Part shown: positions 1 to 48,772 of the stretch, in pieces | How positions within the stretch are numbered: position 1 is the stretch's first letter | Layout: every line of letters starts with the position of its first letter | DNA from: an uncultured Dehalococcoidales bacterium | GTDB lineage: Bacteria; Chloroflexota; Dehalococcoidia; E44-bin15 | Assembly: GCA_964438305.1 (NCBI GenBank) | Contig: CAYTKL010000001.1 | Span: 1-48,772 of the forward strand | Reading direction: 5' to 3' | Length of the DNA: 48,772 nucleotides | The notes under the pieces: generated by a model | Told to the model about the DNA's origin: nothing | Database searches by the model: none | The model's input: the letters and a program-made list of their open reading frames with translations, nothing else | Translations under genes and position numbers: made by a program

Positions 1-142
1 CCCCTGGCCCGGTCGCCAAGGCTGGGCCTCTCCACCTTGACCACGTCGGCCCCCAGGTCGGCAAGAAGCTTGCCGCAATACGGCCCCGACACGAATTCAC
101 TCCACTCGATTACCTTCAACCCAGAAAGCGCCTGCAAACTCA
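1..142 (-). CDS. Family III (CaiB/BaiF) CoA-transferase, B-type paralog, 5' fragment; gene runs off the left edge
   Basis: Reverse complement of 1..142 reads MSLQALSGLKVIEWSEFVSGPYCGKLLADLGADVVKVERPSLGDRARG. This has the same layout as the N-termini of the 1465..2685, 4005..5225 and 6546..7760 products. ATG (cat on plus strand) at 140..142. Confidence 0.8.
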
Positions 143-219
143 TACTAGCTCTCCCATTCCTATTGACATGAACCTGGCCTTCCAGTGCACCAGGTCGAGG
201 ACCGTCTCGCTGCCCTCTA

Positions 220-1458
220 TCATATGACCTGTTCCTCCTGCAAACGGGCTATCTCTTCCGCGGACATGCCCAACAGTTCTCCGAAGACGTAGCCGTTGTG
301 CTCGCCGAGTTCCGGGGCATGCTCGTAGTTCCCCGGTGGGACATCGCTGAGCTTCCACGGGAGGGCAGCCAGACACCATGTGCCCAATCCCGGGTGGTCA
401 ACGTCGAGGTGGAAGCCTCTCTCCCTGAGGTGGGGGTCCTGGATCACCTCCTCCACCCTCAGAGAGGGACCCGCCATCACTCCAGCTCGCTGCAGCATCT
501 CGGCGACCTCATAGTGAGAATGACCCCTCGTCCAGTCCGCAATCAGGGTGTCCAGCTCGTCTCGGTTCTTCCAGCGGTTCAGCCCATCGCGGAACCGTTC
601 ATCACCGGTCCACCCGGGGTTGCCCATGGCGTTACAGAAGGCTCTCCACTCCTCATCACTGGAGACTGCGATGGCGACCCACTCGTCGTCTCCACGACAC
701 CGGTAGCAGCCGTGAGGAGCCATAGCGCCGTCGCGGTTCCCCTGACAGTCCTGTACTCTGCCGTTCATGGTGTAGTCCATAATCGGCTCAAACAGCAGTG
801 AAGACACAACCTCAGTCATGGAGAGGTCTATGTACTGGCCCTCACCGGTTTCTTCGCGATGGTGCAACGCCGCCAGGATGGCCAGGGCCCCGTGCTCCGC
901 CGATGTTACGTCGGCATAGCCGAAGGTTGCCATAGGCCTCGGGTCACCGCCGGGGTATCCGTTCAAACGGCACAGGCCGGCGAAGGCCTCCGTGATGCCA
1001 GCAAAGGCGGGGAACTCCCTGTAAGGTCCCGTTCTGCCGAAGCCCGAGCCGGCGTACATTATGATGTCGGGCTTGAGCCTGGCCAGCTCGGCGTATCCCA
1101 GTCCCCAGCGGTCCATCACTGCCCCGCCGAAGTTCTCGACGACGACATCGCTGATTCCGACTAGCTCCCTGACCAGCTCCTTCGCCCTGGGCTGGGTCAT
1201 GTTGAGGGTGCAGCCTTTCTTCCCGTAGTTGAACTCGGCGAACTCCGAGTTGATGGTGTGACCCGTCGACTGGAGGTTCCAGTAGGCGCGTATCATGTCC
1301 GGACGGAACCTGCTCTCGATCTTGATGACCTCAGCGCCCATGACCGCGAGCCACTGGGTGACGTGGGGCCCGGCCCACACAGCGGTGAAATCGACAACGC
1401 GAATGCCCTGTAGCGGAAGCTTGTGCACCGTGTTCTGCGTACCTCCTCCTGTGCTCAT
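220..1458 (-). CDS. Family III CoA-transferase, A-type paralog (A1)
   Basis: 412-aa ORF. Blocks LPLQGIRVVDFTAVWAGPHVTQWLAVMGAEVIKIES, GSGFGRTGPY and HGALAILAALHHR are typical of CaiB/BaiF-type CoA-transferases. Only 6 nt separate it from the upstream B-type gene. Confidence 0.9.
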   Translation of the reverse strand: MSTGGGTQNTVHKLPLQGIRVVDFTAVWAGPHVTQWLAVMGAEVIKIESRFRPDMIRAYWNLQSTGHTINSEFAEFNYGKKGCTLNMTQPRAKELVRELVGISDVVVENFGGAVMDRWGLGYAELARLKPDIIMYAGSGFGRTGPYREFPAFAGITEAFAGLCRLNGYPGGDPRPMATFGYADVTSAEHGALAILAALHHREETGEGQYIDLSMTEVVSSLLFEPIMDYTMNGRVQDCQGNRDGAMAPHGCYRCRGDDEWVAIAVSSDEEWRAFCNAMGNPGWTGDERFRDGLNRWKNRDELDTLIADWTRGHSHYEVAEMLQRAGVMAGPSLRVEEVIQDPHLRERGFHLDVDHPGLGTWCLAALPWKLSDVPPGNYEHAPELGEHNGYVFGELLGMSAEEIARLQEEQVI

Positions 1459-1464
1459 GAGCTG

Positions 1465-2685
1465 CTAGATGACTCCTTGAGCCCGCATTACCGTCAAGTC
1501 CTCCCTGGTGAAGCCGAGGCGCCCGCAGTAGACCTCCTCGTTGTGCTCGCCCAACAGAGGGGCGGGACGCTTCACCTGCCACGGGGTGCGGGACAGCTTG
1601 TAGGGTGCCCCCGGATACGTGACGTTCCCTGCTTCCCCGTGGTGAATGTCGACGAAGTGGCCCCTGCCGGCCAGGAGTTCAGAGTGCACCGACTCCCGCA
1701 CCGTGTTTATCGCTTTGCAGGGGACACGTGAGGCCTCGGCGAGCCCGACGACCTCGGCGACAGTGTGTTCCATCGTCCATTGCTCGACCATTGCCTTGCC
1801 TGCGTCCCAATTCTCACGTCGCAGCGCCCTGTCCTGAAAGAGGTCGGTCATGGCCCACTCGGGATTGCCCATCGCCTCCACCCACCTTTCCCACATCCTC
1901 TCATCATTGCAGATGAGATAGACCAGGCCGTCACTGCAGCGGTAGACTTCCGAGCCCCCCGGACGTCGGGCCTCCTTGGCTCTCAGCCAGGGAAACTGCT
2001 CAACGGTGTAGTTGCCAAGCTGGTGACGCGTCATGGAGGTCAGAGCTTCTTGCTGCGACAGGTCCACGTGCTGCCCCAAGCCGGTCACGCGGCGCGCGAA
2101 CACCGCGGACATGGTGGTGAGAGCTCCCGTGAGCCCGGCTACGAGGTCGCCTTGATTCACCGGGCCCATGAGCGGAGGTTCCTGCTCGATATCGTCCACC
2201 CCGTCCGACGGGTTTATGTAGGCCATGCCGCTCGCATGGAAGCTGACCAGGTTGCATGTGCGGTAGTCGCGATAGGGGCCGGTCTGGCCGAAGGCCGTGA
2301 TCGAGGTCATCACCAACGCTGGATTCACCTTCCTGAGGTTCTCGTAGCTGAATCCCAGCCGCGCGACATCGCTGGGCGGATGGTTCTCTATCAGGATATC
2401 GGCGCCCTCGATGAGTCGCTTGAAGACCTCCGACCCGGTCCTGCTGCGGACGTCGAGGGTCACTCCGAGCTTGTTGGTATTGAGATAGAGGAACGTCCCG
2501 CTTCTCTCCGGGTGAGGGACGTTGTCGGGAAAGGGGCCGCGGTTCCTTGCCCTATCGCCGCACCCGGGCATCTCGACCTTGGTTACCTCGGCTCCCAAAT
2601 CGGCAAGCAGCTTGCCGCAATAGGGACCGGGAACGCCTTCGGCCCATTCGACTATCTTCAAATTGGAGAGCGCTTGCATGCTCAT
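1465..2685 (-). CDS. Family III CoA-transferase, B-type paralog (B1)
   Basis: 406-aa ORF. N-terminus MSMQALSNLKIVEWAEGVPGPYCGKLLADLGAEVTKVEMPGCGDRAR, followed by ITAFGQTGPY. Confidence 0.9.
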   Translation of the reverse strand: MSMQALSNLKIVEWAEGVPGPYCGKLLADLGAEVTKVEMPGCGDRARNRGPFPDNVPHPERSGTFLYLNTNKLGVTLDVRSRTGSEVFKRLIEGADILIENHPPSDVARLGFSYENLRKVNPALVMTSITAFGQTGPYRDYRTCNLVSFHASGMAYINPSDGVDDIEQEPPLMGPVNQGDLVAGLTGALTTMSAVFARRVTGLGQHVDLSQQEALTSMTRHQLGNYTVEQFPWLRAKEARRPGGSEVYRCSDGLVYLICNDERMWERWVEAMGNPEWAMTDLFQDRALRRENWDAGKAMVEQWTMEHTVAEVVGLAEASRVPCKAINTVRESVHSELLAGRGHFVDIHHGEAGNVTYPGAPYKLSRTPWQVKRPAPLLGEHNEEVYCGRLGFTREDLTVMRAQGVI

Positions 2686-2758
2686 TTCGGTCTGTGTATC
2701 CCATCCGGCGACAGCACATCCAGGGATGTCAGCTTCGGGGATCCCCTGTGGAGATTCG

Positions 2759-3976
2759 TCACAGGATCGCCTCTTCCTCCTGCAGGCGAGTTATCTCCTC
2801 ATCGGACATCTTGAGCAACTCCTTGAACACGTAGTCATTGTGCTCACCAAGACCGGGGCTCGGCCCGTAGTCGCCGCGAGGACCATCAACGACCTTCCAC
2901 GGCAGGCCGGCCATGGGGATAACGCCGATCCCGGGCTGGTCAAGCTCCACGAAGAAGCCTCTCTCCGCCAGATGACGGTCTTGCGCCACGTCCTCCACCT
3001 TCATTGAAGGGCCTGCCATCACTCCCGCCCTCTGCAGTATGTCTGTCGCCTCGAACCGAGTGTGATTCCTTGTCCAATCCGCCACGAGCTGGTCGAGTTC
3101 CTCCTGGTTCTTCCATCGACTGAGGCCGTCGCGGAACCTGTCTTCGTTGGTCCACTGGGGATTCCCCATGGCATTGCAGAAGGCCTCCCACTCCTCATCG
3201 TTGGAGATTGCGATGGCAATCCACTCGTCGTCTCCTTGGCAGCGGTAGCAGCCGTGAGGAGCCATGGCAACATCTCTGTTCCCCTGGGGCCGTGGCACTG
3301 TGCCGTTCATGGTGTACTCCAGGATTGCCTCAGGAAGCAAGGCTCCTACCACCTCGGTCATGGAGAGGTCGATATGCTGTCCTTCCCCAGTCTTCGAGCG
3401 GTGATACAGGGCGGCAAGAATGGCGTACGCGCCGTGCTGCGCCGATGTCAGGTCGGCATACCCTCGAGTCGCCATTGGAAGCGGCTCACTACCGAGGTAG
3501 CCGTTCAGCAAGCACAGCCCTCCCAGGGCCTCCACGATGCCGGCGAAGGCGGGCAACTCGCTGTAAGGGCCGGTTCGGCCGAAACCCGATCCAGAGTACA
3601 GGATGATATCGGGTCTCAGCTTCTTGAGTTCGGGGTAGCCCAGTCCCCAACGGCCCAGCACTGCCCCACCGAAGTTCTCAGCTACGACGTCGCTGAGCTT
3701 GATTATCTCCCTGGCCAGGTCCCTGCCCTTGGGGTTGGTCATGTTCAGCGTACACGCTTTCTTGGCGTAGTTCAACGAAGCGAACACCGCGCTCATGGTG
3801 GGCTCCGTGGTCGTGCGAATGAAGGCGGCGCGCTCAGGGTCGGGGCGAATGTTGCTCTCGATCTTGATGACGTCGGCGCCCATCACCGCCAGCCACTGGG
3901 TGACATGGGGGCCGGCCCAGATGGCGGTGAAGTCCACCACTCTGATGCCCTCCAGGGGAAGCCTTTGTGTGCTCAT
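2759..3976 (-). CDS. Family III CoA-transferase, A-type paralog (A2)
   Basis: 405-aa ORF. LPLEGIRVVDFTAIWAGPHVTQWLAVMGADVIKIES, collinear with A1 and A3. AGGAGG lies upstream of the ATG. Confidence 0.9.
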   Translation of the reverse strand: MSTQRLPLEGIRVVDFTAIWAGPHVTQWLAVMGADVIKIESNIRPDPERAAFIRTTTEPTMSAVFASLNYAKKACTLNMTNPKGRDLAREIIKLSDVVAENFGGAVLGRWGLGYPELKKLRPDIILYSGSGFGRTGPYSELPAFAGIVEALGGLCLLNGYLGSEPLPMATRGYADLTSAQHGAYAILAALYHRSKTGEGQHIDLSMTEVVGALLPEAILEYTMNGTVPRPQGNRDVAMAPHGCYRCQGDDEWIAIAISNDEEWEAFCNAMGNPQWTNEDRFRDGLSRWKNQEELDQLVADWTRNHTRFEATDILQRAGVMAGPSMKVEDVAQDRHLAERGFFVELDQPGIGVIPMAGLPWKVVDGPRGDYGPSPGLGEHNDYVFKELLKMSDEEITRLQEEEAIL

Positions 3977-4004
3977 TGTCCTCCTGCCGTAGAATGCCGG
4001 ACCA

Positions 4005-5225
4005 CTAGATAGCCCCTCCCGCTCTCATGACGGTCAGTTCCTGCCCGGTGTAGCCAAGCCGGTTGCAGTAGACTTCTTCGTTGTGCTCGCCCAGAAGAGG
4101 TGCCGGCCTTTGTACACGCCAGGGTGTCTGCGACAGCTTGAACGGTCCCCCCGGGAACCTGAGCGTGCCGGCTTCCCTGTGGTCGACCTCAGCGAAATAG
4201 TCCCGCGCTGCCGCAAGCTCCGAGGTGGCCAGGTCCTTCACCGTGTTTATCGGCCTGCAGGGAACGCGGCTGGCATCCGCGGTGCGAACGACCTCCTCCA
4301 CTGTCCTCTTCATGGTCCACTCCTCAATCATTGCCTTGACCGCGTCCCAGTTCTCGCGCCGCGAAATCCGGTCCTGAAACAGCTCATTCTGGGCCCAGTC
4401 GGGGTCACCCATCGCTTTCATCCATTCGGCCCAGAATCTGTCCTGCCCGCAAAGGAGGTAGACCATGCCGTCGGCACAGTGATACTTGTCGGAGACCATA
4501 CCAGGAATGCTTCCTTTAAGGCGTGTCCAGGTCATGGCCTCGATGGCGTGAAGCCCGAGGTAGCTGCGCATAATGGAAGCCAGAGCCTCCTGCTCGGACA
4601 CGTCCACATGTTGCCCCGACCCGGTTACCTGACAGTTGAGAACGGCACCCATGGTGGCGACCGCCCCGCTCAGCCCCGCCACGAGATCGCCCTGATGCCC
4701 CGGCCCTTTGAGCGGCGGCTGCCCTTCAGGGTCCTCCACGCCGTCTGACGGGTTCACGAATGCCAACCCGCTCGCGTTGAAGCTGATGAGGTCGCATGAC
4801 CGGTGGTCCCGGTAGGGGCCTGTCTGCCCGAAAGGGGTAATCGACGTCATCACCAGTCTGGGATTGACCTCACACAGGCGCTTGTAGGCGAAGCCCAGTT
4901 CCTCGACTTCGCGGGGTGGGTTGTTCTCTACGAGGACATCAGCCTGTCCCACCAGCTTGCTGAAGACCTCAGCCCCTGTCACCGTTCTGACATCCAGAGT
5001 CACTCCCAGCTTGTTGGTGTTGAGGTAGAGGAACAGGCCGCTCTTCTCCGGGTGAGGTATGTCCTGGGGGAAGGGCCCGTGTCTCCTTGCTCTGTCGCCG
5101 GTCCCCGGTCTTTCGACTTTGATCACCTCGGCTCCCAGGTCAGCAAGGAGTTTCCCACAGTAGGGGCCGGAGACGAAATCGCTCCATTCCACCACCTTCA
5201 AGCCGGAAAGCGCCTGTCCGCTCAT
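4005..5225 (-). CDS. Family III CoA-transferase, B-type paralog (B2)
   Basis: 406-aa ORF. MSGQALSGLKVVEWSDFVSGPYCGKLLADLGAEVIKVERPGTGDRAR, collinear with B1 and B3. Confidence 0.9.
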   Translation of the reverse strand: MSGQALSGLKVVEWSDFVSGPYCGKLLADLGAEVIKVERPGTGDRARRHGPFPQDIPHPEKSGLFLYLNTNKLGVTLDVRTVTGAEVFSKLVGQADVLVENNPPREVEELGFAYKRLCEVNPRLVMTSITPFGQTGPYRDHRSCDLISFNASGLAFVNPSDGVEDPEGQPPLKGPGHQGDLVAGLSGAVATMGAVLNCQVTGSGQHVDVSEQEALASIMRSYLGLHAIEAMTWTRLKGSIPGMVSDKYHCADGMVYLLCGQDRFWAEWMKAMGDPDWAQNELFQDRISRRENWDAVKAMIEEWTMKRTVEEVVRTADASRVPCRPINTVKDLATSELAAARDYFAEVDHREAGTLRFPGGPFKLSQTPWRVQRPAPLLGEHNEEVYCNRLGYTGQELTVMRAGGAI

Positions 5226-5298
5226 ATCTGTGTAGCCTCGTCCTCTTTCTCGCCAGTCGTATTCCAGGGCGTCAACCCGGGGAGTCCCGCGATGCCGT

Positions 5299-6519
5299 CT
5301 AGAAGATGACCTGCTCCTCCTGTAGCCGGGCTATCTCCTCTTCAGGCATCTTGAGCAGCTCTCTGAACACGTAGTCATTGTGCTCGCCAATCGAGGGAGC
5401 ATGCTCGTACTTGCCGAAAGGGCTATGATTCATATTCAATGGCAGACGGGGCAAACGGACCTTCCCCATCTCGGGATGCTCCATGTCGATGAAGAACCCT
5501 CTCTCAGCCAGATGGCGGTCTTGCACCACCGCTTGAGGGCTGAGCGTCGGCCCGGCCATCACCCCCGCCTCCTGCAATAGTACCGCTGCCTGCCAGTCAG
5601 TGTAGTTGCTTGTCCAACCCTGTATCAGCCGGTCCAGCTCCTCCTGGTTCGTCCACCGGCTCAATCCGTCGCGGAACCTCTCATCGTCGGCCCACTCAGG
5701 GTCGCCCATGGCATGGCAGAGGGCCTCCCATTCCTCGTCAGTGGATACGGCGATGGTGACCCAGTTGTCCTCACCCTGGCACCGGTAGCATCCGTGTGGC
5801 GCCATGGCGATGTCTCGGTTCCCCTGGGGTCGCTGCACTCTATCGTTCATGGTGTAGTCCATAATGGCGTCGGGCAGGAAAGCACAACCGACCTCGCTCA
5901 TGGACAGGTCGATGTGTTGCCCCTCCCCCGTTCTGAAACGGTGATGCAGCGCCGCCAGGATGGCGAAGGCGCCATGTTGAGCCGCTGTCAGGTCGGTCCA
6001 GCCGCCAACGCCGAAGGGGACTGGCCCGCCGCCTGCGTATCCATTAAGAGACGTCAACCCGGCAAAGGCGTCGATTATGGGGGCATACGCGGGGAACTCC
6101 TTGTAGGGCCCCGTTCTTCCGAAGCCGGACCCGGAGTACAGGATAATGTCGGCCCTCAGCTTCTTCAGGTCCGGGTATCCCAGCCCCCAGCGCTCCATCA
6201 CCGGCCCGCCGAAGTTCTCGGTCACAACATCGCTCAACTTGATTATCTCTTTGACAAGCTCAATGCCCCTGGGGAGGGTCATGTTGATGGTGCACCCTTT
6301 CTTGGTGTAGTTGAGCACAGCGAAATCCACGCTCTGGTTGAGCCCTGGCATGAGCGTCTTGCCGCCGGCGAAGAAACTACGGGTAAGGTCGGGGCGCAGG
6401 TGGCTCTCGATCTTGATGACCTCCGCCCCCATCACCGCCAGCCATTGGGTAACATGCGGCCCCGCCCAAACATGGCAGAAGTCAGCGACTCTGATGCCTT
6501 CAAGTGGCAGTTCTTGCAC
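5299..6519 (-). CDS. Family III CoA-transferase, A-type paralog (A3)
   Basis: 406-aa ORF. LPLEGIRVADFCHVWAGPHVTQWLAVMGAEVIKIES, collinear with A1 and A2. Confidence 0.9.
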   Translation of the reverse strand: MQELPLEGIRVADFCHVWAGPHVTQWLAVMGAEVIKIESHLRPDLTRSFFAGGKTLMPGLNQSVDFAVLNYTKKGCTINMTLPRGIELVKEIIKLSDVVTENFGGPVMERWGLGYPDLKKLRADIILYSGSGFGRTGPYKEFPAYAPIIDAFAGLTSLNGYAGGGPVPFGVGGWTDLTAAQHGAFAILAALHHRFRTGEGQHIDLSMSEVGCAFLPDAIMDYTMNDRVQRPQGNRDIAMAPHGCYRCQGEDNWVTIAVSTDEEWEALCHAMGDPEWADDERFRDGLSRWTNQEELDRLIQGWTSNYTDWQAAVLLQEAGVMAGPTLSPQAVVQDRHLAERGFFIDMEHPEMGKVRLPRLPLNMNHSPFGKYEHAPSIGEHNDYVFRELLKMPEEEIARLQEEQVIF

Positions 6520-6545
6520 GTTGCTCGCCTCCCATTCTCAAGCTT

Positions 6546-7760
6546 CTAGATAACGCCTTCGGCTCTCATCACCGCCAGGTCTTGCCTGCTGTACCCCAGC
6601 CGTCCGCACAGGACCTCTTCGTTGTGCTCGCCCAGCAACGGTGCGGGGCGTTGCACCTGCCACGGGGTCTGGGACAGCTTGTAGGGCGCTCCCGGGAACC
6701 TTACCCTTCCCACCTCTTCTCGGTCGACCTCGGCGAAGTAGTTCCGAGCGGCCAGTTGCTCGGAGTTGGTGGATTCCTTCACAGTATTGACCGGCATGCA
6801 GGGGACGCGTCTGGCTTGCGCGGCACGGACCAGCTCACCCAGGCTCTGGTCCTTGGCCCACTCCTCGATCATTATCTTGGCCGCATCCCAGTTCTCCCGA
6901 CGTGCGGCGCGGTCCTGGAACAGCTCGCTGGCGGCCCATTCGGGGTTGCCCATTACCTCCACCCAATTGGCCCAGAACCTGTCGGTGTTGCAGACGACGA
7001 AGAACTGGCCGTCTCTGCACTGTCCCAGCAACGTCTCAGTGCTCGGTTGGGCCCCCTTCACCCGAATCCTTTCGAGACCCTCGTAGGTTGCCGCGCCCAA
7101 ATCACGTCGTATTACCGAGGCCAGAGCCTCGTGTTGCGACAGGTCCACGTGCCGTCCCTGTCCTGTGGCATGACGAGCGAAGACGGCTGACATTGTGGCG
7201 ATCGCCCCGCTCAAACCGGCCAGGAAATCAGCTTGAAGCGATTTCCCCCGCAGCGGCGGTTCTTCCTGGATGTCGTCGACCCCGCCCGACGGGTTCATAT
7301 GAGCCAGCCCGCTGACGTGGAAACTGACGAGGTCGCAGGCTTTGTAGTCGCGGTAGGGCCCGCTCTGCCCGAAGGGCGTGATCGAGGTCATTACCAGCCC
7401 TGGATGGGCCTTGCTGAGCGTACGGTAGTCGAACCCCAGTTCCTCGACTTCCCGTGGTGAGTGGTTCTCGATGAGAATATCGGCCTGCGTGACCAGCTCC
7501 TTGAGAATCTCGGCGCCGGTGACGCTGGCCCAATTCAAGGTCACTCCCAGCTTGTTGGTGTTGAGATACAGATAGAGTCCGCTCTTCTCGGTATGGGGCA
7601 GGTCCTGGGGGAAGGGTCCGTAGCTCCTTGACCTGTCGCCATAGCCGGGCTTCTCGACCTTGACCACTTCGGCACCCAGGTCAGCGAGGAGCTTGCCACA
7701 GTAGGGCCCCGAGATGAACTCGCCCCACTCAATCACCTTCAAATCGGAAAGCGCACCCAT
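6546..7760 (-). CDS. Family III CoA-transferase, B-type paralog (B3)
   Basis: 404-aa ORF. MGALSDLKVIEWGEFISGPYCGKLLADLGAEVVKVEKPGYGDRSR. Confidence 0.9.
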   Translation of the reverse strand: MGALSDLKVIEWGEFISGPYCGKLLADLGAEVVKVEKPGYGDRSRSYGPFPQDLPHTEKSGLYLYLNTNKLGVTLNWASVTGAEILKELVTQADILIENHSPREVEELGFDYRTLSKAHPGLVMTSITPFGQSGPYRDYKACDLVSFHVSGLAHMNPSGGVDDIQEEPPLRGKSLQADFLAGLSGAIATMSAVFARHATGQGRHVDLSQHEALASVIRRDLGAATYEGLERIRVKGAQPSTETLLGQCRDGQFFVVCNTDRFWANWVEVMGNPEWAASELFQDRAARRENWDAAKIMIEEWAKDQSLGELVRAAQARRVPCMPVNTVKESTNSEQLAARNYFAEVDREEVGRVRFPGAPYKLSQTPWQVQRPAPLLGEHNEEVLCGRLGYSRQDLAVMRAEGVI

Positions 7761-7799
7761 AGAACATACTCCCTTTGACAGTACTCGGCGGACAGAGGC

Positions 7800-9020
7800 C
7801 TACACAAGCACTTCAGCCTCTTCCAGGTGACGAATCTCAGCTTCGGACAGTCCCAGCAGCTCGCCCAGCACGTAGGCCGTATGCTCACCCAGGAGAGCTG
7901 GGCGTCTGGCGACGCCTGGCGATTCAGCCAGGCGCATGACCACGCCAGGATAGGACGCCACGCCCATCTTGGGATGGTCTATTCGAACGTAGGTCCCTCT
8001 ATGTGCTAGCTGAGGGCAGTTCGCCTGGTCCTGCCCATCCAGCACAGCGGCGGCCGGCACCCCGGCCTTCTGCAGCACCTCCATTACCTCGAGATGGGTG
8101 CGGTTGGCGGTCCACTCCTCGACACGGCGGTCGAGCTCATCTCGGTTATCCAGCCGGCCCAAGACGGTGGCGAATCTGGGTTCCTCCGTCCACGGAGGGT
8201 TGCCCAGAGCGCCGCAGAACCTCCTCCACTCGTCATCATTCCTGACCTCGATGGCACACCATCGCTCTTCCCCCATGCAGGGATAGGCGCCGTACGGTGC
8301 GGCATAGGGACTGTGGTTGCCCCTTCGTTCCTGCAGCCGACCGTTGACGGTGTAGTCCATGTACACGCTCTCCATGATGGTCGCCGCATTCTCCACCTGG
8401 GCCATGTCGATGAACTGTCCCTTGCCGGTGCGGTTGCGGTACTCAACGGCTGCCATGATCATAAGGGCCGCCGTGACGCCGGCGAGATAGTCCGTGGGGT
8501 AGCCCCCCGAGCCTGTCGGGGTGGGGATGTCCGGGAATCCCCACACGTAGGTGAGACCGGCCAGAGGCATGAGGTTCATACCCCACAGCACGTACTCGTG
8601 CTCCGGCCCGGTCTGTCCCAGGCCCTGCATGCTGACCATGATGAAATCGGACTTCACTTCCCTCAGTCCCCAGTAGTCCAGCCCGAACCCGCGCAGAACA
8701 CGGGCACCGAAGTTGTCTATGGCGGCATCACTGAGCTCGACCAGGCGCTTGATGAGCTCTCTGCCCTCCTCCTTCTTGAGGTCCACGCTGATACTCATCT
8801 TGCCGCGGTTGTACTCCGCCCAGCTCCACGACTTGTCGAAGTCCGGCTCAGTGTCCTTGGGATAGACGAGCCTGGGTCGCCGGAACGTGTCCAGGCGCTT
8901 CCTCGTCTCCACCACGATCACTTCCGCTCCGAAGTCGCACAACAACCTCCCGGCATACGGCCCGGCTATGCCGTTGGTGAAGGAGATTATCCTGATACCC
9001 TCGAGGGGGAGTGCGCTCAT
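7800..9020 (-). CDS. Family III CoA-transferase, divergent A-type paralog (A4)
   Basis: The ORF track gives 7800..9305. I trimmed it to the internal ATG at 9020 (MSALPLEGIRIISFTNGIAGPYAGRLLCDFGAEVIVVE), because the upstream 95 codons are Arg/Ser-rich and overlap the next gene. Resulting length is 406 aa, like the other copies. Confidence 0.85.
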   Translation of the reverse strand: MSALPLEGIRIISFTNGIAGPYAGRLLCDFGAEVIVVETRKRLDTFRRPRLVYPKDTEPDFDKSWSWAEYNRGKMSISVDLKKEEGRELIKRLVELSDAAIDNFGARVLRGFGLDYWGLREVKSDFIMVSMQGLGQTGPEHEYVLWGMNLMPLAGLTYVWGFPDIPTPTGSGGYPTDYLAGVTAALMIMAAVEYRNRTGKGQFIDMAQVENAATIMESVYMDYTVNGRLQERRGNHSPYAAPYGAYPCMGEERWCAIEVRNDDEWRRFCGALGNPPWTEEPRFATVLGRLDNRDELDRRVEEWTANRTHLEVMEVLQKAGVPAAAVLDGQDQANCPQLAHRGTYVRIDHPKMGVASYPGVVMRLAESPGVARRPALLGEHTAYVLGELLGLSEAEIRHLEEAEVLV

Positions 9021-9051
9021 CGCCCGCTTCACTTCCTTTGGATTCTCCAGT

Positions 9052-10284
9052 TCATATGACACCCGAAGCGCTGAGAGCACACAATTCCTCGCTCGACAGC
9101 CCCAGTTCTCCGCAGTAGACCTCCGCGTTGTGCTGGCCGATGAGCGGGGCGGGACGCTCGATTGCCTCCCACGGCACGGCGAGGTTGTAGGGCGAGCCGG
9201 GATACAGTTGTCTCCCGACCACGGGGTGATCGCCCTCAACGAAGAAACCTCTCGCCTTCGTCTGCGGACTGTCAAAGAAATCGGCCGGCGTTTGCACCGG
9301 CGCAATGGGGAAATGCCTTGCCTGTCCCTCTTTGTACAGCTCCGCCTTGGTGTACTTCATGGTGTGCTCAGTAATGTATGGGTTCAACACATCGACGTTC
9401 TGACGACGGAAGTTCGGGTCCTCCCACACCGGCTCAGCAAGCACCTCAGGGCTGCCAATCCACTCGACGAAGGATGGCCAGCTACCGGGCGCATTGCCGG
9501 GGACAAGCCCGCCAACGACGTAGGCATGTCCGTCTTTGCACGGATAGATGGCGGCCGGGGCTGTCGTGTGCTGGCTTCCGTGACGGGTCACGATCTCCTC
9601 GAAATTGAGCCACCTGGTCGCCATCCCCTCTCCGATGCTGGTGGCCGAGACGTCGTGAATGGCGATATCCACGTGTTGCCCTGCACCAGTCACGGAGCGA
9701 TGACGGAGGGCGATGAGGGTAGCCAGAGCGGCATGGAGCGCGGTGTTGTGCAGCGCCATCAAGATGGGCGATACGCTCGGCGGGCGAGAAGGCTCCCCGC
9801 ACTGAAACATGGCGCCCATGGCGAAGCTTATCAGTTCGGTGGTCTTGAAATCTCTGTAGGGTCCGTTCTGCCCGAAGCCGGTGATCGAGGTCATGATCAG
9901 TGACGGGTTGGCCTCAGCCAGGGCCGAGTAACCGAGCCCCAGGCTGTCCAGGTGCCCGGGAGACAGGGACTCCACCACTACATCCGCGTCACTCACCAGC
10001 CTCTTGAAGATTTCCTGTCCGTCTCGGCACTCGATGTTGAGGGTAATGCCCCTTTTGTGCCGATTGTAGTAGAGGAAGAAGAAACCCTTCTCGGGGTGAG
10101 GGTCGTCACCAGCGAAAGGAGGTATACTCCTGGTCTCGTCGCCGCCGGGTCTCTCTATCTTGACGGTGTCGGCGCCGAACTCGGCCAGGAGCTTCCCACA
10201 GTAGACGCCCTTCTCATCAGCTACCTCGATGACTCTATAGGGACTTAAAGGAGCGCCATTCCTCCTTTTGTTGGATGCGGTCAT
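9052..10284 (-). CDS. Family III CoA-transferase, divergent B-type paralog (B4), first gene of the array
   Basis: The ORF track gives 9052..10479. I trimmed it to the ATG at 10284 (MTASNKRRNGAPLSPYRVIEVADEKGVYCGKLLAEFGADTVKIERPGGD). ITGFGQNGPY is present. No clear SD, so the start is uncertain by a few codons. Confidence 0.8.
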   Translation of the reverse strand: MTASNKRRNGAPLSPYRVIEVADEKGVYCGKLLAEFGADTVKIERPGGDETRSIPPFAGDDPHPEKGFFFLYYNRHKRGITLNIECRDGQEIFKRLVSDADVVVESLSPGHLDSLGLGYSALAEANPSLIMTSITGFGQNGPYRDFKTTELISFAMGAMFQCGEPSRPPSVSPILMALHNTALHAALATLIALRHRSVTGAGQHVDIAIHDVSATSIGEGMATRWLNFEEIVTRHGSQHTTAPAAIYPCKDGHAYVVGGLVPGNAPGSWPSFVEWIGSPEVLAEPVWEDPNFRRQNVDVLNPYITEHTMKYTKAELYKEGQARHFPIAPVQTPADFFDSPQTKARGFFVEGDHPVVGRQLYPGSPYNLAVPWEAIERPAPLIGQHNAEVYCGELGLSSEELCALSASGVI

Positions 10285-10335
10285 GTTGCGTGTTGTATCT
10301 GTGAGGCTAGTTTCCCAGGCGAAGCTTCCATGCAC

Positions 10336-10364
10336 ATTGTACGTGACGGCGAACTTGCCGTCAA
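10336..10364 (-). promoter_or_regulatory. Candidate sigma70 promoter for the CoA-transferase array (TTGACG-17-TACAAT)
   Basis: On the minus strand, the -35 TTGACG is plus 10359..10364, the spacer is 17 nt, and the -10 TACAAT is plus 10336..10341. It lies ~50 nt upstream of the 10284 start. Confidence 0.4.
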
Positions 10365-10451
10365 TTCCCTGTGGGCGGCGTTGGAGGTCGAGTCGCTGTT
10401 TCGGGTGAGTCGGCGCCTGCCATTTCGAGGCCGATAGGGGGTATCTCCAGA

Positions 10452-10480
10452 TTGACACTCCTATGGAAGTCGGATACACT
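10452..10480 (+). promoter_or_regulatory. Candidate sigma70 promoter for the mutase operon (TTGACA-17-TACACT)
   Basis: TTGACA at 10452..10457, 17-nt spacer, TACACT at 10475..10480. It is followed by the palindrome GCGTTGCAGCAACGC (10493..10507) and the SD AGGAGGA (10512..10518). Confidence 0.4.
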
Positions 10481-10523
10481 TCAATACAGTGAGCGTTGCA
10501 GCAACGCAGGTAGGAGGACTTGT

Positions 10524-12179
10524 ATGCCTAGCAAGAGCAAACAAGAGTGGCGGGATACCACCCTCAATAAGGCGTTGAGCCGTGCCCCAGAGCGTCAGGA
10601 GAGCTTTGAGATCAGCTCAGGGAGTGCGATCGACGCGCTGTATACACCTGAGGACCTGGAGGGGCACCCCTACGTAGATGACGTGGGGTATCCGGGAGAG
10701 TACCCCTTCACCCGCGGTATCCAGCCCACCATGTACCGGGGAAGGCTGTGGACCATGCGGCAGTACGCCGGGTTTGCCGACGCTGAGGAGTCCAACAAGC
10801 GCTACCGGTACCTTCTGGAACAGGGGCAAACGGGGTTGAGCATAGCCTTCGACCTTCCGACCCAGATCGGCTACGATTCAGACCACCCGATGGCTGCGGG
10901 GGAGGTTGGGAAGGTAGGGGTGGCGATAGACAGCCTGGCCGATGTCGAGGTGCTTTTCGACCAGATTCCCCTGGGTAAGGTAAGTACGTCGATGACGATA
11001 AACTCGACCGCACCGGTGTTGCTCGCCATGTACGTCGCCCTGGCCAAGAAGCAGGGAGTCGATCCAAAGGAGCTGAACGGTACAATCCAGAACGACATTC
11101 TGAAGGAGTACGTTGCCCGTGGCACTCATATCTTCCCGCCGCGGCCGTCGATGCGCCTGATAACCGATATCTTCAAGTACTGCGGGGAAGAAGTCCCCCG
11201 CTGGAACACCATAAGTATCAGCGGCTACCACATCAGGGAGGCGGGTTCCACGGCGGCGCAGGAGGTCGGTTTCACGCTGGCCAATGGCATCGCCTATGTT
11301 CAGGCGGCCATTGACGCCGGTCTGGACGTCGATGCCTTCGCCGGTAGACTCTCCTTCTTCTTCGCTTCCTACGGCAACCTCTTCGAGGAGGTGGCGAAGT
11401 TCAGGGCGGCTCGTCGCCTGTGGGCCAGGATCATGCGCGAACGTTTTGGGGCCAAAGAGCCTCGAAGCTGGATGCTGCGCTTCCACACCCAGACCTGCGG
11501 CCATACATTGACCGCGCAGCAGCCACTGAACAACATCATCAGGACTGCAGTGCAGGCTCTGGCGGCCGTGCTTGGCGGGACCCAATCCCTTCACACTAAC
11601 TCGTACGACGAGGCCTACGCTACCCCCAGCGAGGACGCGGTGACCATTGCCTTGCGTACCCAGCAACTGCTGGCCTATGAGACGGATGCCGCCAACATGG
11701 TGGACCCTCTAGGGGGCTCATTCATGGTGGAGTCACTGACCAATACCCTGGAGGAGGAAGCGAAAAACTACATAGCCAAGATTGACGAAATCGGTGACGC
11801 GCTGGCGGCGATCGAGGAAGGGTACCCGCAGCGGGAGATCCAGGAGAGTTCCTATCGAACCCAGAACGATATTGAGAGTGAGAAGAAGGTCGTGGTGGGC
11901 GTGAACAAGTTTGTCTCCCCCTATCCCAAGATAACAGGCCTTCTCAAGTTCGACCCTCAGGTGGCGATCAGGCAGAAGGAGCGCCTGGCTCAAGTGAAGC
12001 AAAGCAGGGACGGCGCCAAGGTGGGCGCTGCGCTGGAGAAGCTGCAGAAGGTGGCGTCGGGCAGCGACAACACCATGCCGGCGGTGTTGGAGTGCGTCGA
12101 GGCGTACGCAACCATCGGTGAAGTATGCGACGTACTTCGGGGAGTCTTTGGCGAACAAAGGGAATTCCTTGCCTTCTAG
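10524..12179 (+). CDS. Methylmalonyl-CoA mutase family, catalytic (N-terminal TIM-barrel) subunit
   Basis: ORF trimmed to the ATG at 10524, which follows AGGAGGA. Blocks [62 protein letters not shown] and [12 protein letters not shown] are characteristic of MCM large subunits. There is no B12 domain in this ORF. Confidence 0.9.
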
Positions 12180-12211
12180 GCATAGCGGACAAAGGAGCAA
12201 AGGAGGAAATA

Positions 12212-12610
12212 ATGATCAAGCGGATCGACCACGTCTCCATCGCGGTGAAGGACCTCGATGAAGCCTTGGGGGTCTTCAAGGCTGTCTTTGGGCTCGAGTC
12301 AGTGCACCAAGAGGAAATCCCCGATCAGGGGGTGAAGGCAGCCCTTATCAAGGTCGGCGATGGCGAGATCGAGCTTGTTGAGCCGATAGACCCCGAAGGA
12401 GGGGTAGCGAAGTTCATCGAAAGGCGGGGCGAGGGCATTCATCATATCTGCCTTGAGGTGGACAACATCGATGAGGAACTGAAGTCGCTGGAAGCGAAGG
12501 GTGTGGCCCTCATCGACAAGCAGCCGCGAAGAGGTCTGGCGGGAATGATTGGCTTTGTGCATCCCAAGGCGACAAAGGGGGTGCTGGTGGAGCTGGCTCA
12601 GAAGGTGTGA
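12212..12610 (+). CDS. mce: Methylmalonyl-CoA epimerase (VOC/glyoxalase fold), copy 1
   Basis: Trimmed to the ATG at 12212, which follows AGGAGGA. MIKRIDHVSIAVKDLDEAL, EIELVEP, GIHHICLEV and GVLVELAQ give the H/E/H/E metal-ligand pattern of MCE. Confidence 0.8.
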   Translation: MIKRIDHVSIAVKDLDEALGVFKAVFGLESVHQEEIPDQGVKAALIKVGDGEIELVEPIDPEGGVAKFIERRGEGIHHICLEVDNIDEELKSLEAKGVALIDKQPRRGLAGMIGFVHPKATKGVLVELAQKV

Positions 12611-12674
12611 TCGCGATCCCGCTGCGATAAGACAGGACCTGTCATGCACCCGAGTACGATGCTGGGGGGGAAGG

Positions 12675-13061
12675 ATGATAAAGGGAATCGGTCATGCGGG
12701 GATTCTAGTCAGCAATCTCGATGAGGCGGTGGAGTTGTACTGTGACCTGTTTGGCCTGGAGCCGCTCACACAGGTAACTGACTGGCCCGGGGAAGGAATG
12801 AAGAACGTACTGCTGAAGGTGGGCAATCAAGCCTTTGAAGTGATGGAGCCGACCGACCCTCAGGGTGGTCTGGCGCGGTTCCTGGAGCGGCGTGGTGAGG
12901 GATTGCATCACCTGAACCTCGAGGTCGATGACGTGGACGGCCTGGTCAAGTCGCTGGAGGCCAAGGGTGTGGTCACACTCGGGAGAGGGCCGGGTTTCTG
13001 TTTCCTGCACCCCAAGTCAACCAGGGGTGTTCTGTTCGAGCTTATTCAAAGCGCAAAGTAA
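12675..13061 (+). CDS. Methylmalonyl-CoA epimerase-like VOC protein, copy 2 (paralog)
   Basis: Trimmed to the ATG at 12675. MIKGIGHAGILVSNLDEAV, AFEVMEP, GLHHLNLEV and GVLFELIQ are collinear with copy 1. Confidence 0.75.
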   Translation: MIKGIGHAGILVSNLDEAVELYCDLFGLEPLTQVTDWPGEGMKNVLLKVGNQAFEVMEPTDPQGGLARFLERRGEGLHHLNLEVDDVDGLVKSLEAKGVVTLGRGPGFCFLHPKSTRGVLFELIQSAK

Positions 13062-13073
13062 GGAGAGTCCTTA

Positions 13074-13478
13074 ATGGAGGAAAAGATCAGGGTCTTGATT
13101 GCCAAGCCGGGCCTGGACGGCCATGACCGAGGCGCAAAGCTGGTGGCCCGCATTCTTCGCGACGCCGGGATGGAGGTCATCTATAGCGGGTTACGCCAGA
13201 CCCCGGACATGATCGCCGAAGCCGCACTGCAGGAGGATGTCCAGGTTGTGGGGTTGAGCATCCTTTCCGGGGCGCACATGGAGATCTTCCCTGCAATCTT
13301 AGAACGTCTCAAGGAAAAGGGATTGGACAAGGTGGTTGTGGTCGCCGGCGGGATTATCCCCGAGGAGGATGTCCCCGCTCTGGACAAGATCGGCATAAAG
13401 GCCGTTTTCGGTCCGGGCGCTTTGAGTCAGGAAATCGTTGACTCCATCAAGAAGGCGGTGGCCAAGGGAGCCAACTAG
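13074..13478 (+). CDS. Methylmalonyl-CoA mutase B12-binding (C-terminal domain) subunit
   Basis: 134-aa ORF after the [37 protein letters not shown] carries the DxHxxG cobalamin-binding signature. GLSILSGAH and [10 protein letters not shown] are also present. Confidence 0.9.
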
Positions 13479-13498
13479 TGCGGGAGAGGGATGCAGAC

Positions 13499-13735
13499 AT
13501 GGCAAGACGGAAGCTGAAACTCACTTTCCCTCCGGAACTGGTCACTGCACCGGTGGTGTATCAACTGGGTCAGGATTTCGGGCTGTCCGCCACTATGCGG
13601 CGGGGTGACATCAGTGAGGACCATAGCTGGGTCATCCTGGAGATGGAGGGGAGCGACGAGGACCTCGACAAGGGACTTGCGTGGGTGACCGAGAAAGGGA
13701 TCACCGTGGAGGACCTGGAAAACGAAGCGGCGTGA
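13499..13735 (+). CDS. NIL-domain-like small protein
   Basis: MARRKLKLTFPPELVTAPVVYQLGQDFGLSATMRRGDISEDHSWVILEMEGSDEDLDKGLAWVTEKGITVEDL follows the NIL (MetN C-terminal-like) pattern from memory. A GTG at 13478 is an alternative start. Confidence 0.5.
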   Translation: MARRKLKLTFPPELVTAPVVYQLGQDFGLSATMRRGDISEDHSWVILEMEGSDEDLDKGLAWVTEKGITVEDLENEAA

Positions 13736-13747
13736 AGGGGGGGTGCT

Positions 13748-13906
13748 GTGGCTACCACTGAAGAGTTGACCCAGAGAATCAGCGGCAAGGCATTGCGAGA
13801 GGAGGCGAGGAAGCGCGGTATCAGGTCCAGTTGCGTCAAGAAGGTCGATATCGCCAGGCAGTTGCCTCGGGAGGTGCTGGAGCGTCTCGCTTCCCAAGCC
13901 AAGTAG
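13748..13906 (+). CDS. Possible 52-aa protein with HeH/Rho-N/SAP-like helix-extended-helix motif
   Basis: GTG at 13748 to TAG at 13904..13906. It reads MATTEELTQRISGKALREEARKRGIRSSCVKKVDIARQLPREVLERLASQAK. It exactly fills the gap between the NIL gene and fdhD (the next ATG is at 13908). It is below the 60-aa ORF-track cutoff. Confidence 0.35.
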   Translation: MATTEELTQRISGKALREEARKRGIRSSCVKKVDIARQLPREVLERLASQAK

Positions 13907-13907
13907 G

Positions 13908-14597
13908 ATGCAAACCGAGAGTGTCGAGATCCTCAAGGTCGCTGACGGCAGGAGAGAGAAGCAGCTAGACTCGGTTGTCCGCGAAGCGGAGGTGGTCATA
14001 AGAGTCGATGGCAGAGCACGCCAGCGACTCTTTTGTTTGCCCCAAGACCTGGAGGAGCTCGCTGTGGGCCATCTGGCCTCTCACGGCACCGCCGTATCGG
14101 ATGTCCAGGTTGAATGGGAGGCGGACAGGGTCTCAGTATCGGCGAGACGAGTCGGCACATTCAGGCCGAGGAAGGCAAGGTCGCAACTGAAGATAACCGA
14201 AGAGCAGGTGTTCGGCCTGGTGAGACGACTGGACGAGAACTGCCCCCTGTACCGGGAGACGGGGGGCACTCATGTTGCGGGGGTGTTTCAAGGCTCGACC
14301 ACCGTTTTTGCCGAGGATGTCAGCCGGCACTGTGCCATCGACAAAGTCATCGGCGCGGGCCTGATGAGGGGCATCAGGCTATCGCGGAGTGTCCTGGTCA
14401 TGTCCTGTCGCCAGACGCAGTCAACCATGAAGAAGGTAGTCCATGCCCAGATTCCCGTAGTCGTCACCGTTTCTGCTCCAACGGACCTCGCGGTCAGGAC
14501 TGCCGAGCAGTTCGGCGTAACTCTGGTGGGATTCGTGCGGGGACGTCAATTCAACGTCTATTCTCACCACTGGCGTATTGTCAGAGGGCCTGCTTGA
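13908..14597 (+). CDS. fdhD: FdhD-family sulfurtransferase-like protein
   Basis: 229 aa. DVSRHCAIDKVIGAGL, VLVMSCRQTQSTMKKVVHAQIPVVVTVSAPTDLAVRTAEQFGVTLVGFVRGRQFNVY matches the FdhD C-terminal core (DxxRHNAxDK ... SGRxS ... PT ... GxTLxGFxR). The usual SGR is SCR here. Confidence 0.7.
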   Translation: MQTESVEILKVADGRREKQLDSVVREAEVVIRVDGRARQRLFCLPQDLEELAVGHLASHGTAVSDVQVEWEADRVSVSARRVGTFRPRKARSQLKITEEQVFGLVRRLDENCPLYRETGGTHVAGVFQGSTTVFAEDVSRHCAIDKVIGAGLMRGIRLSRSVLVMSCRQTQSTMKKVVHAQIPVVVTVSAPTDLAVRTAEQFGVTLVGFVRGRQFNVYSHHWRIVRGPA

Positions 14598-15759
14598 ACT
14601 TCCTGTCCCTTGCCTTCAGCCACTTGTCCTTCTGCGCACGTCTTATGTCCTCACTGGCCGGCTCATAGTCAGCCAGGAAGGACTCCTTGAAGGACGGGAA
14701 GGTCCCCTGGTTGATGTGCGCCCTCATCTCGTCCATCAATCTCAGGACGAAGCGCAGGTTGTGCACCGTAGCCAGCCGATAGGCCAGAAGCTCCTCACAC
14801 TTGAAGAGGTGGTGCAGGTAGGCTGCGGAGAAGGTCTGGCAGGTGTAGCAGTCGCACCAGTGGTCGATAGGCTCGTCCCTGTCTTTGAAGCAGGCGTTCT
14901 TGATGATGACCCTGCCTCGCCTGGTGAACAGGCCCCCGTTTCTGGCTATGCGGGTAGGGAGAGCGCTATCGAACAGGTCGATTCCCCTGGAGACACCCTC
15001 GAAGAGGTCCTCGGGCGAACCCACCCCCATGAGGTATCGGGGCCTGTCTTCGGGAAGACGTGCCACCGTCTCCTCGACTATTGCGTTGGTCATCTCCTTG
15101 GGTTCGCCGAGGCTCAGGCCGCCTATTGCGTAGCCGTCGAAGCCCATCGAAGCGAGCGCGCGGGCTGAATCACGCCGAAGCTCGGTGAACACGCCTCCCT
15201 GGACGATCCCGTAGAGGTCCTGAGACTCGCCGTGGTGGGTGTTGCGACATCTCTCTGCCCAGAGGTGCGTCCGCTTCATGGCCTGCTCCACCGCGTCGCG
15301 GTCATCGCCATATGCGGGGCACTCGTCGAGAGCCATGATTATGTCGGCGCCTATCGTCTGCTGCAGTTGTATACAAAGCTCCGGGGTGAGGAAGTGCTCG
15401 CTGCCATCGATATGTGAGCGGAAGAGCACGCCATCATCGCTCACTCGGCGAAGATGCGCCAGGCTGAATACCTGGTAGCCGCCGCTGTCGGTGAGCAGTG
15501 GCCGCGGCCAACCCATGAAGCGATGAAGCCCCCCCAGTGCCTCAATGACCTCGATCCCCGGCCTGAGGTAAAGGTGATACGTGTTGCTCAGTACGATTGT
15601 GGCTCCGAGAGAGCTGAGTTCGTCTGGGGTGAGGGTCTTCACCGTGGCCTGGGTACCAACCGGGGCAAACGCTGGCGTCGGCACCGCACCATGGGGAGTG
15701 AGAAGCATCGCGGCGCGAGCCGAGGAGTGGCGACAAGTCTTGGTTACGTCAAAGCTCAA
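14581..15759 (-). CDS. tgt: tRNA-guanine transglycosylase (queuine tRNA-ribosyltransferase)
   Basis: TPHGAVPTPAFAPVGTQATVKTL, SNTYHLYLRPG, LTDSGGYQVFSL, GYAIGGLSLGE and the zinc motif CDCYTCQTFSAAYLHHL. Confidence 0.95.
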   Translation of the reverse strand: MSFDVTKTCRHSSARAAMLLTPHGAVPTPAFAPVGTQATVKTLTPDELSSLGATIVLSNTYHLYLRPGIEVIEALGGLHRFMGWPRPLLTDSGGYQVFSLAHLRRVSDDGVLFRSHIDGSEHFLTPELCIQLQQTIGADIIMALDECPAYGDDRDAVEQAMKRTHLWAERCRNTHHGESQDLYGIVQGGVFTELRRDSARALASMGFDGYAIGGLSLGEPKEMTNAIVEETVARLPEDRPRYLMGVGSPEDLFEGVSRGIDLFDSALPTRIARNGGLFTRRGRVIIKNACFKDRDEPIDHWCDCYTCQTFSAAYLHHLFKCEELLAYRLATVHNLRFVLRLMDEMRAHINQGTFPSFKESFLADYEPASEDIRRAQKDKWLKARDRKFKQAL

Positions 15760-16889
15760 ACCCTCTCCTTGAAGAGGTCGTCGGCGATAATCATCCGCTG
15801 TATCTCGGAGACTCCCTCGTAGATCTCGGTGAGCTTCGCGTCACGGTAGAGCCTCTCGATCTCCATGTCCTTCATGTAGCCGTAAGCACCGTGGACCTGC
15901 ATGGCCATCCTGGTGACGTCGACCGCCGCTTGAGAGGTGAACAGCTTTGCGATGGCTGACTCCCGATGGATACTCGCTCCCTGGTCGCGGAGGAACGCCG
16001 TTCTATAGGTCAGCCAGCGCGAAGCCTCGATTCTGGAGGCCATCTCAGCGACCAGCCACTTTATCGTCTGAAGATGGGCGATAGGCTCGCCGTAGGCGGT
16101 TCTGTCCCGAGCGTAGTCGAGGGAGAGCTCGAGAGCGCCTTGCCCTATGCCTACTGCCTCGGCGGCGACCCCCAGCTTGCCCACGCTTATGGCCTCCAGC
16201 ATGATGGCATAGCCCTTCCCCTTCTTGCCAAGGAGGTTGCCTTTGGGCACTCGAACATCGTCCAGATAGACTACCGATGGGCCCAGCCCTCTCACCCCCA
16301 TGGTCTCACACGCGTGGCGTATGTTGTATCCCGGGGTGGGGGTTTCCACCACGAAGGCGCTGACCCTGTTCGTCTCGTCCTTGGCGAAGACCAGCGTCAT
16401 GTGCGAGGCTGGGGTGAGGGCGATGAACTGCTTCTGACCCGTGACGACGTACTCGTCACCATCCGGCACTGCTCTGGTCTGTATCGCTCTGGGGTCGGAA
16501 CCCGTAGCCGGTTCGGTAAAGGCGAATGAGGAGAGCGACATCCCCTGGGCCAGCGGTGCCAGGAATCGTTGCTGCTGCTCCGCACTGCCGTGGCGGAATA
16601 TGGCCTCTTCGGCGAGGCCGTTCACGGCAATAATCGCCCCGGCTACCATGGAGGCTCGACAGAGCTGCTCTATCACCAGGGCATATCCCATATAGCCTGC
16701 ACCGGCACCGCCGCAGTCAGGGGGATAGGGCATGCCGAAGTATCCCAGGTCTCCCATCTCTTTGGCCAGTTCAAAAGGGAACTCACAGCGGCGGTCGATT
16801 TCGATTGCGACGGGTTTCACCGACCTGTCGGCGAAATCCCGTGCCAGTTTCCGAATCATTGCCTCTTGTTCAGTCAGGGTGAAATCCAT
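15756..16889 (-). CDS. Acyl-CoA dehydrogenase
   Basis: 377 aa. FAFTEPATGSDP, the GQKQFI region and the C-terminal RLYRDAKLTEIYEGVSEIQRMIIA (catalytic Glu context) are typical ACAD blocks. 4-nt overlap with tgt. Confidence 0.9.
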   Translation of the reverse strand: MDFTLTEQEAMIRKLARDFADRSVKPVAIEIDRRCEFPFELAKEMGDLGYFGMPYPPDCGGAGAGYMGYALVIEQLCRASMVAGAIIAVNGLAEEAIFRHGSAEQQQRFLAPLAQGMSLSSFAFTEPATGSDPRAIQTRAVPDGDEYVVTGQKQFIALTPASHMTLVFAKDETNRVSAFVVETPTPGYNIRHACETMGVRGLGPSVVYLDDVRVPKGNLLGKKGKGYAIMLEAISVGKLGVAAEAVGIGQGALELSLDYARDRTAYGEPIAHLQTIKWLVAEMASRIEASRWLTYRTAFLRDQGASIHRESAIAKLFTSQAAVDVTRMAMQVHGAYGYMKDMEIERLYRDAKLTEIYEGVSEIQRMIIADDLFKERV

Positions 16890-16956
16890 TTGGGCCTCTC
16901 TAGATGAGCCGAATGCTCAGCCCGCTCCGCCCCACCGCTCAATCTTGCTGAGGCTG

Positions 16957-18726
16957 CTATATGTCATCCTCTCTCCTCGTCATTACCGCTCTGCTGTACG
17001 CCCTTATGATATCATGCCTTCTCAGGCATCCCAACAGGCGGGTAGGGTCATCTCGGGAAACCACCGGGATCCGCCCGACATCCATGTCGGCGAACCTTCT
17101 CATTACCACTCGCACTCTCTCATCTGGATAGGCGGTAACCGGGTTCTTGGTGGCGATATCGCCCGCCGTGAACTCAGCCGCTCTCCCTTTCACCGCCTCT
17201 TCGACATCGCTCAGAGTGACCACGCCGAGGAGTCGGCCCTCCTCATTGACTACAGGGAAGCCGTGGTGTCCCGTCCTCTCGAATTCATTGAGCAGTTCAT
17301 TGACAGGCATCTCCGGTGACACCGTGGGGAAATCGCGGGTCATGGTGCCGCCAACGGTGACGTGCCGCAACGGGTCGAGCTCGCCCTCCATGATCTCAAC
17401 CCCCTCTCGCCGCACTCTCCCGGTGTAGATGGAGTCCCTGCTCAGGCGGTGCGCAATGAAGGTGCTGGTGACCACTGCCATTAGCAGAGGCAGAATGATG
17501 AGGTAGTCGCGGGTTATCTCGAACAGGATCAGAATTGCGGTGATCGGGGCGAACGAGCATGCGGCGAACACTGCACCCATGCCCACCAACCCGTACGCAC
17601 CCGCCTGAGGCGCAATTGTGGGGAACGCCGTGTGAATCCCCATACCGAAGGCTCCGCCTATCATGGCCCCCATGAATAGGGAAGGGGCAAAGGTGCCGCC
17701 GCGTCCGCCGCTGCCCAAGCTCAGTGAGGTGGCCACGATCTTGAGCAGGCACAGGGTGACGAGCGTTCCCGCTCCAAGGCCTCCCACGATTGCCAGTTCC
17801 GCCGCTTCGTACCCAACACCAAAGATGGAGGGGAAGAACAATCCAGTGACACCAACGGCGAGCCCACCGACAGCCGGCTTCAGCCACACCGGGAACCGCC
17901 ACCTGTTGAAGAGCCCCTCGCACATGAACTCGGCGCGAATGAATCCCACGGCCACGATGGCGGCAACGATGCCAAGAATGGCGTAGAACAGAATCTCCCA
18001 GCCGCTGAACCACGTGTAGCGGGGCACATGGGAGAAGATGGGCGTGTCACCAAAGAAGTCGCGGGCGACAAAGGACGCCGCCACCGAGCTGAGGCCCACG
18101 AGTATGAAGTTGCGGGCGGAGAAGCGGCGCAGGATCAATTCCTGTGCAAAGAAGATCCCTGCGATGGGGGCATTAAACGTGGCTGCAATACCGCCGGCGG
18201 CGCCACAGGCGACGAAAAGCTTGACCCAGTCCTCGGGAAGCTTGAGCCATTGCCCTACGGCAGACCCGATGGAAGAGCCGGCGTGCACCACCGGGCCGTG
18301 CAACCCCGCCGAGCCGCCGCTGCCGATGCAGACTGCTGAGGCCACTGTATGGACCACGGACGCCAACCGTCTCATGCGCCCGCCCCTTGCGTTGACCGCT
18401 ATTATGACTTCAGCGACCCCGTAGCCCTTGGCCCCGCGGGCGAGGAAGTGAACCAGCAGTCCCACGACGAGACCGCCCACGGCGGGAATGAGGATGACAT
18501 AGTACCGGTCCATGAAGCCCAGAGCTGTCTCCCCGCCGTCGAAGAAACCCCTCTGCAACCAGGCAATCATCCACTTGAACAGGACTGCCGCCATGCCGGC
18601 GGCAAGCCCTATAAGAATTGCGAGCAGTATGCCCCGGGCCAGGTCAGGGATTCGCAATCGGCTGGCGCTGATGCGCCACCGCAAAAGGCGCACCCTGGCC
18701 CTGAGGCGGAAACGTGACTTGCTCAA
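16957..18726 (-). CDS. ClC-family chloride channel/transporter with two C-terminal CBS domains (atypical selectivity-filter residues)
   Basis: 589 aa with roughly 10-12 hydrophobic segments. GGTFAPSLFMGA matches the ClC GxFxP block. GSGGSAGLHGPVVHAGSSIG aligns with the GREGP block but has His in place of the gating Glu. The C-terminus has two CBS-like repeats (HHGFPVVNEEGRLLGVVTLSDV and VGRIPVVSRDDPTRLLGCLRRHDI). Confidence 0.85.
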   Translation of the reverse strand: MSKSRFRLRARVRLLRWRISASRLRIPDLARGILLAILIGLAAGMAAVLFKWMIAWLQRGFFDGGETALGFMDRYYVILIPAVGGLVVGLLVHFLARGAKGYGVAEVIIAVNARGGRMRRLASVVHTVASAVCIGSGGSAGLHGPVVHAGSSIGSAVGQWLKLPEDWVKLFVACGAAGGIAATFNAPIAGIFFAQELILRRFSARNFILVGLSSVAASFVARDFFGDTPIFSHVPRYTWFSGWEILFYAILGIVAAIVAVGFIRAEFMCEGLFNRWRFPVWLKPAVGGLAVGVTGLFFPSIFGVGYEAAELAIVGGLGAGTLVTLCLLKIVATSLSLGSGGRGGTFAPSLFMGAMIGGAFGMGIHTAFPTIAPQAGAYGLVGMGAVFAACSFAPITAILILFEITRDYLIILPLLMAVVTSTFIAHRLSRDSIYTGRVRREGVEIMEGELDPLRHVTVGGTMTRDFPTVSPEMPVNELLNEFERTGHHGFPVVNEEGRLLGVVTLSDVEEAVKGRAAEFTAGDIATKNPVTAYPDERVRVVMRRFADMDVGRIPVVSRDDPTRLLGCLRRHDIIRAYSRAVMTRREDDI

Positions 18727-20372
18727 TTTCGGGCCAACTCCTCAATTACGCCAAGCACCTGCTCCTGGGGCACGTTATCCCTGAATACAGGCTGGCCGAC
18801 TCCCTCGAGAAGCACCCACCGCACAGCCTTCTCTCTCACTTTCTTGTCCAGTTCCATGGCCGTGGTGACACTCGCTGCATCGACGCCAGGGCAAGCGGTG
18901 GGCAGGCCAAACCTCTGCAGCAACGCTTTCTGTCGGGCAACAACATCCTGCGAGATAAGGTCCAACCGTTCGCTGAGCAGCGCCGCACCCATCATCCCGA
19001 TGGCGACCGCCTCGCCGTGCAGGAAATGCTCGTAACCCATCGCTGCCTCAAGACCGTGTCCAATGGTGTGTCCGTAGTTCAGGATCATGCGCTTGCCGCT
19101 CTCCCGCTCATCCTCGCTCACCACCATAGCCTTCAGCGAGCCGCTGCGCCTTAGCGCCTCGGTGGTCACGTCCGCCTCCAGGCCGGCAAGGCCATCTGCG
19201 TTGGCCTCCAGGAAAGCGAGGAAGTCGGGGTCAAGGGTCAGCGCATGCTTGATTACCTCGGCCCATCCGGAGACGAGCTCTCGCCGAGGGAGGGTGGAGA
19301 GTGTCACGGCATCGATTGCCACCAGGTGTGGTTGATAGAAAGCGCCTATGATGTTCTTCGCCCGTGGGTGGTTCACTGCGACCTTGCCGCCGATGGAGGA
19401 GTCGGCCATGGCAACCAGCGTGGTCGGCACGTGTACCAGAGGCAGTCCCCTCAAGAAGGTGGCGGCGACGAAGCCGGCGAGGTCCCCAACCATACCGCCG
19501 CCGAGGGCGACGATGGGGTGGGTCCTTTCGGTGCGGTGCTCCACCAGCCAATCGTAGATCAGGCTTGCGCTGTCGAGGCTCTTCGTCGTTTCCCCCGCCG
19601 GGACAACAAGAGACTCGGCAGAGAAGCCAGCCTCTTTAAGAGCTTCGGTGACGTGATTGCCGTAGTACGGAAACACGTTTTCGTCGCTGATCACGGCGGC
19701 ATGCTTGCTGAGCCCGGTCTGAGCCATCTGCCGTCCGAGATTGGCGAGTGTTCCCCAGCCAACGAAGACGGGGTACACCTGCGACGAAGTGGCTACGACA
19801 GAGGAGGCTCCTTCGAAGCAGGCGGGGTCGCTATTGCGGGCGCTCACCTGTTTGAAGCCGTCTATGACTCGGTCGACAACATGGTCCAGGGTCAGATTGT
19901 CGGTGCACACAGACCAGTCGGCCACGTCGTAGAAAGGTTGGCGCGCCGCTTTCAAGGACCTGATGTGCTCGAGGGGGTTCTCAACGGCGAGGAGGGGCCG
20001 CACCGTCTGGTATGCCTCCTGAGCGGCCATGAGACGCTTGTGGATGGTCTCCGGTGCCGCCTCAAGACAAACCACCACCCCGCAGCGGGAGAAGAGTTCG
20101 CGGTTACGCGGGTCGACAACCGCCCCGCCGCCGGTGGCGACAACCTGGTCTTCTTTCTCACAGATGCTGGCGAGTACCTGGCGCTCGAGCGCTCGGAATC
20201 GCCGCTCACCGTCCTCGGCGAAGATTTCGGGGATGCCCTTGCCAGCAAGGGCGACAATCTCGTCGTCACTGTCGGCGAAACGCCAGCCCAGGCGCTGCGC
20301 CACTTCCCGTCCCACTGCCGATTTGCCGGTGAAAGAGAAGCCGGTCAGTATTATGTTGGCCTTTTCAGACAT
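18723..20372 (-). CDS. aroKB: Bifunctional shikimate kinase / 3-dehydroquinate synthase (AroK-AroB fusion)
   Basis: Trimmed to the ATG at 20372. The N-terminus NIILTGFSFTGKSAVGREVAQRLGWRFADSDDEI has a Walker A of AroK type. The C-terminal ~360 aa has AroB blocks (LGGGMVGDLAGFVAATFLRGLPLVHVPTTLVAMADSSIGGKVAVN, NYGHTIGHGLE). 8-nt overlap with aroC and 4-nt overlap with the ClC gene. Confidence 0.9.
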   Translation of the reverse strand: MSEKANIILTGFSFTGKSAVGREVAQRLGWRFADSDDEIVALAGKGIPEIFAEDGERRFRALERQVLASICEKEDQVVATGGGAVVDPRNRELFSRCGVVVCLEAAPETIHKRLMAAQEAYQTVRPLLAVENPLEHIRSLKAARQPFYDVADWSVCTDNLTLDHVVDRVIDGFKQVSARNSDPACFEGASSVVATSSQVYPVFVGWGTLANLGRQMAQTGLSKHAAVISDENVFPYYGNHVTEALKEAGFSAESLVVPAGETTKSLDSASLIYDWLVEHRTERTHPIVALGGGMVGDLAGFVAATFLRGLPLVHVPTTLVAMADSSIGGKVAVNHPRAKNIIGAFYQPHLVAIDAVTLSTLPRRELVSGWAEVIKHALTLDPDFLAFLEANADGLAGLEADVTTEALRRSGSLKAMVVSEDERESGKRMILNYGHTIGHGLEAAMGYEHFLHGEAVAIGMMGAALLSERLDLISQDVVARQKALLQRFGLPTACPGVDAASVTTAMELDKKVREKAVRWVLLEGVGQPVFRDNVPQEQVLGVIEELARN

Positions 20373-21534
20373 CGCCAGACTGCTTCCCTGTCGTCTCGAG
20401 ATAGCCCTGGCAATTTCGCAATGTCTCCCTGATGTGGTCGCCGCCAAACTTCTCCAGGACGGCGTCAGCGAGGACGATGGCCACCATCGCCTCTCCAATC
20501 ACCCCTGCCGCGGGAACAACACAGGCGTCGGCGCGCTCCACGTGAGCTTGAACCGTCTCACCGGTCTTCAGGTCTGCCGATGGCAACGGTTTGCCCAGGG
20601 TGGGAATGGGCTTGACCACCGCATTCGCCACAATGGGCTCGCCGTTGGTCATGCCGCCCTCGACGCCGCCCGCGCGATTGGAGGTATGGCGCCATTGCCT
20701 TTCAGCGCTGTCATACTGGATTATGTCATGTGCCTGTGAGCCCCTCAGGTTCGCCAGTGAGAAACCGGCGCCGATCTCCACACCCTTGACGGCGTTGATG
20801 CTCATCAGCGCGCCGGCGACTTTGCCATCGAGCCTTCTGTCCCACTGGACGTGGCTCCCCAAGCCGATGGGCACGCCGCTGGCGACCACCTGAAAGACGC
20901 CCCCCACGCTGTCGCCGGCCTCCTTGGCCTCGTCTATGGCGGCCATCATCTTCCTCTCCGCTTCACTGTCGCCACATCGCACTGGAGACTCCTCGACCTG
21001 CTCCCAATCGACATTCTGGCTGTCTTTGGTATCAGCCCATACGCCGCCGATGGCAACGGTGTGGCTGCGAATCTCGACGCCAAACTCCTCGAGGAGCCTT
21101 CTGGCCACCGCCCCAACGGCGACCCTGGCGGCCGTCTCTCTGGCGCTGGCACGCTCCAGGATGGGGCGCACGTCCTTCTGACCGTACTTCACAGTCCCCG
21201 GCAGGTCAGCGTGGCCCGGGCGCAAACGGGTTACCGGCTCGATTGCCTTCTCCGCAGCGGCAATGGCCATGACGTCCCGCCAGTTCTCCCAGTCACGGTT
21301 CCACAGCAGAAGCGATATCGGGCTGCCCATGGTGAGGCCGTGGCGCACTCCGGAGAGGACCTCCGCCCGGTCCTGCTCGATCTTCATGCGACCGCCGCGG
21401 CCGTATCCCCCCTGACGGCGCTTCAGGTCACGGGCGATGTAGTCCTCGTCGAGAGGGATCCCTGCCGGTACGCCCTCTATGACGGCAGTCAACGCTCTGC
21501 CGTGCGATTCGCCCGCCGTCAGGAAGCGGAACAT
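20365..21534 (-). CDS. aroC: Chorismate synthase
   Basis: MFRFLTAGESHGRALTAVIEGVPAGI, RRQGGYGRGGRMKIE, RPGHADL and ERASARETAARVA. Confidence 0.95.
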   Translation of the reverse strand: MFRFLTAGESHGRALTAVIEGVPAGIPLDEDYIARDLKRRQGGYGRGGRMKIEQDRAEVLSGVRHGLTMGSPISLLLWNRDWENWRDVMAIAAAEKAIEPVTRLRPGHADLPGTVKYGQKDVRPILERASARETAARVAVGAVARRLLEEFGVEIRSHTVAIGGVWADTKDSQNVDWEQVEESPVRCGDSEAERKMMAAIDEAKEAGDSVGGVFQVVASGVPIGLGSHVQWDRRLDGKVAGALMSINAVKGVEIGAGFSLANLRGSQAHDIIQYDSAERQWRHTSNRAGGVEGGMTNGEPIVANAVVKPIPTLGKPLPSADLKTGETVQAHVERADACVVPAAGVIGEAMVAIVLADAVLEKFGGDHIRETLRNCQGYLETTGKQSGDV

Positions 21535-21571
21535 GTGATTGCCTCCTCTGGAGCCTCGCGAGCGGCCAGGA

Positions 21572-22414
21572 CTACAGGGCCTCTCGCGCCGCCTCGAACA
21601 TTATGTCAACTGGAGCTTCTTCGCCGGTCCACAGCTTGAAAGCGAGGGCTCCCTGATAGACCAGCATGGCCAGGCCGGCGAGGGTGCGCGCACCCGCCTT
21701 CTTTGCCTCTGCCAGGAGAGGTGTTTGCATGGGATTGTACACCACGTCGTACACCAGGACTTCCTTCGGGATGAGCGCCGCCTCAAGCGGCGACTGGGCC
21801 TCCGTGGGGCTATGCTTCATGCCCATCGAGGTGCAGTTGACGACGAGGTCGCAGTCCGACAGCACCCGTTGCAGGGTATCCCTTCCCCACGGCAGGGCCT
21901 TGAGATCGAGTTTGAACCGCCTCAAGTCGAGGATGAGGTCCTCAGTTCGCTCGAAGGTCCGGTTGAGAATGACCAGAGCGCTCACCCCTGCTCTTGCCAG
22001 GCCGAAGCTTATTCCCCGTGCCGCTCCCCCAGCGCCGAGGAGCACCACTCGCTTTCCCTCCGGCTCGAAGCTCCCCTCCTTGCGCAGCGCCTGGAGAAAG
22101 CCATCAACGTCGGTGTTGTAGCCCATGAGCCCGCCGCCTTCCTTGACTATGGTGTTGACCGCGTTTATCTCAAGAGCCTGACCGTGGAGGCGGTCGAGCA
22201 TGGGCACCATGACCTCTTTGAAGGGGACGGTGACGTTCGCTCCAAGGGCGGAAGCCCCGCGAAGTCTGGCGAGGACCTCCCTGAGCTGGGTCGGGTCCGT
22301 GTCCCACGTCTTGTAGCGAATGTCAAGCTTGCAGTGGTCAAAGGCGGCCTGCTGCATGGCAGGAGACACAGAGTGTGCCAGGGAATGTCCAATGAGCCCG
22401 ACGTACTTCGTCAT
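21572..22414 (-). CDS. aroE: Shikimate dehydrogenase
   Basis: GLIGHSLAHSVSPAMQQAAF, GANVTVPFKE, NTIV...GYNTD and LLGAGGAARG. Confidence 0.9.
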   Translation of the reverse strand: MTKYVGLIGHSLAHSVSPAMQQAAFDHCKLDIRYKTWDTDPTQLREVLARLRGASALGANVTVPFKEVMVPMLDRLHGQALEINAVNTIVKEGGGLMGYNTDVDGFLQALRKEGSFEPEGKRVVLLGAGGAARGISFGLARAGVSALVILNRTFERTEDLILDLRRFKLDLKALPWGRDTLQRVLSDCDLVVNCTSMGMKHSPTEAQSPLEAALIPKEVLVYDVVYNPMQTPLLAEAKKAGARTLAGLAMLVYQGALAFKLWTGEEAPVDIMFEAAREAL

Positions 22415-22418
22415 AAAC

Positions 22419-22841
22419 CTACTCCTTGCTATTTGTCCTGTGGTCCAGGTAACCCTGGAGGGTGATTGCCGCCGCCATGGCGTCGCGCCGTCCTTTTCGC
22501 CGCTGCTGCTTCACGCCCGCATCGGACAACAGGCTGTCGGCGGCGACACTGGTGAAACGCTCGTCCCATGTGTCCACAGTGATGCCGGCGTATTCCGAGA
22601 GAGCCCTGGTGAAGGCGAGAACCTCCTCCGCCTGCGGGCCAATGCTGCCGTTCAGAGAGCGGGGAAGCCCAACCACGATGCGCTCTGCGCCGTACTCCTC
22701 AGTCAGGGCGAGGATCTTGTCCAGGTCAGCCTTCTCATCGCTTCGCTCAATGACACTGAGCGGCACCGCAAGGCGCGCCTCGCCGCTGGCCAGAGCCACC
22801 CCTATCCTCTTCTCTCCGTAGTCAAGTCCGAGTATTGCCAT
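22419..22841 (-). CDS. ruvX: YqgF/RuvX-family putative pre-16S rRNA nuclease (Holliday junction resolvase-like)
   Basis: MAILGLDYGEKRIGVALASGEARLAVPL, VVGLPRSLNGSIGPQAEEV and DERFTSV. 20-nt overlap with the alaS 3' end. Confidence 0.9.
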   Translation of the reverse strand: MAILGLDYGEKRIGVALASGEARLAVPLSVIERSDEKADLDKILALTEEYGAERIVVGLPRSLNGSIGPQAEEVLAFTRALSEYAGITVDTWDERFTSVAADSLLSDAGVKQQRRKGRRDAMAAAITLQGYLDHRTNSKE

Positions 22842-25788
22842 GCTCGCGCACCAGGTCTGCTGTCAGCTTCAGGGCATCATCGAGCTTGCCCGCATCCTTG
22901 CCACCGGCCTGTCCGGTCTCAGCCTTGCCACCGCCACCGCCGCCGGCGACAGCGGCGACTCGCTTCACGATATCTCCGGCGTGGAGACCCCTTCTCACCA
23001 GGTCAGGAGTGAGCATGGCGACGAAGTTGGCGCGACCGTTGTAGTCCGCCCCCAGCACCACCACCGCGCTGCTCAGCCGCTCCTTGACCGCGTCTCCGAT
23101 CTGACGCAGGCCCTCGACGTCCGATGCGGGCACCCTTGCCGCCAGCACAGTGATACCATCCACCGACTCCGCTTTGCTGAGCAGTGAATCCAGGTCGCTG
23201 GTCAGCAGTCGCCGCTCTAGTTCCACGGCCTTCTTTCGCTGAGCGTCCATCTCCTGCTGCAGGCTCGCGATGCGGCTTTCGACCTCGGCCACCGGTGCCT
23301 TCAGGTCCTCCGCGACATGCTCCATGATGGCAAAGCGTTTCTCGATGAACTCCTCGGCGCCCCTGCCGGTGACTGCCTCAATGCGGCGCAGCCCCGCTCC
23401 GATGCTGCTCTCACCCACAATCTGGAAATAACCGATGTCGCCGGTTCGCTTTACGTGGGTACCCCCGCACAGCTCCATGCTGATGGGTGGCCTCCCGATC
23501 ACCAGCACCCGCACCTCATCGCCATACTTCTCCTCGAAGAAAGCCAGGGCACCCGCCTCTCGAGCTTGTTGATAGGACATTGTCCTGTCCCGAACCGCCA
23601 GGTTCTGGCGTATCCTTTCATTGACCGTGCGCTGCACCTGTGATAGCTGCTCTCTGGTCAGCGCGGCCGGACTACTGAAGTCAAAGGTCAGATGGTGCGG
23701 CGCTACCACGGAGCCCGACTGGCGGACGTGCTCGCCGAGGACCTGACGGAGCGCCGCTTGGAGGAGGTGGGTTGCGGTGTGATTGCGAGCGATGTCAAGG
23801 CGGCGCTGCTTGTCCACAGTAGCCGTGACAGTGTCATTGACTGAGATGCTACCCTCGACTACCTTGCCGTGGTGGACTATAAGCTCCCTGCCACTCACTG
23901 TATGCCTGACGGTATCACTGACTTCAATTCTTCCTTTCCTACCACGGATCTCTCCGGTGTCCCCCGCTTGGCCGCCCATCTCCCCGTAGAATGGCGTCTC
24001 CTCCAGTATTACCTCCACGTCCTGTTCCTCGTCTGCCTTGGCTACCGGCGTGCCGTCGACTATCACAGTGAGGATACTCGATTTGGATTCCATCCTGTCG
24101 TAGCCGACAAACTCGGTCTTGTGGTGCTGATGCACGTCAAGTGCTCCACTTATGTCAACAGCACCCTCCCCTACCGCTACTCTTTGTGCTGCCCTGGCCC
24201 TTTCACGCTGTCGCTGCATCTCGGCCTCGAAGCCATCCAGGTCCAGGGTCAGTCCGTTCTCGGCAGCGATCTCAGCAGTGATCTCCTTGGGGAAGCCATA
24301 GGTGTCATACAGGACAAACGTTTCGAATCCCGATATCTGGACTGCCACTTCGTGAACCGCCGCCTCTGCTTGCCTGAACTGCTCGGCTAGGTCGTTCTTG
24401 AGTTGGTCGAAAGCTCCAGGTCGGCTTCCCTGGTAGTTCGTTACAAGCCGATGCAAATCGCCAAGAGCTGCTTGGGCAGGCTCCACAGCCTCCGCAATCG
24501 CATCCCTTCCCCCAACTCCCAATACGTGCCACCATCCGGGGCAGTCTCTAAGGAAGTCCTCGACCGCTTTCCTCACAGCGTCTCTCAAGGCCGGGTAGTC
24601 ACGCCCTGAGGTTGCGTCCCTGAAGGCTGATTCGAAGCGGGGGAGGTACTGCAGCAACTCCCTCCTCAACTGTACGATCGTGTGTTCAAGTATCCCTATC
24701 CCAACGTCTATTGTCTGGTCGAATCTGGACTCCTCCGCATCGATTGTGCTGAGGATGAACTGGCGCTCGCTCTTGAGCTCGGGGTAGTGATGCTGCATGT
24801 GGGAAATGGTGACGCGTGCCAGCTCGCTGAGGAACGGCTCGTGGAGGCCCAGCTTCCTGCCGAAGAGGACTGCTCGCCGCAGCACACGCCGCAGCACGTA
24901 TCCTCGGCCCTCGTTCGAGGGCATTACCCCGTCGGCCAGGAGGAAGGTGATAGCCCTGGCATGCTCCGCCATGATTCTCAACGCCCGGTCGGTGGGCTCA
25001 TCCTCCCCGTATTTCCTGTGCGCCAGTCTCTCAGCGCAGCCCATTATGGGGATGAACAGGTCGGTCTCGTAGACGGTCGCCTTGCCCTGCATCGCCGCCG
25101 CGGTACGCTCCAGTCCCATCCCCGTGTCGATATTGGGCTTGGGCAGGGGGATTCTCGTTCCATCTTCCTGCTGGTCGTATTGAGTGAAAACCAGATTCCA
25201 GATCTCGCTGAAGCGGCCGCACTCGCAGTTCGGACCGCACTGGGCCCTGCCGCAGCCAACGGCCTCGCCAAGGTCATAGTGGATCTCGCTGCACGGCCCG
25301 CAGGGACCGGTGTCGCCAGCCGGGCCCCAGAAGTTGTCCTCTTCGCCGAAGCGCCAGATCCTGTCCTCGGGAACGCCGAGGTCGCGCCAGCATCGGAAAG
25401 CCTCATCGTCATCGAAGAAGATGGTTATCCACAGGCGCTCAACCGGCAGCTCCAGTGTTCGGGTAACGAACTCCCAGGCCCAATCGATGGACTCCTGCTT
25501 GAAGTAGTCGCCGACGCTGAAGTTGCCCAGCATCTCGAAGAAGGTGAGGTGTCTTGAATCACCAACCTCGTCGACGTCGGTAACGCGAAAGCACTTCTGA
25601 CATGAAGCCAGCCGGGGTGATGGTGGTGTTGCCTCGCCAGTGAAATACGGCTTGAACTGCACCATGCCGGCACTGGTCAGAAGCAGCGTGGGGTCTCCCA
25701 AGGGTATGAGAGAGGAACTGGGGACAATCCCGTGGCCTTTCTGTTCAAAGAACCGCAGGAAGGTATGACGAATCTGGTCGCTGTTCAT
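22822..25788 (-). CDS. alaS: Alanine--tRNA ligase, with an extra ~100-aa segment before the YDTYGFP block
   Basis: Trimmed to the ATG at 25788 (MNSDQIRHTFLRFFEQKGH). FFEMLGNFSVGDYFK, NIDTGMGLERTAAAMQG, LYDTYGFP, the editing-domain HTATHLL, CGGTHV and the C-terminal GGGGGKAETGQAGG are present. At 988 aa it is about 100 aa longer than typical bacterial AlaRS. Confidence 0.95.
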   Translation of the reverse strand: MNSDQIRHTFLRFFEQKGHGIVPSSSLIPLGDPTLLLTSAGMVQFKPYFTGEATPPSPRLASCQKCFRVTDVDEVGDSRHLTFFEMLGNFSVGDYFKQESIDWAWEFVTRTLELPVERLWITIFFDDDEAFRCWRDLGVPEDRIWRFGEEDNFWGPAGDTGPCGPCSEIHYDLGEAVGCGRAQCGPNCECGRFSEIWNLVFTQYDQQEDGTRIPLPKPNIDTGMGLERTAAAMQGKATVYETDLFIPIMGCAERLAHRKYGEDEPTDRALRIMAEHARAITFLLADGVMPSNEGRGYVLRRVLRRAVLFGRKLGLHEPFLSELARVTISHMQHHYPELKSERQFILSTIDAEESRFDQTIDVGIGILEHTIVQLRRELLQYLPRFESAFRDATSGRDYPALRDAVRKAVEDFLRDCPGWWHVLGVGGRDAIAEAVEPAQAALGDLHRLVTNYQGSRPGAFDQLKNDLAEQFRQAEAAVHEVAVQISGFETFVLYDTYGFPKEITAEIAAENGLTLDLDGFEAEMQRQRERARAAQRVAVGEGAVDISGALDVHQHHKTEFVGYDRMESKSSILTVIVDGTPVAKADEEQDVEVILEETPFYGEMGGQAGDTGEIRGRKGRIEVSDTVRHTVSGRELIVHHGKVVEGSISVNDTVTATVDKQRRLDIARNHTATHLLQAALRQVLGEHVRQSGSVVAPHHLTFDFSSPAALTREQLSQVQRTVNERIRQNLAVRDRTMSYQQAREAGALAFFEEKYGDEVRVLVIGRPPISMELCGGTHVKRTGDIGYFQIVGESSIGAGLRRIEAVTGRGAEEFIEKRFAIMEHVAEDLKAPVAEVESRIASLQQEMDAQRKKAVELERRLLTSDLDSLLSKAESVDGITVLAARVPASDVEGLRQIGDAVKERLSSAVVVLGADYNGRANFVAMLTPDLVRRGLHAGDIVKRVAAVAGGGGGGKAETGQAGGKDAGKLDDALKLTADLVREHGNTRT

Positions 25789-25898
25789 GTCTACCTGATT
25801 GTATTGTAAGCGTGAATGCCGTGTCAACGAACGAGGCGTTTGCCCGAATATCCGCTGAGAAGGTTCTGGGGAAGGCAGACTCCTAAGCGAGCATGGGC

Positions 25899-25927
25899 TT
25901 GACAGCGAGGGTTTTATGTGTTAGGTT
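25899..25927 (+). promoter_or_regulatory. Candidate sigma70 promoter for otsA (TTGACA-17-TAGGTT)
   Basis: TTGACA at 25899..25904, 17-nt spacer, TAGGTT at 25922..25927, about 80 nt upstream of the otsA ATG. The -10 element is weak. Confidence 0.3.
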
Positions 25928-26008
25928 CAACTGTCTCTTTTTGAAGCTTCTTATCATTCGTTCATCAGAATCGGACCCTAAATAAAGCGACAAAACTGCG
26001 GAGATGTT

Positions 26009-27577
26009 ATGGCGACGCCGAGCGATGACGGCAGATTTCGGCTAAGCCAGCTTTGCCAGGCGATTTCGGGGAGAAGGAGCATTATCCTTGCCAGCAACCG
26101 AGGCCCCATTGACTATCACATCAATGAGGGGGGAAGGTTGCAGGGGCACCGAGGTAGCGGTGGGGTTGTAACTGCTCTCAGCGCGATCAGCCAGTTCATT
26201 GACGTTACCTGGATCTCGAGCGCGATGGGAGTGGGGGATCGCCAGGCCGCAGAGATGGCGCAGGGGAAACGGTTCAAAGCGTCCTTTCCGGGGCACAACC
26301 TTTTCCTTCGCTTCGTAGTCTCCTCGGGCAGCGTGTATCACAAGTTCTACAGCGTAATCTGCAACCCGCTTCTATGGTTCCTCCAGCACTATATGTGGAA
26401 CTCCACTCACACCCCGAACATCGATGCCCGGGTGTACGATGCCTGGGAGAATGGCTACGTGCGAGTGAACCGTACCATCGCCGATGCGGTGATCGACGAA
26501 GCCTTGAGGAACGAGACTCCTCCCCTGGTGATGCTCCACGATTATCATCTTTATCTGGCCGGCGGCTTCATTCGAGAACAGGTTCCCGATGCTATCATCC
26601 AGCACTTCACCCATATCCCGTGGCCTGAGACCCACTACTGGCAGCTTCTACCCAACGCGATGCGCCAGGCGATCTACGAGGGGCTGTGTGCCAGCGACAT
26701 TGTCGGCATGCAGACCAGGCAGGACGTGAACAACTTCCTCCATTCGTGTGAGGCGTTTGTTGAAGGCGCTGATGTCGACTACCGGGAACACACCGTGCGG
26801 CTGAACGGCCATCTCGTCAGGGTGAACCACTACCCCGTATCCGTGGACACCGCCAACTTGCTGAGGATAATCCGTTCGCCACTGGTGCAGGAGTACGAGG
26901 AGAAGCTGCGGCCCCTCTTCGGTGAGAAGACCATCCTCAGGGTCGACCGACTGGAGCCGAGCAAGAACATCGTGAGGGGTTTTCGAGCCTTCGACTTGCT
27001 GCTTCAGCGCTATCCGGAGCTTCAGGGGAAGGTTACCTTTCTTGCGTTGCTTGTCCCTTCGCGCATGCACATAAGGCAGTACCGAAGGTATGCCGACGAG
27101 GTCAACGAGGCGATCTCGGTGGTCAACGCCAAGTATGGCAACGAGGAGTGGCAGCCCATCAGGGTGCTGTATGAGAACAACTACGCCCAGGCACTCGCCG
27201 GCATGTGCCACTATGACGTCTTGCTGGTGAACTCCGTTATCGATGGGATGAATCTGGTGGCCAAGGAAGGACCAATAGTCAACAGCCGTGACGGTGTACT
27301 GGTACTATCCGAGACCGCTGGCGCCTGTGAGCAGCTTGGCGAGAATGCCCTGGCGATAACCCCAACCGACCTGGAGGGAACGGCTGAGGCGCTTTACCAG
27401 GCACTGTGCATGTCTCCCGAGGAGAGAAGGCAGCGAGCCGTTGCCCTCAGGGACAGTATTCAGGAACACGACGTCACCGCGTGGCTCTACGAGCAGCTTA
27501 AGGACGTGGTTGAGTTGGTGCAGGAGCAGTTCCAGCCAGCCACACAAGGAAGCGCTCTACGTCGCCTACCCCGTTGA
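26009..27577 (+). CDS. otsA: Trehalose-6-phosphate synthase (GT20)
   Basis: IILASNRGPIDY, NPLLWFLQHYMW, LHDYHLYLAGGF, ILRVDRLEPSKNIVRGFRAF and VNSVIDGMNLVAKE. Confidence 0.9.
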   Translation: MATPSDDGRFRLSQLCQAISGRRSIILASNRGPIDYHINEGGRLQGHRGSGGVVTALSAISQFIDVTWISSAMGVGDRQAAEMAQGKRFKASFPGHNLFLRFVVSSGSVYHKFYSVICNPLLWFLQHYMWNSTHTPNIDARVYDAWENGYVRVNRTIADAVIDEALRNETPPLVMLHDYHLYLAGGFIREQVPDAIIQHFTHIPWPETHYWQLLPNAMRQAIYEGLCASDIVGMQTRQDVNNFLHSCEAFVEGADVDYREHTVRLNGHLVRVNHYPVSVDTANLLRIIRSPLVQEYEEKLRPLFGEKTILRVDRLEPSKNIVRGFRAFDLLLQRYPELQGKVTFLALLVPSRMHIRQYRRYADEVNEAISVVNAKYGNEEWQPIRVLYENNYAQALAGMCHYDVLLVNSVIDGMNLVAKEGPIVNSRDGVLVLSETAGACEQLGENALAITPTDLEGTAEALYQALCMSPEERRQRAVALRDSIQEHDVTAWLYEQLKDVVELVQEQFQPATQGSALRRLPR

Positions 27578-28307
27578 GCGTGAAGTCCGCCTCCTCCGCC
27601 ACACCTGGTGGCGTCTCCTGCCCGATGACCCCCACGGCCAGCCCATGGAAACCCTGTGCGTGCATGGCGCCGAAGGCCTCCACATCGCTGGCGTCATCAC
27701 CGAGGTAGATGCCGCGCCGCAGGCTGTATGCCCTGACAAGGGCAACGACTGCGGCACCTTTGTCCACCTCTACGGGAGGGCGAAGCTCAACCACCATCTT
27801 CCCCTCGCGGACGCTGAAACCACTGGCTGCCGGGGAAGCTGCTACGGCGTCCATTATGAGCTTCTTCGCCGTCTGTGGGTCTGGACAACGCCGGTAGTGG
27901 ATGGAAAGCCCCACTGTCTTGTCCTCCAGAATAAGGCCGGACAGGTCCAGTGCTGCGCTGAGTTCGTTGAGGGCGGTGGCCACCTTCGCCGGGTAGCCTT
28001 CGAGGGCTGGGACGAAGCGTACGGCGCCGTTCTGCCACTGCTCCAGGCCGTGATTCCCCACGTACACCATCTCGTCAATCCCCACCATCCGTCTGGCGTC
28101 GAGAGCGGGCCGCCCCGAGATGGCGGCAACCAGTGCCAGGCGCCGCGTGAGGAGGGCAAGCTGTTCGTGGCAAATGGGGGAAACGCTGGCCTCTTGGGGG
28201 GATTCGGCTATCTCGCTTATTGTCCCGTCTATGTCGGTGATGAGGCCAAAGGGAGAGACGCTGAGCGCATCCGCAACCGTGTCTAGATGGTCGAAAAGGT
28301 AGGGCAC
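27498..28307 (-). CDS. otsB: Trehalose-6-phosphate phosphatase (HAD)
   Basis: GLITDIDGTISEI (DxDGT motif), VAAISGRPA, VYVGNHGLE and IYLGDDASDVEAF. Its 3' end overlaps the otsA 3' end by 80 nt. Confidence 0.85.
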   Translation of the reverse strand: MPYLFDHLDTVADALSVSPFGLITDIDGTISEIAESPQEASVSPICHEQLALLTRRLALVAAISGRPALDARRMVGIDEMVYVGNHGLEQWQNGAVRFVPALEGYPAKVATALNELSAALDLSGLILEDKTVGLSIHYRRCPDPQTAKKLIMDAVAASPAASGFSVREGKMVVELRPPVEVDKGAAVVALVRAYSLRRGIYLGDDASDVEAFGAMHAQGFHGLAVGVIGQETPPGVAEEADFTLNGVGDVERFLVWLAGTAPAPTQPRP

Positions 28308-28319
28308 CGGGCCATCTCC

Positions 28320-29291
28320 CTATTCATCATCCTCGGGCACGGGCGGCGGCTGGCGCCTGCGGCGTCGTGGCGGTGGTGGCGTTTCCACTGATGGGGGTTG
28401 CAGTTGTGCCTCAGGCGGGCCCGTCGGCGGTAGACCGCTGCCGAAGTAGACCTTGGTGTGCGGCCAGGGGATCTCGATGCCTGCTTCGTCGAAGGCCCTC
28501 TTGATTCTCTTCCTCATCTCGCCCATCGTCTCCCACTGGCGTATCGGTTTGGTGGTGCCCAGTATCTTGATGTCAATGCCGGAGTCACCGAGGCTGTCAA
28601 CTCGCAGTACCTGGGGGGGCTCGGTGATGATCGACTTCCAGTAGCTCTCCTTGGCCATCTCGGCACAGACTCTGTTGATGACGGCGATGGCGTGTTCCAG
28701 GTCGGTGCCGTAGGCCACGGACACGTTCAGGTTCACCCGCGACCACTCTCTGGTGAAGTTCGACGCCACCCTGATTTCACCGTTGGGGACGAAATGCACG
28801 ATGCCGTCAAGGTCACGCAGGATCGTCCGCCTCAGGTTAATCTCCTCCACTACGCCGGTAGTGTCGGCCACGCGTGCCACGTCCCCGACACGATACTGGT
28901 TCTCCAGCAGAATGAAGATGCCGGCGATGATGTCCTTGACCAGGCTCTGGGCGCCAAACCCAACGGCGATTCCGGCGATGCCAAGACCGGCGACCAGAGG
29001 GGTAACGTTTATTCCCACCTCCGCCAGAATCATGAAGATGGCGGCCACGACGACTATGAAGGTGCCGGTTCCCACCAGGATACGAGACAGGGTCTTGACC
29101 CTTTTCTCCGCCTCGTCCCTGTCTCTCTTGGTCACCCTCTTTCTCAGTCTTGGCGTCACTTTGACACTGTGCCTCAATACTGGCCCGACAAGTTTGCGGA
29201 GGGCAACGTACACAGCAACGCTGACGGCGATGATGATGAGAATCCGAACGCCGTGAGAGGCAAGCCAGCCAAGTACAGCGCTCCAGTCCAT
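28320..29291 (-). CDS. Small-conductance mechanosensitive channel (MscS family) with Pro/Arg-rich C-terminal tail
   Basis: Trimmed to the ATG at 29291, which follows the SD GGAGGG. It has three N-terminal TM segments. GFGAQSLVKDIIAGIFILLENQYRVGDVARV and GVVEEINLRRTILRDLDGIVHFVPNG are MscS core blocks. Confidence 0.85.
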   Translation of the reverse strand: MDWSAVLGWLASHGVRILIIIAVSVAVYVALRKLVGPVLRHSVKVTPRLRKRVTKRDRDEAEKRVKTLSRILVGTGTFIVVVAAIFMILAEVGINVTPLVAGLGIAGIAVGFGAQSLVKDIIAGIFILLENQYRVGDVARVADTTGVVEEINLRRTILRDLDGIVHFVPNGEIRVASNFTREWSRVNLNVSVAYGTDLEHAIAVINRVCAEMAKESYWKSIITEPPQVLRVDSLGDSGIDIKILGTTKPIRQWETMGEMRKRIKRAFDEAGIEIPWPHTKVYFGSGLPPTGPPEAQLQPPSVETPPPPRRRRRQPPPVPEDDE

Positions 29292-29509
29292 GACAGTCCC
29301 TCCTACCTTCCCGTTCGGCGGCGAGAAAACGAGAACATCGCCAGAGAAAAGAACGGGGAGTGCCCGAATGCGCACAGGATAGCAGAAACCTGCAGGCGAG
29401 AAAAGCCTCCCTGGAATGCGGCGCTGTGCCTCCCTGGCGAAGGTGGGGTGGAGTTGGCCGACACACAAGGGCTCCTTAGAGGCAATTGGATGAGCTTCCG
29501 GAGCGGGTG

Positions 29510-29538
29510 TTGACCTCTTGAGAGGTCCGCTTTATAGT
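29510..29538 (+). promoter_or_regulatory. Candidate sigma70 promoter (TTGACC-17-TATAGT)
   Basis: TTGACC at 29510..29515, 17-nt spacer containing the small palindrome ACCTCTTGAGAGGT, TATAGT at 29533..29538. It lies ~55 nt upstream of the 29592 ATG. Confidence 0.35.
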
Positions 29539-29591
29539 TGCGTCACCGTTGGTCGTTGTGGACGGTCATTGCCACGGTGGAGGAGGTTGCC

Positions 29592-29849
29592 ATGACGGAC
29601 AAAGAGACCATGTTCTCCCCTTGCTCACAGATGGACCTTCGGTCGGCGGCTACCAAGGCGGCCCTGGACATAGCCAAGGAGATGGAGGCCAGGGGCGAAG
29701 CAGGGGCGGCCAAATACAGCACCATCCGTGAGAAGGAGACGGACAGGTTCCTCGCTTTCGGCAAAGACATGCAGGAGAAGGGCATGTGTGAGCCGATGCC
29801 GTACGCCGCGCTGAAGGCGGCGGTGGATGAGTTCACCAGGGGTGGCTAG
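29592..29849 (+). CDS. Hypothetical 85-aa protein
   Basis: ATG at 29592 preceded by GGAGGAGG. MTDKETMFSPCSQMDLRSAATKAALDIAKEMEARGEAGAAKYSTIREKETDRFLAFGKDMQEKGMCEPMPYAALKAAVDEFTRGG. It looks helical and I recognise no family. Confidence 0.5.
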   Translation: MTDKETMFSPCSQMDLRSAATKAALDIAKEMEARGEAGAAKYSTIREKETDRFLAFGKDMQEKGMCEPMPYAALKAAVDEFTRGG

Positions 29850-29926
29850 GTCGGCGAAGGGGGTCGCCCTTCTCGGGCGGATGCGAGGGCTCAGTATCAA
29901 GGGCGGTACGGCGCGGGGTCTTTCGC

Positions 29927-31450
29927 CTAGAACAGGGTCCTTGGACGGTACTGCAGGGCCTCGGCGAGGTGACTCGCCGTGATCGTCTCGGCGTGGGCGA
30001 GGTCAGCTATGGTCCGAGAGAGCTTGAGGACGCGATGGAAGGCACGCGCAGAGAGGACAAGCTGGTTCATCGCCGTTCTGAGCAGACTCTGCGCCTCAGG
30101 CTGCACGTGGCACACCTCCCGTACCTCGACGGGGGTCATCTCTGCATTGCAGGCGAGATGGGTGTCCTTGAACCGTTCCCTTTGCGCGGAGCGAGCCTGC
30201 TCAACCCTGGAGCGGACCTTCTCCGACTCCTCGCCCAGCCTGTCGTCGGCGAGCTTCTCGTAGTCGATGCGCGGCACCTGCACGAAAATGTCGATCCTGT
30301 CAAGCAGCGGCCCGCTGACGCGCTTCTGGTAGCGGGAGATTATTCCAGGCGTGCAGGTGCACTCCTTCACCGGGTCGCCGTAGTACCCGCAGGGGCACGG
30401 GTTCATCGCCCCGATCAGCATGAAGTTCGCCGGGAAAGTGACACTTCCCTGAGCACGGCTGATGGTGACGACCTTGTCTTCAATAGGCTGGCGCAGCACC
30501 TCGAGGACGGCGTGGCCGAATTCGGGGAGTTCATCCAGGAACAGCACGCCGCGATGACTGAGGCTGATTTCGCCCGGCCTTGGCCAGCGGCCCCCGCCGA
30601 CTAGCCCGGCGTGCGAGATGGTGTAGTGTGGCGACCGAAAGGGGCGCTGCATCATGAGAGGGGTGTCCTGTGGCAGCAGACCGCTCACACTGTAGACCTT
30701 GGTCACCTCCAGGGCCTCGGCCATGGTCATGTTGGGCAGTATGGAGGGCATGGAGCGCGCCAGCATGGTCTTCCCGCTTCCCGGAGGCCCGCTCATGATC
30801 ACGTTGTGTCCGCCGGCAGCGGCTACCTCCAGGGCCCGCTTCACGTGCTCCTGTCCCTTGACGTAGGCGATGTCTATCGCCGCCGAGCTGGTCAGGACCA
30901 TGTCCTCAAGGGCGGTGTCCGCGCGGTAACTGGGAATGGCCTTCTCTCCCCGCAGATGAGAAGCCAGTTCGGCCAGCGAGTTGACCGGGACGGTGTTGAG
31001 CCCCTGGATCAATGAGGCCTCCTTCGCATCTGAAGCGGGCACAAAAGCCGTGTCGAAACCGCTCTCTTTGGCCAGAGCCACCATGGGTAGGATGCCGTGG
31101 GTGTGTCGCAGGCTGCCGTCAAGGGAAAGCTCTCCCAGGAACAGCATCTGCGATGCATCGGCGAATACCTGCTCTGAGCTGAGCAGGATACCCACCGCTA
31201 TAGGCAGGTCGTAGGCGGGGCCCTCCTTCTTGAGGTCGGCTGGCGCGAGATTGACCGTTATTCGCTTCATGGGAAATGTGAGCCCTGAGTTCTTGATGGC
31301 GGCCCGCACTCTCTCCCTCGCCTCCTGCACTGCCGTATCAGGAAGGCCAACAATGGTGAAGGCGGGTAGTCCCGCTGAGATGTCCACCTCCACCTCGACA
31401 ATGGCTCCCTCCAGTCCCACTACAGCGCAGCTCAGCACCTTGGCCAACAC
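29927..31450 (-). CDS. comM: YifB/ComM-family Mg-chelatase-like AAA+ ATPase
   Basis: MLAKVLSCAVVGLEGAIVEVEVDISAGLPAFTIVGLPDTAVQEARERVRAAIKNSG, Walker A MSGPPGSGKTMLA, VLFLDELPEF and the Cys cluster NPCPCGYYGDPVKECTC. Confidence 0.9.
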   Translation of the reverse strand: MLAKVLSCAVVGLEGAIVEVEVDISAGLPAFTIVGLPDTAVQEARERVRAAIKNSGLTFPMKRITVNLAPADLKKEGPAYDLPIAVGILLSSEQVFADASQMLFLGELSLDGSLRHTHGILPMVALAKESGFDTAFVPASDAKEASLIQGLNTVPVNSLAELASHLRGEKAIPSYRADTALEDMVLTSSAAIDIAYVKGQEHVKRALEVAAAGGHNVIMSGPPGSGKTMLARSMPSILPNMTMAEALEVTKVYSVSGLLPQDTPLMMQRPFRSPHYTISHAGLVGGGRWPRPGEISLSHRGVLFLDELPEFGHAVLEVLRQPIEDKVVTISRAQGSVTFPANFMLIGAMNPCPCGYYGDPVKECTCTPGIISRYQKRVSGPLLDRIDIFVQVPRIDYEKLADDRLGEESEKVRSRVEQARSAQRERFKDTHLACNAEMTPVEVREVCHVQPEAQSLLRTAMNQLVLSARAFHRVLKLSRTIADLAHAETITASHLAEALQYRPRTLF

Positions 31451-31483
31451 GTCTACGAACCTCTACAGCGACTTTCACCCAGA

Positions 31484-31512
31484 ATGTTACAGTGGAGGCA
31501 CGGCTGTGTCAA
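31484..31512 (-). promoter_or_regulatory. Candidate sigma70 promoter for comM (TTGACA-17-TAACAT)
   Basis: On the minus strand, the -35 is plus 31507..31512 and the -10 is plus 31484..31489. It sits back-to-back with the plus-strand promoter at 31529..31557. Confidence 0.35.
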
Positions 31513-31528
31513 CGACGCAAGGCCTCGC

Positions 31529-31557
31529 TTGACGCCATTGCAGCGGCTTGCTACACT
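31529..31557 (+). promoter_or_regulatory. Candidate sigma70 promoter (TTGACG-17-TACACT)
   Basis: TTGACG at 31529..31534, 17-nt spacer, TACACT at 31552..31557, upstream of the 31640 gene. The -10 hexamer is the same as in the mutase promoter. Confidence 0.35.
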
Positions 31558-31639
31558 GCCGTTTGAGGTTCGGTAGATGCCCAGGTCCGTTCGCTTCGAC
31601 GGCGGCAGAGGGACTGGGCACGAAGCACGGGAGGCGGTC

Positions 31640-32128
31640 ATGGAAGGCAATATCATTGTTGCTCTCCGCCAGAACCATGCCCTGGAGCATGCCACGGTCT
31701 CGCTACTCATCAAGAGAGTGGGTCCGAATGTCAGGATGGTCGGGATCTCGACTCACGACGGTTTCTACATCTTCGGGGATGTGCCCACGGACGCCGTTCG
31801 AGAAGCGGCAACGGAGGGCTTGGAGCGCCTGAAGAAGGGTGATAGTGAGCTGGCAGTGTCGCCGTTCTGTGGGACGAACCTCGTTGTCGCGGGGACAATG
31901 GCGGGGCTGGCGAGCCTGATGGTCATGGGGAGCAAAGACCGCAGGAAGAAGGTGCTGCCGGTCATCGTGGCGGCCACACTGGCTATTATCGCGGCTCGCC
32001 CCGTGGGGAGGGCGGCGCAGAAGTATGTGACCACCTCCTCCGACGTCGCTGACGTGAGCATCAGGCGAATCACCCGTCGCGGCGTGGGCAATCGGATACT
32101 GCACAAGGTAGAGACCGCGCGCGAATAG
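31640..32128 (+). CDS. Conserved hypothetical protein with NHALEH motif and one or two hydrophobic segments
   Basis: Trimmed to the ATG at 31640, which follows GGGAGG. MEGNIIVALRQNHALEHATVSLLIKRVG, SPFCGTNLVVAGTMAGLASLMVMG and VIVAATLAIIAARPVG. I cannot confidently name a family. Confidence 0.55.
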   Translation: MEGNIIVALRQNHALEHATVSLLIKRVGPNVRMVGISTHDGFYIFGDVPTDAVREAATEGLERLKKGDSELAVSPFCGTNLVVAGTMAGLASLMVMGSKDRRKKVLPVIVAATLAIIAARPVGRAAQKYVTTSSDVADVSIRRITRRGVGNRILHKVETARE

Positions 32129-32147
32129 TGGAAAGGAGACGTTTGGA

Positions 32148-32915
32148 ATGTCCGTATTTGACCTGACTGACAAGGTGGCTATCGTTACCGGTGGAGGTAG
32201 CGGGATAGGGCGAGGCATCGCTGTTGCCTTCGCCCTGGCGGGTGCGGATGTGGTGGTGGCCGGCCGGAGGCCGGACGTTCTGGAGAAGGCGGCTGCGGAT
32301 ATCAAAGCCGCGGGCCGGCGTTCTCTGGCGGTGCAGACTGATGTGACGCAGGCTGAGCAAGTGGAGAACCTGGTCAAGAAGACTTTGGACAAGTTCGGCA
32401 GAATCGACATCCTGGTCAATAATGCGGGCGGTGCCGCCGCGTGGCCGCTGGAGAAGATGTCGCCCAGGGGATGGGATGTGGTTCTGGCCATAAACCTCAA
32501 GGGAACGTTCCTCTGCAGCCAGGCGGTGGGGAAGGTAATGGTGGAGCAGAAGGAGGGCAAGATCATAAACATCTCGTCGGTCGCTGGACTGAGAGCCTCG
32601 CCAGGCTCGGCACACTACGGAGCCGCCAAGGCCGGCGTTATCAACCTGACCCGATCCCTGGCTGCGCTGTGGGCCGGGAACAACGTGCATGTGAACTGCA
32701 TTGCGCCTGGTCTCATCGACACGGAGGCGGTGAGGCCGGCGCTGAACCTGGAGGACCCGGAGAAGATGAAGGAGCGGGCGAAGGCGATACCCCTGGGGCG
32801 TGTGGGGCAGCCCGAGGACATTGCGTACGCGGCGGTCTTTCTCGCTGCCCCGGCGTCGAACTTCATAACCGGCCAGACAATGGTGGTCGACGGCGGCTCT
32901 GAAGCCATCCGCTGA
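32148..32915 (+). CDS. Short-chain dehydrogenase/reductase (FabG-like)
   Basis: VAIVTGGGSGIGRGIA (TGxxxGxG), NNAGG, SSVAG, and YGAAKAG (YxxxK), and PGLIDT. Confidence 0.9.
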   Translation: MSVFDLTDKVAIVTGGGSGIGRGIAVAFALAGADVVVAGRRPDVLEKAAADIKAAGRRSLAVQTDVTQAEQVENLVKKTLDKFGRIDILVNNAGGAAAWPLEKMSPRGWDVVLAINLKGTFLCSQAVGKVMVEQKEGKIINISSVAGLRASPGSAHYGAAKAGVINLTRSLAALWAGNNVHVNCIAPGLIDTEAVRPALNLEDPEKMKERAKAIPLGRVGQPEDIAYAAVFLAAPASNFITGQTMVVDGGSEAIR

Positions 32916-32957
32916 CCGCCAGTCCCCTGTGTTATTGTAAGGGGCGCCACGCCCCTG

Positions 32958-33047
32958 TGTCATTGCGAGGAGCGAAGCGACGAAGCAATCCCGGAGTATA
33001 GGGAGCCAGAGGTTGCTTCGGCTGGCTTCGCCAACCTCGCAATGACA
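32958..33047. repeat. 90-nt imperfect hairpin element
   Basis: TGTCATTGCGAGG (32958..32970) is the exact reverse complement of CCTCGCAATGACA (33035..33047). Inner arms also pair: GCGAAGC with GCTTCGC, and GAAGCAA with TTGCTTC. Confidence 0.85.
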
Positions 33048-33107
33048 GTAATGTACCCCACTTCGCATACTCTGTGTTCGCGATGGCAATCGGCGTGGCT
33101 GATTCCG

Positions 33108-33163
33108 AGGGGCTTCTGCCGCCTTGTCAATACAAGGGGCTTCTCCCGCCTTGTCAACGTAAG
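33108..33163. repeat. Two tandem ~28-nt direct repeats
   Basis: AGGGGCTTCTGCCGCCTTGTCAATACAA is followed directly by GGGGCTTCTCCCGCCTTGTCAACGTAA. Confidence 0.8.
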
Positions 33164-33235
33164 GGGCGTCACCCCCCCGCTGTGTCATTGCAGGGGGTGC
33201 AACCCTCCTTTGTCATTGTAAGGAGCGCACCCCCC

Positions 33236-33305
33236 ATGTCATTCTGAGGGAGCATAGCGACCGAAGAATCTATGGTGAGATTCTTCGCTGCGCTCAGAAT
33301 GACAT
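33236..33305. repeat. 70-nt hairpin element
   Basis: ATGTCATTCTGAG (33236..33248) pairs with CTCAGAATGACAT (33293..33305). The inner arm CGAAGAATC (33262..33270) pairs with GATTCTTCG (33279..33287). Confidence 0.85.
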
Positions 33306-33399
33306 GAAGGGGTAGGCGGAATGACAATGAAGAGGGGACTGAGAATGTCATGGAGGGCCGGTTGAGAACGACATGGGGGCGCGCTGAAATCTGCGCTGT

Positions 33400-33429
33400 C
33401 GTAGGGGCGTTCAATTGAACGCCCCTACG
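33400..33429. repeat. Perfect 30-nt palindrome CGTAGGGGCGTTCAATTGAACGCCCCTACG
   Basis: 13-bp arms around a central AATT. No flanking T-tract on either strand. Confidence 0.8.
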
Positions 33430-33474
33430 CGCGGTTCGGCTCAGACTATTAGGGGATGGGGTCGAGCAAAGAAG

Positions 33475-33501
33475 AGCAGCAGCCCATTAAGGGCTGCTGC
33501 T
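33475..33501 (-). terminator. Candidate intrinsic terminator of the major pilin gene
   Basis: AGCAGCAGCCC-ATTAA-GGGCTGCTGCT forms an 11-bp GC-rich stem. On the minus strand it is followed by CTTCTTTGC. It lies ~55 nt downstream of the pilin stop at 33555. Confidence 0.55.
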
Positions 33502-33554
33502 GCTATACGGAAACAGGAGCTCCAGTTATGATTCTCCAGTCTGCGGTATGGAGC

Positions 33555-34148
33555 TTACGGGAACACGTCCTGATACCCGTCCGCATCTGTCGCGGTGCAG
33601 GCGGAGCCGACGCATAGCGATACCACGTTCTCGTCGGTGTTGTTCCAGTAGTAGACATAGTGAGCCGAGCTGGAGCAGGTGCACGTAGTGTTGCCCACGC
33701 TGGCAACGTCACAGTTGTCGTCGAGGGTCCCTGACTGCAGGATTGCCGAACTGGGAACCGTGTCGCCCTCGAAGTACCCCAGGGCCACCAACTCACAGAT
33801 GTTGATGATGGCCCACTCGTCGACGACGTCCTGACCAGCCAGACCATCGCCGCTGCCCCCACGCCAAGCGAAGCCGGAGTCACCATCCATGTCACCACTG
33901 GCGTCGTACACCGGGTAGTCGTAGTCATGGCCCACCCAGTAGTCGAGGCACGCATTTTCGAGCGTGCTCTTGTGGAGGTCATAGCTCGTTGACTGAGCAC
34001 CGCCGCCGAAGCCGCCGATGGCGTAGATCACACCGCCGAGCAGGATCGCCACGATGACCATCACGATGAGCATCTCTATCAGAGTGAAGCCCCGCTCGCC
34101 GCCGTCTTTCCTGAGCCCCAATGCCTTGAATCGCTTCATAACATCCAT
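33555..34148 (-). CDS. Type IV pilin / pseudopilin (probable major subunit), prepilin-type N-terminus
   Basis: MDVMKRFKALGLRKDGGERG then FTLIEMLIVMVIVAILLGGVIYAI. This is a basic leader ending in Gly, Phe at +1, Glu at +5 and a hydrophobic helix. The globular part has 7 Cys. The SD GGAGGTG lies upstream. Confidence 0.9.
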   Translation of the reverse strand: MDVMKRFKALGLRKDGGERGFTLIEMLIVMVIVAILLGGVIYAIGGFGGGAQSTSYDLHKSTLENACLDYWVGHDYDYPVYDASGDMDGDSGFAWRGGSGDGLAGQDVVDEWAIINICELVALGYFEGDTVPSSAILQSGTLDDNCDVASVGNTTCTCSSSAHYVYYWNNTDENVVSLCVGSACTATDADGYQDVFP

Positions 34149-34283
34149 CCTTTCTTGTCACCTCCTCTCTAGTGTAGGTTCCCTTGGGCTAGTTTTATCC
34201 CTGCATTAATCGTCGCGCTGTACCTCCTTCCGTTTCGCCTCATTGTATGTGTCACAAAAGTCGGTAGCAGTCACTAGATGTGC

Positions 34284-34312
34284 ATTATATCACGCTTATC
34301 ATTATATGTCAA
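34284..34312 (-). promoter_or_regulatory. Consensus sigma70 promoter for the pilin gene (TTGACA-17-TATAAT with TG extension)
   Basis: On the minus strand, the -35 TTGACA is plus 34307..34312, the spacer is 17 nt, and the -10 TATAAT is plus 34284..34289. It is preceded by TGA, giving TGATATAAT. It sits in a ~330-nt AT-rich island, about 135 nt upstream of the ATG. Confidence 0.65.
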
Positions 34313-34479
34313 TAGGCTAGCAAGACAAATATTAGCGGTATAAGATAGGATATGATGACCAGAGAAATGACATAGCAAACCTAGCAGAACATCGAGATAT
34401 AGTAACTATACAAAGCAACTCATCAACAACGATAGATAATAGTAGATGATACGTAAGCCGGGCTATTGTACGAGACAGC

Positions 34480-35247
34480 TCAACCCGACAGCAGGCGCAA
34501 GAGCCAATCGGAAATGGGCTGTGCCCACAACAAGGTGACCATGGCCGCTACGGCAAGGAAGGGGCCGAAGGCGATGGCGTGCTTCCTGGTTCTTCTGCCG
34601 AATGCGAGAAGCAGGATGGCTAGCAGGCCGGCGGGCACTATGGCGAGTGCGAGGGCGAGAAGAACATGGGGGAAGCCGGTAGCCAGCCCGATAAGCCCCG
34701 CCAGTTTGACGTCGCCGCCTCCCATGCCGCCCCGCGAGAGCAGATATGGGGCTAGCAGAAGTGAGAAGCCTATTACCCCTCCCAAGAGCGCGCTCAGAAT
34801 CCCCACGCTTGGCCATTCCAATCCAGGCCAGAAAAAGGAGAAGACAAGCGCCAGGACCATCCCCGGGTACACTACCACATCGAGGATGAGGCCGTGTTCA
34901 AGGTCGGTTACAAAGATCACCAGGAAGATGCAGGCGTAGGCCAGAGCCATCGGTAGTTGTGGGGTCAGGCCATAGTGCCACGTGAGCAGGGCGAATAGAA
35001 GGGCCGTCGTCAGCTCCGTCACCGGTACCCGCAGCGAAATGCGAGCGCCACAGTGACGGCATCGACCGCGCAGCCAGAGGTAGCTGAAAAGAGGCACCAG
35101 GTCACCGAACCCGAGCCTTTGCTGGCACTGTTCGCAGTGGGAAGGGGGAGTGATAATGGAGCGCCGATGTGGCAGACGATCGCAGCACAGGTTGAGGAAA
35201 CTGCCCACAGCGAGTCCGAGTAGGGCGAAGAGGGGGATGGCTATCAT
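34480..35247 (-). CDS. pilD: Prepilin peptidase / N-methyltransferase (A24 family)
   Basis: N-terminal zinc motif CEQCQQ...CRHCGARIS, multiple TM segments and GMGGGDVKLAGLIGLATG (GxGDxK catalytic Asp block). Confidence 0.9.
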   Translation of the reverse strand: MIAIPLFALLGLAVGSFLNLCCDRLPHRRSIITPPSHCEQCQQRLGFGDLVPLFSYLWLRGRCRHCGARISLRVPVTELTTALLFALLTWHYGLTPQLPMALAYACIFLVIFVTDLEHGLILDVVVYPGMVLALVFSFFWPGLEWPSVGILSALLGGVIGFSLLLAPYLLSRGGMGGGDVKLAGLIGLATGFPHVLLALALAIVPAGLLAILLLAFGRRTRKHAIAFGPFLAVAAMVTLLWAQPISDWLLRLLSG

Positions 35248-36125
35248 AATGCCCTGAGGATGAGGCCGAGGTTCACCGCGTAGTCCGCGACGGGCAGGTC
35301 GCTTGGGCAGCGGAGCGGTGGGTGCAGCTTGGCAACGGGGTGGTCGATTGCACCGCTGGCAGCGAGTTGGAACGTCTGGTCTCCGGCTGCGGTGCCCGTC
35401 AGGTATACCGGCAGTTGCGGTGCGAGCGGGTTGTCCCGATAGTCAGTAGAGTACAAGGAGACGGCCTGCACCAGTTCCTGGCCGACGTGGCCGACCACGT
35501 GATCAATGGTGCCGGAGTCCTCGCCCAGGTAGACGCTGCGAATGACCATGGGCACACCATCGCGTACAATAGTCACGTCGACGCTGGTTGCCTCCCCGTT
35601 GGCGATGATGGCGTTCCTCTTGTTCACCGCTCGCATGAGCGCCATTGGTTTCAATTCAATGACGCTCGGCTTGAGTCCGGCTGCGTCGAAGGCTCTGAGC
35701 GAGGTGGTAAAGGGTCCCCGTGGTAGCAAGACGATGTATACACGCTGCTTGCCATTGCCGTTGGGCAATACCTGCCAACGGATGTGCCACTGCGCGGGAT
35801 GGCCGTCGGTCAGCCTCCTCACCTCTCGACGGAGTACACCGTCCAACAGCTTGCTGTTCAGAGGGGGCAGGTTGAGGATTCGCACCGTGGTGCCGAGGGC
35901 GGAGTGGGCCCAGAGAATCCTCCCCTTTGACAGCTTGCGCTCTGCGAGGGCGGCGCGGATCAGACCTCCCAACCCGGCTGGGTCAGCGACATGGCCCTTC
36001 TTGAGAAACTGGGGAGCGAAGGGTATGGTGTCCCAGGTCTCCACGGTGCGGCCGGTAGCGCTGACCACTCTCAGTGAGTTGCCTTCGATACTCAGAGCGA
36101 CGAGCCGTTTTGCTATTGCAAACAT
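35244..36125 (-). CDS. pilM: PilM-like pilus assembly protein (actin-like fold)
   Basis: 293 aa. N-terminal LVALSIEGNSLRVVS, RILNLPPL, IELKPMALMRAV and VYLTGTAAG follow the PilM layout. 4-nt overlap with pilD. It lies next to the PilN/PilO-like genes. Confidence 0.6.
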   Translation of the reverse strand: MFAIAKRLVALSIEGNSLRVVSATGRTVETWDTIPFAPQFLKKGHVADPAGLGGLIRAALAERKLSKGRILWAHSALGTTVRILNLPPLNSKLLDGVLRREVRRLTDGHPAQWHIRWQVLPNGNGKQRVYIVLLPRGPFTTSLRAFDAAGLKPSVIELKPMALMRAVNKRNAIIANGEATSVDVTIVRDGVPMVIRSVYLGEDSGTIDHVVGHVGQELVQAVSLYSTDYRDNPLAPQLPVYLTGTAAGDQTFQLAASGAIDHPVAKLHPPLRCPSDLPVADYAVNLGLILRAL

Positions 36126-36146
36126 GATTGGTGCCTCTCGCCCGGG

Positions 36147-36716
36147 CTAGGGCCGGGCATAGACGATGATATCGATGCTGATGGTCCAGTACGCCGGCTC
36201 CTCTTCGGTGGCGACGACGAACTCGATGACTACGTTCTTTATGACCGTGGTCTCGTACGGTGCGTTCACCTCCAGTTCATCGAGGAAGGCATAGAGGGCC
36301 GGCAGCTTGTCCGCGGCGGCGCCAACCTCATAAATGAAGGCTTTGTACACCGTCCCGTTGTTGTTCAGAAACACGTCGATCGGGCCCTCGGGGATGAAGC
36401 GCTGGCCCTGGACTTCAGCGTTCTGGAGCCCGTAGATCACGAGGTCGTTGACTTCGATGTTCTCCACGTCGTCGGCTTTGGGGAAAGCCGAATCATCGAG
36501 TTCTTCCTGGAGGGTGGCAAGGGCGGCTTCCAGTGCGTCCAGGTCGTACTGGTTCTCGATGCTGGCGATGTCACTTTCTACGTCGGCCATCTGTGTCTCC
36601 AGGTCGGAAGCCGCTTGCACCTGCTGCACGATGACTACGGTGAAGTATACCCCCAGTCCAATCAGGGCGACCACCGCCACCAAGAGGAGGAGCTGTAGTT
36701 GAGTCAGCTTCTTCAT
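36147..36716 (-). CDS. PilO-like bitopic pilus assembly protein
   Basis: 189 aa. Short N-terminus, one TM (LQLLLLVAVVALIGLGVYFTVVIV), a coiled-coil-like acidic segment and a small C-terminal domain. The call rests on position (between the PilN-like gene and PilM) and topology only. Confidence 0.4.
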   Translation of the reverse strand: MKKLTQLQLLLLVAVVALIGLGVYFTVVIVQQVQAASDLETQMADVESDIASIENQYDLDALEAALATLQEELDDSAFPKADDVENIEVNDLVIYGLQNAEVQGQRFIPEGPIDVFLNNNGTVYKAFIYEVGAAADKLPALYAFLDELEVNAPYETTVIKNVVIEFVVATEEEPAYWTISIDIIVYARP

Positions 36717-38200
36717 TCAGCACCTCCTGTTTGCTTGAGTGTTACAGTGATGATGAAGGCGTAGGGAGGGGTGTATCCAGTGACTTCCCAGTAGAGGTAG
36801 TCGTAGGCCTCCTCCATCGATATGGTATCGTCCTCGTTCACATCCGCGGGTCCGTTAAGTCCCTCGACGAAGTAGTAGGTGAACACCCCGTTCTCTAACA
36901 GAGGGTCTTCGTAGGAGTACTGCTCTTCGTCACAGGCGGTGAGTACCACACCCTCTATTGTCTCGTTGAGGTCCCGGGCAAAGCCGTCGCCATCACGCGG
37001 CGCAACTTCGCCGGGAGAGCCCTTGCTCGCGGCAAGGCCGTACTTGAACATGCCGCCACTGTAGCAGGTGTCGATCGCTACCAACACGGGGCTGCCAGGC
37101 AGTCCGCCAAGCCACACGCCCAGCTCATCATCCGTGATGCCCGACATTGGGTCGAAGAAGTCGAAGTCGTATGGGCAGAGGACCTCGTCGTAGTCATCGG
37201 CTTCGTCGAGCGGCATTTGGTCGGCAATGATGCCTCCGTGTCCCGAGAAGTAGAAGAAGAAAACGTCGTCGGCGTCACCGTTGGCTGCCATGTAGTCGAT
37301 GGCGTCCTCTATCCCCGACTTGGTCGCGGCATCGTCTATGAGCATAGTGATGTGGCTATCCTGCCAGTTGGGGTAGTCAAGCAGCACCTCACGTACGTCC
37401 TCGGCATCGTCGTCGGTGTAGCTCAGAGGAGTGAGACCCTGGCCCGGTGGATAGTCGGCGACTCCGACGATCACCGCCCAGTACTCCACGCCAACTGTGA
37501 CGTTGGCTGCTGTGACCAGGGTGGCTTCACCTGTCCAGTTGTCGTACATCTGGGGCGTCTGCTCCAGGTCAGCCCTTCCCCTTTCGGTAATCTGATAGGT
37601 CCACTCGATGTCCGGGTCGTAGGGAGGTGAATCGTGGAACAACTCGCTCTCAAGAAGGGCGTGAGCATACTCGGAGATGCGGATGCTGGCGTCGGTGATG
37701 CCCTCGACGACTACCTGATTGCCGTCCTGGGCGATGTAGGTCAGGTCTATTTCCGCCGGTGCCAGGTCATCGATCTCTTCCACGACGTCGGACCACGGCG
37801 CGTAGGTGAACATCTGGTCGTAGGCCTGTTCATAGTCGACCAGTGTGCTGGTCGTGCTGTCGATCTCCTCCAGCATCGACTTCGCCTGCGGTATCAGGTT
37901 GGTCTTGAGTCCACTCAGGTGGTCCTGGCGCTGCGCTAGCTCCGCCTCGAGGTCAGCTACGTGGTCCTGCTTGTCCGACATGTATCCATAGAGATTGGGC
38001 AGGTCCGGCGCAGCCTCGACCATGGCGAAGGGCAGCATCGCGTACCCTAGAATCAGAACGAGGACCACGAGGAGGATGCTGAGGTTGGGCACCGAGACGG
38101 ACAGTTGGGACTTGGCCGTGCTGTGCTTCACCTTGCCGTCAAAGAGATTGATCTCGAGCGGCGAATCTGTGCGGTCCAGAGGTTCCTGTTTGTCAGCCAT
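36713..38200 (-). CDS. PilN-like pilus assembly protein fused to a caspase-like (peptidase C14-type) domain
   Basis: - **PilN-like part (residues 1-190):** EINLFD (compare the PilN INLLP motif), TM LSILLVVLVLILGYAMLPFAMV, a coiled coil, and WSDVVEEIDDLAPAEIDLTYIAQDGNQVVVEGITDASIRISEYAHALLESELF.
- **Caspase-like part (residues ~238-470):** YWAVIVGVADY, DDVFFFYFSGHG (His321, codon 37238..37240), VLVAIDTCYSG (Cys379, codon 37064..37066) and NGVFTYYFVEGLNGPADVNEDDTISMEEAYDYL. Confidence 0.8.
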   Translation of the reverse strand: MADKQEPLDRTDSPLEINLFDGKVKHSTAKSQLSVSVPNLSILLVVLVLILGYAMLPFAMVEAAPDLPNLYGYMSDKQDHVADLEAELAQRQDHLSGLKTNLIPQAKSMLEEIDSTTSTLVDYEQAYDQMFTYAPWSDVVEEIDDLAPAEIDLTYIAQDGNQVVVEGITDASIRISEYAHALLESELFHDSPPYDPDIEWTYQITERGRADLEQTPQMYDNWTGEATLVTAANVTVGVEYWAVIVGVADYPPGQGLTPLSYTDDDAEDVREVLLDYPNWQDSHITMLIDDAATKSGIEDAIDYMAANGDADDVFFFYFSGHGGIIADQMPLDEADDYDEVLCPYDFDFFDPMSGITDDELGVWLGGLPGSPVLVAIDTCYSGGMFKYGLAASKGSPGEVAPRDGDGFARDLNETIEGVVLTACDEEQYSYEDPLLENGVFTYYFVEGLNGPADVNEDDTISMEEAYDYLYWEVTGYTPPYAFIITVTLKQTGGAE

Positions 38201-38248
38201 TGGAACGTCCTTCTAACGTAAATTAACTATAAGTGCCAGTAGTTGGCT

Positions 38249-38277
38249 ATTATATCAGATGGCTACCTAAAAGTCAA
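38249..38277 (-). promoter_or_regulatory. Near-consensus sigma70 promoter for the pilN-caspase/pilO/pilM/pilD unit (TTGACT-17-TATAAT with TG extension)
   Basis: On the minus strand, the -35 TTGACT is plus 38272..38277, the spacer is 17 nt, and the -10 TATAAT is plus 38249..38254. It carries the same TGATATAAT nonamer as the pilin promoter. It lies in an AT-rich island ~50 nt upstream of the 38200 start. Confidence 0.6.
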
Positions 38278-38458
38278 TACTTAGACCTTTAAAGATTATC
38301 TACAATGAACCACTACTCATTGTAGGCTATAGCAATGCAAACGGGCCGGGCTCCGACTCCGAGATGTGAGACTCGCCAACCTATGCCACCTCGACCTGTC
38401 GCGATGACCGATAGTTATGCGCAACCGCTGTGTCCGCCGGGCAGCGGCCTCACCAGGG

Positions 38459-40369
38459 CTAGTCGTATTGGTAGCTCAGGATACTGACCGGCAGCACGCC
38501 CGGGTCGGTGCTTGGGTCGGTGCGGAAGGAGAGGATGACGTAGATCAGGTTCCAGGAATCGACCCACGTGCCGAGGAGAACCTCGGCCTCTGTCTGGCCC
38601 GGGGTGACGTAGGGTGTCGCGTCGAAAGTGTCAATGTCCACACCGTCAATGAACTCGCCGTCGAGGCCACTGGACTTGCCGTTCCACACGTCGTCTTGGG
38701 GGTTGACCCCGTCGTAGGGGTCATCCTCGTGCGGCAGGAGGTGACCTTCGAACCGCAGGTAGTCGGAGTTGTAGGCATCGTCCCCCTCGCCGACGAAGAC
38801 GGTGAGGCGGGCCCCCTCGTCGCCGGGATCAAGCTCTGGCACGAGGAAACCCTCTATCGCGTCCAGGTACACGTTCTGGTACATCTCCATGTAGAAGAAG
38901 TCATCGTAGAGGTACATCTGGTGGGCGTTCTCGTCTTGGTGCGAATACACTACGACCAGCGACCAGCCGGCATAGGACCACTCGTCGTCGGTGGCCCAGT
39001 AGTAGCCTCTATACTGCCCGTACCACAGACCGTATTCATCATCGATGCCGTCTATTCTCCTCACCTTATAGCTGCAATTGGGGCTGTCGAGTGCGGCGAC
39101 CAGGTCGGTGACGTCGGCGCGACAGGAGAAGGCCCAGCCGTGGCCTGAGCCGTCGGAATTGGTGTTCGGCAGTATCTGTACCCGGTCGGCGTCTACGTCG
39201 ATATCGATCCAGGTTCCCCCCGACTGCTTGGTGCCCAACCGTGCCACGTCCACTTCCTCGGCGAGTTCGACAAGCTCCTCTTCTTCGTAGTCGGTGATGT
39301 CAACTGGGTACCTCCTCCACGCCGACCAGTAGAGGTAGGCCAGCTCGATACTGGCGCCTTCAGGGATATCGCTGAGAGTGGCCGTGGTGTCCTCGGCCCG
39401 GTAGAGGAGCGTTTCGCGGCGCAGGTTGCTGTTTTGGTCCTCCATCAAGCTGCTGCCGATGGCGCGATAGTCCCCGTACGCTTCGCTCAGTTCCTCGTAG
39501 ATTTCCGAGCTGCCGACAAAGGCCTGGAGGGCAACGTCCTCGTCGGTCTCTTGGTGTACTGCGGTGGACGAAACCGCGTAGAGGTCGCTGTCCACGTCCC
39601 ATGACAGATAGATGTCATGTCGAGTCGTCCGTATCCAACTGAACTCACCGCTGGGGTCAAGCGCTGGCGTGAAGTCGAAGTAGAGCAGCCTTCGGAGAGG
39701 GTACTCGAAGGAACCGCCTTCGCCGCCTCCTGGCGGAGGAAGGTCCTCGAACAGGACGCCCTCGGGGGTGGTGAACTCCCATTCGAGAGCCGTGCCCCCG
39801 CGGAAGGAACTGGCGGTGGGATTGTCAGGAACGTCCTCGTGAGTGGTGATTCCGCTGGCCGAATCGGTGATGTACGTGAAGCCGGCCGGGAGCCATGCCC
39901 CCACCTTGTCCAGCTTGAGGTTGCCGTCCAGCGAGCCGTCGTAGGTCATCTCGATCCTGAATGTCCCGCCGTCTTCCCCCATCTCGACCACGTGGCTCAC
40001 GACGGCCAACTCGTCGTGAGGGACTGTCCCGTAGATTGGGGTCTCCAGGCCATCCAGTATCCAGACGGCCTCGATGCTGACCTCCACCTCGCAGCCGTTG
40101 ACGTCCTGTATGGTGTACACCCAGGGGTCGTCCCCGTACTCCGGAAGGTCGTCGTGCTGGTTTTGCACCTTGTGAGCCGCATCCTCGACGCCGGCATCAG
40201 CGGCGTAGAACTGCGACGTCCATTCCTGGTGTCGCTGGGCGCTGCGCATTCCCGATGCCATGAAGACCAGGAGCGGCACCACCACGATGCTCACCATGAG
40301 CACAAGTATAAGGACGAAGGAGAGCACGTAGCCGTCCTCATTGTGCCGCAGCCTCACAATCCTGTTCAT
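38459..40369 (-). CDS. Large PilX/GspK-like minor pilin-like protein with a big C-terminal domain
   Basis: 636 aa. The N-terminus EDGYVLSFVLILVLMVSIVVVPLLVFMASGMRSAQRHQEWTSQFYAADAGVEDA follows the PilX N-terminal pattern (hydrophobic helix, then a QAFYAAEAG-like block). The C-terminal half (YLYWSAWRR, WSLVVVYSHQDE, LTVFVGEGDDAYNSDYLRFEGH, DVWNGKSSG, DIDTFDATPYV) reminds me of DUF3344-type domains, from memory and unverified. Confidence 0.55.
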   Translation of the reverse strand: MNRIVRLRHNEDGYVLSFVLILVLMVSIVVVPLLVFMASGMRSAQRHQEWTSQFYAADAGVEDAAHKVQNQHDDLPEYGDDPWVYTIQDVNGCEVEVSIEAVWILDGLETPIYGTVPHDELAVVSHVVEMGEDGGTFRIEMTYDGSLDGNLKLDKVGAWLPAGFTYITDSASGITTHEDVPDNPTASSFRGGTALEWEFTTPEGVLFEDLPPPGGGEGGSFEYPLRRLLYFDFTPALDPSGEFSWIRTTRHDIYLSWDVDSDLYAVSSTAVHQETDEDVALQAFVGSSEIYEELSEAYGDYRAIGSSLMEDQNSNLRRETLLYRAEDTTATLSDIPEGASIELAYLYWSAWRRYPVDITDYEEEELVELAEEVDVARLGTKQSGGTWIDIDVDADRVQILPNTNSDGSGHGWAFSCRADVTDLVAALDSPNCSYKVRRIDGIDDEYGLWYGQYRGYYWATDDEWSYAGWSLVVVYSHQDENAHQMYLYDDFFYMEMYQNVYLDAIEGFLVPELDPGDEGARLTVFVGEGDDAYNSDYLRFEGHLLPHEDDPYDGVNPQDDVWNGKSSGLDGEFIDGVDIDTFDATPYVTPGQTEAEVLLGTWVDSWNLIYVILSFRTDPSTDPGVLPVSILSYQYD

Positions 40370-40471
40370 TGGCGTACTCCTCTCGGGTCGGGCAAACCCC
40401 TGTGGCCCGCAGGTTTCGCAGCGCGTCGATGGCTACCGCCAGCCTCGCAAGGCGAGCAAGCCCCATCCCCG

Positions 40472-41884
40472 CTATTCCGCCGTCCCTGTCACCCGCAGCG
40501 TCCAGGTGTCTATATGGCCGATGTCCCACCTAGCGTAGTCTCGGACAGACAGCTTCCATTCCCCCTGGGATTGCTTGCCGTTGAAGGTCGATATGTAGTT
40601 GTACCACCGGTAGATGTTGTCGGCACCGCCACCTGACTGGTTGTGCAGCATCTCGTAGGTGCCGTCGGGATGTATCACCGCTACCTGCAAGTCGCCGATG
40701 TAGGTGTGTTGAATGCCGACGTACACGTCGATGTTGGTTATGGTCAGATTGTCACCGCCGGGGACGGTAATGAGGCTGTCGACCCATCCATTGCGGTCGG
40801 GGATGAACACATCCTGATCGTTGGTGTACGTGAAGGTCTGCGGCCCAGGTGTGGGAGTGGGCGTGGGTGTGGCTGTCGGCGTAGGAGTTGGTGTGGGTGT
40901 GGGAGGGGGAGTGGGCGTGGGCGTAGGAGTTGGTGTGGGCGTGGGCGTAGGAGTCGGTGTGGGCATAGGAGTTGGAGTTGGTGTGGGCATAGGTGTAGGG
41001 GTTGGAGTGGGTGTGGGCATGGGAGTCGGAGTCGGTGTGGGCGTAGGCATAGGTGTTGGAGTTGGTGTGGGCATAGGCGTAGGCGTAGGAGTAGGCGTGG
41101 GGGTAGGTGTTGGTGTGGAGGGAGGTGATGGGGTGGCGACGGGTACGGGCAACCCGGTGAAGGGCCTCGGTTCGATATCGTAGATTCTCGTTGCGACCTG
41201 GTCGCCGACGTGGGCGGTGACTACCAGTCTCAAGACGTAGTTGTCCCAGTAGGCGTTGGTCTGCGGCATGCAACTGACCTCTGTACCGCTTGGGTGAGCC
41301 GCCGACGTGGTGCCGTAGGCCCCCCGTGTGCAGTCGACGAATGTGGTGGTCGTCTTGCCTCCGAACTCGATCAACTCGTCCTCGATGAGCAGGACTCCCG
41401 ATGTCGGGAAGTCACTCGTGCTTGACACGGTAACGGTAGTATCCTCCTCATCCATCGCTTGGCTGAGCAGTGCGCCGTATGCGGTTGTGTCAAGATAGTC
41501 GGCAACGGCGGTGTCCTCCTGCAACTCGCCATTGATGGAGTAGGCGCGCCTCAGTTCTCTGCTGCCGTCGGTGCCGTCAGTCAGGGTGTAGACTGCCTGG
41601 TACAGGTCGCCATACCAATCGGCCCAGTAGAAGGCGAGGAAGTCCTCGGTCGCAGGGTCATAGTCCACCACGACCTGCTGAGCTCCGACTGCGTCGTGAC
41701 TGACCCAATAGCCGGCGTGCTGCACCTGTCGGTAGGCGGTCATGTGGTCTCTATTGAGTCGGGAAGTGAGGAACAACTGGTATGCGGCCACGGTGACGGC
41801 GGAAGCGATGATACTGCCTATCAGCATGACGATGATAAGCTCGACGAAAGTGAAACCCTTTTGACCCGTTCTGCTGACCATCAC
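40472..41884 (-). CDS. Pseudopilin (GspJ/PilW-like N-terminus) with (TP)n linker and C-terminal proprotein-convertase P-domain
   Basis: - **Prepilin N-terminus:[10 protein letters not shown] then [20 protein letters not shown].
- **Linker (residues ~247-346):** almost pure TP/MP repeats.
- **C-terminal ~120 aa:[105 protein letters not shown] matches the P_proprotein domain pattern. Confidence 0.8.
40848..41130. repeat. Coding tandem repeat, (ACN CCN)n encoding the TP/MP linker
   Basis: The plus strand reads GGTGTGGGNGTNGG-type hexanucleotide repeats. Periodic CAT (Met) codons define 24-30-nt higher-order units. Confidence 0.9.
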
Positions 41885-42291
41885 CGGTCCACCTTGTACT
41901 CGGATACTGAGAATACCTGCTCGCCGCCAGCGGCGATTGTCACGGTTACCTGCTGAATCCCCTCGTCGTCGCCAGTGCCGTTTTCGCTGGGGTCGAGACG
42001 CACCGCGGTTACCTGCACCGCGAAGTTGTTGTTGTACGGGTCAGAGCTCAGGTCGATGTCCGGGTCGACAGCGTACTGAGGTGGGTTGTTGAGTTCGTCA
42101 TAGGAGCAGAGCTTGATGTACTCAAGTTCGGCCCGGGCCAGGCTCTCCGCTATGGTGCGGTCATTGACGTCGTCGGTCGTCTTGTAGGTGATGTGCATAG
42201 CAGTAAGAAGGCTGCTCACCACTACGCCGAGGATAGTCATAGCGATGATGACCTCGAGCAGAGTCTGCCCTTTCTGATCCCTGATTCTCAT
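41881..42291 (-). CDS. Minor pseudopilin (GspI/PilV-like)
   Basis: MRIRDQKG then [21 protein letters not shown] (Glu at +5, hydrophobic helix). 136 aa. 4-nt overlaps with both neighbours. Confidence 0.7.

Positions 42292-48772: not shown

Follow-up and report, generated by a model that had tools for sequence, protein, structure and literature searches.

SmtAB, the succinyl-CoA:malate CoA-transferase of the 3-hydroxypropionate bi-cycle, consists of two family III subunits and works with succinyl-CoA and dicarboxylic acids. By description alone, it resembles the array of alternating B-type and A-type genes considered here in its two-subunit family III make-up and in belonging to the phylum of the array host, but it is a single pair and not an array. 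BbsEF, the benzylsuccinate CoA-transferase, is an alpha2beta2 enzyme (PMC5592240) and, like the cassettes of the array, has two distinct family III subunits whose genes lie side by side; as aligned here, its BbsE chain is without the catalytic Asp, like the array subunits B0 and B4. BbsEF, on the other hand, is one pair as against five to six paralogous cassettes, the array lacks the bss/bbs beta-oxidation context, its proteins are only about 35–40% identical to BbsEF, and three of its B subunits (B1–B3) keep the Asp. DddD, a DMSP CoA-transferase/lyase, is a single polypeptide with a pair of CaiB-like domains (PMC7174347) and is comparable, by architecture alone, in having two family III domains per unit, as do the B-A and A-B fusions described below, but the subunits in our stretch of DNA are separate genes. 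The formyl-CoA transferase-type enzymes Frc and YfdW share their fold with the array proteins, as well as the catalytic Asp169 position and an N-terminal motif that binds CoA (the alignment of B2 to YfdW scores 166 bits), but they are homodimers with two identical sites. Finally, many CaiB/BaiF paralogues in SAR202 Chloroflexi have been interpreted as routes by which a variety of acids can enter metabolism without ATP (PMC5395668), which likewise places many family III CoA-transferases in a Chloroflexota lineage; the parts of that paper drawn on here count dispersed paralogues and describe neither heteromeric two-gene cassettes nor alternating tandem arrays.

The window, that is, the whole stretch of 48,772 nucleotides analysed, comes from an uncultured Dehalococcoidales bacterium. 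We think it probable that it holds an array of BbsEF-type heteromeric CoA-transferase cassettes that have diverged around a shared acyl pocket. The array is an unusually long expansion of a known enzyme type, not a new kind of system.

Layout, assembly and age of the array

The window contains eight complete family III CoA-transferase genes (PF02515) and a truncated ninth, all on the minus strand, one complete gene fewer than the ten (nine complete) of the original prediction. From the promoter-proximal cassette to the window edge, they are as follows.

9052..10284, minus strand: B4, promoter-proximal B-type, BbsE-like predicted subunit (PF02515, 288.6 bits)
7800..9020, minus strand: A4, A-type, BbsF-like predicted subunit with catalytic Asp (PF02515, 322.7 bits)
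6546..7760, minus strand: B3, B-type subunit, Asp kept (orthologue L005:3659-4876, bootstrap 98)
5299..6519, minus strand: A3, putative A-type catalytic subunit with GTG start (orthologue L005:4910-6124, bootstrap 98)
5226..5298, minus strand: 73-nt spacer from the A3 stop to the B2 start
4005..5225, minus strand: B2, B-type subunit, Asp180 kept
2759..3976, minus strand: A2, putative A-type catalytic subunit, Asp175
1465..2685, minus strand: B1, B-type subunit, Asp kept, 6 nt upstream of A1
220..1458, minus strand: A1, putative A-type catalytic subunit, with an identical protein on four other contigs
1..143, minus strand: B0, first 47 codons, cut at the window edge

The gene calls and coordinates bear out the strict alternation of B and A classes that had been proposed, with B0 starting at 143 and not at 142. 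From B4/A4 to B1/A1, the gaps within pairs are 31, 26, 28 and 6 nt, as predicted, and those between pairs are 39, 73, 73 and 76 nt, the last having been given as 77. The 73-nt length also occurs at 2686-2758, and spacers of 73–76 nt are seen at 144-219 and in relatives; the inter-cassette spacer is part of the duplicated unit. The sequence motif quoted for the A class matches A0–A3 and does not fit A4.

The prediction that the inner copies are about two-thirds identical and B4/A4 far more distant agrees with the protein identities, which are 62–67% among A1–A3 and 61–64% among B1–B3, but 37–39% between A4 and the other A proteins and 39–41% between B4 and the other B proteins; A and B proteins share 26–33%. 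Short-read metagenomes can mis-assemble tandem repeats, and the repeat number might thus be an artefact. Collapse or expansion during assembly is implausible, however, because even the inner copies are only 68–72% identical in DNA. The same array is found on four other metagenome contigs, contig L001 shows 6 differences from the window over 8934 bases, and the order is repeated on L085 and on contigs L093–L095, so that we regard the chance of an artefact as negligible.

As had been expected, the array continues to the left of the window. Overlapping contigs complete it, L001 carrying the whole of B0 (L001:8792-10012, 406 aa, Gly replacing the catalytic Asp) and A0 (L001:10047-11258, 403 aa), followed by a convergent methyltransferase gene. 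Beyond the methyltransferase, a sixth pair is present on L085 and on a contig 98% identical to L001, and the array thus probably has six cassettes, five of them seen and the sixth taken from close relatives. L085, L086 and L005 keep the cassettes in the same order, although L086 lacks the A2/B2 cassette, and B4 is 93% identical to its L085 counterpart (L085_g1). Since the cassettes have orthologues in relatives, in the same order and at 75–92% identity, the duplications are old and retained, as originally proposed. In a neighbour-joining (NJ) tree, A4 groups weakly with a pair from Binatia, and on this tree B4/A4 is a separately diverged cassette, not the earliest copy to arise from the series of duplications that gave the others.

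Two subunit classes and their probable pairing

Each of the eight complete proteins covers the PF02515 profile over its full length (positions ~1 to 366) and scores 289–362 bits against a cut-off of 23.3. None reaches an NCBIfam equivalog among those for formyl-CoA transferase, succinyl-CoA:mesaconate transferase, succinate-glutarate transferase, YfdE, CaiB and Mct, the best scores being 170–249 bits against cut-offs of 413–750 (442 and 504.2 for the formyl-CoA transferase models). The two classes differ in how they match the benzylsuccinate CoA-transferase structure 9fn0: A2 scores 227 bits against chain B and 78 against chain A, and B2 scores 163 bits against chain A and 128 against chain B. 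By these scores, the A-type is BbsF-like (chain B) and the B-type BbsE-like (chain A). The neighbours of the array (the mutase operon, FdhD, TGT, an acyl-CoA dehydrogenase, and shikimate, trehalose and pilus genes) include no bss/bbs genes, and the proteins are thus not classed as benzylsuccinate transferases.

Several lines of computational evidence agree with the earlier proposal that each cassette encodes a B+A heteromer, which we consider likely on support that is indirect but convergent. First of all, the nearest homologues of known structure belong together as the two chains of a single heteromer. The NJ tree is consistent with this assignment, in that the B clade takes in BbsE (bootstrap 90) and the A subtree and the B subtree show matching patterns across loci; the position of BbsF inside the A clade is poorly supported. 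Second, of the 67 B genes that a B-seeded metagenome scan found with 900 nt or more of downstream sequence, 65 have an A gene directly after them, within 400 nt; the same B-then-A pair occurs at ~25 A-seeded genome loci from several phyla. Third, at 17 loci, B and A domains form a single polypeptide of about 800–900 aa, in either order (B-A or A-B). Fourth, the catalytic Asp, which is present in 104 of 105 non-redundant A proteins, is found in only 25 of 112 B proteins. Finally, the residues that set the cassettes apart are placed in complementary domains of A and B, as set out below.

These same data bear on a different view, in which A and B are independent homodimeric enzymes, ten to twelve in all, alternating as a result of the duplication of a two-gene block. 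Most characterised family III enzymes are homodimeric (PMC9196870), and A has every catalytic feature. A-type genes also occur singly, namely, on L091 (Spirochaetota), where no partner lies within 9 kb of a gene whose product is 57% identical to A2, and on L090, where the gene has no adjacent partner, so that A homodimers are possible. B, on the other hand, is hardly ever found without an adjacent A, and neither the fusions nor the match to a single heteromer fits independent enzymes. Retention of the Asp in B1–B3 agrees with homodimers, but the nucleophile is missing from B0 and B4. The complementary divergence of large and small domains set out below would also be unexpected, and we thus judge independent homodimers improbable.

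Catalytic residue and proposed acyl pocket

The Asp column (Asp169 in Frc, CaiB and YfdW) is occupied by Asp in A0–A4 and in B1–B3; the residue is replaced by Gly in B0, by Leu in B4 (ILMALHN) and by Tyr in BbsE, as aligned here. Among B orthologues of cassettes 0 and −1, the position switches between Asp, Gly and Ser, and the Asp of A is invariant there. Because B1–B3 keep the Asp together with a strongly conserved CoA-binding N-terminal region, a second working site is possible in these subunits.

Residues that are conserved within orthologous cassettes but differ between cassettes (cassette-specific residues) are divided unequally between the domains. With domain boundaries carried over by numbering from a 407-aa Mct structure and not from a model of the array proteins, the large domain accounts for 34 of them in A and 8 in B, and the small domain with the linkers for 4 in A and 23 in B (Fisher p=6e-8). 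A residues 41-67 hold 15 of the 38 in A (p=2e-10), and B residues 219-264 hold 17 of the 31 in B (p=4e-10). The predicted hypervariable A segment after IKIES..RPD is real, residues 41-67 being 40% identical among A paralogues as against 65–67% for the remaining protein. Paralogue identity over these two segments is reciprocal, at 0.40 in A and 0.69 in B for 41-67, and at 0.75 in A and 0.40 in B for 219-264. The acyl end has been placed amid three elements: the region around residue 47, the alpha6-alpha7 loop that precedes the Asp, and a loop in the partner's small domain (PMC9196870). The cassette-specific residues are thus predicted to fall on elements that form one composite acyl pocket, which favours the idea, put forward earlier, of a battery of enzymes with different specificities.

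We therefore envisage the following mechanism for a heteromeric cassette. The BbsF-like A, encoded by the downstream gene, would be the catalytic subunit, its large Rossmann domain bearing the nucleophilic Asp (Asp175 in A2), and the BbsE-like B, encoded by the upstream gene, would be an obligate partner whose small domain closes over the active site of A in an interlocked dimer. The equivalent Asp of B, lost in B0 and B4, would be dispensable, and the presumed physical heterodimer would have a single active site. Cassettes would diverge mainly at three pocket-lining elements, A 41-67, A 151-177 just before the Asp and B 219-264, and since these elements differ between cassettes, each cassette probably activates a different carboxylic acid. 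Activation would need no ATP, the CoA being transferred from an acyl-CoA donor shared by the cassettes; to judge by BbsEF and other class III enzymes that act on dicarboxylates, this donor may be succinyl-CoA.

Mutase operon and possible pairing between cassettes

Upstream of B4, the array faces a divergent operon.

10285..10523, no strand assigned: divergent intergenic region with promoter-like hexamer pairs (consensus matches only)
10524..12179, plus strand, divergent from the array: predicted catalytic subunit of a split methylmalonyl-CoA mutase (PF01642, 753.6 bits)
12125..13061, plus strand: two glyoxalase-fold genes (TIGR03081, 146.9 and 91.9 bits, cut-off 114.95)
13074-13478, plus strand: predicted B12-binding mutase subunit (TIGR00640, 169.3 bits)
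13478-13735, plus strand: small NIL-domain protein (PF09383)

The mutase catalytic subunit scores 783 bits against TIGR00641 (cut-off 303.8), starts with an ATG at 10524 that has GGAGG ahead of it, and is 86% identical to the L005 mutase, which holds the same position. The first glyoxalase-fold gene is a predicted methylmalonyl-CoA epimerase, and the second, below the TIGR03081 cut-off, appears to be an epimerase-like paralogue; the order of the genes for the B12-binding subunit and the NIL-domain protein is the same in L085. A functional link between array and operon had been suggested. The array does adjoin the mutase operon in four related genomes, a synteny within one collinear clade, but no mutase lies near the B-A pairs of the other lineages sampled, and of the earlier proposals this one is the least well supported. 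This neighbourhood also bears on the proposal that the proteins are family III isomerases or racemases resembling Mct or AMACR, which would work beside the mutase and epimerases on methylmalonyl/succinyl-type thioesters. Such enzymes do belong to family III, and the array does adjoin the operon in the four genomes. The restriction of the synteny to one clade speaks against this proposal, as do the matches to Mct and AMACR, which reach 65–113 bits as against 227 bits to BbsF, and we consider it very unlikely.

Promoter-like hexamers, consensus matches only, face the mutase operon (10452 to 10480, plus strand) and the array (10364 to 10336, minus strand); the latter are the single promoter-like site upstream of B4. 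No terminator-like sites were found between array genes, and the array is probably co-transcribed. Heterodimers might then form without being confined to the cognate cassette, and mixing would give more pockets than cassettes. Besides the shared strand and the lack of intervening terminators, the division of specificity elements between both subunits is in keeping with mixed pairing, as is a discordance in the histories of the subunits: B2 is nearest B(−1), whereas A(−1) is nearest A0. Together with A-A and B-B distances that are not significantly correlated among the inner cassettes (r=0.31, p=0.38), this means that no strict B+A co-duplication is demonstrated within the array. On the other hand, the gaps are 6–31 nt within pairs and 39–76 nt between them, which suggests that cognate partners are translationally coupled and assemble together, and orthologous B and A remain together across genomes, so that we hold mixed pairing to be unlikely.

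The cognate B+A heteromer is thus the reading we prefer. Beyond it, specificity could be combinatorial, the pocket being split between the large domain of A and the small-domain lid of B, all subunits coming from one operon and non-cognate B-A pairs also assembling, which we offer as a speculative and quite unlikely idea. If it were true, the number of distinct pockets could reach 36, from six A subunits combined with six B subunits, and the labile Asp of B would represent a second site switched on and off over evolutionary time.

Extent and integrity of the array

The ORF listing places nine family III CoA-transferase genes at the left end of the window, eight complete and one truncated, where the original prediction had counted ten, and moves the start of the truncated gene from 142 to 143. 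Genes are named here by subunit class (A or B) and by cassette, a cassette being a B gene followed by an A gene, numbered from 4, next to the mutase operon, down to 0 and then -1.

Array genes in the window (ORF listing and translation)
9052-10284, minus strand, B4, B-type subunit
7800-9020, minus strand, A4, A-type subunit
6546-7760, minus strand, B3, B-type subunit
5299-6519, minus strand, A3, A-type subunit
4005-5225, minus strand, B2, B-type subunit
2759-3976, minus strand, A2, A-type subunit
1465-2685, minus strand, B1, B-type subunit
220-1458, minus strand, A1, A-type subunit
1-143, minus strand, B0, first 47 codons, cut by the window edge

All eight complete proteins match PF02515 (CoA-transferase family III, Pfam) across the whole profile. 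The strict alternation of two classes, as originally noted, is upheld by global identities, which are 62–67% among A1–A3 and 61–64% among B1–B3 versus 26–33% between A-type and B-type proteins; A4 and B4 share merely 37–41% with their own classmates. Intergenic gaps measure 31, 26, 28 and 6 nt within B/A pairs and 39, 73, 73 and 76 nt between pairs, and a scan of the array found no terminator-like sites between its genes. The 239-bp divergent intergenic region carries two outward-facing promoter-like sites, and an Rfam scan of the window returned no riboswitch or other RNA family in or near the array, a single tRNA being the sole match. The inter-cassette spacers are near-constant in length (5226-5298, 2686-2758 and 144-219; 73, 73 and 76 nt), and the matching spacers in three related contigs, L085, L086 and L005, are 73–74 nt in all but one. 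They are weakly similar, sharing a TTGA(C/T)-like motif and, ahead of the B start, a run rich in purines, and could contain internal promoters or processing sites.

The array continues to the left of the window, as had been proposed. Contig L001, with 6 differences from the window over 8934 bases, reaches beyond this edge and holds complete B0 (406 aa) and A0 (403 aa) genes, then the 3′ end of a convergent gene. The product of this gene end shares 45 of 46 residues with the C-terminal part of a class I methyltransferase of 296 aa. One further B–A pair follows the methyltransferase in L085, L086, L005 and L088, and in L095, a contig from a sister sample that is 98% identical to L001 over 3 kb, B0/A0 are followed by a 1.1-kb gap at the position of the relatives' methyltransferase and then by another pair. 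These layouts thus document five cassettes in this population, with a sixth inferred by synteny. An assembly artefact or collapse is ruled out by the 68–72% DNA identity among paralogues and by the agreement of at least five independent contigs; the exact A1 protein is also encoded by four other metagenome contigs. In all relatives examined, the methyltransferase separates cassette 0 from the last cassette; it is the sole non-transferase gene within the array and matched none of the NCBIfam models.

Class I SAM-dependent methyltransferase gene (296 aa, PF08241/PF13649), opposite strand to the array
L001:11279-11419, 3′ part
L085:16321-17211
L005:11252-12142
L086:11255-12145

Subunit identity and pairing

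A2 finds its best solved-structure match in chain B of the benzylsuccinate CoA-transferase 9fn0 (227 bits; chain A just 78 bits). B2 scores 163 bits with chain A against 128 bits with chain B, and also aligns with the N-terminal half of YfdW at 166 bits. In an NJ tree computed with BbsE and BbsF, the two benzylsuccinate transferase subunits, B-type proteins form a clade with BbsE (bootstrap 90), A-type proteins and BbsF form its sister assemblage, and the two halves show sub-clades matching locus by locus. Many A homologues carry the automatic JGI name 'BbsF subunit'. None of the array proteins reaches an NCBIfam equivalog cut-off, and by pathway context, with no bss/bbs genes nearby, the cassettes do not qualify as benzylsuccinate transferase itself. 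Judged by sequence, they add new, uncharacterised members to the BbsEF-type branch of this enzyme family. The neighbourhoods of distant homologues share no substrate clue, holding 2-hydroxyacyl-CoA dehydratase-like genes, PrpD/MmgE, or nothing relevant. Another Dehalococcoidales contig (L090:5603-14970) shows this enzyme branch in a different metabolic setting. There, small unannotated ORFs are flanked by an A-type gene and, 2.2 kb upstream of it, by another family III gene, and alongside lie BcrAD/BadFG activator-like and HGD-D genes (2-hydroxyacyl-CoA dehydratase or benzoyl-CoA-reductase-like).

BbsEF itself is an α2β2 enzyme (PMC5592240), and several observations bear on whether B and A act as one enzyme here. 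First of all, the genes stay together: in an A-seeded genome scan, a B gene lies directly upstream of the A gene in ~25 loci (Dehalococcoidia, Binatia, delta-proteobacterial MAGs, Desulfobacteraceae, Dethiosulfatibacter and Spirochaetaceae), with the reverse order at some loci, and in the reciprocal, B-seeded metagenome scan, an A gene comes within 400 nt after 65 of the 67 B genes for which the downstream sequence is long enough. A-type genes also occur without a partner in some genomes. Second, at 17 loci the two types are joined in a single ORF, each as one domain.

B/A fusion ORFs, ~800-900 aa
L012:498-2936
L021:8789-11194
L034:5352-7994
L039:9992-12640
13 other loci

These fusions occur in either domain order and in several phyla, the B-type domain usually being without the catalytic Asp; in architecture they resemble DddD, known for its two CaiB domains (PMC7174347). 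Third, family III chemistry requires a nucleophilic Asp (PMC9196870), which is present in 104 of 105 non-redundant A proteins versus only 25 of 112 B proteins. In our alignment, the Asp column holds Gly in B0, Leu in B4 and Tyr in BbsE, and among orthologues of cassettes 0 and -1 the B residue switches between Asp, Gly and Ser while the Asp of A is invariant; the B position thus lacks the selection expected for an essential nucleophile. A second site may function in B1–B3, which still have the Asp along with strong conservation of the CoA-binding region.

Cassette-specific residues and a proposed composite pocket

Positions were called cassette-specific when mean within-group conservation was at least 0.9 and at least three consensus residues occurred among the five inner cassette groups. 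Of 38 such positions in A, the large domain holds 34 and the small domain together with the linkers 4; of 31 in B, the corresponding numbers are 8 and 23 (Fisher p=6e-8, with domain limits transferred by numbering). They cluster at A 41-67 (15 positions), A 151-177, which is the loop ahead of Asp175, A 343-375 and B 219-264 (17 positions), and paralogue identity is reciprocal between the subunits, being 0.40 in A and 0.69 in B at 41-67, and 0.75 in A and 0.40 in B at 219-264. The A-type segment originally noted as hypervariable is the 41-67 cluster; no position in A 41-80 varies within orthologue groups, and the segment is therefore cassette-specific rather than unconstrained.

In published structural work, Arg47 and Asp165 hold the acyl end together with the α6-α7 loop and a small-domain loop from the partner, and in Frc, a loop from the linker-1 region points into the site (PMC9196870). 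Allowing offsets of 10-15 residues, the clusters A 41-67, A 151-177 and B 219-264 appear to correspond to these three elements of one composite site; in these segments the candidate specificity residues are narrowed to ~40 positions. This clustering at one acyl pocket argues for the predicted battery of different specificities; likewise, adjacency, fusions, the Asp asymmetry and this complementary divergence together favour the prediction that each cassette encodes a heteromeric transferase.

Each cassette would thus form an interlocked B–A heterodimer, possibly (BA)2 like BbsEF, in which A would contribute the Asp plus the greater part of the CoA and acyl site, and B the lid, with pocket divergence setting a separate acid specificity for each cassette. 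As in family III chemistry generally, the Asp would attack the donor thioester to form an anhydride, the acceptor acid would exchange in, and CoA-S- would attack again. As a candidate donor, succinyl-CoA has precedent in BbsEF and in several class III enzymes acting on dicarboxylates. With so few nucleotides between the genes of a pair, translation would tend to be coupled, which would help cognate subunits to assemble into the interlocked dimer.

History, genomic context and meaning

The nearest genome matches are uncultured Dehalococcoidales and Dehalococcoidia MAGs.

Cassette order in the window and its relatives (MT, methyltransferase)
Window and L001: 4, 3, 2, 1, 0, MT fragment
L085 (~92% identity to window proteins): 4, 3, 2, 1, 0, MT, -1
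L086 (75-83% identity to window proteins): 4, 3, 1, 0, MT, -1
L005 (72-79% identity to window proteins): remnant of 4, 3, one unassigned pair, 0, MT, -1

Cassette 2 is missing from L086. In L005, a 638-aa relic ORF (L005:2963-4879) has 191 N-terminal residues that are 76% identical to the B4 N-terminus, then a 23-residue stretch matching B4 residues 271-293, the remainder being the B3 orthologue; in this lineage, a deletion therefore took A4 entirely and what is missing of B4. A3 and B3 group with their L005 counterparts at bootstraps of 98 each, A0 at 92 and B0 at 74 (NJ tree), and the duplications are thus older than these lineages and were retained with occasional loss, as originally proposed. 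B4 and A4 both group weakly with a Binatia pair, and we place them outside the inner-cassette radiation. The inner cassettes form a near-star radiation (62-72% identity), for which A and B distances do not correlate significantly in a mirror-tree test (r=0.31, p=0.38); B and A may not always have duplicated together within the array. B2 (window 4005-5225) is nearest to the B of the last cassette (~71%; L085:17387-18610, L005:12378-13601), and the A of that cassette is nearest to A0, perhaps a sign that cassettes have recombined or undergone gene conversion with one another.

The operon divergent from the array encodes a split methylmalonyl-CoA mutase, the catalytic subunit starting at 10524, with an epimerase, an epimerase-like paralogue, a B12-binding subunit and a small NIL-domain protein. 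The epimerase-like gene (12549-13061), directly after the bona fide epimerase, is kept in L005 and L085 and scores under the TIGR03081 cut-off (91.9 vs 114.95 bits). The divergent mutase gene lies beyond cassette 4 in the window, L085, L086 and L005, with further operon genes where the locus extends, but these genomes are collinear more widely than this neighbourhood; tblastn of the window mutase and epimerases against 80 A-seeded genome loci matched only L005, and no mutase gene lies near B–A pairs in the other lineages sampled. The linkage is thus limited to a collinear clade and is not independent evidence of coupling, which leaves the proposed metabolic link to the succinyl/methylmalonyl-CoA pool no more than plausible. 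The rest of the window is housekeeping (TGT, acyl-CoA dehydrogenase, ClC channel, shikimate genes, AlaRS, trehalose genes), together with a type IV pilus cluster that includes prepilin peptidase, PilB-like and PilC-like genes. Two unusual genes lie within this cluster (36713-38200 and 40472-41884), one product combining a PilN-like segment with a caspase (Peptidase_C14) domain, the other being pilin-like, with an N-terminal methylation motif and a proprotein-convertase P-domain.

A SAR202 study (PMC5395668) already documents large CaiB/BaiF expansions in Chloroflexi. Our literature search found no account of tandem alternating heteromeric cassettes, of split-pocket divergence or of the BbsE/BbsF active sites; the 9fn0 paper, outside its scope, may already report that the BbsE site is inactive. 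The two scans sampled 160 loci, among which at least three tandem cassettes occur in this Dehalococcoidales clade alone and two at a few other loci. The array is real and we judge its original interpretation correct, the case for heteromers being computational and indirect. It reveals neither a new enzyme class nor a new pathway; its value is as a tidy natural set of probable specificity variants within a known enzyme type. With matched paralogues and the candidate residues already narrowed, screening for substrates and engineering of the pocket come within reach.

In sediment and deep-ocean Chloroflexota, few enzyme families have expanded as much, or are understood as little, as the family III CoA-transferases, and many of their genes are automatically named 'BbsF subunit' or 'CaiB-like'. 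If B and A do form heteromers that share a single composite pocket of rapid divergence, it is the pair and not the gene that should be taken as the enzyme in annotation and metabolic modelling, and the B partner should not be tallied as a separate transferase.

Follow-up and report, generated by a model that had tools for sequence, protein, structure and literature searches.

The alignment proteins PilM, PilN, PilO, GspL and GspM are regarded as passive scaffolds, and to our knowledge almost no bacterial protein of peptidase family C14 has a known function. PilN (PF05137; Thermus thermophilus PilN, PDB 4bhq) and GspL proteins (EpsL, PulL, XcpY) combine an INLLP-like motif, a single transmembrane helix, a helical stalk and a ferredoxin-like domain, and the INLLP-type motif of PilN binds PilM according to the Thermus PilM-PilN work as cited in PMC13319060. 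In the Chloroflexota, the archaellum-associated PilO of Litorilinea aerophila is fused to a wall-binding LysM domain (PMC13319060). Metacaspases are characterized by their specificity for basic residues (PMC4357240; PMC6426788).

Here we analyze a 48,772-nt stretch of DNA (hereafter the window) from an uncultured Dehalococcoidales bacterium (assembly GCA_964438305.1, contig CAYTKL010000001.1), in which a single gene encodes both a PilN and a metacaspase-like domain. The protein shares the motif, helix, stalk and ferredoxin-like domain of PilN and GspL, and its gene likewise adjoins pilO-like and pilM genes in a pilus operon; unlike in PilN and GspL, however, the last beta-hairpin is broken by a 265-residue protease module. 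As in Litorilinea, a Chloroflexota alignment-complex protein carries an acquired extra domain, but here that domain is a putative enzyme and it resides in PilN. We consider the best overall explanation, with a probability of about 0.6, to be an extracytoplasmic, probably Arg/Lys-specific endopeptidase built into PilN and tethered to the pilus alignment ring. An enzyme built into an alignment protein would be a new functional principle for type IV filament machines, and the one proposed here would tether a metacaspase-like enzyme to a machine outside the cytoplasm, among a defined set of neighboring candidate substrates.

The gene and its pilus operon

The target gene is part of a pilus operon ordered pilB-pilC-pilins-target-pilO-like-pilM-pilD, both in the window and in loci L001, L002, L004/L005 and L006, with the following features:

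38459..45348, minus strand: upstream part of the pilus locus (Pfam T2SSE/MshEN, T2SSF, N_methyl, P_proprotein)
43600..45348, minus strand: PilB ATPase
42288..43499, minus strand: PilC platform
41881..42291, minus strand: minor pilin
40472..41884, minus strand: pilin with a TP linker and a P-domain
38459..40369, minus strand: 636-aa protein with a hydrophobic N-terminus and without a family match
38249..38277, minus strand: promoter-like site, TTGACT-17 nt-TATAAT, TG-extended (consensus scan, 11/12)
36713..38200, minus strand: whole target gene, PilN with a nested metacaspase-like domain (ORF list, translation, Pfam PilN and Peptidase_C14)
36147..36716, minus strand: PilO-like partner, 189 aa (position and architecture; 4-nt overlap with the target gene)
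35244..36125, minus strand: PilM-like, actin-like cytoplasmic partner, 293 aa (weak TIGR01175 pilM match, E 1e-4)
34480..35247, minus strand: prepilin peptidase PilD (Pfam A24_N_bact and Peptidase_A24)

The upstream gene order is the same in L001, L004 and L006, the ~630-aa upstream neighbor is missing from L004, and no operon partner co-varies with the caspase insert. A PilO-like gene lies directly downstream of the target in L001, L002, L005, L006, L087 and L088; its product features a transmembrane helix, a coiled coil and a globular domain, and the PilO-like label is based solely on position and architecture, with no profile scoring above threshold and just a weak match to GspM. Orthologues of the PilM-like protein match PF11104 (PilM_2) in L001, L002 and L006. 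The target is the sole PilN of its operon, and the order pilN-pilO-pilM-pilD is unusual relative to known PilN loci. Unlike PilN and GspL loci, the pilus locus contains neither a secretin nor PilP, and the machine is best explained as a secretin-less, monoderm-type type IV pilus.

The initial annotation of this DNA had described a 4-nt overlap with the PilO-like ORF and a near-consensus promoter. The overlap is an ATGA, and a consensus scan matched 11 of 12 bases at the TTGACT-17-TATAAT site within the AT-rich, 258-bp spacer 5' of the gene, which we regard as a putative promoter; three such sites occur in the region versus 0.9 expected from shuffles.

The same annotation had claimed a single 495-residue ORF without stop or frameshift, and this is borne out by its translation (ATG start, 495 aa plus stop, no internal stop) as well as by independent assemblies. 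A contig from another sample (L091) also carries the 495-aa ORF, differing at 2 nt, a second one (L090) is identical to the window over 1049 nt including the PilN-caspase junction, and a database protein (P0001) is 100% identical to the window protein. Database searches recovered 11 full-length homologues at 53-61% identity, all 11 in the identical operon position, and the single ORF is kept in at least 10 other assemblies. Every sequence block quoted in the annotation was found in the translation, the codons given for H321 and C379 are right, and both profiles proposed for searching (PF00656 and PF05137) score above threshold.

The PilN framework and its interrupted hairpin

Read from the N-terminus, the protein divides as follows:

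38087..38200, minus strand: cytoplasmic N-terminus, aa 1-38 (alignment with unfused PilN relatives)
38141..38161, minus strand: PLEINLF, aa 14-20, corresponding to the PilN INLLP-type PilM-binding motif
38015..38086, minus strand: single transmembrane helix, aa 39-62 (hydropathy, models)
37808..37993, minus strand: long extracytoplasmic helix or coiled-coil stalk, aa 70-131 (AF2 secondary structure)
37568..37807, minus strand: PilN globular domain, first five elements alpha-beta-beta-alpha-beta, aa 132-211
37505..37567, minus strand: relocated caspase flanking motif EQTPQMYDNWTGEATL plus connector, aa 212-232 (BLASTP)
36773..37504, minus strand: caspase-fold catalytic module (Peptidase C14, metacaspase-like), aa 233-476 (Pfam, AF2, Foldseek)
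36716..36772, minus strand: final PilN beta-strand, aa 477-495, PPYAFIITVTLKQTGGAE (YAFIITVTL...) (alignment, models)

The assignment of a PilN-like part holds on profile, structural and operon grounds. The window protein matches PF05137 just above the cut-off of 22.8 bits (23.1 bits, E 7.6e-5, aa 139-190), a marginal score; however, the profile is matched by all 11 family members, with a best E-value of 3.4e-8, and when the N-terminal half was used for an exhaustive profile search, the matches tested were all PF05137 PilN proteins. In unfused relatives the N-terminal consensus reads RPxxxDxNLLPxEY and in family members FPIELNLL, and by analogy PLEINLF is a putative PilM-docking motif. Hydropathy windows exceed 2.0 at aa 32-64, with a lone hydrophobic segment at about aa 40-62, and the transmembrane helix spans 38/39-55/63 in both AF2 models, where it is followed by a stalk predicted either as H70-101 and H103-130 or as a continuous H70-131; the protein is probably oriented N-in. 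The globular domain (H136-146, E152-159, E162-169, H172-184, E198-209) was further modeled with the caspase insert removed, and this spliced model (pLDDT 79) has the order alpha-beta-beta-alpha-beta-beta. Its best PDB matches in Foldseek are EpsL, PulL, Thermus PilN, XcpY and PilO periplasmic domains, with probabilities of 0.8-1.0, target-normalized TM-scores of 0.48-0.73 and weak E-values (5e-3 to 7e-2).

The sixth element of the PilN fold is found at the very end of the protein. The final ~18 residues align with the C-terminal strand of the unfused PilNs P0138, P0141 and P0142, and equally with the C-terminus of every long PilN relative; the strand is modeled as E480-490 in the full protein, whose DSSP order is alpha-beta-beta-alpha-beta-[insert]-beta, and as E218-226 with a pLDDT of 83-89 in the spliced one. 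Since these residues constitute the last PilN strand, the caspase module (aa ~212-476) is nested in the last beta-hairpin of PilN rather than fused to its C-terminus. The PilN-caspase fusion described in the initial annotation therefore stands as a single protein with both domains but not in its end-to-end layout. The same topology bears on whether a pilN gene and a separate caspase gene were joined through assembly or sequencing error. In one assembly (L007) the gene is indeed split by a 62-nt deletion, and the P0010 cluster carries a 14-aa in-frame deletion in the same region, but the single ORF recurs in two more assemblies of the same organism and in at least 10 of related species, and a simple two-gene join could not yield a PilN strand downstream of the caspase module. 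An artefact is thus effectively refuted.

The inserted domain is also rearranged: in free paralogues a flanking motif comes after the caspase core, whereas in the target it lies ahead of the core. BLASTP aligns target residues 213-228 with residues 282-297 of the paralogue P0013 (12/16 identical) and residues 229-479 with its residues 30-279. The relocated motif is modeled with a pLDDT of 83-93, and when it is placed back C-terminal to the core, the Pfam C14 match runs to model position 224 rather than 195, which is weak evidence for the relocation. The protein offers a clean natural case of domain insertion in which the inserted domain has also had a terminal element moved.

The caspase-bearing PilN belongs to a larger group of PilNs whose last hairpin carries an extra module. 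Sharing both backbone and insertion point with the target, modular PilNs of the same clade carry a P-domain and BACON (P0139), PPC-like repeats (P0157, P0173), BACON (P0164), TIG (P0166) or discoidin/F5_F8_type_C (P0180), all of which are nonenzymatic beta-sandwich modules, and in each the insert is followed by a conserved C-terminal strand (VEFVIVLELK or YSFVITVTL). Their inserts are usually borne on long Thr/Pro-rich linkers, whereas the target enzyme has short connectors. That one PilN clade displays such varied modules on its last beta-hairpin shows how secretin-less machines may fit unusual envelopes. The caspase is the only enzyme found at this site among the related PilNs tested, and because the other modules are nonenzymatic the site could serve mainly for binding or anchoring.

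The caspase-like module and its putative catalytic residues

The caspase/metacaspase fold proposed in the initial annotation is borne out by three lines of evidence. The window protein matches Peptidase_C14 (PF00656) at aa 241-452 with 64.4 bits against a cut-off of 21.4 (E 1.6e-17), as do 11 of 11 family members; a profile search against PDB metacaspases gives E-values of 1e-16 to 1e-8; and the AF2 model, with pLDDT above 90 across most of aa 221-380 and 441-470, retrieves 3bij (GSU0716), 7qp0, 9n3e, 4f6o, 6w8r, MALT1 and caspases, yeast and plant metacaspases included, at a Foldseek probability of 1.00. Three features deserve separate mention:

37238..37240, minus strand: putative catalytic His321 (FSGHG), invariant, aligned with SGHG of metacaspase 4
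37064..37066, minus strand: putative catalytic Cys379 (DTCYSGG), invariant, aligned with AtMC4 C139
36989..37051, minus strand: disordered p20-like/p10-like loop, aa 384-404, candidate autoprocessing site (pLDDT <50)

The predicted His/Cys dyad is upheld at the sequence level, as both residues align with metacaspase 4 motifs and are invariant, together with D265, S319 and D377, in all 11 homologues. In the profile alignment C379 corresponds to the catalytic C139 of Arabidopsis metacaspase 4 (AtMC4), the residue mutated in PDB 6w8r ('metacaspase 4 C139A'). In TbMCA2 the S1 pocket is formed by C92, D95, S156 and D211 (PMC4357240), whose motif positions are occupied by T262, D265, S319 and D377, a mapping drawn from HMM alignment (for D265, to AtMC4) and motif position rather than structural superposition. 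The module accordingly resembles type I metacaspases and other C14 proteins (TbMCA2, yeast Yca1, Arabidopsis MC4/MC9, Geobacter GSU0716 in 3bij, cyanobacterial orthocaspases such as MaOC1) in its caspase-hemoglobinase fold, its SGHG and D-x-C-x-SGG dyad motifs, its putative acidic S1 positions and the DE-rich loop after the histidine, and departs from metacaspases in being nested in another domain, in its relocated flanking motif and in its predicted extracytoplasmic location. Of the four positions that supply Ca2+ ligands in TbMCA2, one (Cys+7) holds Lys or Arg in the family instead of Asp, as in GSU0716, so that regulation may differ from that of characterized metacaspases.

Family members share on average 70-76% pairwise identity in the caspase module versus 65% in the PilN core, and within the module identity peaks in the catalytic halves. 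The p20/p10 loop reaches just 44%, with a basic residue nonetheless invariant at position 386 and present at 393 in 10 of 11 sequences, which suggests self-cleavage by analogy with type II metacaspases (PMC4357240). An invariant dyad, putative acidic S1 positions and conservation at least equal to that of PilN indicate that the module is most likely an active endopeptidase cutting after Arg or Lys.

Two other uses of the fold were weighed. Pseudo-orthocaspases with structural or regulatory roles exist (PMC6426788), and with every other insert at the PilN site being nonenzymatic, the caspase fold could be a binding or structural module, for example a stand-in for PilP or secretin contacts; this is unlikely, given that the dyad is typically lost in pseudo-enzymes (PMC6426788), whereas here H321, C379 and the putative S1 aspartates are invariant in 11 of 11 sequences and the catalytic halves are the most conserved. 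Alternatively, the module could act as a transpeptidase or ligase, anchoring pilus proteins covalently or cross-linking them. Clan CD enzymes of the same fold (PorU, GPI8, legumain) can catalyze transpeptidation, and the pilus base would be a fitting place for it, but the domain is clearly C14 metacaspase-like rather than C13 or C25 (weak Peptidase_C13 matches appear in only 3 of 11 family members), we know of no transpeptidase within C14, and no sorting-signal-like motif was seen in the neighboring pilins, all of which renders such an activity highly improbable.

Origin, predicted location and possible role at the pilus base

The closest relatives of the module are secreted, surface-anchored caspase homologues of Dehalococcoidia encoded in the same MAGs, from which family the module is best explained as derived. 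Across the entire catalytic core, these paralogues (P0013 = MGB2853800.1, P0016 and the L013 gene) show 62% identity to the target, and they share its QxPQxYDNWxGEAxL motif, although after the core rather than before it. All have signal peptides, unlike the target, and C-terminal repeat domains unrelated to pili; a C-terminal membrane anchor is present in P0013 and the L013 gene but not shown by P0016. Their signal peptides and surface anchors support the extracytoplasmic location assigned to the protease domain in the initial annotation, and we infer that the module resides outside the cell at the base of the pilus.

Such an origin raises the question of whether PilN is a mere membrane anchor for a general surface protease that serves nutrient acquisition or protein turnover. 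In its favor, the donor paralogues are themselves large proteases anchored at the surface; next to the one in L013 lies a papain-like protease that shares its repeats and anchor, and the pair resembles an extracellular proteolytic toolkit. We nevertheless find this reading improbable: the insert breaks a structural domain of an essential machine component, the operon's only PilN, and is kept at the same site throughout the clade, down to 53% identity, while free paralogues encoded in the same MAGs as the nested form (L008 with L013, L010 with L012) already provide the anchored version.

We favor the machine-tethered endopeptidase. Here, the cytoplasmic LEINLF (aa 15-20) would dock to PilM, one helix would span the membrane, and a ~60-residue helical stalk would raise the ferredoxin-like domain to pair with the PilO-like protein of the neighboring gene, thus placing one protease per PilN copy of the alignment ring outside the membrane, round the base of the growing pilus. 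Activation could proceed by self-cleavage in the p20/p10 loop, as the conserved basic residue in this disordered segment suggests, and the two cleavage products would remain together, since the insert is anchored in the PilN sheet at either end. The protease would then act locally on proteins passing or surrounding the assembly site, the leading candidate substrates probably being (i) pilus subunits or large minor pilins and (ii) a proteinaceous envelope layer crossed by the fiber. The TP linker of the neighboring pilin contains no Arg or Lys and would be a poor target for a basic-specific protease.

A specific form of this proposal, possible but tentative, is that the PilN-tethered protease ring cuts a proteinaceous surface layer for pilus passage. 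Cultured Dehalococcoidales lack peptidoglycan and possess an S-layer, and neither a secretin nor PilP is encoded in the locus. Related PilNs present beta-sandwich modules of envelope- or ligand-binding types at the last PilN hairpin and a Chloroflexota PilO bears a wall-binding LysM (PMC13319060), indicating that the outer face of the alignment complex has been repeatedly adapted to envelope contact in this phylum; moreover, filament exit through S-layers is described as unsettled (PMC13319060). Against envelope opening, the short connectors would hold the protease on the PilN domain, ~9 nm from the membrane, unlike the modules on long TP linkers, and no S-layer gene is linked to the locus. 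Other trans-envelope machines use specialized peptidoglycan lytic enzymes, the lytic transglycosylases. If envelope opening is true, the module would be a space-making enzyme through the S-layer of a peptidoglycan-less monoderm, the first protein-envelope counterpart of lytic transglycosylases, and would give a first explanation of how type IV filaments get through S-layers.

Caspase-like proteases are also known from several defense systems, and a pilus-coupled defense or suicide protease, set off by phage attack at the pilus, would agree with a weak likeness to the EACC1-associated caspase and to generic PADLOC caspase models. Both matches are sub-threshold, however, with NF047832 (caspase_w_EACC1) scoring 66.2 bits against a cut-off of 140 and the PADLOC match spanning 161 of 453 model positions. 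None of the neighboring genes matches a PADLOC defense model, the otherwise ordinary pilus operon has no sensor NTPase, gasdermin or toxin, and the module is probably extracytoplasmic, remote from the cytoplasmic substrates typical of cell death, so that we deem a defensive role very unlikely.

Full-text literature searches yielded no publication that connects PilN or pili with a C14 domain, consistent with the initial annotation, which knew of no characterized alignment-complex protein bearing a protease. The PilN-caspase arrangement itself is confined to a narrow uncultured clade, a small group of Dehalococcoidales.

The PilN domain and its inserted caspase-like module

The gene under study and its upstream region comprise the following features:

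36713..38200 (-), target: PilN with a Peptidase_C14 (caspase-like) module, one ORF of 495 aa beginning at an ATG
38201..38458, AT-rich spacer of 258 bp 5' of the target, in a contig of about 60% GC
38300..38325, hairpin with an 11-bp stem, just upstream of a promoter-like site

All of the caspase-type and PilN sequence blocks quoted in the initial annotation are found in the translation, the putative catalytic residues H321 and C379 fall at the codons assigned to them, and the 4-nt overlap with the PilO-like gene (36147..36716) is real, consisting of a shared ATGA. A GAAGGA ribosome-binding site precedes the ATG, and the near-consensus promoter proposed earlier is present in the spacer as TTGACT-17-TATAAT (11/12 consensus bases), which together with the hairpin implies a putative internal, separate start of transcription in the pilus gene cluster. 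Pfam searches bear out both domain assignments, with Peptidase_C14 at aa 241-452 (E 1.6e-17, 64.4 bits against a cut-off of 21.4) and PilN at aa 139-190, the latter marginal for the target sequence itself (E 7.6e-5, 23.1 bits against 22.8); both models are matched by all 11 family members, among which the lowest PilN E-value is 3.4e-8.

The earlier view of a PilN joined to a caspase holds insofar as there is one real ORF, but the arrangement is not an end-to-end fusion: by alignment and structural modelling, the caspase module (aa ~212-476) is nested within the last beta-hairpin of PilN. When the N-terminal half was used as a profile query in an exhaustive search of 1.84 billion representative proteins, 50 were returned, and all of those tested are Pfam PilN. 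Short PilN relatives (P0138, P0141, P0142 and others) end in a strand, F-x-I-T-V-T-L-x-GG, that aligns with the target's last 18 residues, PPYAFIITVTLKQTGGAE. AlphaFold modelling of the full-length sequence gave a mean pLDDT of 75, with values mostly >90 in the caspase part; in this model, helix 136-146, strands 152-159 and 162-169, helix 172-184 and strand 198-209 precede the caspase module, and strand 480-490 follows it. Deletion of the insert yields a model (pLDDT 79) with an alpha-beta-beta-alpha-beta-beta domain on a long helix, whose best PDB matches are the periplasmic domains of EpsL, PulL, Thermus PilN, XcpY and PilO (probabilities 0.8-1.0 and target-normalised TM-scores 0.48-0.73, with E-values of just 5e-3 to 7e-2). 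The shared final strand, the order of elements and these matches together place the module in the hairpin; since the Pfam PilN match still ends at model position 53 after insert removal, the nested insertion is argued from the relatives' alignment and the models rather than from Pfam.

A database search recovered an identical protein, whose entire 48,772-bp contig is the window, and 10 more homologues, full-length or nearly so, at 53-61% identity, among which the H321/C379 dyad and many neighbouring residues are invariant. Fused sequences are already in public databases under generic names, some of them as 'caspase family protein [Dehalococcoidia bacterium]' or 'Tfp pilus assembly protein PilN'. 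The single uninterrupted ORF claimed earlier recurs in two other metagenome samples, intact over 495 aa with 2 nt differences in one (L091) and identical over all 1049 nt available, domain junction included, in the other (L090). That separate pilN and caspase genes were joined by an assembly error is a practically negligible explanation, as these two loci reproduce the gene and homologues at 53-61% identity keep the fusion. A scan of 185,579 species-representative genomes found the full-length fused form in 2 Dehalococcoidales MAGs and copies cut by contig ends in 2 further Chloroflexota/Dehalococcoidia MAGs, and when metagenomes were scanned with the N-terminal profile, all 6 loci recovered were fused forms; the host range is narrow and uncultured. 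CAYUCL01 and CAZZJX01 are examples of complete MAGs with the gene.

In a related species' locus (L007, 2357..3773) the gene is split at the PilN/caspase junction by a 62-nt deletion between GATGTA repeats, and the cluster P0010 carries a 14-aa in-frame deletion in the same junction region that removes IQTPQMYDNWLGEA; these could be population variants or assembly errors, and are exceptions within a conserved single-ORF family. P0137, which was the sole protein returned when just the N-terminal 229 aa served as query in a word-index homology search, is not a natural unfused PilN but the 5' half of the split P0006 gene (62-nt deletion). Both genome-scan matches whose alignments extended into the PilN half lack a PilN part: L075 (Christensenellales) is a secreted protein in which repeats precede a caspase domain, and L078 (Micropruina) has tandem caspase genes.

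Active site and origin of the caspase-like module

A profile search against PDB sequences retrieved, at E 1e-16 to 4e-8, GSU0716 together with metacaspases from plants, yeast and trypanosomes, aligning the target's FSGHG with the metacaspase His motif and C379 with C139 of AtMC4; structural comparison agrees with the caspase fold proposed earlier, giving Foldseek probability 1.00 to GSU0716 and metacaspases. The S1 residues of TbMCA2 are C92, D95, S156 and D211, of which D95 and D211 accommodate basic substrates (PMC4357240; PMC6426788); judged by motif position, their counterparts in the target are T262, D265, S319 and D377. Within the family alignment D265, S319 and D377 are invariant, which suggests a putatively Arg/Lys-specific protease. 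The Cys+7 position, occupied by Lys or Arg in the target family and in GSU0716, is presumably that of the Ca2+ ligand Asp in TbMCA2, as placed by motif spacing rather than by alignment with the TbMCA2 sequence. Although disordered and poorly conserved, the loop spanning aa 384-404 retains basic residues at 386 and 393 (K386 and K393 in the target), making it a possible self-cleavage site. Pairwise identity within the family reaches 70-76% in the two caspase halves as opposed to 65% in the PilN core, so that by this measure constraint on the module is no weaker than that on PilN. A non-catalytic, scaffolding role for the module is improbable in view of the invariance of the dyad.

The closest relatives of the module are Dehalococcoidia proteins, 62% identical across the whole core, with a signal peptide, repeat domains and in some cases also a C-terminal membrane anchor. 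Such a free paralogue shares a MAG with the fused gene in two cases (L013 with L008, L012 with L010), and in L013 it has the following neighbours:

L013, within 8146..13203, caspase paralogue of 818 aa with a signal peptide, in the same MAG as L008
L013, 10900..11544, middle ORF with a CGNCWAW active-site Cys motif
L013, 11605..13203, second protein, which shares its repeats and its C-terminal transmembrane anchor with the caspase paralogue

By eye, the latter two look like a split papain-like protease, and its position beside a paralogue with the same anchor suggests a set of surface-anchored proteases. The signal peptides and anchors of the closest paralogues support an extracytoplasmic site of action for the target's module, as predicted from sequence. 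The motif EQHPQEYDNWPGEAVL lies C-terminal to the core in the paralogues, whereas its counterpart in the target, EQTPQMYDNWTGEATL, lies N-terminal to it. Moving the motif back to the C-terminal side changes the C14 match from 66.7 to 68.3 bits and its model end from 195 to 224. As this gain is slight and the match of a natural control paralogue likewise ends at position 196, we dropped the label 'circular permutation' in favour of 'relocated flanking motif'.

The pilus locus and the PilN insertion site

The type IV pilus locus contains:

43600..45348, PilB ATPase
42288..43499, PilC
41881..42291, minor pilin
40472..41884 (-), pilin-like protein of 470 aa with a Thr/Pro linker and a P-domain
38459..40369 (-), protein of 636 aa without a family match, immediately 5' of the target
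36147..36716, PilO-like protein, next gene after the target
35244..36125, PilM-like protein
34480..35247, prepilin peptidase
33555..34148, pilin

Neither a secretin nor PilP was found in it. The order PilB-PilC-pilins-target-PilO-like-PilM-PilD is repeated in the loci L001, L004/L005 and L006, which identifies the target as the pilus machine's own PilN rather than an extra copy.

At the target's insertion site, longer relatives of PilN have modules of other kinds:

P0139, P-domain plus BACON
P0157, P0173 and others, PPC-like repeats (DEYExDD...NRGQYGPD)
P0164, BACON
P0166, TIG
P0180, discoidin

These are non-enzymatic beta-sandwiches, mostly on Thr/Pro-rich linkers, present in one to many copies before the same conserved strand that terminates every long PilN relative. 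Among the relatives examined, the caspase is the sole enzyme at this site, and in the exhaustive N-terminal profile search it is confined to one cluster at 50% identity. The modular metagenomic PilNs (P0139, P0140, P0147, P0157, P0164, P0166, P0168, P0173, P0180 and P0182) span 400-1054 aa, and no description of the group was found in the literature; P0138, P0139 and P0142, which lack the caspase insert, come from contigs of just 1-3 kb.

In the product of 40472..41884, the N-terminus is that of a prepilin; it is followed by ~100 residues of (Thr-Pro)n linker and, at the C-terminus, by a proprotein-convertase P-domain. Cleavage of this linker by the target was dropped as a possibility, as it contains 0 Arg and 0 Lys. 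Its P-domain shares 52% identity (E 6e-31) with that nested in P0139; the same P-domain, by sequence, is thus borne by different components in related lineages, and modules move between pilus components. The 38459..40369 protein has a hydrophobic N-terminus and no match in Pfam, NCBIfam or PADLOC; orthologues of 628-636 aa occupy the same position in L001, L006 and L007, and none is present there in L004. From its N-terminus, we would guess a large GspK/PilX-like minor pilin or tip protein.

Possible roles of a PilN-borne protease

We propose, with a probability of roughly 0.6, that the target is a true PilN and that the protease in its outer domain is an active endopeptidase, probably specific for Arg/Lys. 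PilN would hold the enzyme around the pilus base, where it could act locally on pilus proteins or the envelope. A general surface protease using PilN as a mere anchor is a less economical account, and we regard it as unlikely. In a more specific and still tentative form of the proposed role, the protease might open a proteinaceous envelope for the pilus fibre. Cultured Dehalococcoidales have an S-layer envelope, which favours this form, as do the binding modules at the same PilN site in relatives. Also in its favour are the precedent of PilO-LysM in Chloroflexota and the standing question of how filaments cross S-layers (PMC13319060). The defence protease suggested earlier was dropped as very unlikely, with neither partner genes nor a supporting profile match at the target or its neighbours, and a transpeptidase is hardly credible, being without precedent within C14, in which we know of no such enzyme.

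A full-text literature search found no paper in which a caspase/C14 domain is linked to PilN or type IV pili, and pilus domains go unmentioned in the main text of a 2012 survey of prokaryotic caspase-homologue architectures. A scaffold protein of a well-studied machine would here gain an enzymatic function.

Elsewhere in the window, 220..9305 (-) holds 7 consecutive CoA-transferase family III genes, 6 of about 405 aa and 1 of 501 aa (3/7 confirmed by Pfam, the rest assigned from similar N-termini). They are followed by a methylmalonyl-CoA mutase-like gene (10371..12179), for which 13074..13478 may, at a guess, encode the B12-binding subunit.

Follow-up and report, generated by a model that had tools for sequence, protein, structure and literature searches.

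The type IV pilus operon

The window, that is, the whole 48.8-kb stretch of DNA analyzed (48,772 nucleotides, from an uncultured Dehalococcoidales-like member of the Chloroflexota), carries a type IV pilus operon in which a gene at 40472..41884 (-) encodes a predicted modular minor pilin of 470 aa. The gene, defined from the list of open reading frames and their translation, has a GTG start that overlaps the stop of the pilin gene upstream; its own stop codon occupies 40472..40474. All genes described below lie on the same (-) strand. A first-pass annotation had placed the gene in a type IV pilus locus, and this placement holds: PilB, PilC, PilN and A24 are recognized by Pfam, and PilM- and PilO-like proteins by weak matches and topology. 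The assembly motor region as a whole (42288..45348) comprises a PilB-like ATPase with T2SSE and MshEN domains (43600..45348) and a PilC-like platform protein with a T2SSF domain (42288..43499), both assigned by Pfam. A fusion of a PilN-like protein with a caspase domain, 495 aa long, is encoded at 36713..38200 (Pfam PilN and Peptidase_C14; NF047832), a bitopic PilO-like protein of 189 aa at 36147..36716 (transmembrane scan) and a PilM-like protein of 293 aa at 35244..36125, the last recognized by a weak match to TIGR01175 (pilM) and by a weak PilM_2 match of its orthologue in the related locus L001. The A24 prepilin peptidase (34480..35247; PF06750 and PF01478) is the enzyme expected to process the pilin leader, and its presence corrects the earlier statement that the caspase-like module is the only protease domain in the locus. 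The candidate major pilin is a 197-aa protein (33555..34148; ERG/FTLIE, the slash marking the predicted cleavage) with an N_methyl match and N-terminal matches to GspH, GspG and ComGC; it shares 58% identity with the 190-aa pilin of L001. An Arg-rich open reading frame of 372 aa at 32070..33188 had no matches and was judged spurious. Neither a secretin nor a PilT-like retraction ATPase was found in the window. The operon is a chromosomal, secretin-less type IV pilus system.

The 470-aa pilin is the middle member of a triplet. The preceding gene (41881..42291) encodes a 136-aa minor pilin, recognized by N_methyl and bearing Glu5 (GQTLLE), in a GspI/PilV/ComGE-like position; its gspI, ComGE and PilV matches are weak and below cut-off, and it shares 74% identity with the second 136-aa pilin of L001. 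The following gene (38459..40369) encodes a 636-aa protein in a GspK/PilX-like position; its N-terminus has a single hydrophobic helix but lacks Glu5 (EDG/YVLSF), and no match to the protein was found in Pfam, NCBIfam or the PDB sequences. The 102-nt spacer between this gene and that of the pilin (40370..40471) contains no terminator, no promoter and no unusually stable fold (z +1.09). The order of a small pilin with Glu5 (136 aa in the window), a medium one with Glu5 (470 aa) and a large protein without Glu5 (636 aa) recurs in the orthologous loci, which carry in addition a second, paralogous I/J/K-like triplet of 136, 171 and 366 aa; a distant Chloroflexota locus (L014) has a triplet of 148, 179 and 800 aa. 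By gene order and sequence features, the triplet appears to mirror the GspI-J-K or PilV-W-X tip (priming) complex.

Leader and pilin body

Four parts can be distinguished in the 470-aa protein: a prepilin leader, a pilin body of ~237 aa, a 101-aa (T/M)P linker and a complete P_proprotein domain. The architecture given in the first-pass annotation, namely a prepilin N-terminus, a pilin body, a TP stalk of ~100 aa and a P-domain that lacks an accompanying S8 catalytic domain, is borne out by Pfam and the sequence. The peptide strings quoted there all occur in the product, and the HMM search proposed there finds N_methyl (PF07963) and P_proprotein (PF01483) both above cut-off in one open reading frame. 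An exact-sequence look-up of the 470-aa protein returned no record, and a phmmer search of the PDB with the whole protein gave only low-complexity matches to TP/PA repeats.

The class III (prepilin) leader, read from the sequence and supported by N_methyl and TIGR02532, consists of residues 1-10 and ends at Gly10 (41855..41884). Cleavage is predicted at QKG/FTFVE, which places Glu at +5. The Pfam N_methyl match covers residues 7-30 with 29.9 bits (cut-off 21.2), and TIGR02532 scores 26.8 bits (cut-off 16.3). The pilin core that follows is in two parts. The first, residues 11-133 (41486..41854), holds the hydrophobic α1 helix and the first β-sheet according to the AF2 model and the alignment, and is alignable to the core relatives P0164-P0167, which have no insert. 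The second, residues 208-247 (41144..41263), contributes the last β-strands and is delimited by alignments A1 and A4 and by the stops of the orthologues. An AF2 model of the body based on alignment A4 (mean pLDDT 80.5, pTM 0.69) exhibits a helix at residues 13-65 followed by antiparallel strands; an earlier run with 13 close orthologues only (pLDDT 48) was discarded, and a combined full-length MAFFT alignment (A3) was left unused because it misplaced P-domain segments onto the body at identities of ~22%. The fold predicted by the model, a long α1 helix packed with a β-sheet, is that of a pilin. Taken together, the leader, Glu+5, the modeled fold and the co-encoded machinery indicate that the 470-aa protein is a type IV pilin or pseudopilin, with putative assembly into a filament.

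The class of this pilin is suggested mainly by its position. HMMs such as gspJ (TIGR01711) and HpsC matched only the N-terminal helix, far below cut-off, in the target as well as in the core relatives. A Foldseek search of the PDB with the pilin body gave no match at E<=0.001; the highest probability, 0.60, was that of chain C of the XcpV-XcpW entry 5bw0 (E 0.16, TM-score 0.26/0.37). One relative, P0163, is named 'type II secretion system protein J' by NCBI. Synteny makes the GspJ/PilW class the likeliest by position.

Between the two parts of the core lies an insert of ~70 aa (residues ~134-207; 41264..41485), recognized by the gap in distant pilins, by PHROG and by Foldseek. All close orthologues have it, whereas the more distant core pilins (P0164-P0167 and P0174) show a gap in its place. 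The insert resembles a module found in phage proteins of the baseplate wedge, tail fibre and virion structure, matching phrog_2885 (E 3.8e-13), phrog_4406 (E 3.8e-12), phrog_9851 (tail fiber) and phrog_1101. A Foldseek search of BFVD returned 25 matches at E<=1e-3, the tightest of which extend over ~75-85 aligned columns with an rmsd of ~2 Å and 26-37% identity. Hence the pilin-like body of ~230 residues described earlier is present (~237 aa), but it is composite, and the motif cited for it falls in the insert.

The Pro/Thr linker and the integrity of the assembly

The (T/M)P linker (residues 248-348; 40841..41143), delimited by composition, codon usage and Tandem Repeats Finder, is made up of 50 Pro, 40 Thr, 5 Met, 2 Ala, 2 Ser, 1 Val and 1 Gly in its 101 aa. 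The underlying DNA repeat is imperfect, with ~72% matches and many synonymous codons, and its GC3 of 0.475 compares with 0.72-0.81 in the operon.

The first-pass annotation would have withdrawn its reading had the open reading frame proved to be a chimera created by misassembly within this repeat. About 300 nt of low-complexity DNA favor such an error, and two of the three related contigs do end within the repeat. However, contig L010 (Ga0180434_10024250), which derives from a different sample and is 99.2% identical to window positions 43046..37152, covers the entire gene in frame as an open reading frame of 460 aa, with four changes, all synonymous, and one in-frame deletion of 30 nt in the linker. 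Of the two contigs that end in the repeat, L009 (Ga0180433) crosses the junction of body and linker, and L004 (Ga0180431) that of linker and P-domain. Moreover, the sequences on either side of the repeat come from one syntenic operon and stand in the correct order, and the imperfection of the repeat also speaks against an error of this kind. With the fusion supported by three independent assemblies, an artefact is extremely improbable. The length of the linker is instead polymorphic in the population, with indels of -30 nt, +6 nt and -6 nt among L010, L009 and L004, every one of them in frame.

The P-domain

The C-terminal P-domain occupies residues ~349-467 and is followed by a short tail (40475..40840; Pfam, alignment and PDB profile match). 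P-domains belong to the galactose-binding-like β-sandwich fold class. The family model P_proprotein (PF01483; IPR002884 is presumably its InterPro accession) matches residues 384-464 over profile positions 3-85 of 86, scoring 65.2 bits (cut-off 21; E 5.7e-18). Alignment with 25 relatives showed that all 8 invariant and all 9 nearly invariant columns are kept. A phmmer search of the PDB with the single P-domain sequence gave only a spurious match to a designed protein, so that a profile was needed; this profile matched the P-domain of the Aeromonas sobria protease ASP (3hjr) with E 2.8e-11 and that of furin with E 2.6e-4. To our knowledge, a binding function has been established for no bacterial P-domain outside the proteases.

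Searches for relatives of the P-domain found 7626 representatives, the closest at most 48% identical among 1.84 billion representatives searched, and a word-based homologue search returned only a near-identical fragment (P0013). None of the best 149 of the 7626 relatives has a prepilin N-terminus. The nearest relatives combine the domain with trypsin-like, S8, BNR, metallophosphoesterase and transglutaminase domains or occur in Ig/PKD-only proteins; the domain is C-terminal in 69 of 148, and tandem arrays are frequent. Judging from these sequences, the nearest P-domains appear to be promiscuous modules carried by many secreted or surface proteins, and since their partners are unrelated, a P-domain without an adjacent protease is not unusual in bacteria. 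No Peptidase_S8 was detected in the 470-aa protein or among the proteins scanned in the 48.8-kb window; nor was a second P-domain detected in the window, or any P-domain in the related loci. The 470-aa protein is thus not a proprotein convertase, with which it has only the accessory domain in common.

Origin of the fusion

Twelve close orthologues of the pilin were identified in uncultured Dehalococcoidales/Chloroflexota. They are 241-249 aa long, 54-66% identical, and all end precisely where the linker starts (residue ~245), with IEPRPFLGQ or IEPRPLM immediately before the stop. In all ten of the orthologous loci retrieved, the stop of the pilin gene is followed within 0-12 nt by the ~630-aa counterpart of the 636-aa gene. 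Because the orthologues stop at the start of the linker and the next gene follows so closely, the tether and P-domain constitute a lineage-specific graft: it appears that this lineage alone added, at the native C-terminus, the Pro/Thr tether of 101 aa and a single intact P-domain. The fusion is known from one population, represented by three sister metagenomes at >99% identity.

Such a restricted distribution, together with the failure of every homologue search to find a second pilin with tether and P-domain, could signify neutral accretion, in which both segments were recently acquired from a different gene and, though of no use, are tolerated. Of the few differences between the sister populations in the P-domain, two are non-synonymous (N429S and N435D), which is in line with this explanation. 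The conservation of the domain is not, as all invariant and nearly invariant positions are intact, and the frame has been kept through three independent linker indels. A foreign origin of the P-domain by composition was ruled out, its GC3 of 0.79 matching that of the operon; the acquisition is therefore not very recent. Nor is a recent donor visible, since even the closest relative shares no more than 48% identity. Accretion of a useless segment is accordingly unlikely, although the fusion may be of recent date and matter little.

The P-domain and the caspase module

The first-pass annotation had considered that the P-domain and the caspase-like module of the PilN fusion form a split protease/accessory pair. 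In such an arrangement the tethered P-domain would dock on the extracytoplasmic caspase-like domain and stabilize or regulate it in the manner of kexin and furin. The PilN-caspase protein has a transmembrane helix at residues 42-60, its caspase domain (residues 241-452) is predicted outside the membrane, and the catalytic dyad is intact (His321 in SGHG, Cys379 in DTCYSG). Thus both modules are predicted to be extracytoplasmic and are encoded in one operon, and a P-domain is known to support the catalytic domain in furin, kexin and ASP. The orthologous operons argue otherwise. In loci L001-L003, PilN is likewise fused to Peptidase_C14 (491 aa, 60% identical), yet the pilin there lacks a P-domain and none is present elsewhere in those loci; it follows that the caspase module needs no P-domain. 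Furthermore, known P-domain partnerships are covalent and involve S8 subtilases rather than C14 peptidases, the nearest P-domains reside on unrelated enzymes or non-enzymatic Ig/PKD proteins, and a 101-aa tether is better suited to distal display than to a fixed complex. A split pair is consequently very unlikely. The prospect that the two modules form a proteolytic or processing device of the pilus machine, with the P-domain as a tethered or detachable regulator or substrate recruiter, is slimmer still. Overall, cooperation of the P-domain and the caspase is unlikely given the orthologous operons, and might at most take the form of a lineage-specific add-on role. If true, it would constitute a P-domain/C14 partnership outside the subtilases and a protease built into the type IV pilus platform.

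Proposed function

The gene probably encodes a modular minor type IV pilin that displays a putative binding module at the pilus tip, a reading based on sequence, the model of the body and analogy. The prepilin peptidase would cleave the leader, and the α1 helix would bring the pilin into the tip complex with its 136-aa and 636-aa neighbors. Polyproline-II-like linkers extend by ~0.2-0.3 nm per residue. The Pro/Thr segment may therefore serve as an extended, possibly O-glycosylated spacer of roughly 20-30 nm, beyond which the P-domain would hang as a ligand-binding module for adhesion or capture. The labor would be divided as in published modular pilins, with the pilin as carrier, the tether as stalk and the P-domain as effector. 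An adhesin at the pilus tip had been an alternative of the first-pass annotation; the tip location is favored by the middle slot in the I/J/K-like triplet and by the modular-pilin concept (PMC8179133), and binding itself is putative.

The 101-aa tether would equally suit membrane display without incorporation into a pilus. The α1 helix would then act as a membrane anchor in an unassembled pool, or the protein would be part of a short pseudopilus, and the Pro/Thr segment would cross the envelope, much as Pro-rich regions of Gram-positive surface proteins cross the wall, to expose the P-domain at the cell surface. The linker far exceeds the short loops of modular pilins (PMC8179133), and the window offers neither a secretin nor a PilT-like ATPase. 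On the other hand, the protein retains Glu5 and a canonical cleavage site. In addition, a pilin role is probably retained because the middle position of the triplet, which this gene takes, is conserved and the body is 54-66% identical to its tether-less orthologues. Display of this type is unlikely, and presentation of the P-domain from the pilus tip is the preferred reading.

Modular pilins are thought to explain the functional gain of type IV filaments through effector modules grafted on a pilin carrier. This locus exhibits the grafting step almost as it happened, with the 54-66% identical orthologues ending where the graft begins and a tether whose length varies between strains. Three elements are new to the modular-pilin repertoire: the P-domain as a type of effector, a Pro/Thr stalk of ~100 aa as a type of connector and a phage tail/baseplate-type module inside the pilin fold. 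The fusion also supports the view of bacterial P-domains as general-purpose surface modules rather than protease-specific accessories. Practical impact is limited, given an uncultured host and a putative ligand.

Comparison with known systems

GspI-GspJ-GspK (XcpV-W-X) and the type IVa PilV-W-X proteins likewise consist of a small member with Glu5, a medium one with Glu5 and a large one without it. Unlike GspJ and PilW, the 470-aa protein passes no family HMM beyond the N-terminal helix, and its structural match to 5bw0 chain C is not significant (E 0.16). We know of no GspJ or PilW with a tethered C-terminal module.

The P-domain belongs to the same family (PF01483) as those of kexin, furin and ASP (3hjr). 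In those proteases it is packed on the catalytic domain; in the 470-aa protein it is separated from the remainder by 101 aa, and no S8 subtilase was detected in the protein or among the window proteins scanned.

Modular pilins are a published class of 264 architectures (Raynaud et al. 2021, PMC8179133), and the fusion is a further case of this known strategy rather than a system of a new type. It fits the published definition in that N_methyl and P_proprotein lie in one open reading frame; the linker is longer than the short one included in that definition. As a concept, presentation of effectors by modular pilins is established, and an adhesin function has been shown for PilB (PMC8179133). 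The modular pilins of Streptococcus sanguinis, PilB (pilin and vWA) and PilC (pilin and lectin), offer the closest parallel in organization (PMC8179133; Shahin et al. 2023, PMC9934059): each has an N-terminal IPR012902/N_methyl pilin module and a C-terminal domain not specific to pilus biology, and each is a minor pilin of a secretin-less system whose module is expected on the filament, probably at the tip. In contrast to them, the pilin module described here carries a phage-tail-like insert and the host is an uncultured Chloroflexota. The effector also differs, as neither PF01483 nor the presumed accession IPR002884 is among the 264 listed architectures. This agrees with the first-pass annotation, which knew of no described pilin of this architecture, and with the best 149 P-domain relatives; a literature search likewise found no pilin with a proprotein-convertase P-domain and nothing relevant on minor pilins of Chloroflexota or Dehalococcoidia. 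The connector, a 101-aa Pro/Thr tether instead of a short loop, differs in degree. Flexible linkers are allowed among modular pilins, as in CofB of the enterotoxigenic E. coli type IVb system, which similarly joins a pilin module through a flexible linker to β-rich C-terminal domains and is comparable as a predicted tip adapter or binding device (PMC8179133). CofB alone has a β-repeat and a β-sandwich without database signature, forms a homotrimer and belongs to a diderm T4b system (PMC8179133).

Finally, a survey of predicted fibrillar adhesins and 'fibrillar enzymes' (Monzon et al. 2022, PMC9210967) includes a cluster that in structure matches the P_proprotein domain of 3HJR best. The combination of a stalk with a terminal domain is common to the fibrillar adhesins and the 470-aa pilin, but the stalk of the former consists of serial Ig-like repeats with a cell-wall anchor, whereas that of the latter is a low-complexity Pro/Thr segment on a predicted pilus subunit.

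Domain architecture and integrity of the gene

The minus-strand ORF at 40472..41884 encodes a protein of 470 amino acids, and its GTG start overlaps the stop codon of the upstream pilin gene. Two Pfam domains pass their cut-offs: N_methyl, which scores 29.9 bits over residues 7-30 (cut-off 21.2), and P_proprotein, which scores 65.2 bits over residues 384-464 (cut-off 21; E 5.7e-18). The NCBIfam prepilin cleavage/methylation model also scores above its cut-off, and the leader carries Gly at -1 and Glu at +5 relative to the predicted cleavage site. The linker (residues 248-348; 40841..41143, minus strand) comprises 101 amino acids: 50 Pro, 40 Thr, 5 Met and six others. Alignment with 25 relatives extends the P-domain to residues ~349-467, with every invariant and nearly invariant position kept, and the resulting profile detects solved P-domains at E 2.8e-11 (3hjr, from the Aeromonas sobria protease ASP) and E 2.6e-4 (furin). 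The architecture read in the first-pass annotation, a prepilin N-terminus, body, TP stalk and P-domain in one ORF, is thus borne out by the ORF, Pfam and the alignment, and the P-domain identity by the Pfam score and both profile matches.

The same annotation cautioned that the ORF might be chimeric through misassembly within the linker repeat. Three contigs from JGI metagenomes of other samples, all >99% identical to the window, rule this artefact out. Ga0180434_10024250 (L010) covers 43046..37152, and the complete gene on it is a 460-aa ORF that differs by four synonymous substitutions and by the in-frame loss of 30 nt from the linker. Ga0180433 (L009) and Ga0180431 (L004) cross one junction each: the former passes from body to linker with a 6-nt insertion, and the latter starts within the repeat and runs on into the P-domain. 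The linker indels among the three (-30, +6 and -6 nt) are multiples of six and all in frame, and the sequences to either side of the repeat keep the expected gene order of a single syntenic operon. At the DNA level the repeat units match only imperfectly (about 72%), with many synonymous codons, strongly diversified third codon positions and a GC3 of 0.475 versus 0.72-0.81 in the operon genes. Met recurs every 8-10 residues, a spacing that reflects a higher-order repeat of 24-42 nt.

A phage-like insert in the pilin body

The ~230-residue pilin-like body of the first-pass annotation is present, and the motif quoted for it falls within an insert with phage-protein matches. This insert of ~70 amino acids (residues ~134-207; 41264..41485, minus strand) is a gap in distant core pilins: five of these (P0164-P0167 and P0174, 149-179 aa) align only to residues 1-133 and ~205-242. 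No Pfam family covers the insert. Its sequence matches lie in proteins other than pilins and in PHROG families annotated as tail-fibre, baseplate-wedge or virion structural proteins of phages (phrog_2885, E 3.8e-13; phrog_4406, E 3.8e-12). Foldseek against predicted viral structures gave 25 matches at E<=1e-3, the tightest over about 75-85 columns with rmsd ~2 A and 26-37% identity. The relative P0163 carries the same module (residues 83-148) at another place within the pilin. On these alignments, the pilin body is composite.

Acquisition of the tether and P-domain

The pilin-body search returned no more than 12 close clusters, at 54-66% identity. All 12, of 241-249 aa, terminate in ...IEPRPFLGQ* or ...IEPRPLM*, at the very position where the linker of the fused protein starts. 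The P-domain profile search found no other P-domain in the window or any related locus, and only a single population is known to carry the fusion. Judged by sequence comparison, the tether and P-domain were grafted on within this lineage alone. The GC3 of the P-domain (0.79) matches that of the operon (0.72-0.81), which argues that the acquisition was not very recent. Among 1.84 billion representative proteins, 7626 P-domain relatives were found at E<=1e-3; no donor is visible among the best 150, all of which show <=~48% identity except the near-identical fragment P0013.

After the P-domain stop comes a 102-nt spacer (40370..40471), whereas only 0-12 nt separate the pilin stop from the ~630-aa gene in ten orthologous loci. 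The spacer contains no terminator, promoter or stable fold, terminates in GAGAGGAG, the ribosome-binding site of the 636-aa gene, and may have come along with the grafted segment.

Pilus operon and minor-pilin triplet

The window is chromosomal, with genes for alanyl-tRNA synthetase, the shikimate pathway, a CLC channel, queuine tRNA-ribosyltransferase and a run of CoA-transferases. The fused gene sits in a minus-strand type IV pilus operon in the order PilB-like ATPase with MshEN, PilC-like platform protein, 136-aa pilin, fused pilin, 636-aa protein, PilN-caspase (C14) fusion, PilO-like, PilM-like, A24 prepilin peptidase and 197-aa pilin. No secretin was found. Among species-representative genomes, pilin-body homologues are confined to MAGs of uncultured Dehalococcoidales and Chloroflexota. 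The MshEN domain is N-terminal in the ATPase (43600..45348, minus strand); in other systems MshEN binds c-di-GMP, an analogy that hints at second-messenger control of this pilus.

Elsewhere, seven consecutive minus-strand ORFs of 404-501 aa occupy 220..9305. The two scanned (220..1458 and 7800..9305) are both family III CoA-transferases, which points to an array of tandem paralogues. Beyond them lies a methylmalonyl-CoA mutase gene (10371..12179, plus strand). Genes for trehalose-6-phosphate synthase (GT20, plus strand) and trehalose phosphatase (minus strand) lie at 26009..28307, adjoined by a mechanosensitive channel gene (28320..29468), and the pilus proteins are very acidic. These features are consistent with an osmotically stressed, saline habitat.

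The fused pilin is the middle member of a triplet: the small first pilin (GQTLLE) and the medium-sized fused pilin both have Glu5, and the large third protein, which has one N-terminal helix, lacks it (EDG/YVLSF). Relatives hold two paralogous triplets, 136/171/366 aa and 136/243/628 aa (5496..10644 of the orthologous operon L001 versus 38459..42291 of the window). The window, and L009 of the same population, carry the second only, directly after the PilC-like gene. By this comparison, the lineage is one in which one triplet is missing at this locus and a P-domain has been gained. A distant Chloroflexota locus (L014) has the same triplet order, 148/179/800 aa. The arrangement parallels that of GspI-J-K and PilV-W-X, whose tip complex is capped by the subunit lacking Glu5; synteny and gene order suggest a GspJ/PilW-like position in the tip complex for the fused pilin. 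Family HMMs match only its N-terminal helix, below cut-off. The AF2 model of the body (pLDDT 80.5, pTM 0.69) shows a helix at 13-65 and beta-sheets and has no significant PDB neighbour; the top probability is 0.60, for the XcpV-XcpW complex at a non-significant E of 0.16.

Role of the P-domain

The PilN-like/caspase (Peptidase_C14) fusion (36713..38200, minus strand) carries one TM helix (residues 42-60), which predicts a caspase domain outside the membrane. With catalytic His321 (SGHG) and Cys379 (DTCYSG) present, the module is real and, by its residues, looks competent. The first-pass annotation took it for the only protease domain of the locus, which also encodes the A24 prepilin peptidase, and suggested a split protease in which the tethered P-domain pairs with the caspase module. 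The predicted extracytoplasmic placement and intact His/Cys would suit such a pair. However, the fusion is kept at 60% identity in two orthologous operons (L001 and L003), the gene in its slot in a third (L002) is recorded as Peptidase_C14 only, and none of the three has a P-domain, which argues that caspase function is independent of the P-domain and makes the pairing very improbable. The fusion was not seen in distant locus L014.

The nearest P-domain relatives (38-48% identity) are partnered with a trypsin-like peptidase, S8 subtilases, a BNR sialidase-like protein, metallophosphoesterase and transglutaminase, or occur in PKD/Ig-only proteins. The relatives are often arrayed in tandem, with 2-18 copies to a protein of 2000-5000 aa, and 69 of 148 listed proteins have a copy at the C-terminus. 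The bacterial P-domain is, from its sequence contexts, a promiscuous extracellular module; given its diverse partners and tandem copies, the absence of an adjacent protease is unremarkable in bacteria. A P_proprotein-like terminal module was also recorded in a survey of fibrillar adhesins, which could not settle whether it is catalytic or adhesive (PMC9210967).

The best-supported mechanism would be display at the pilus tip: the pilin would be the carrier, placed at the tip complex, the Pro/Thr tether the stalk, and the P-domain the effector, a putative binding module shown beyond the tip. From polyproline-II-like geometry, the tether would extend about 20-30 nm. Triplet position and tether favour the display part of the tip-adhesin alternative raised earlier; the binding role is putative. 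In L014, a PMT_2 glycosyltransferase and a GtrA-like gene flank the pilus locus (7698..9737); neither occurs among the window ORFs scanned, which leaves O-glycosylation of the tether without local genetic support.

Comparison with modular pilins

The P-domain presumably corresponds to IPR002884. Modular pilins are a published class of >1,200 proteins in 264 architectures (Raynaud et al. 2021, PMC8179133); the same study shows that the PilB of S. sanguinis displays a vWA module as an adhesin. Neither IPR002884 nor PF01483 has an entry in Dataset S1 of that study, none of the best 149 of 7626 P-domain relatives has a prepilin N-terminus, and a literature search for a pilin with a P-domain found nothing. 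The first-pass annotation knew of no described pilin with this architecture, and none appears in these three sources; the effector is therefore taken as new. By its domain composition, the protein is a modular pilin with an apparently new type of effector, and comparison with its orthologues makes the grafting event visible. Compared with the published modular pilins, it is set apart by its P-domain effector, by a Pro/Thr tether of unusual length and by the phage-like insert.
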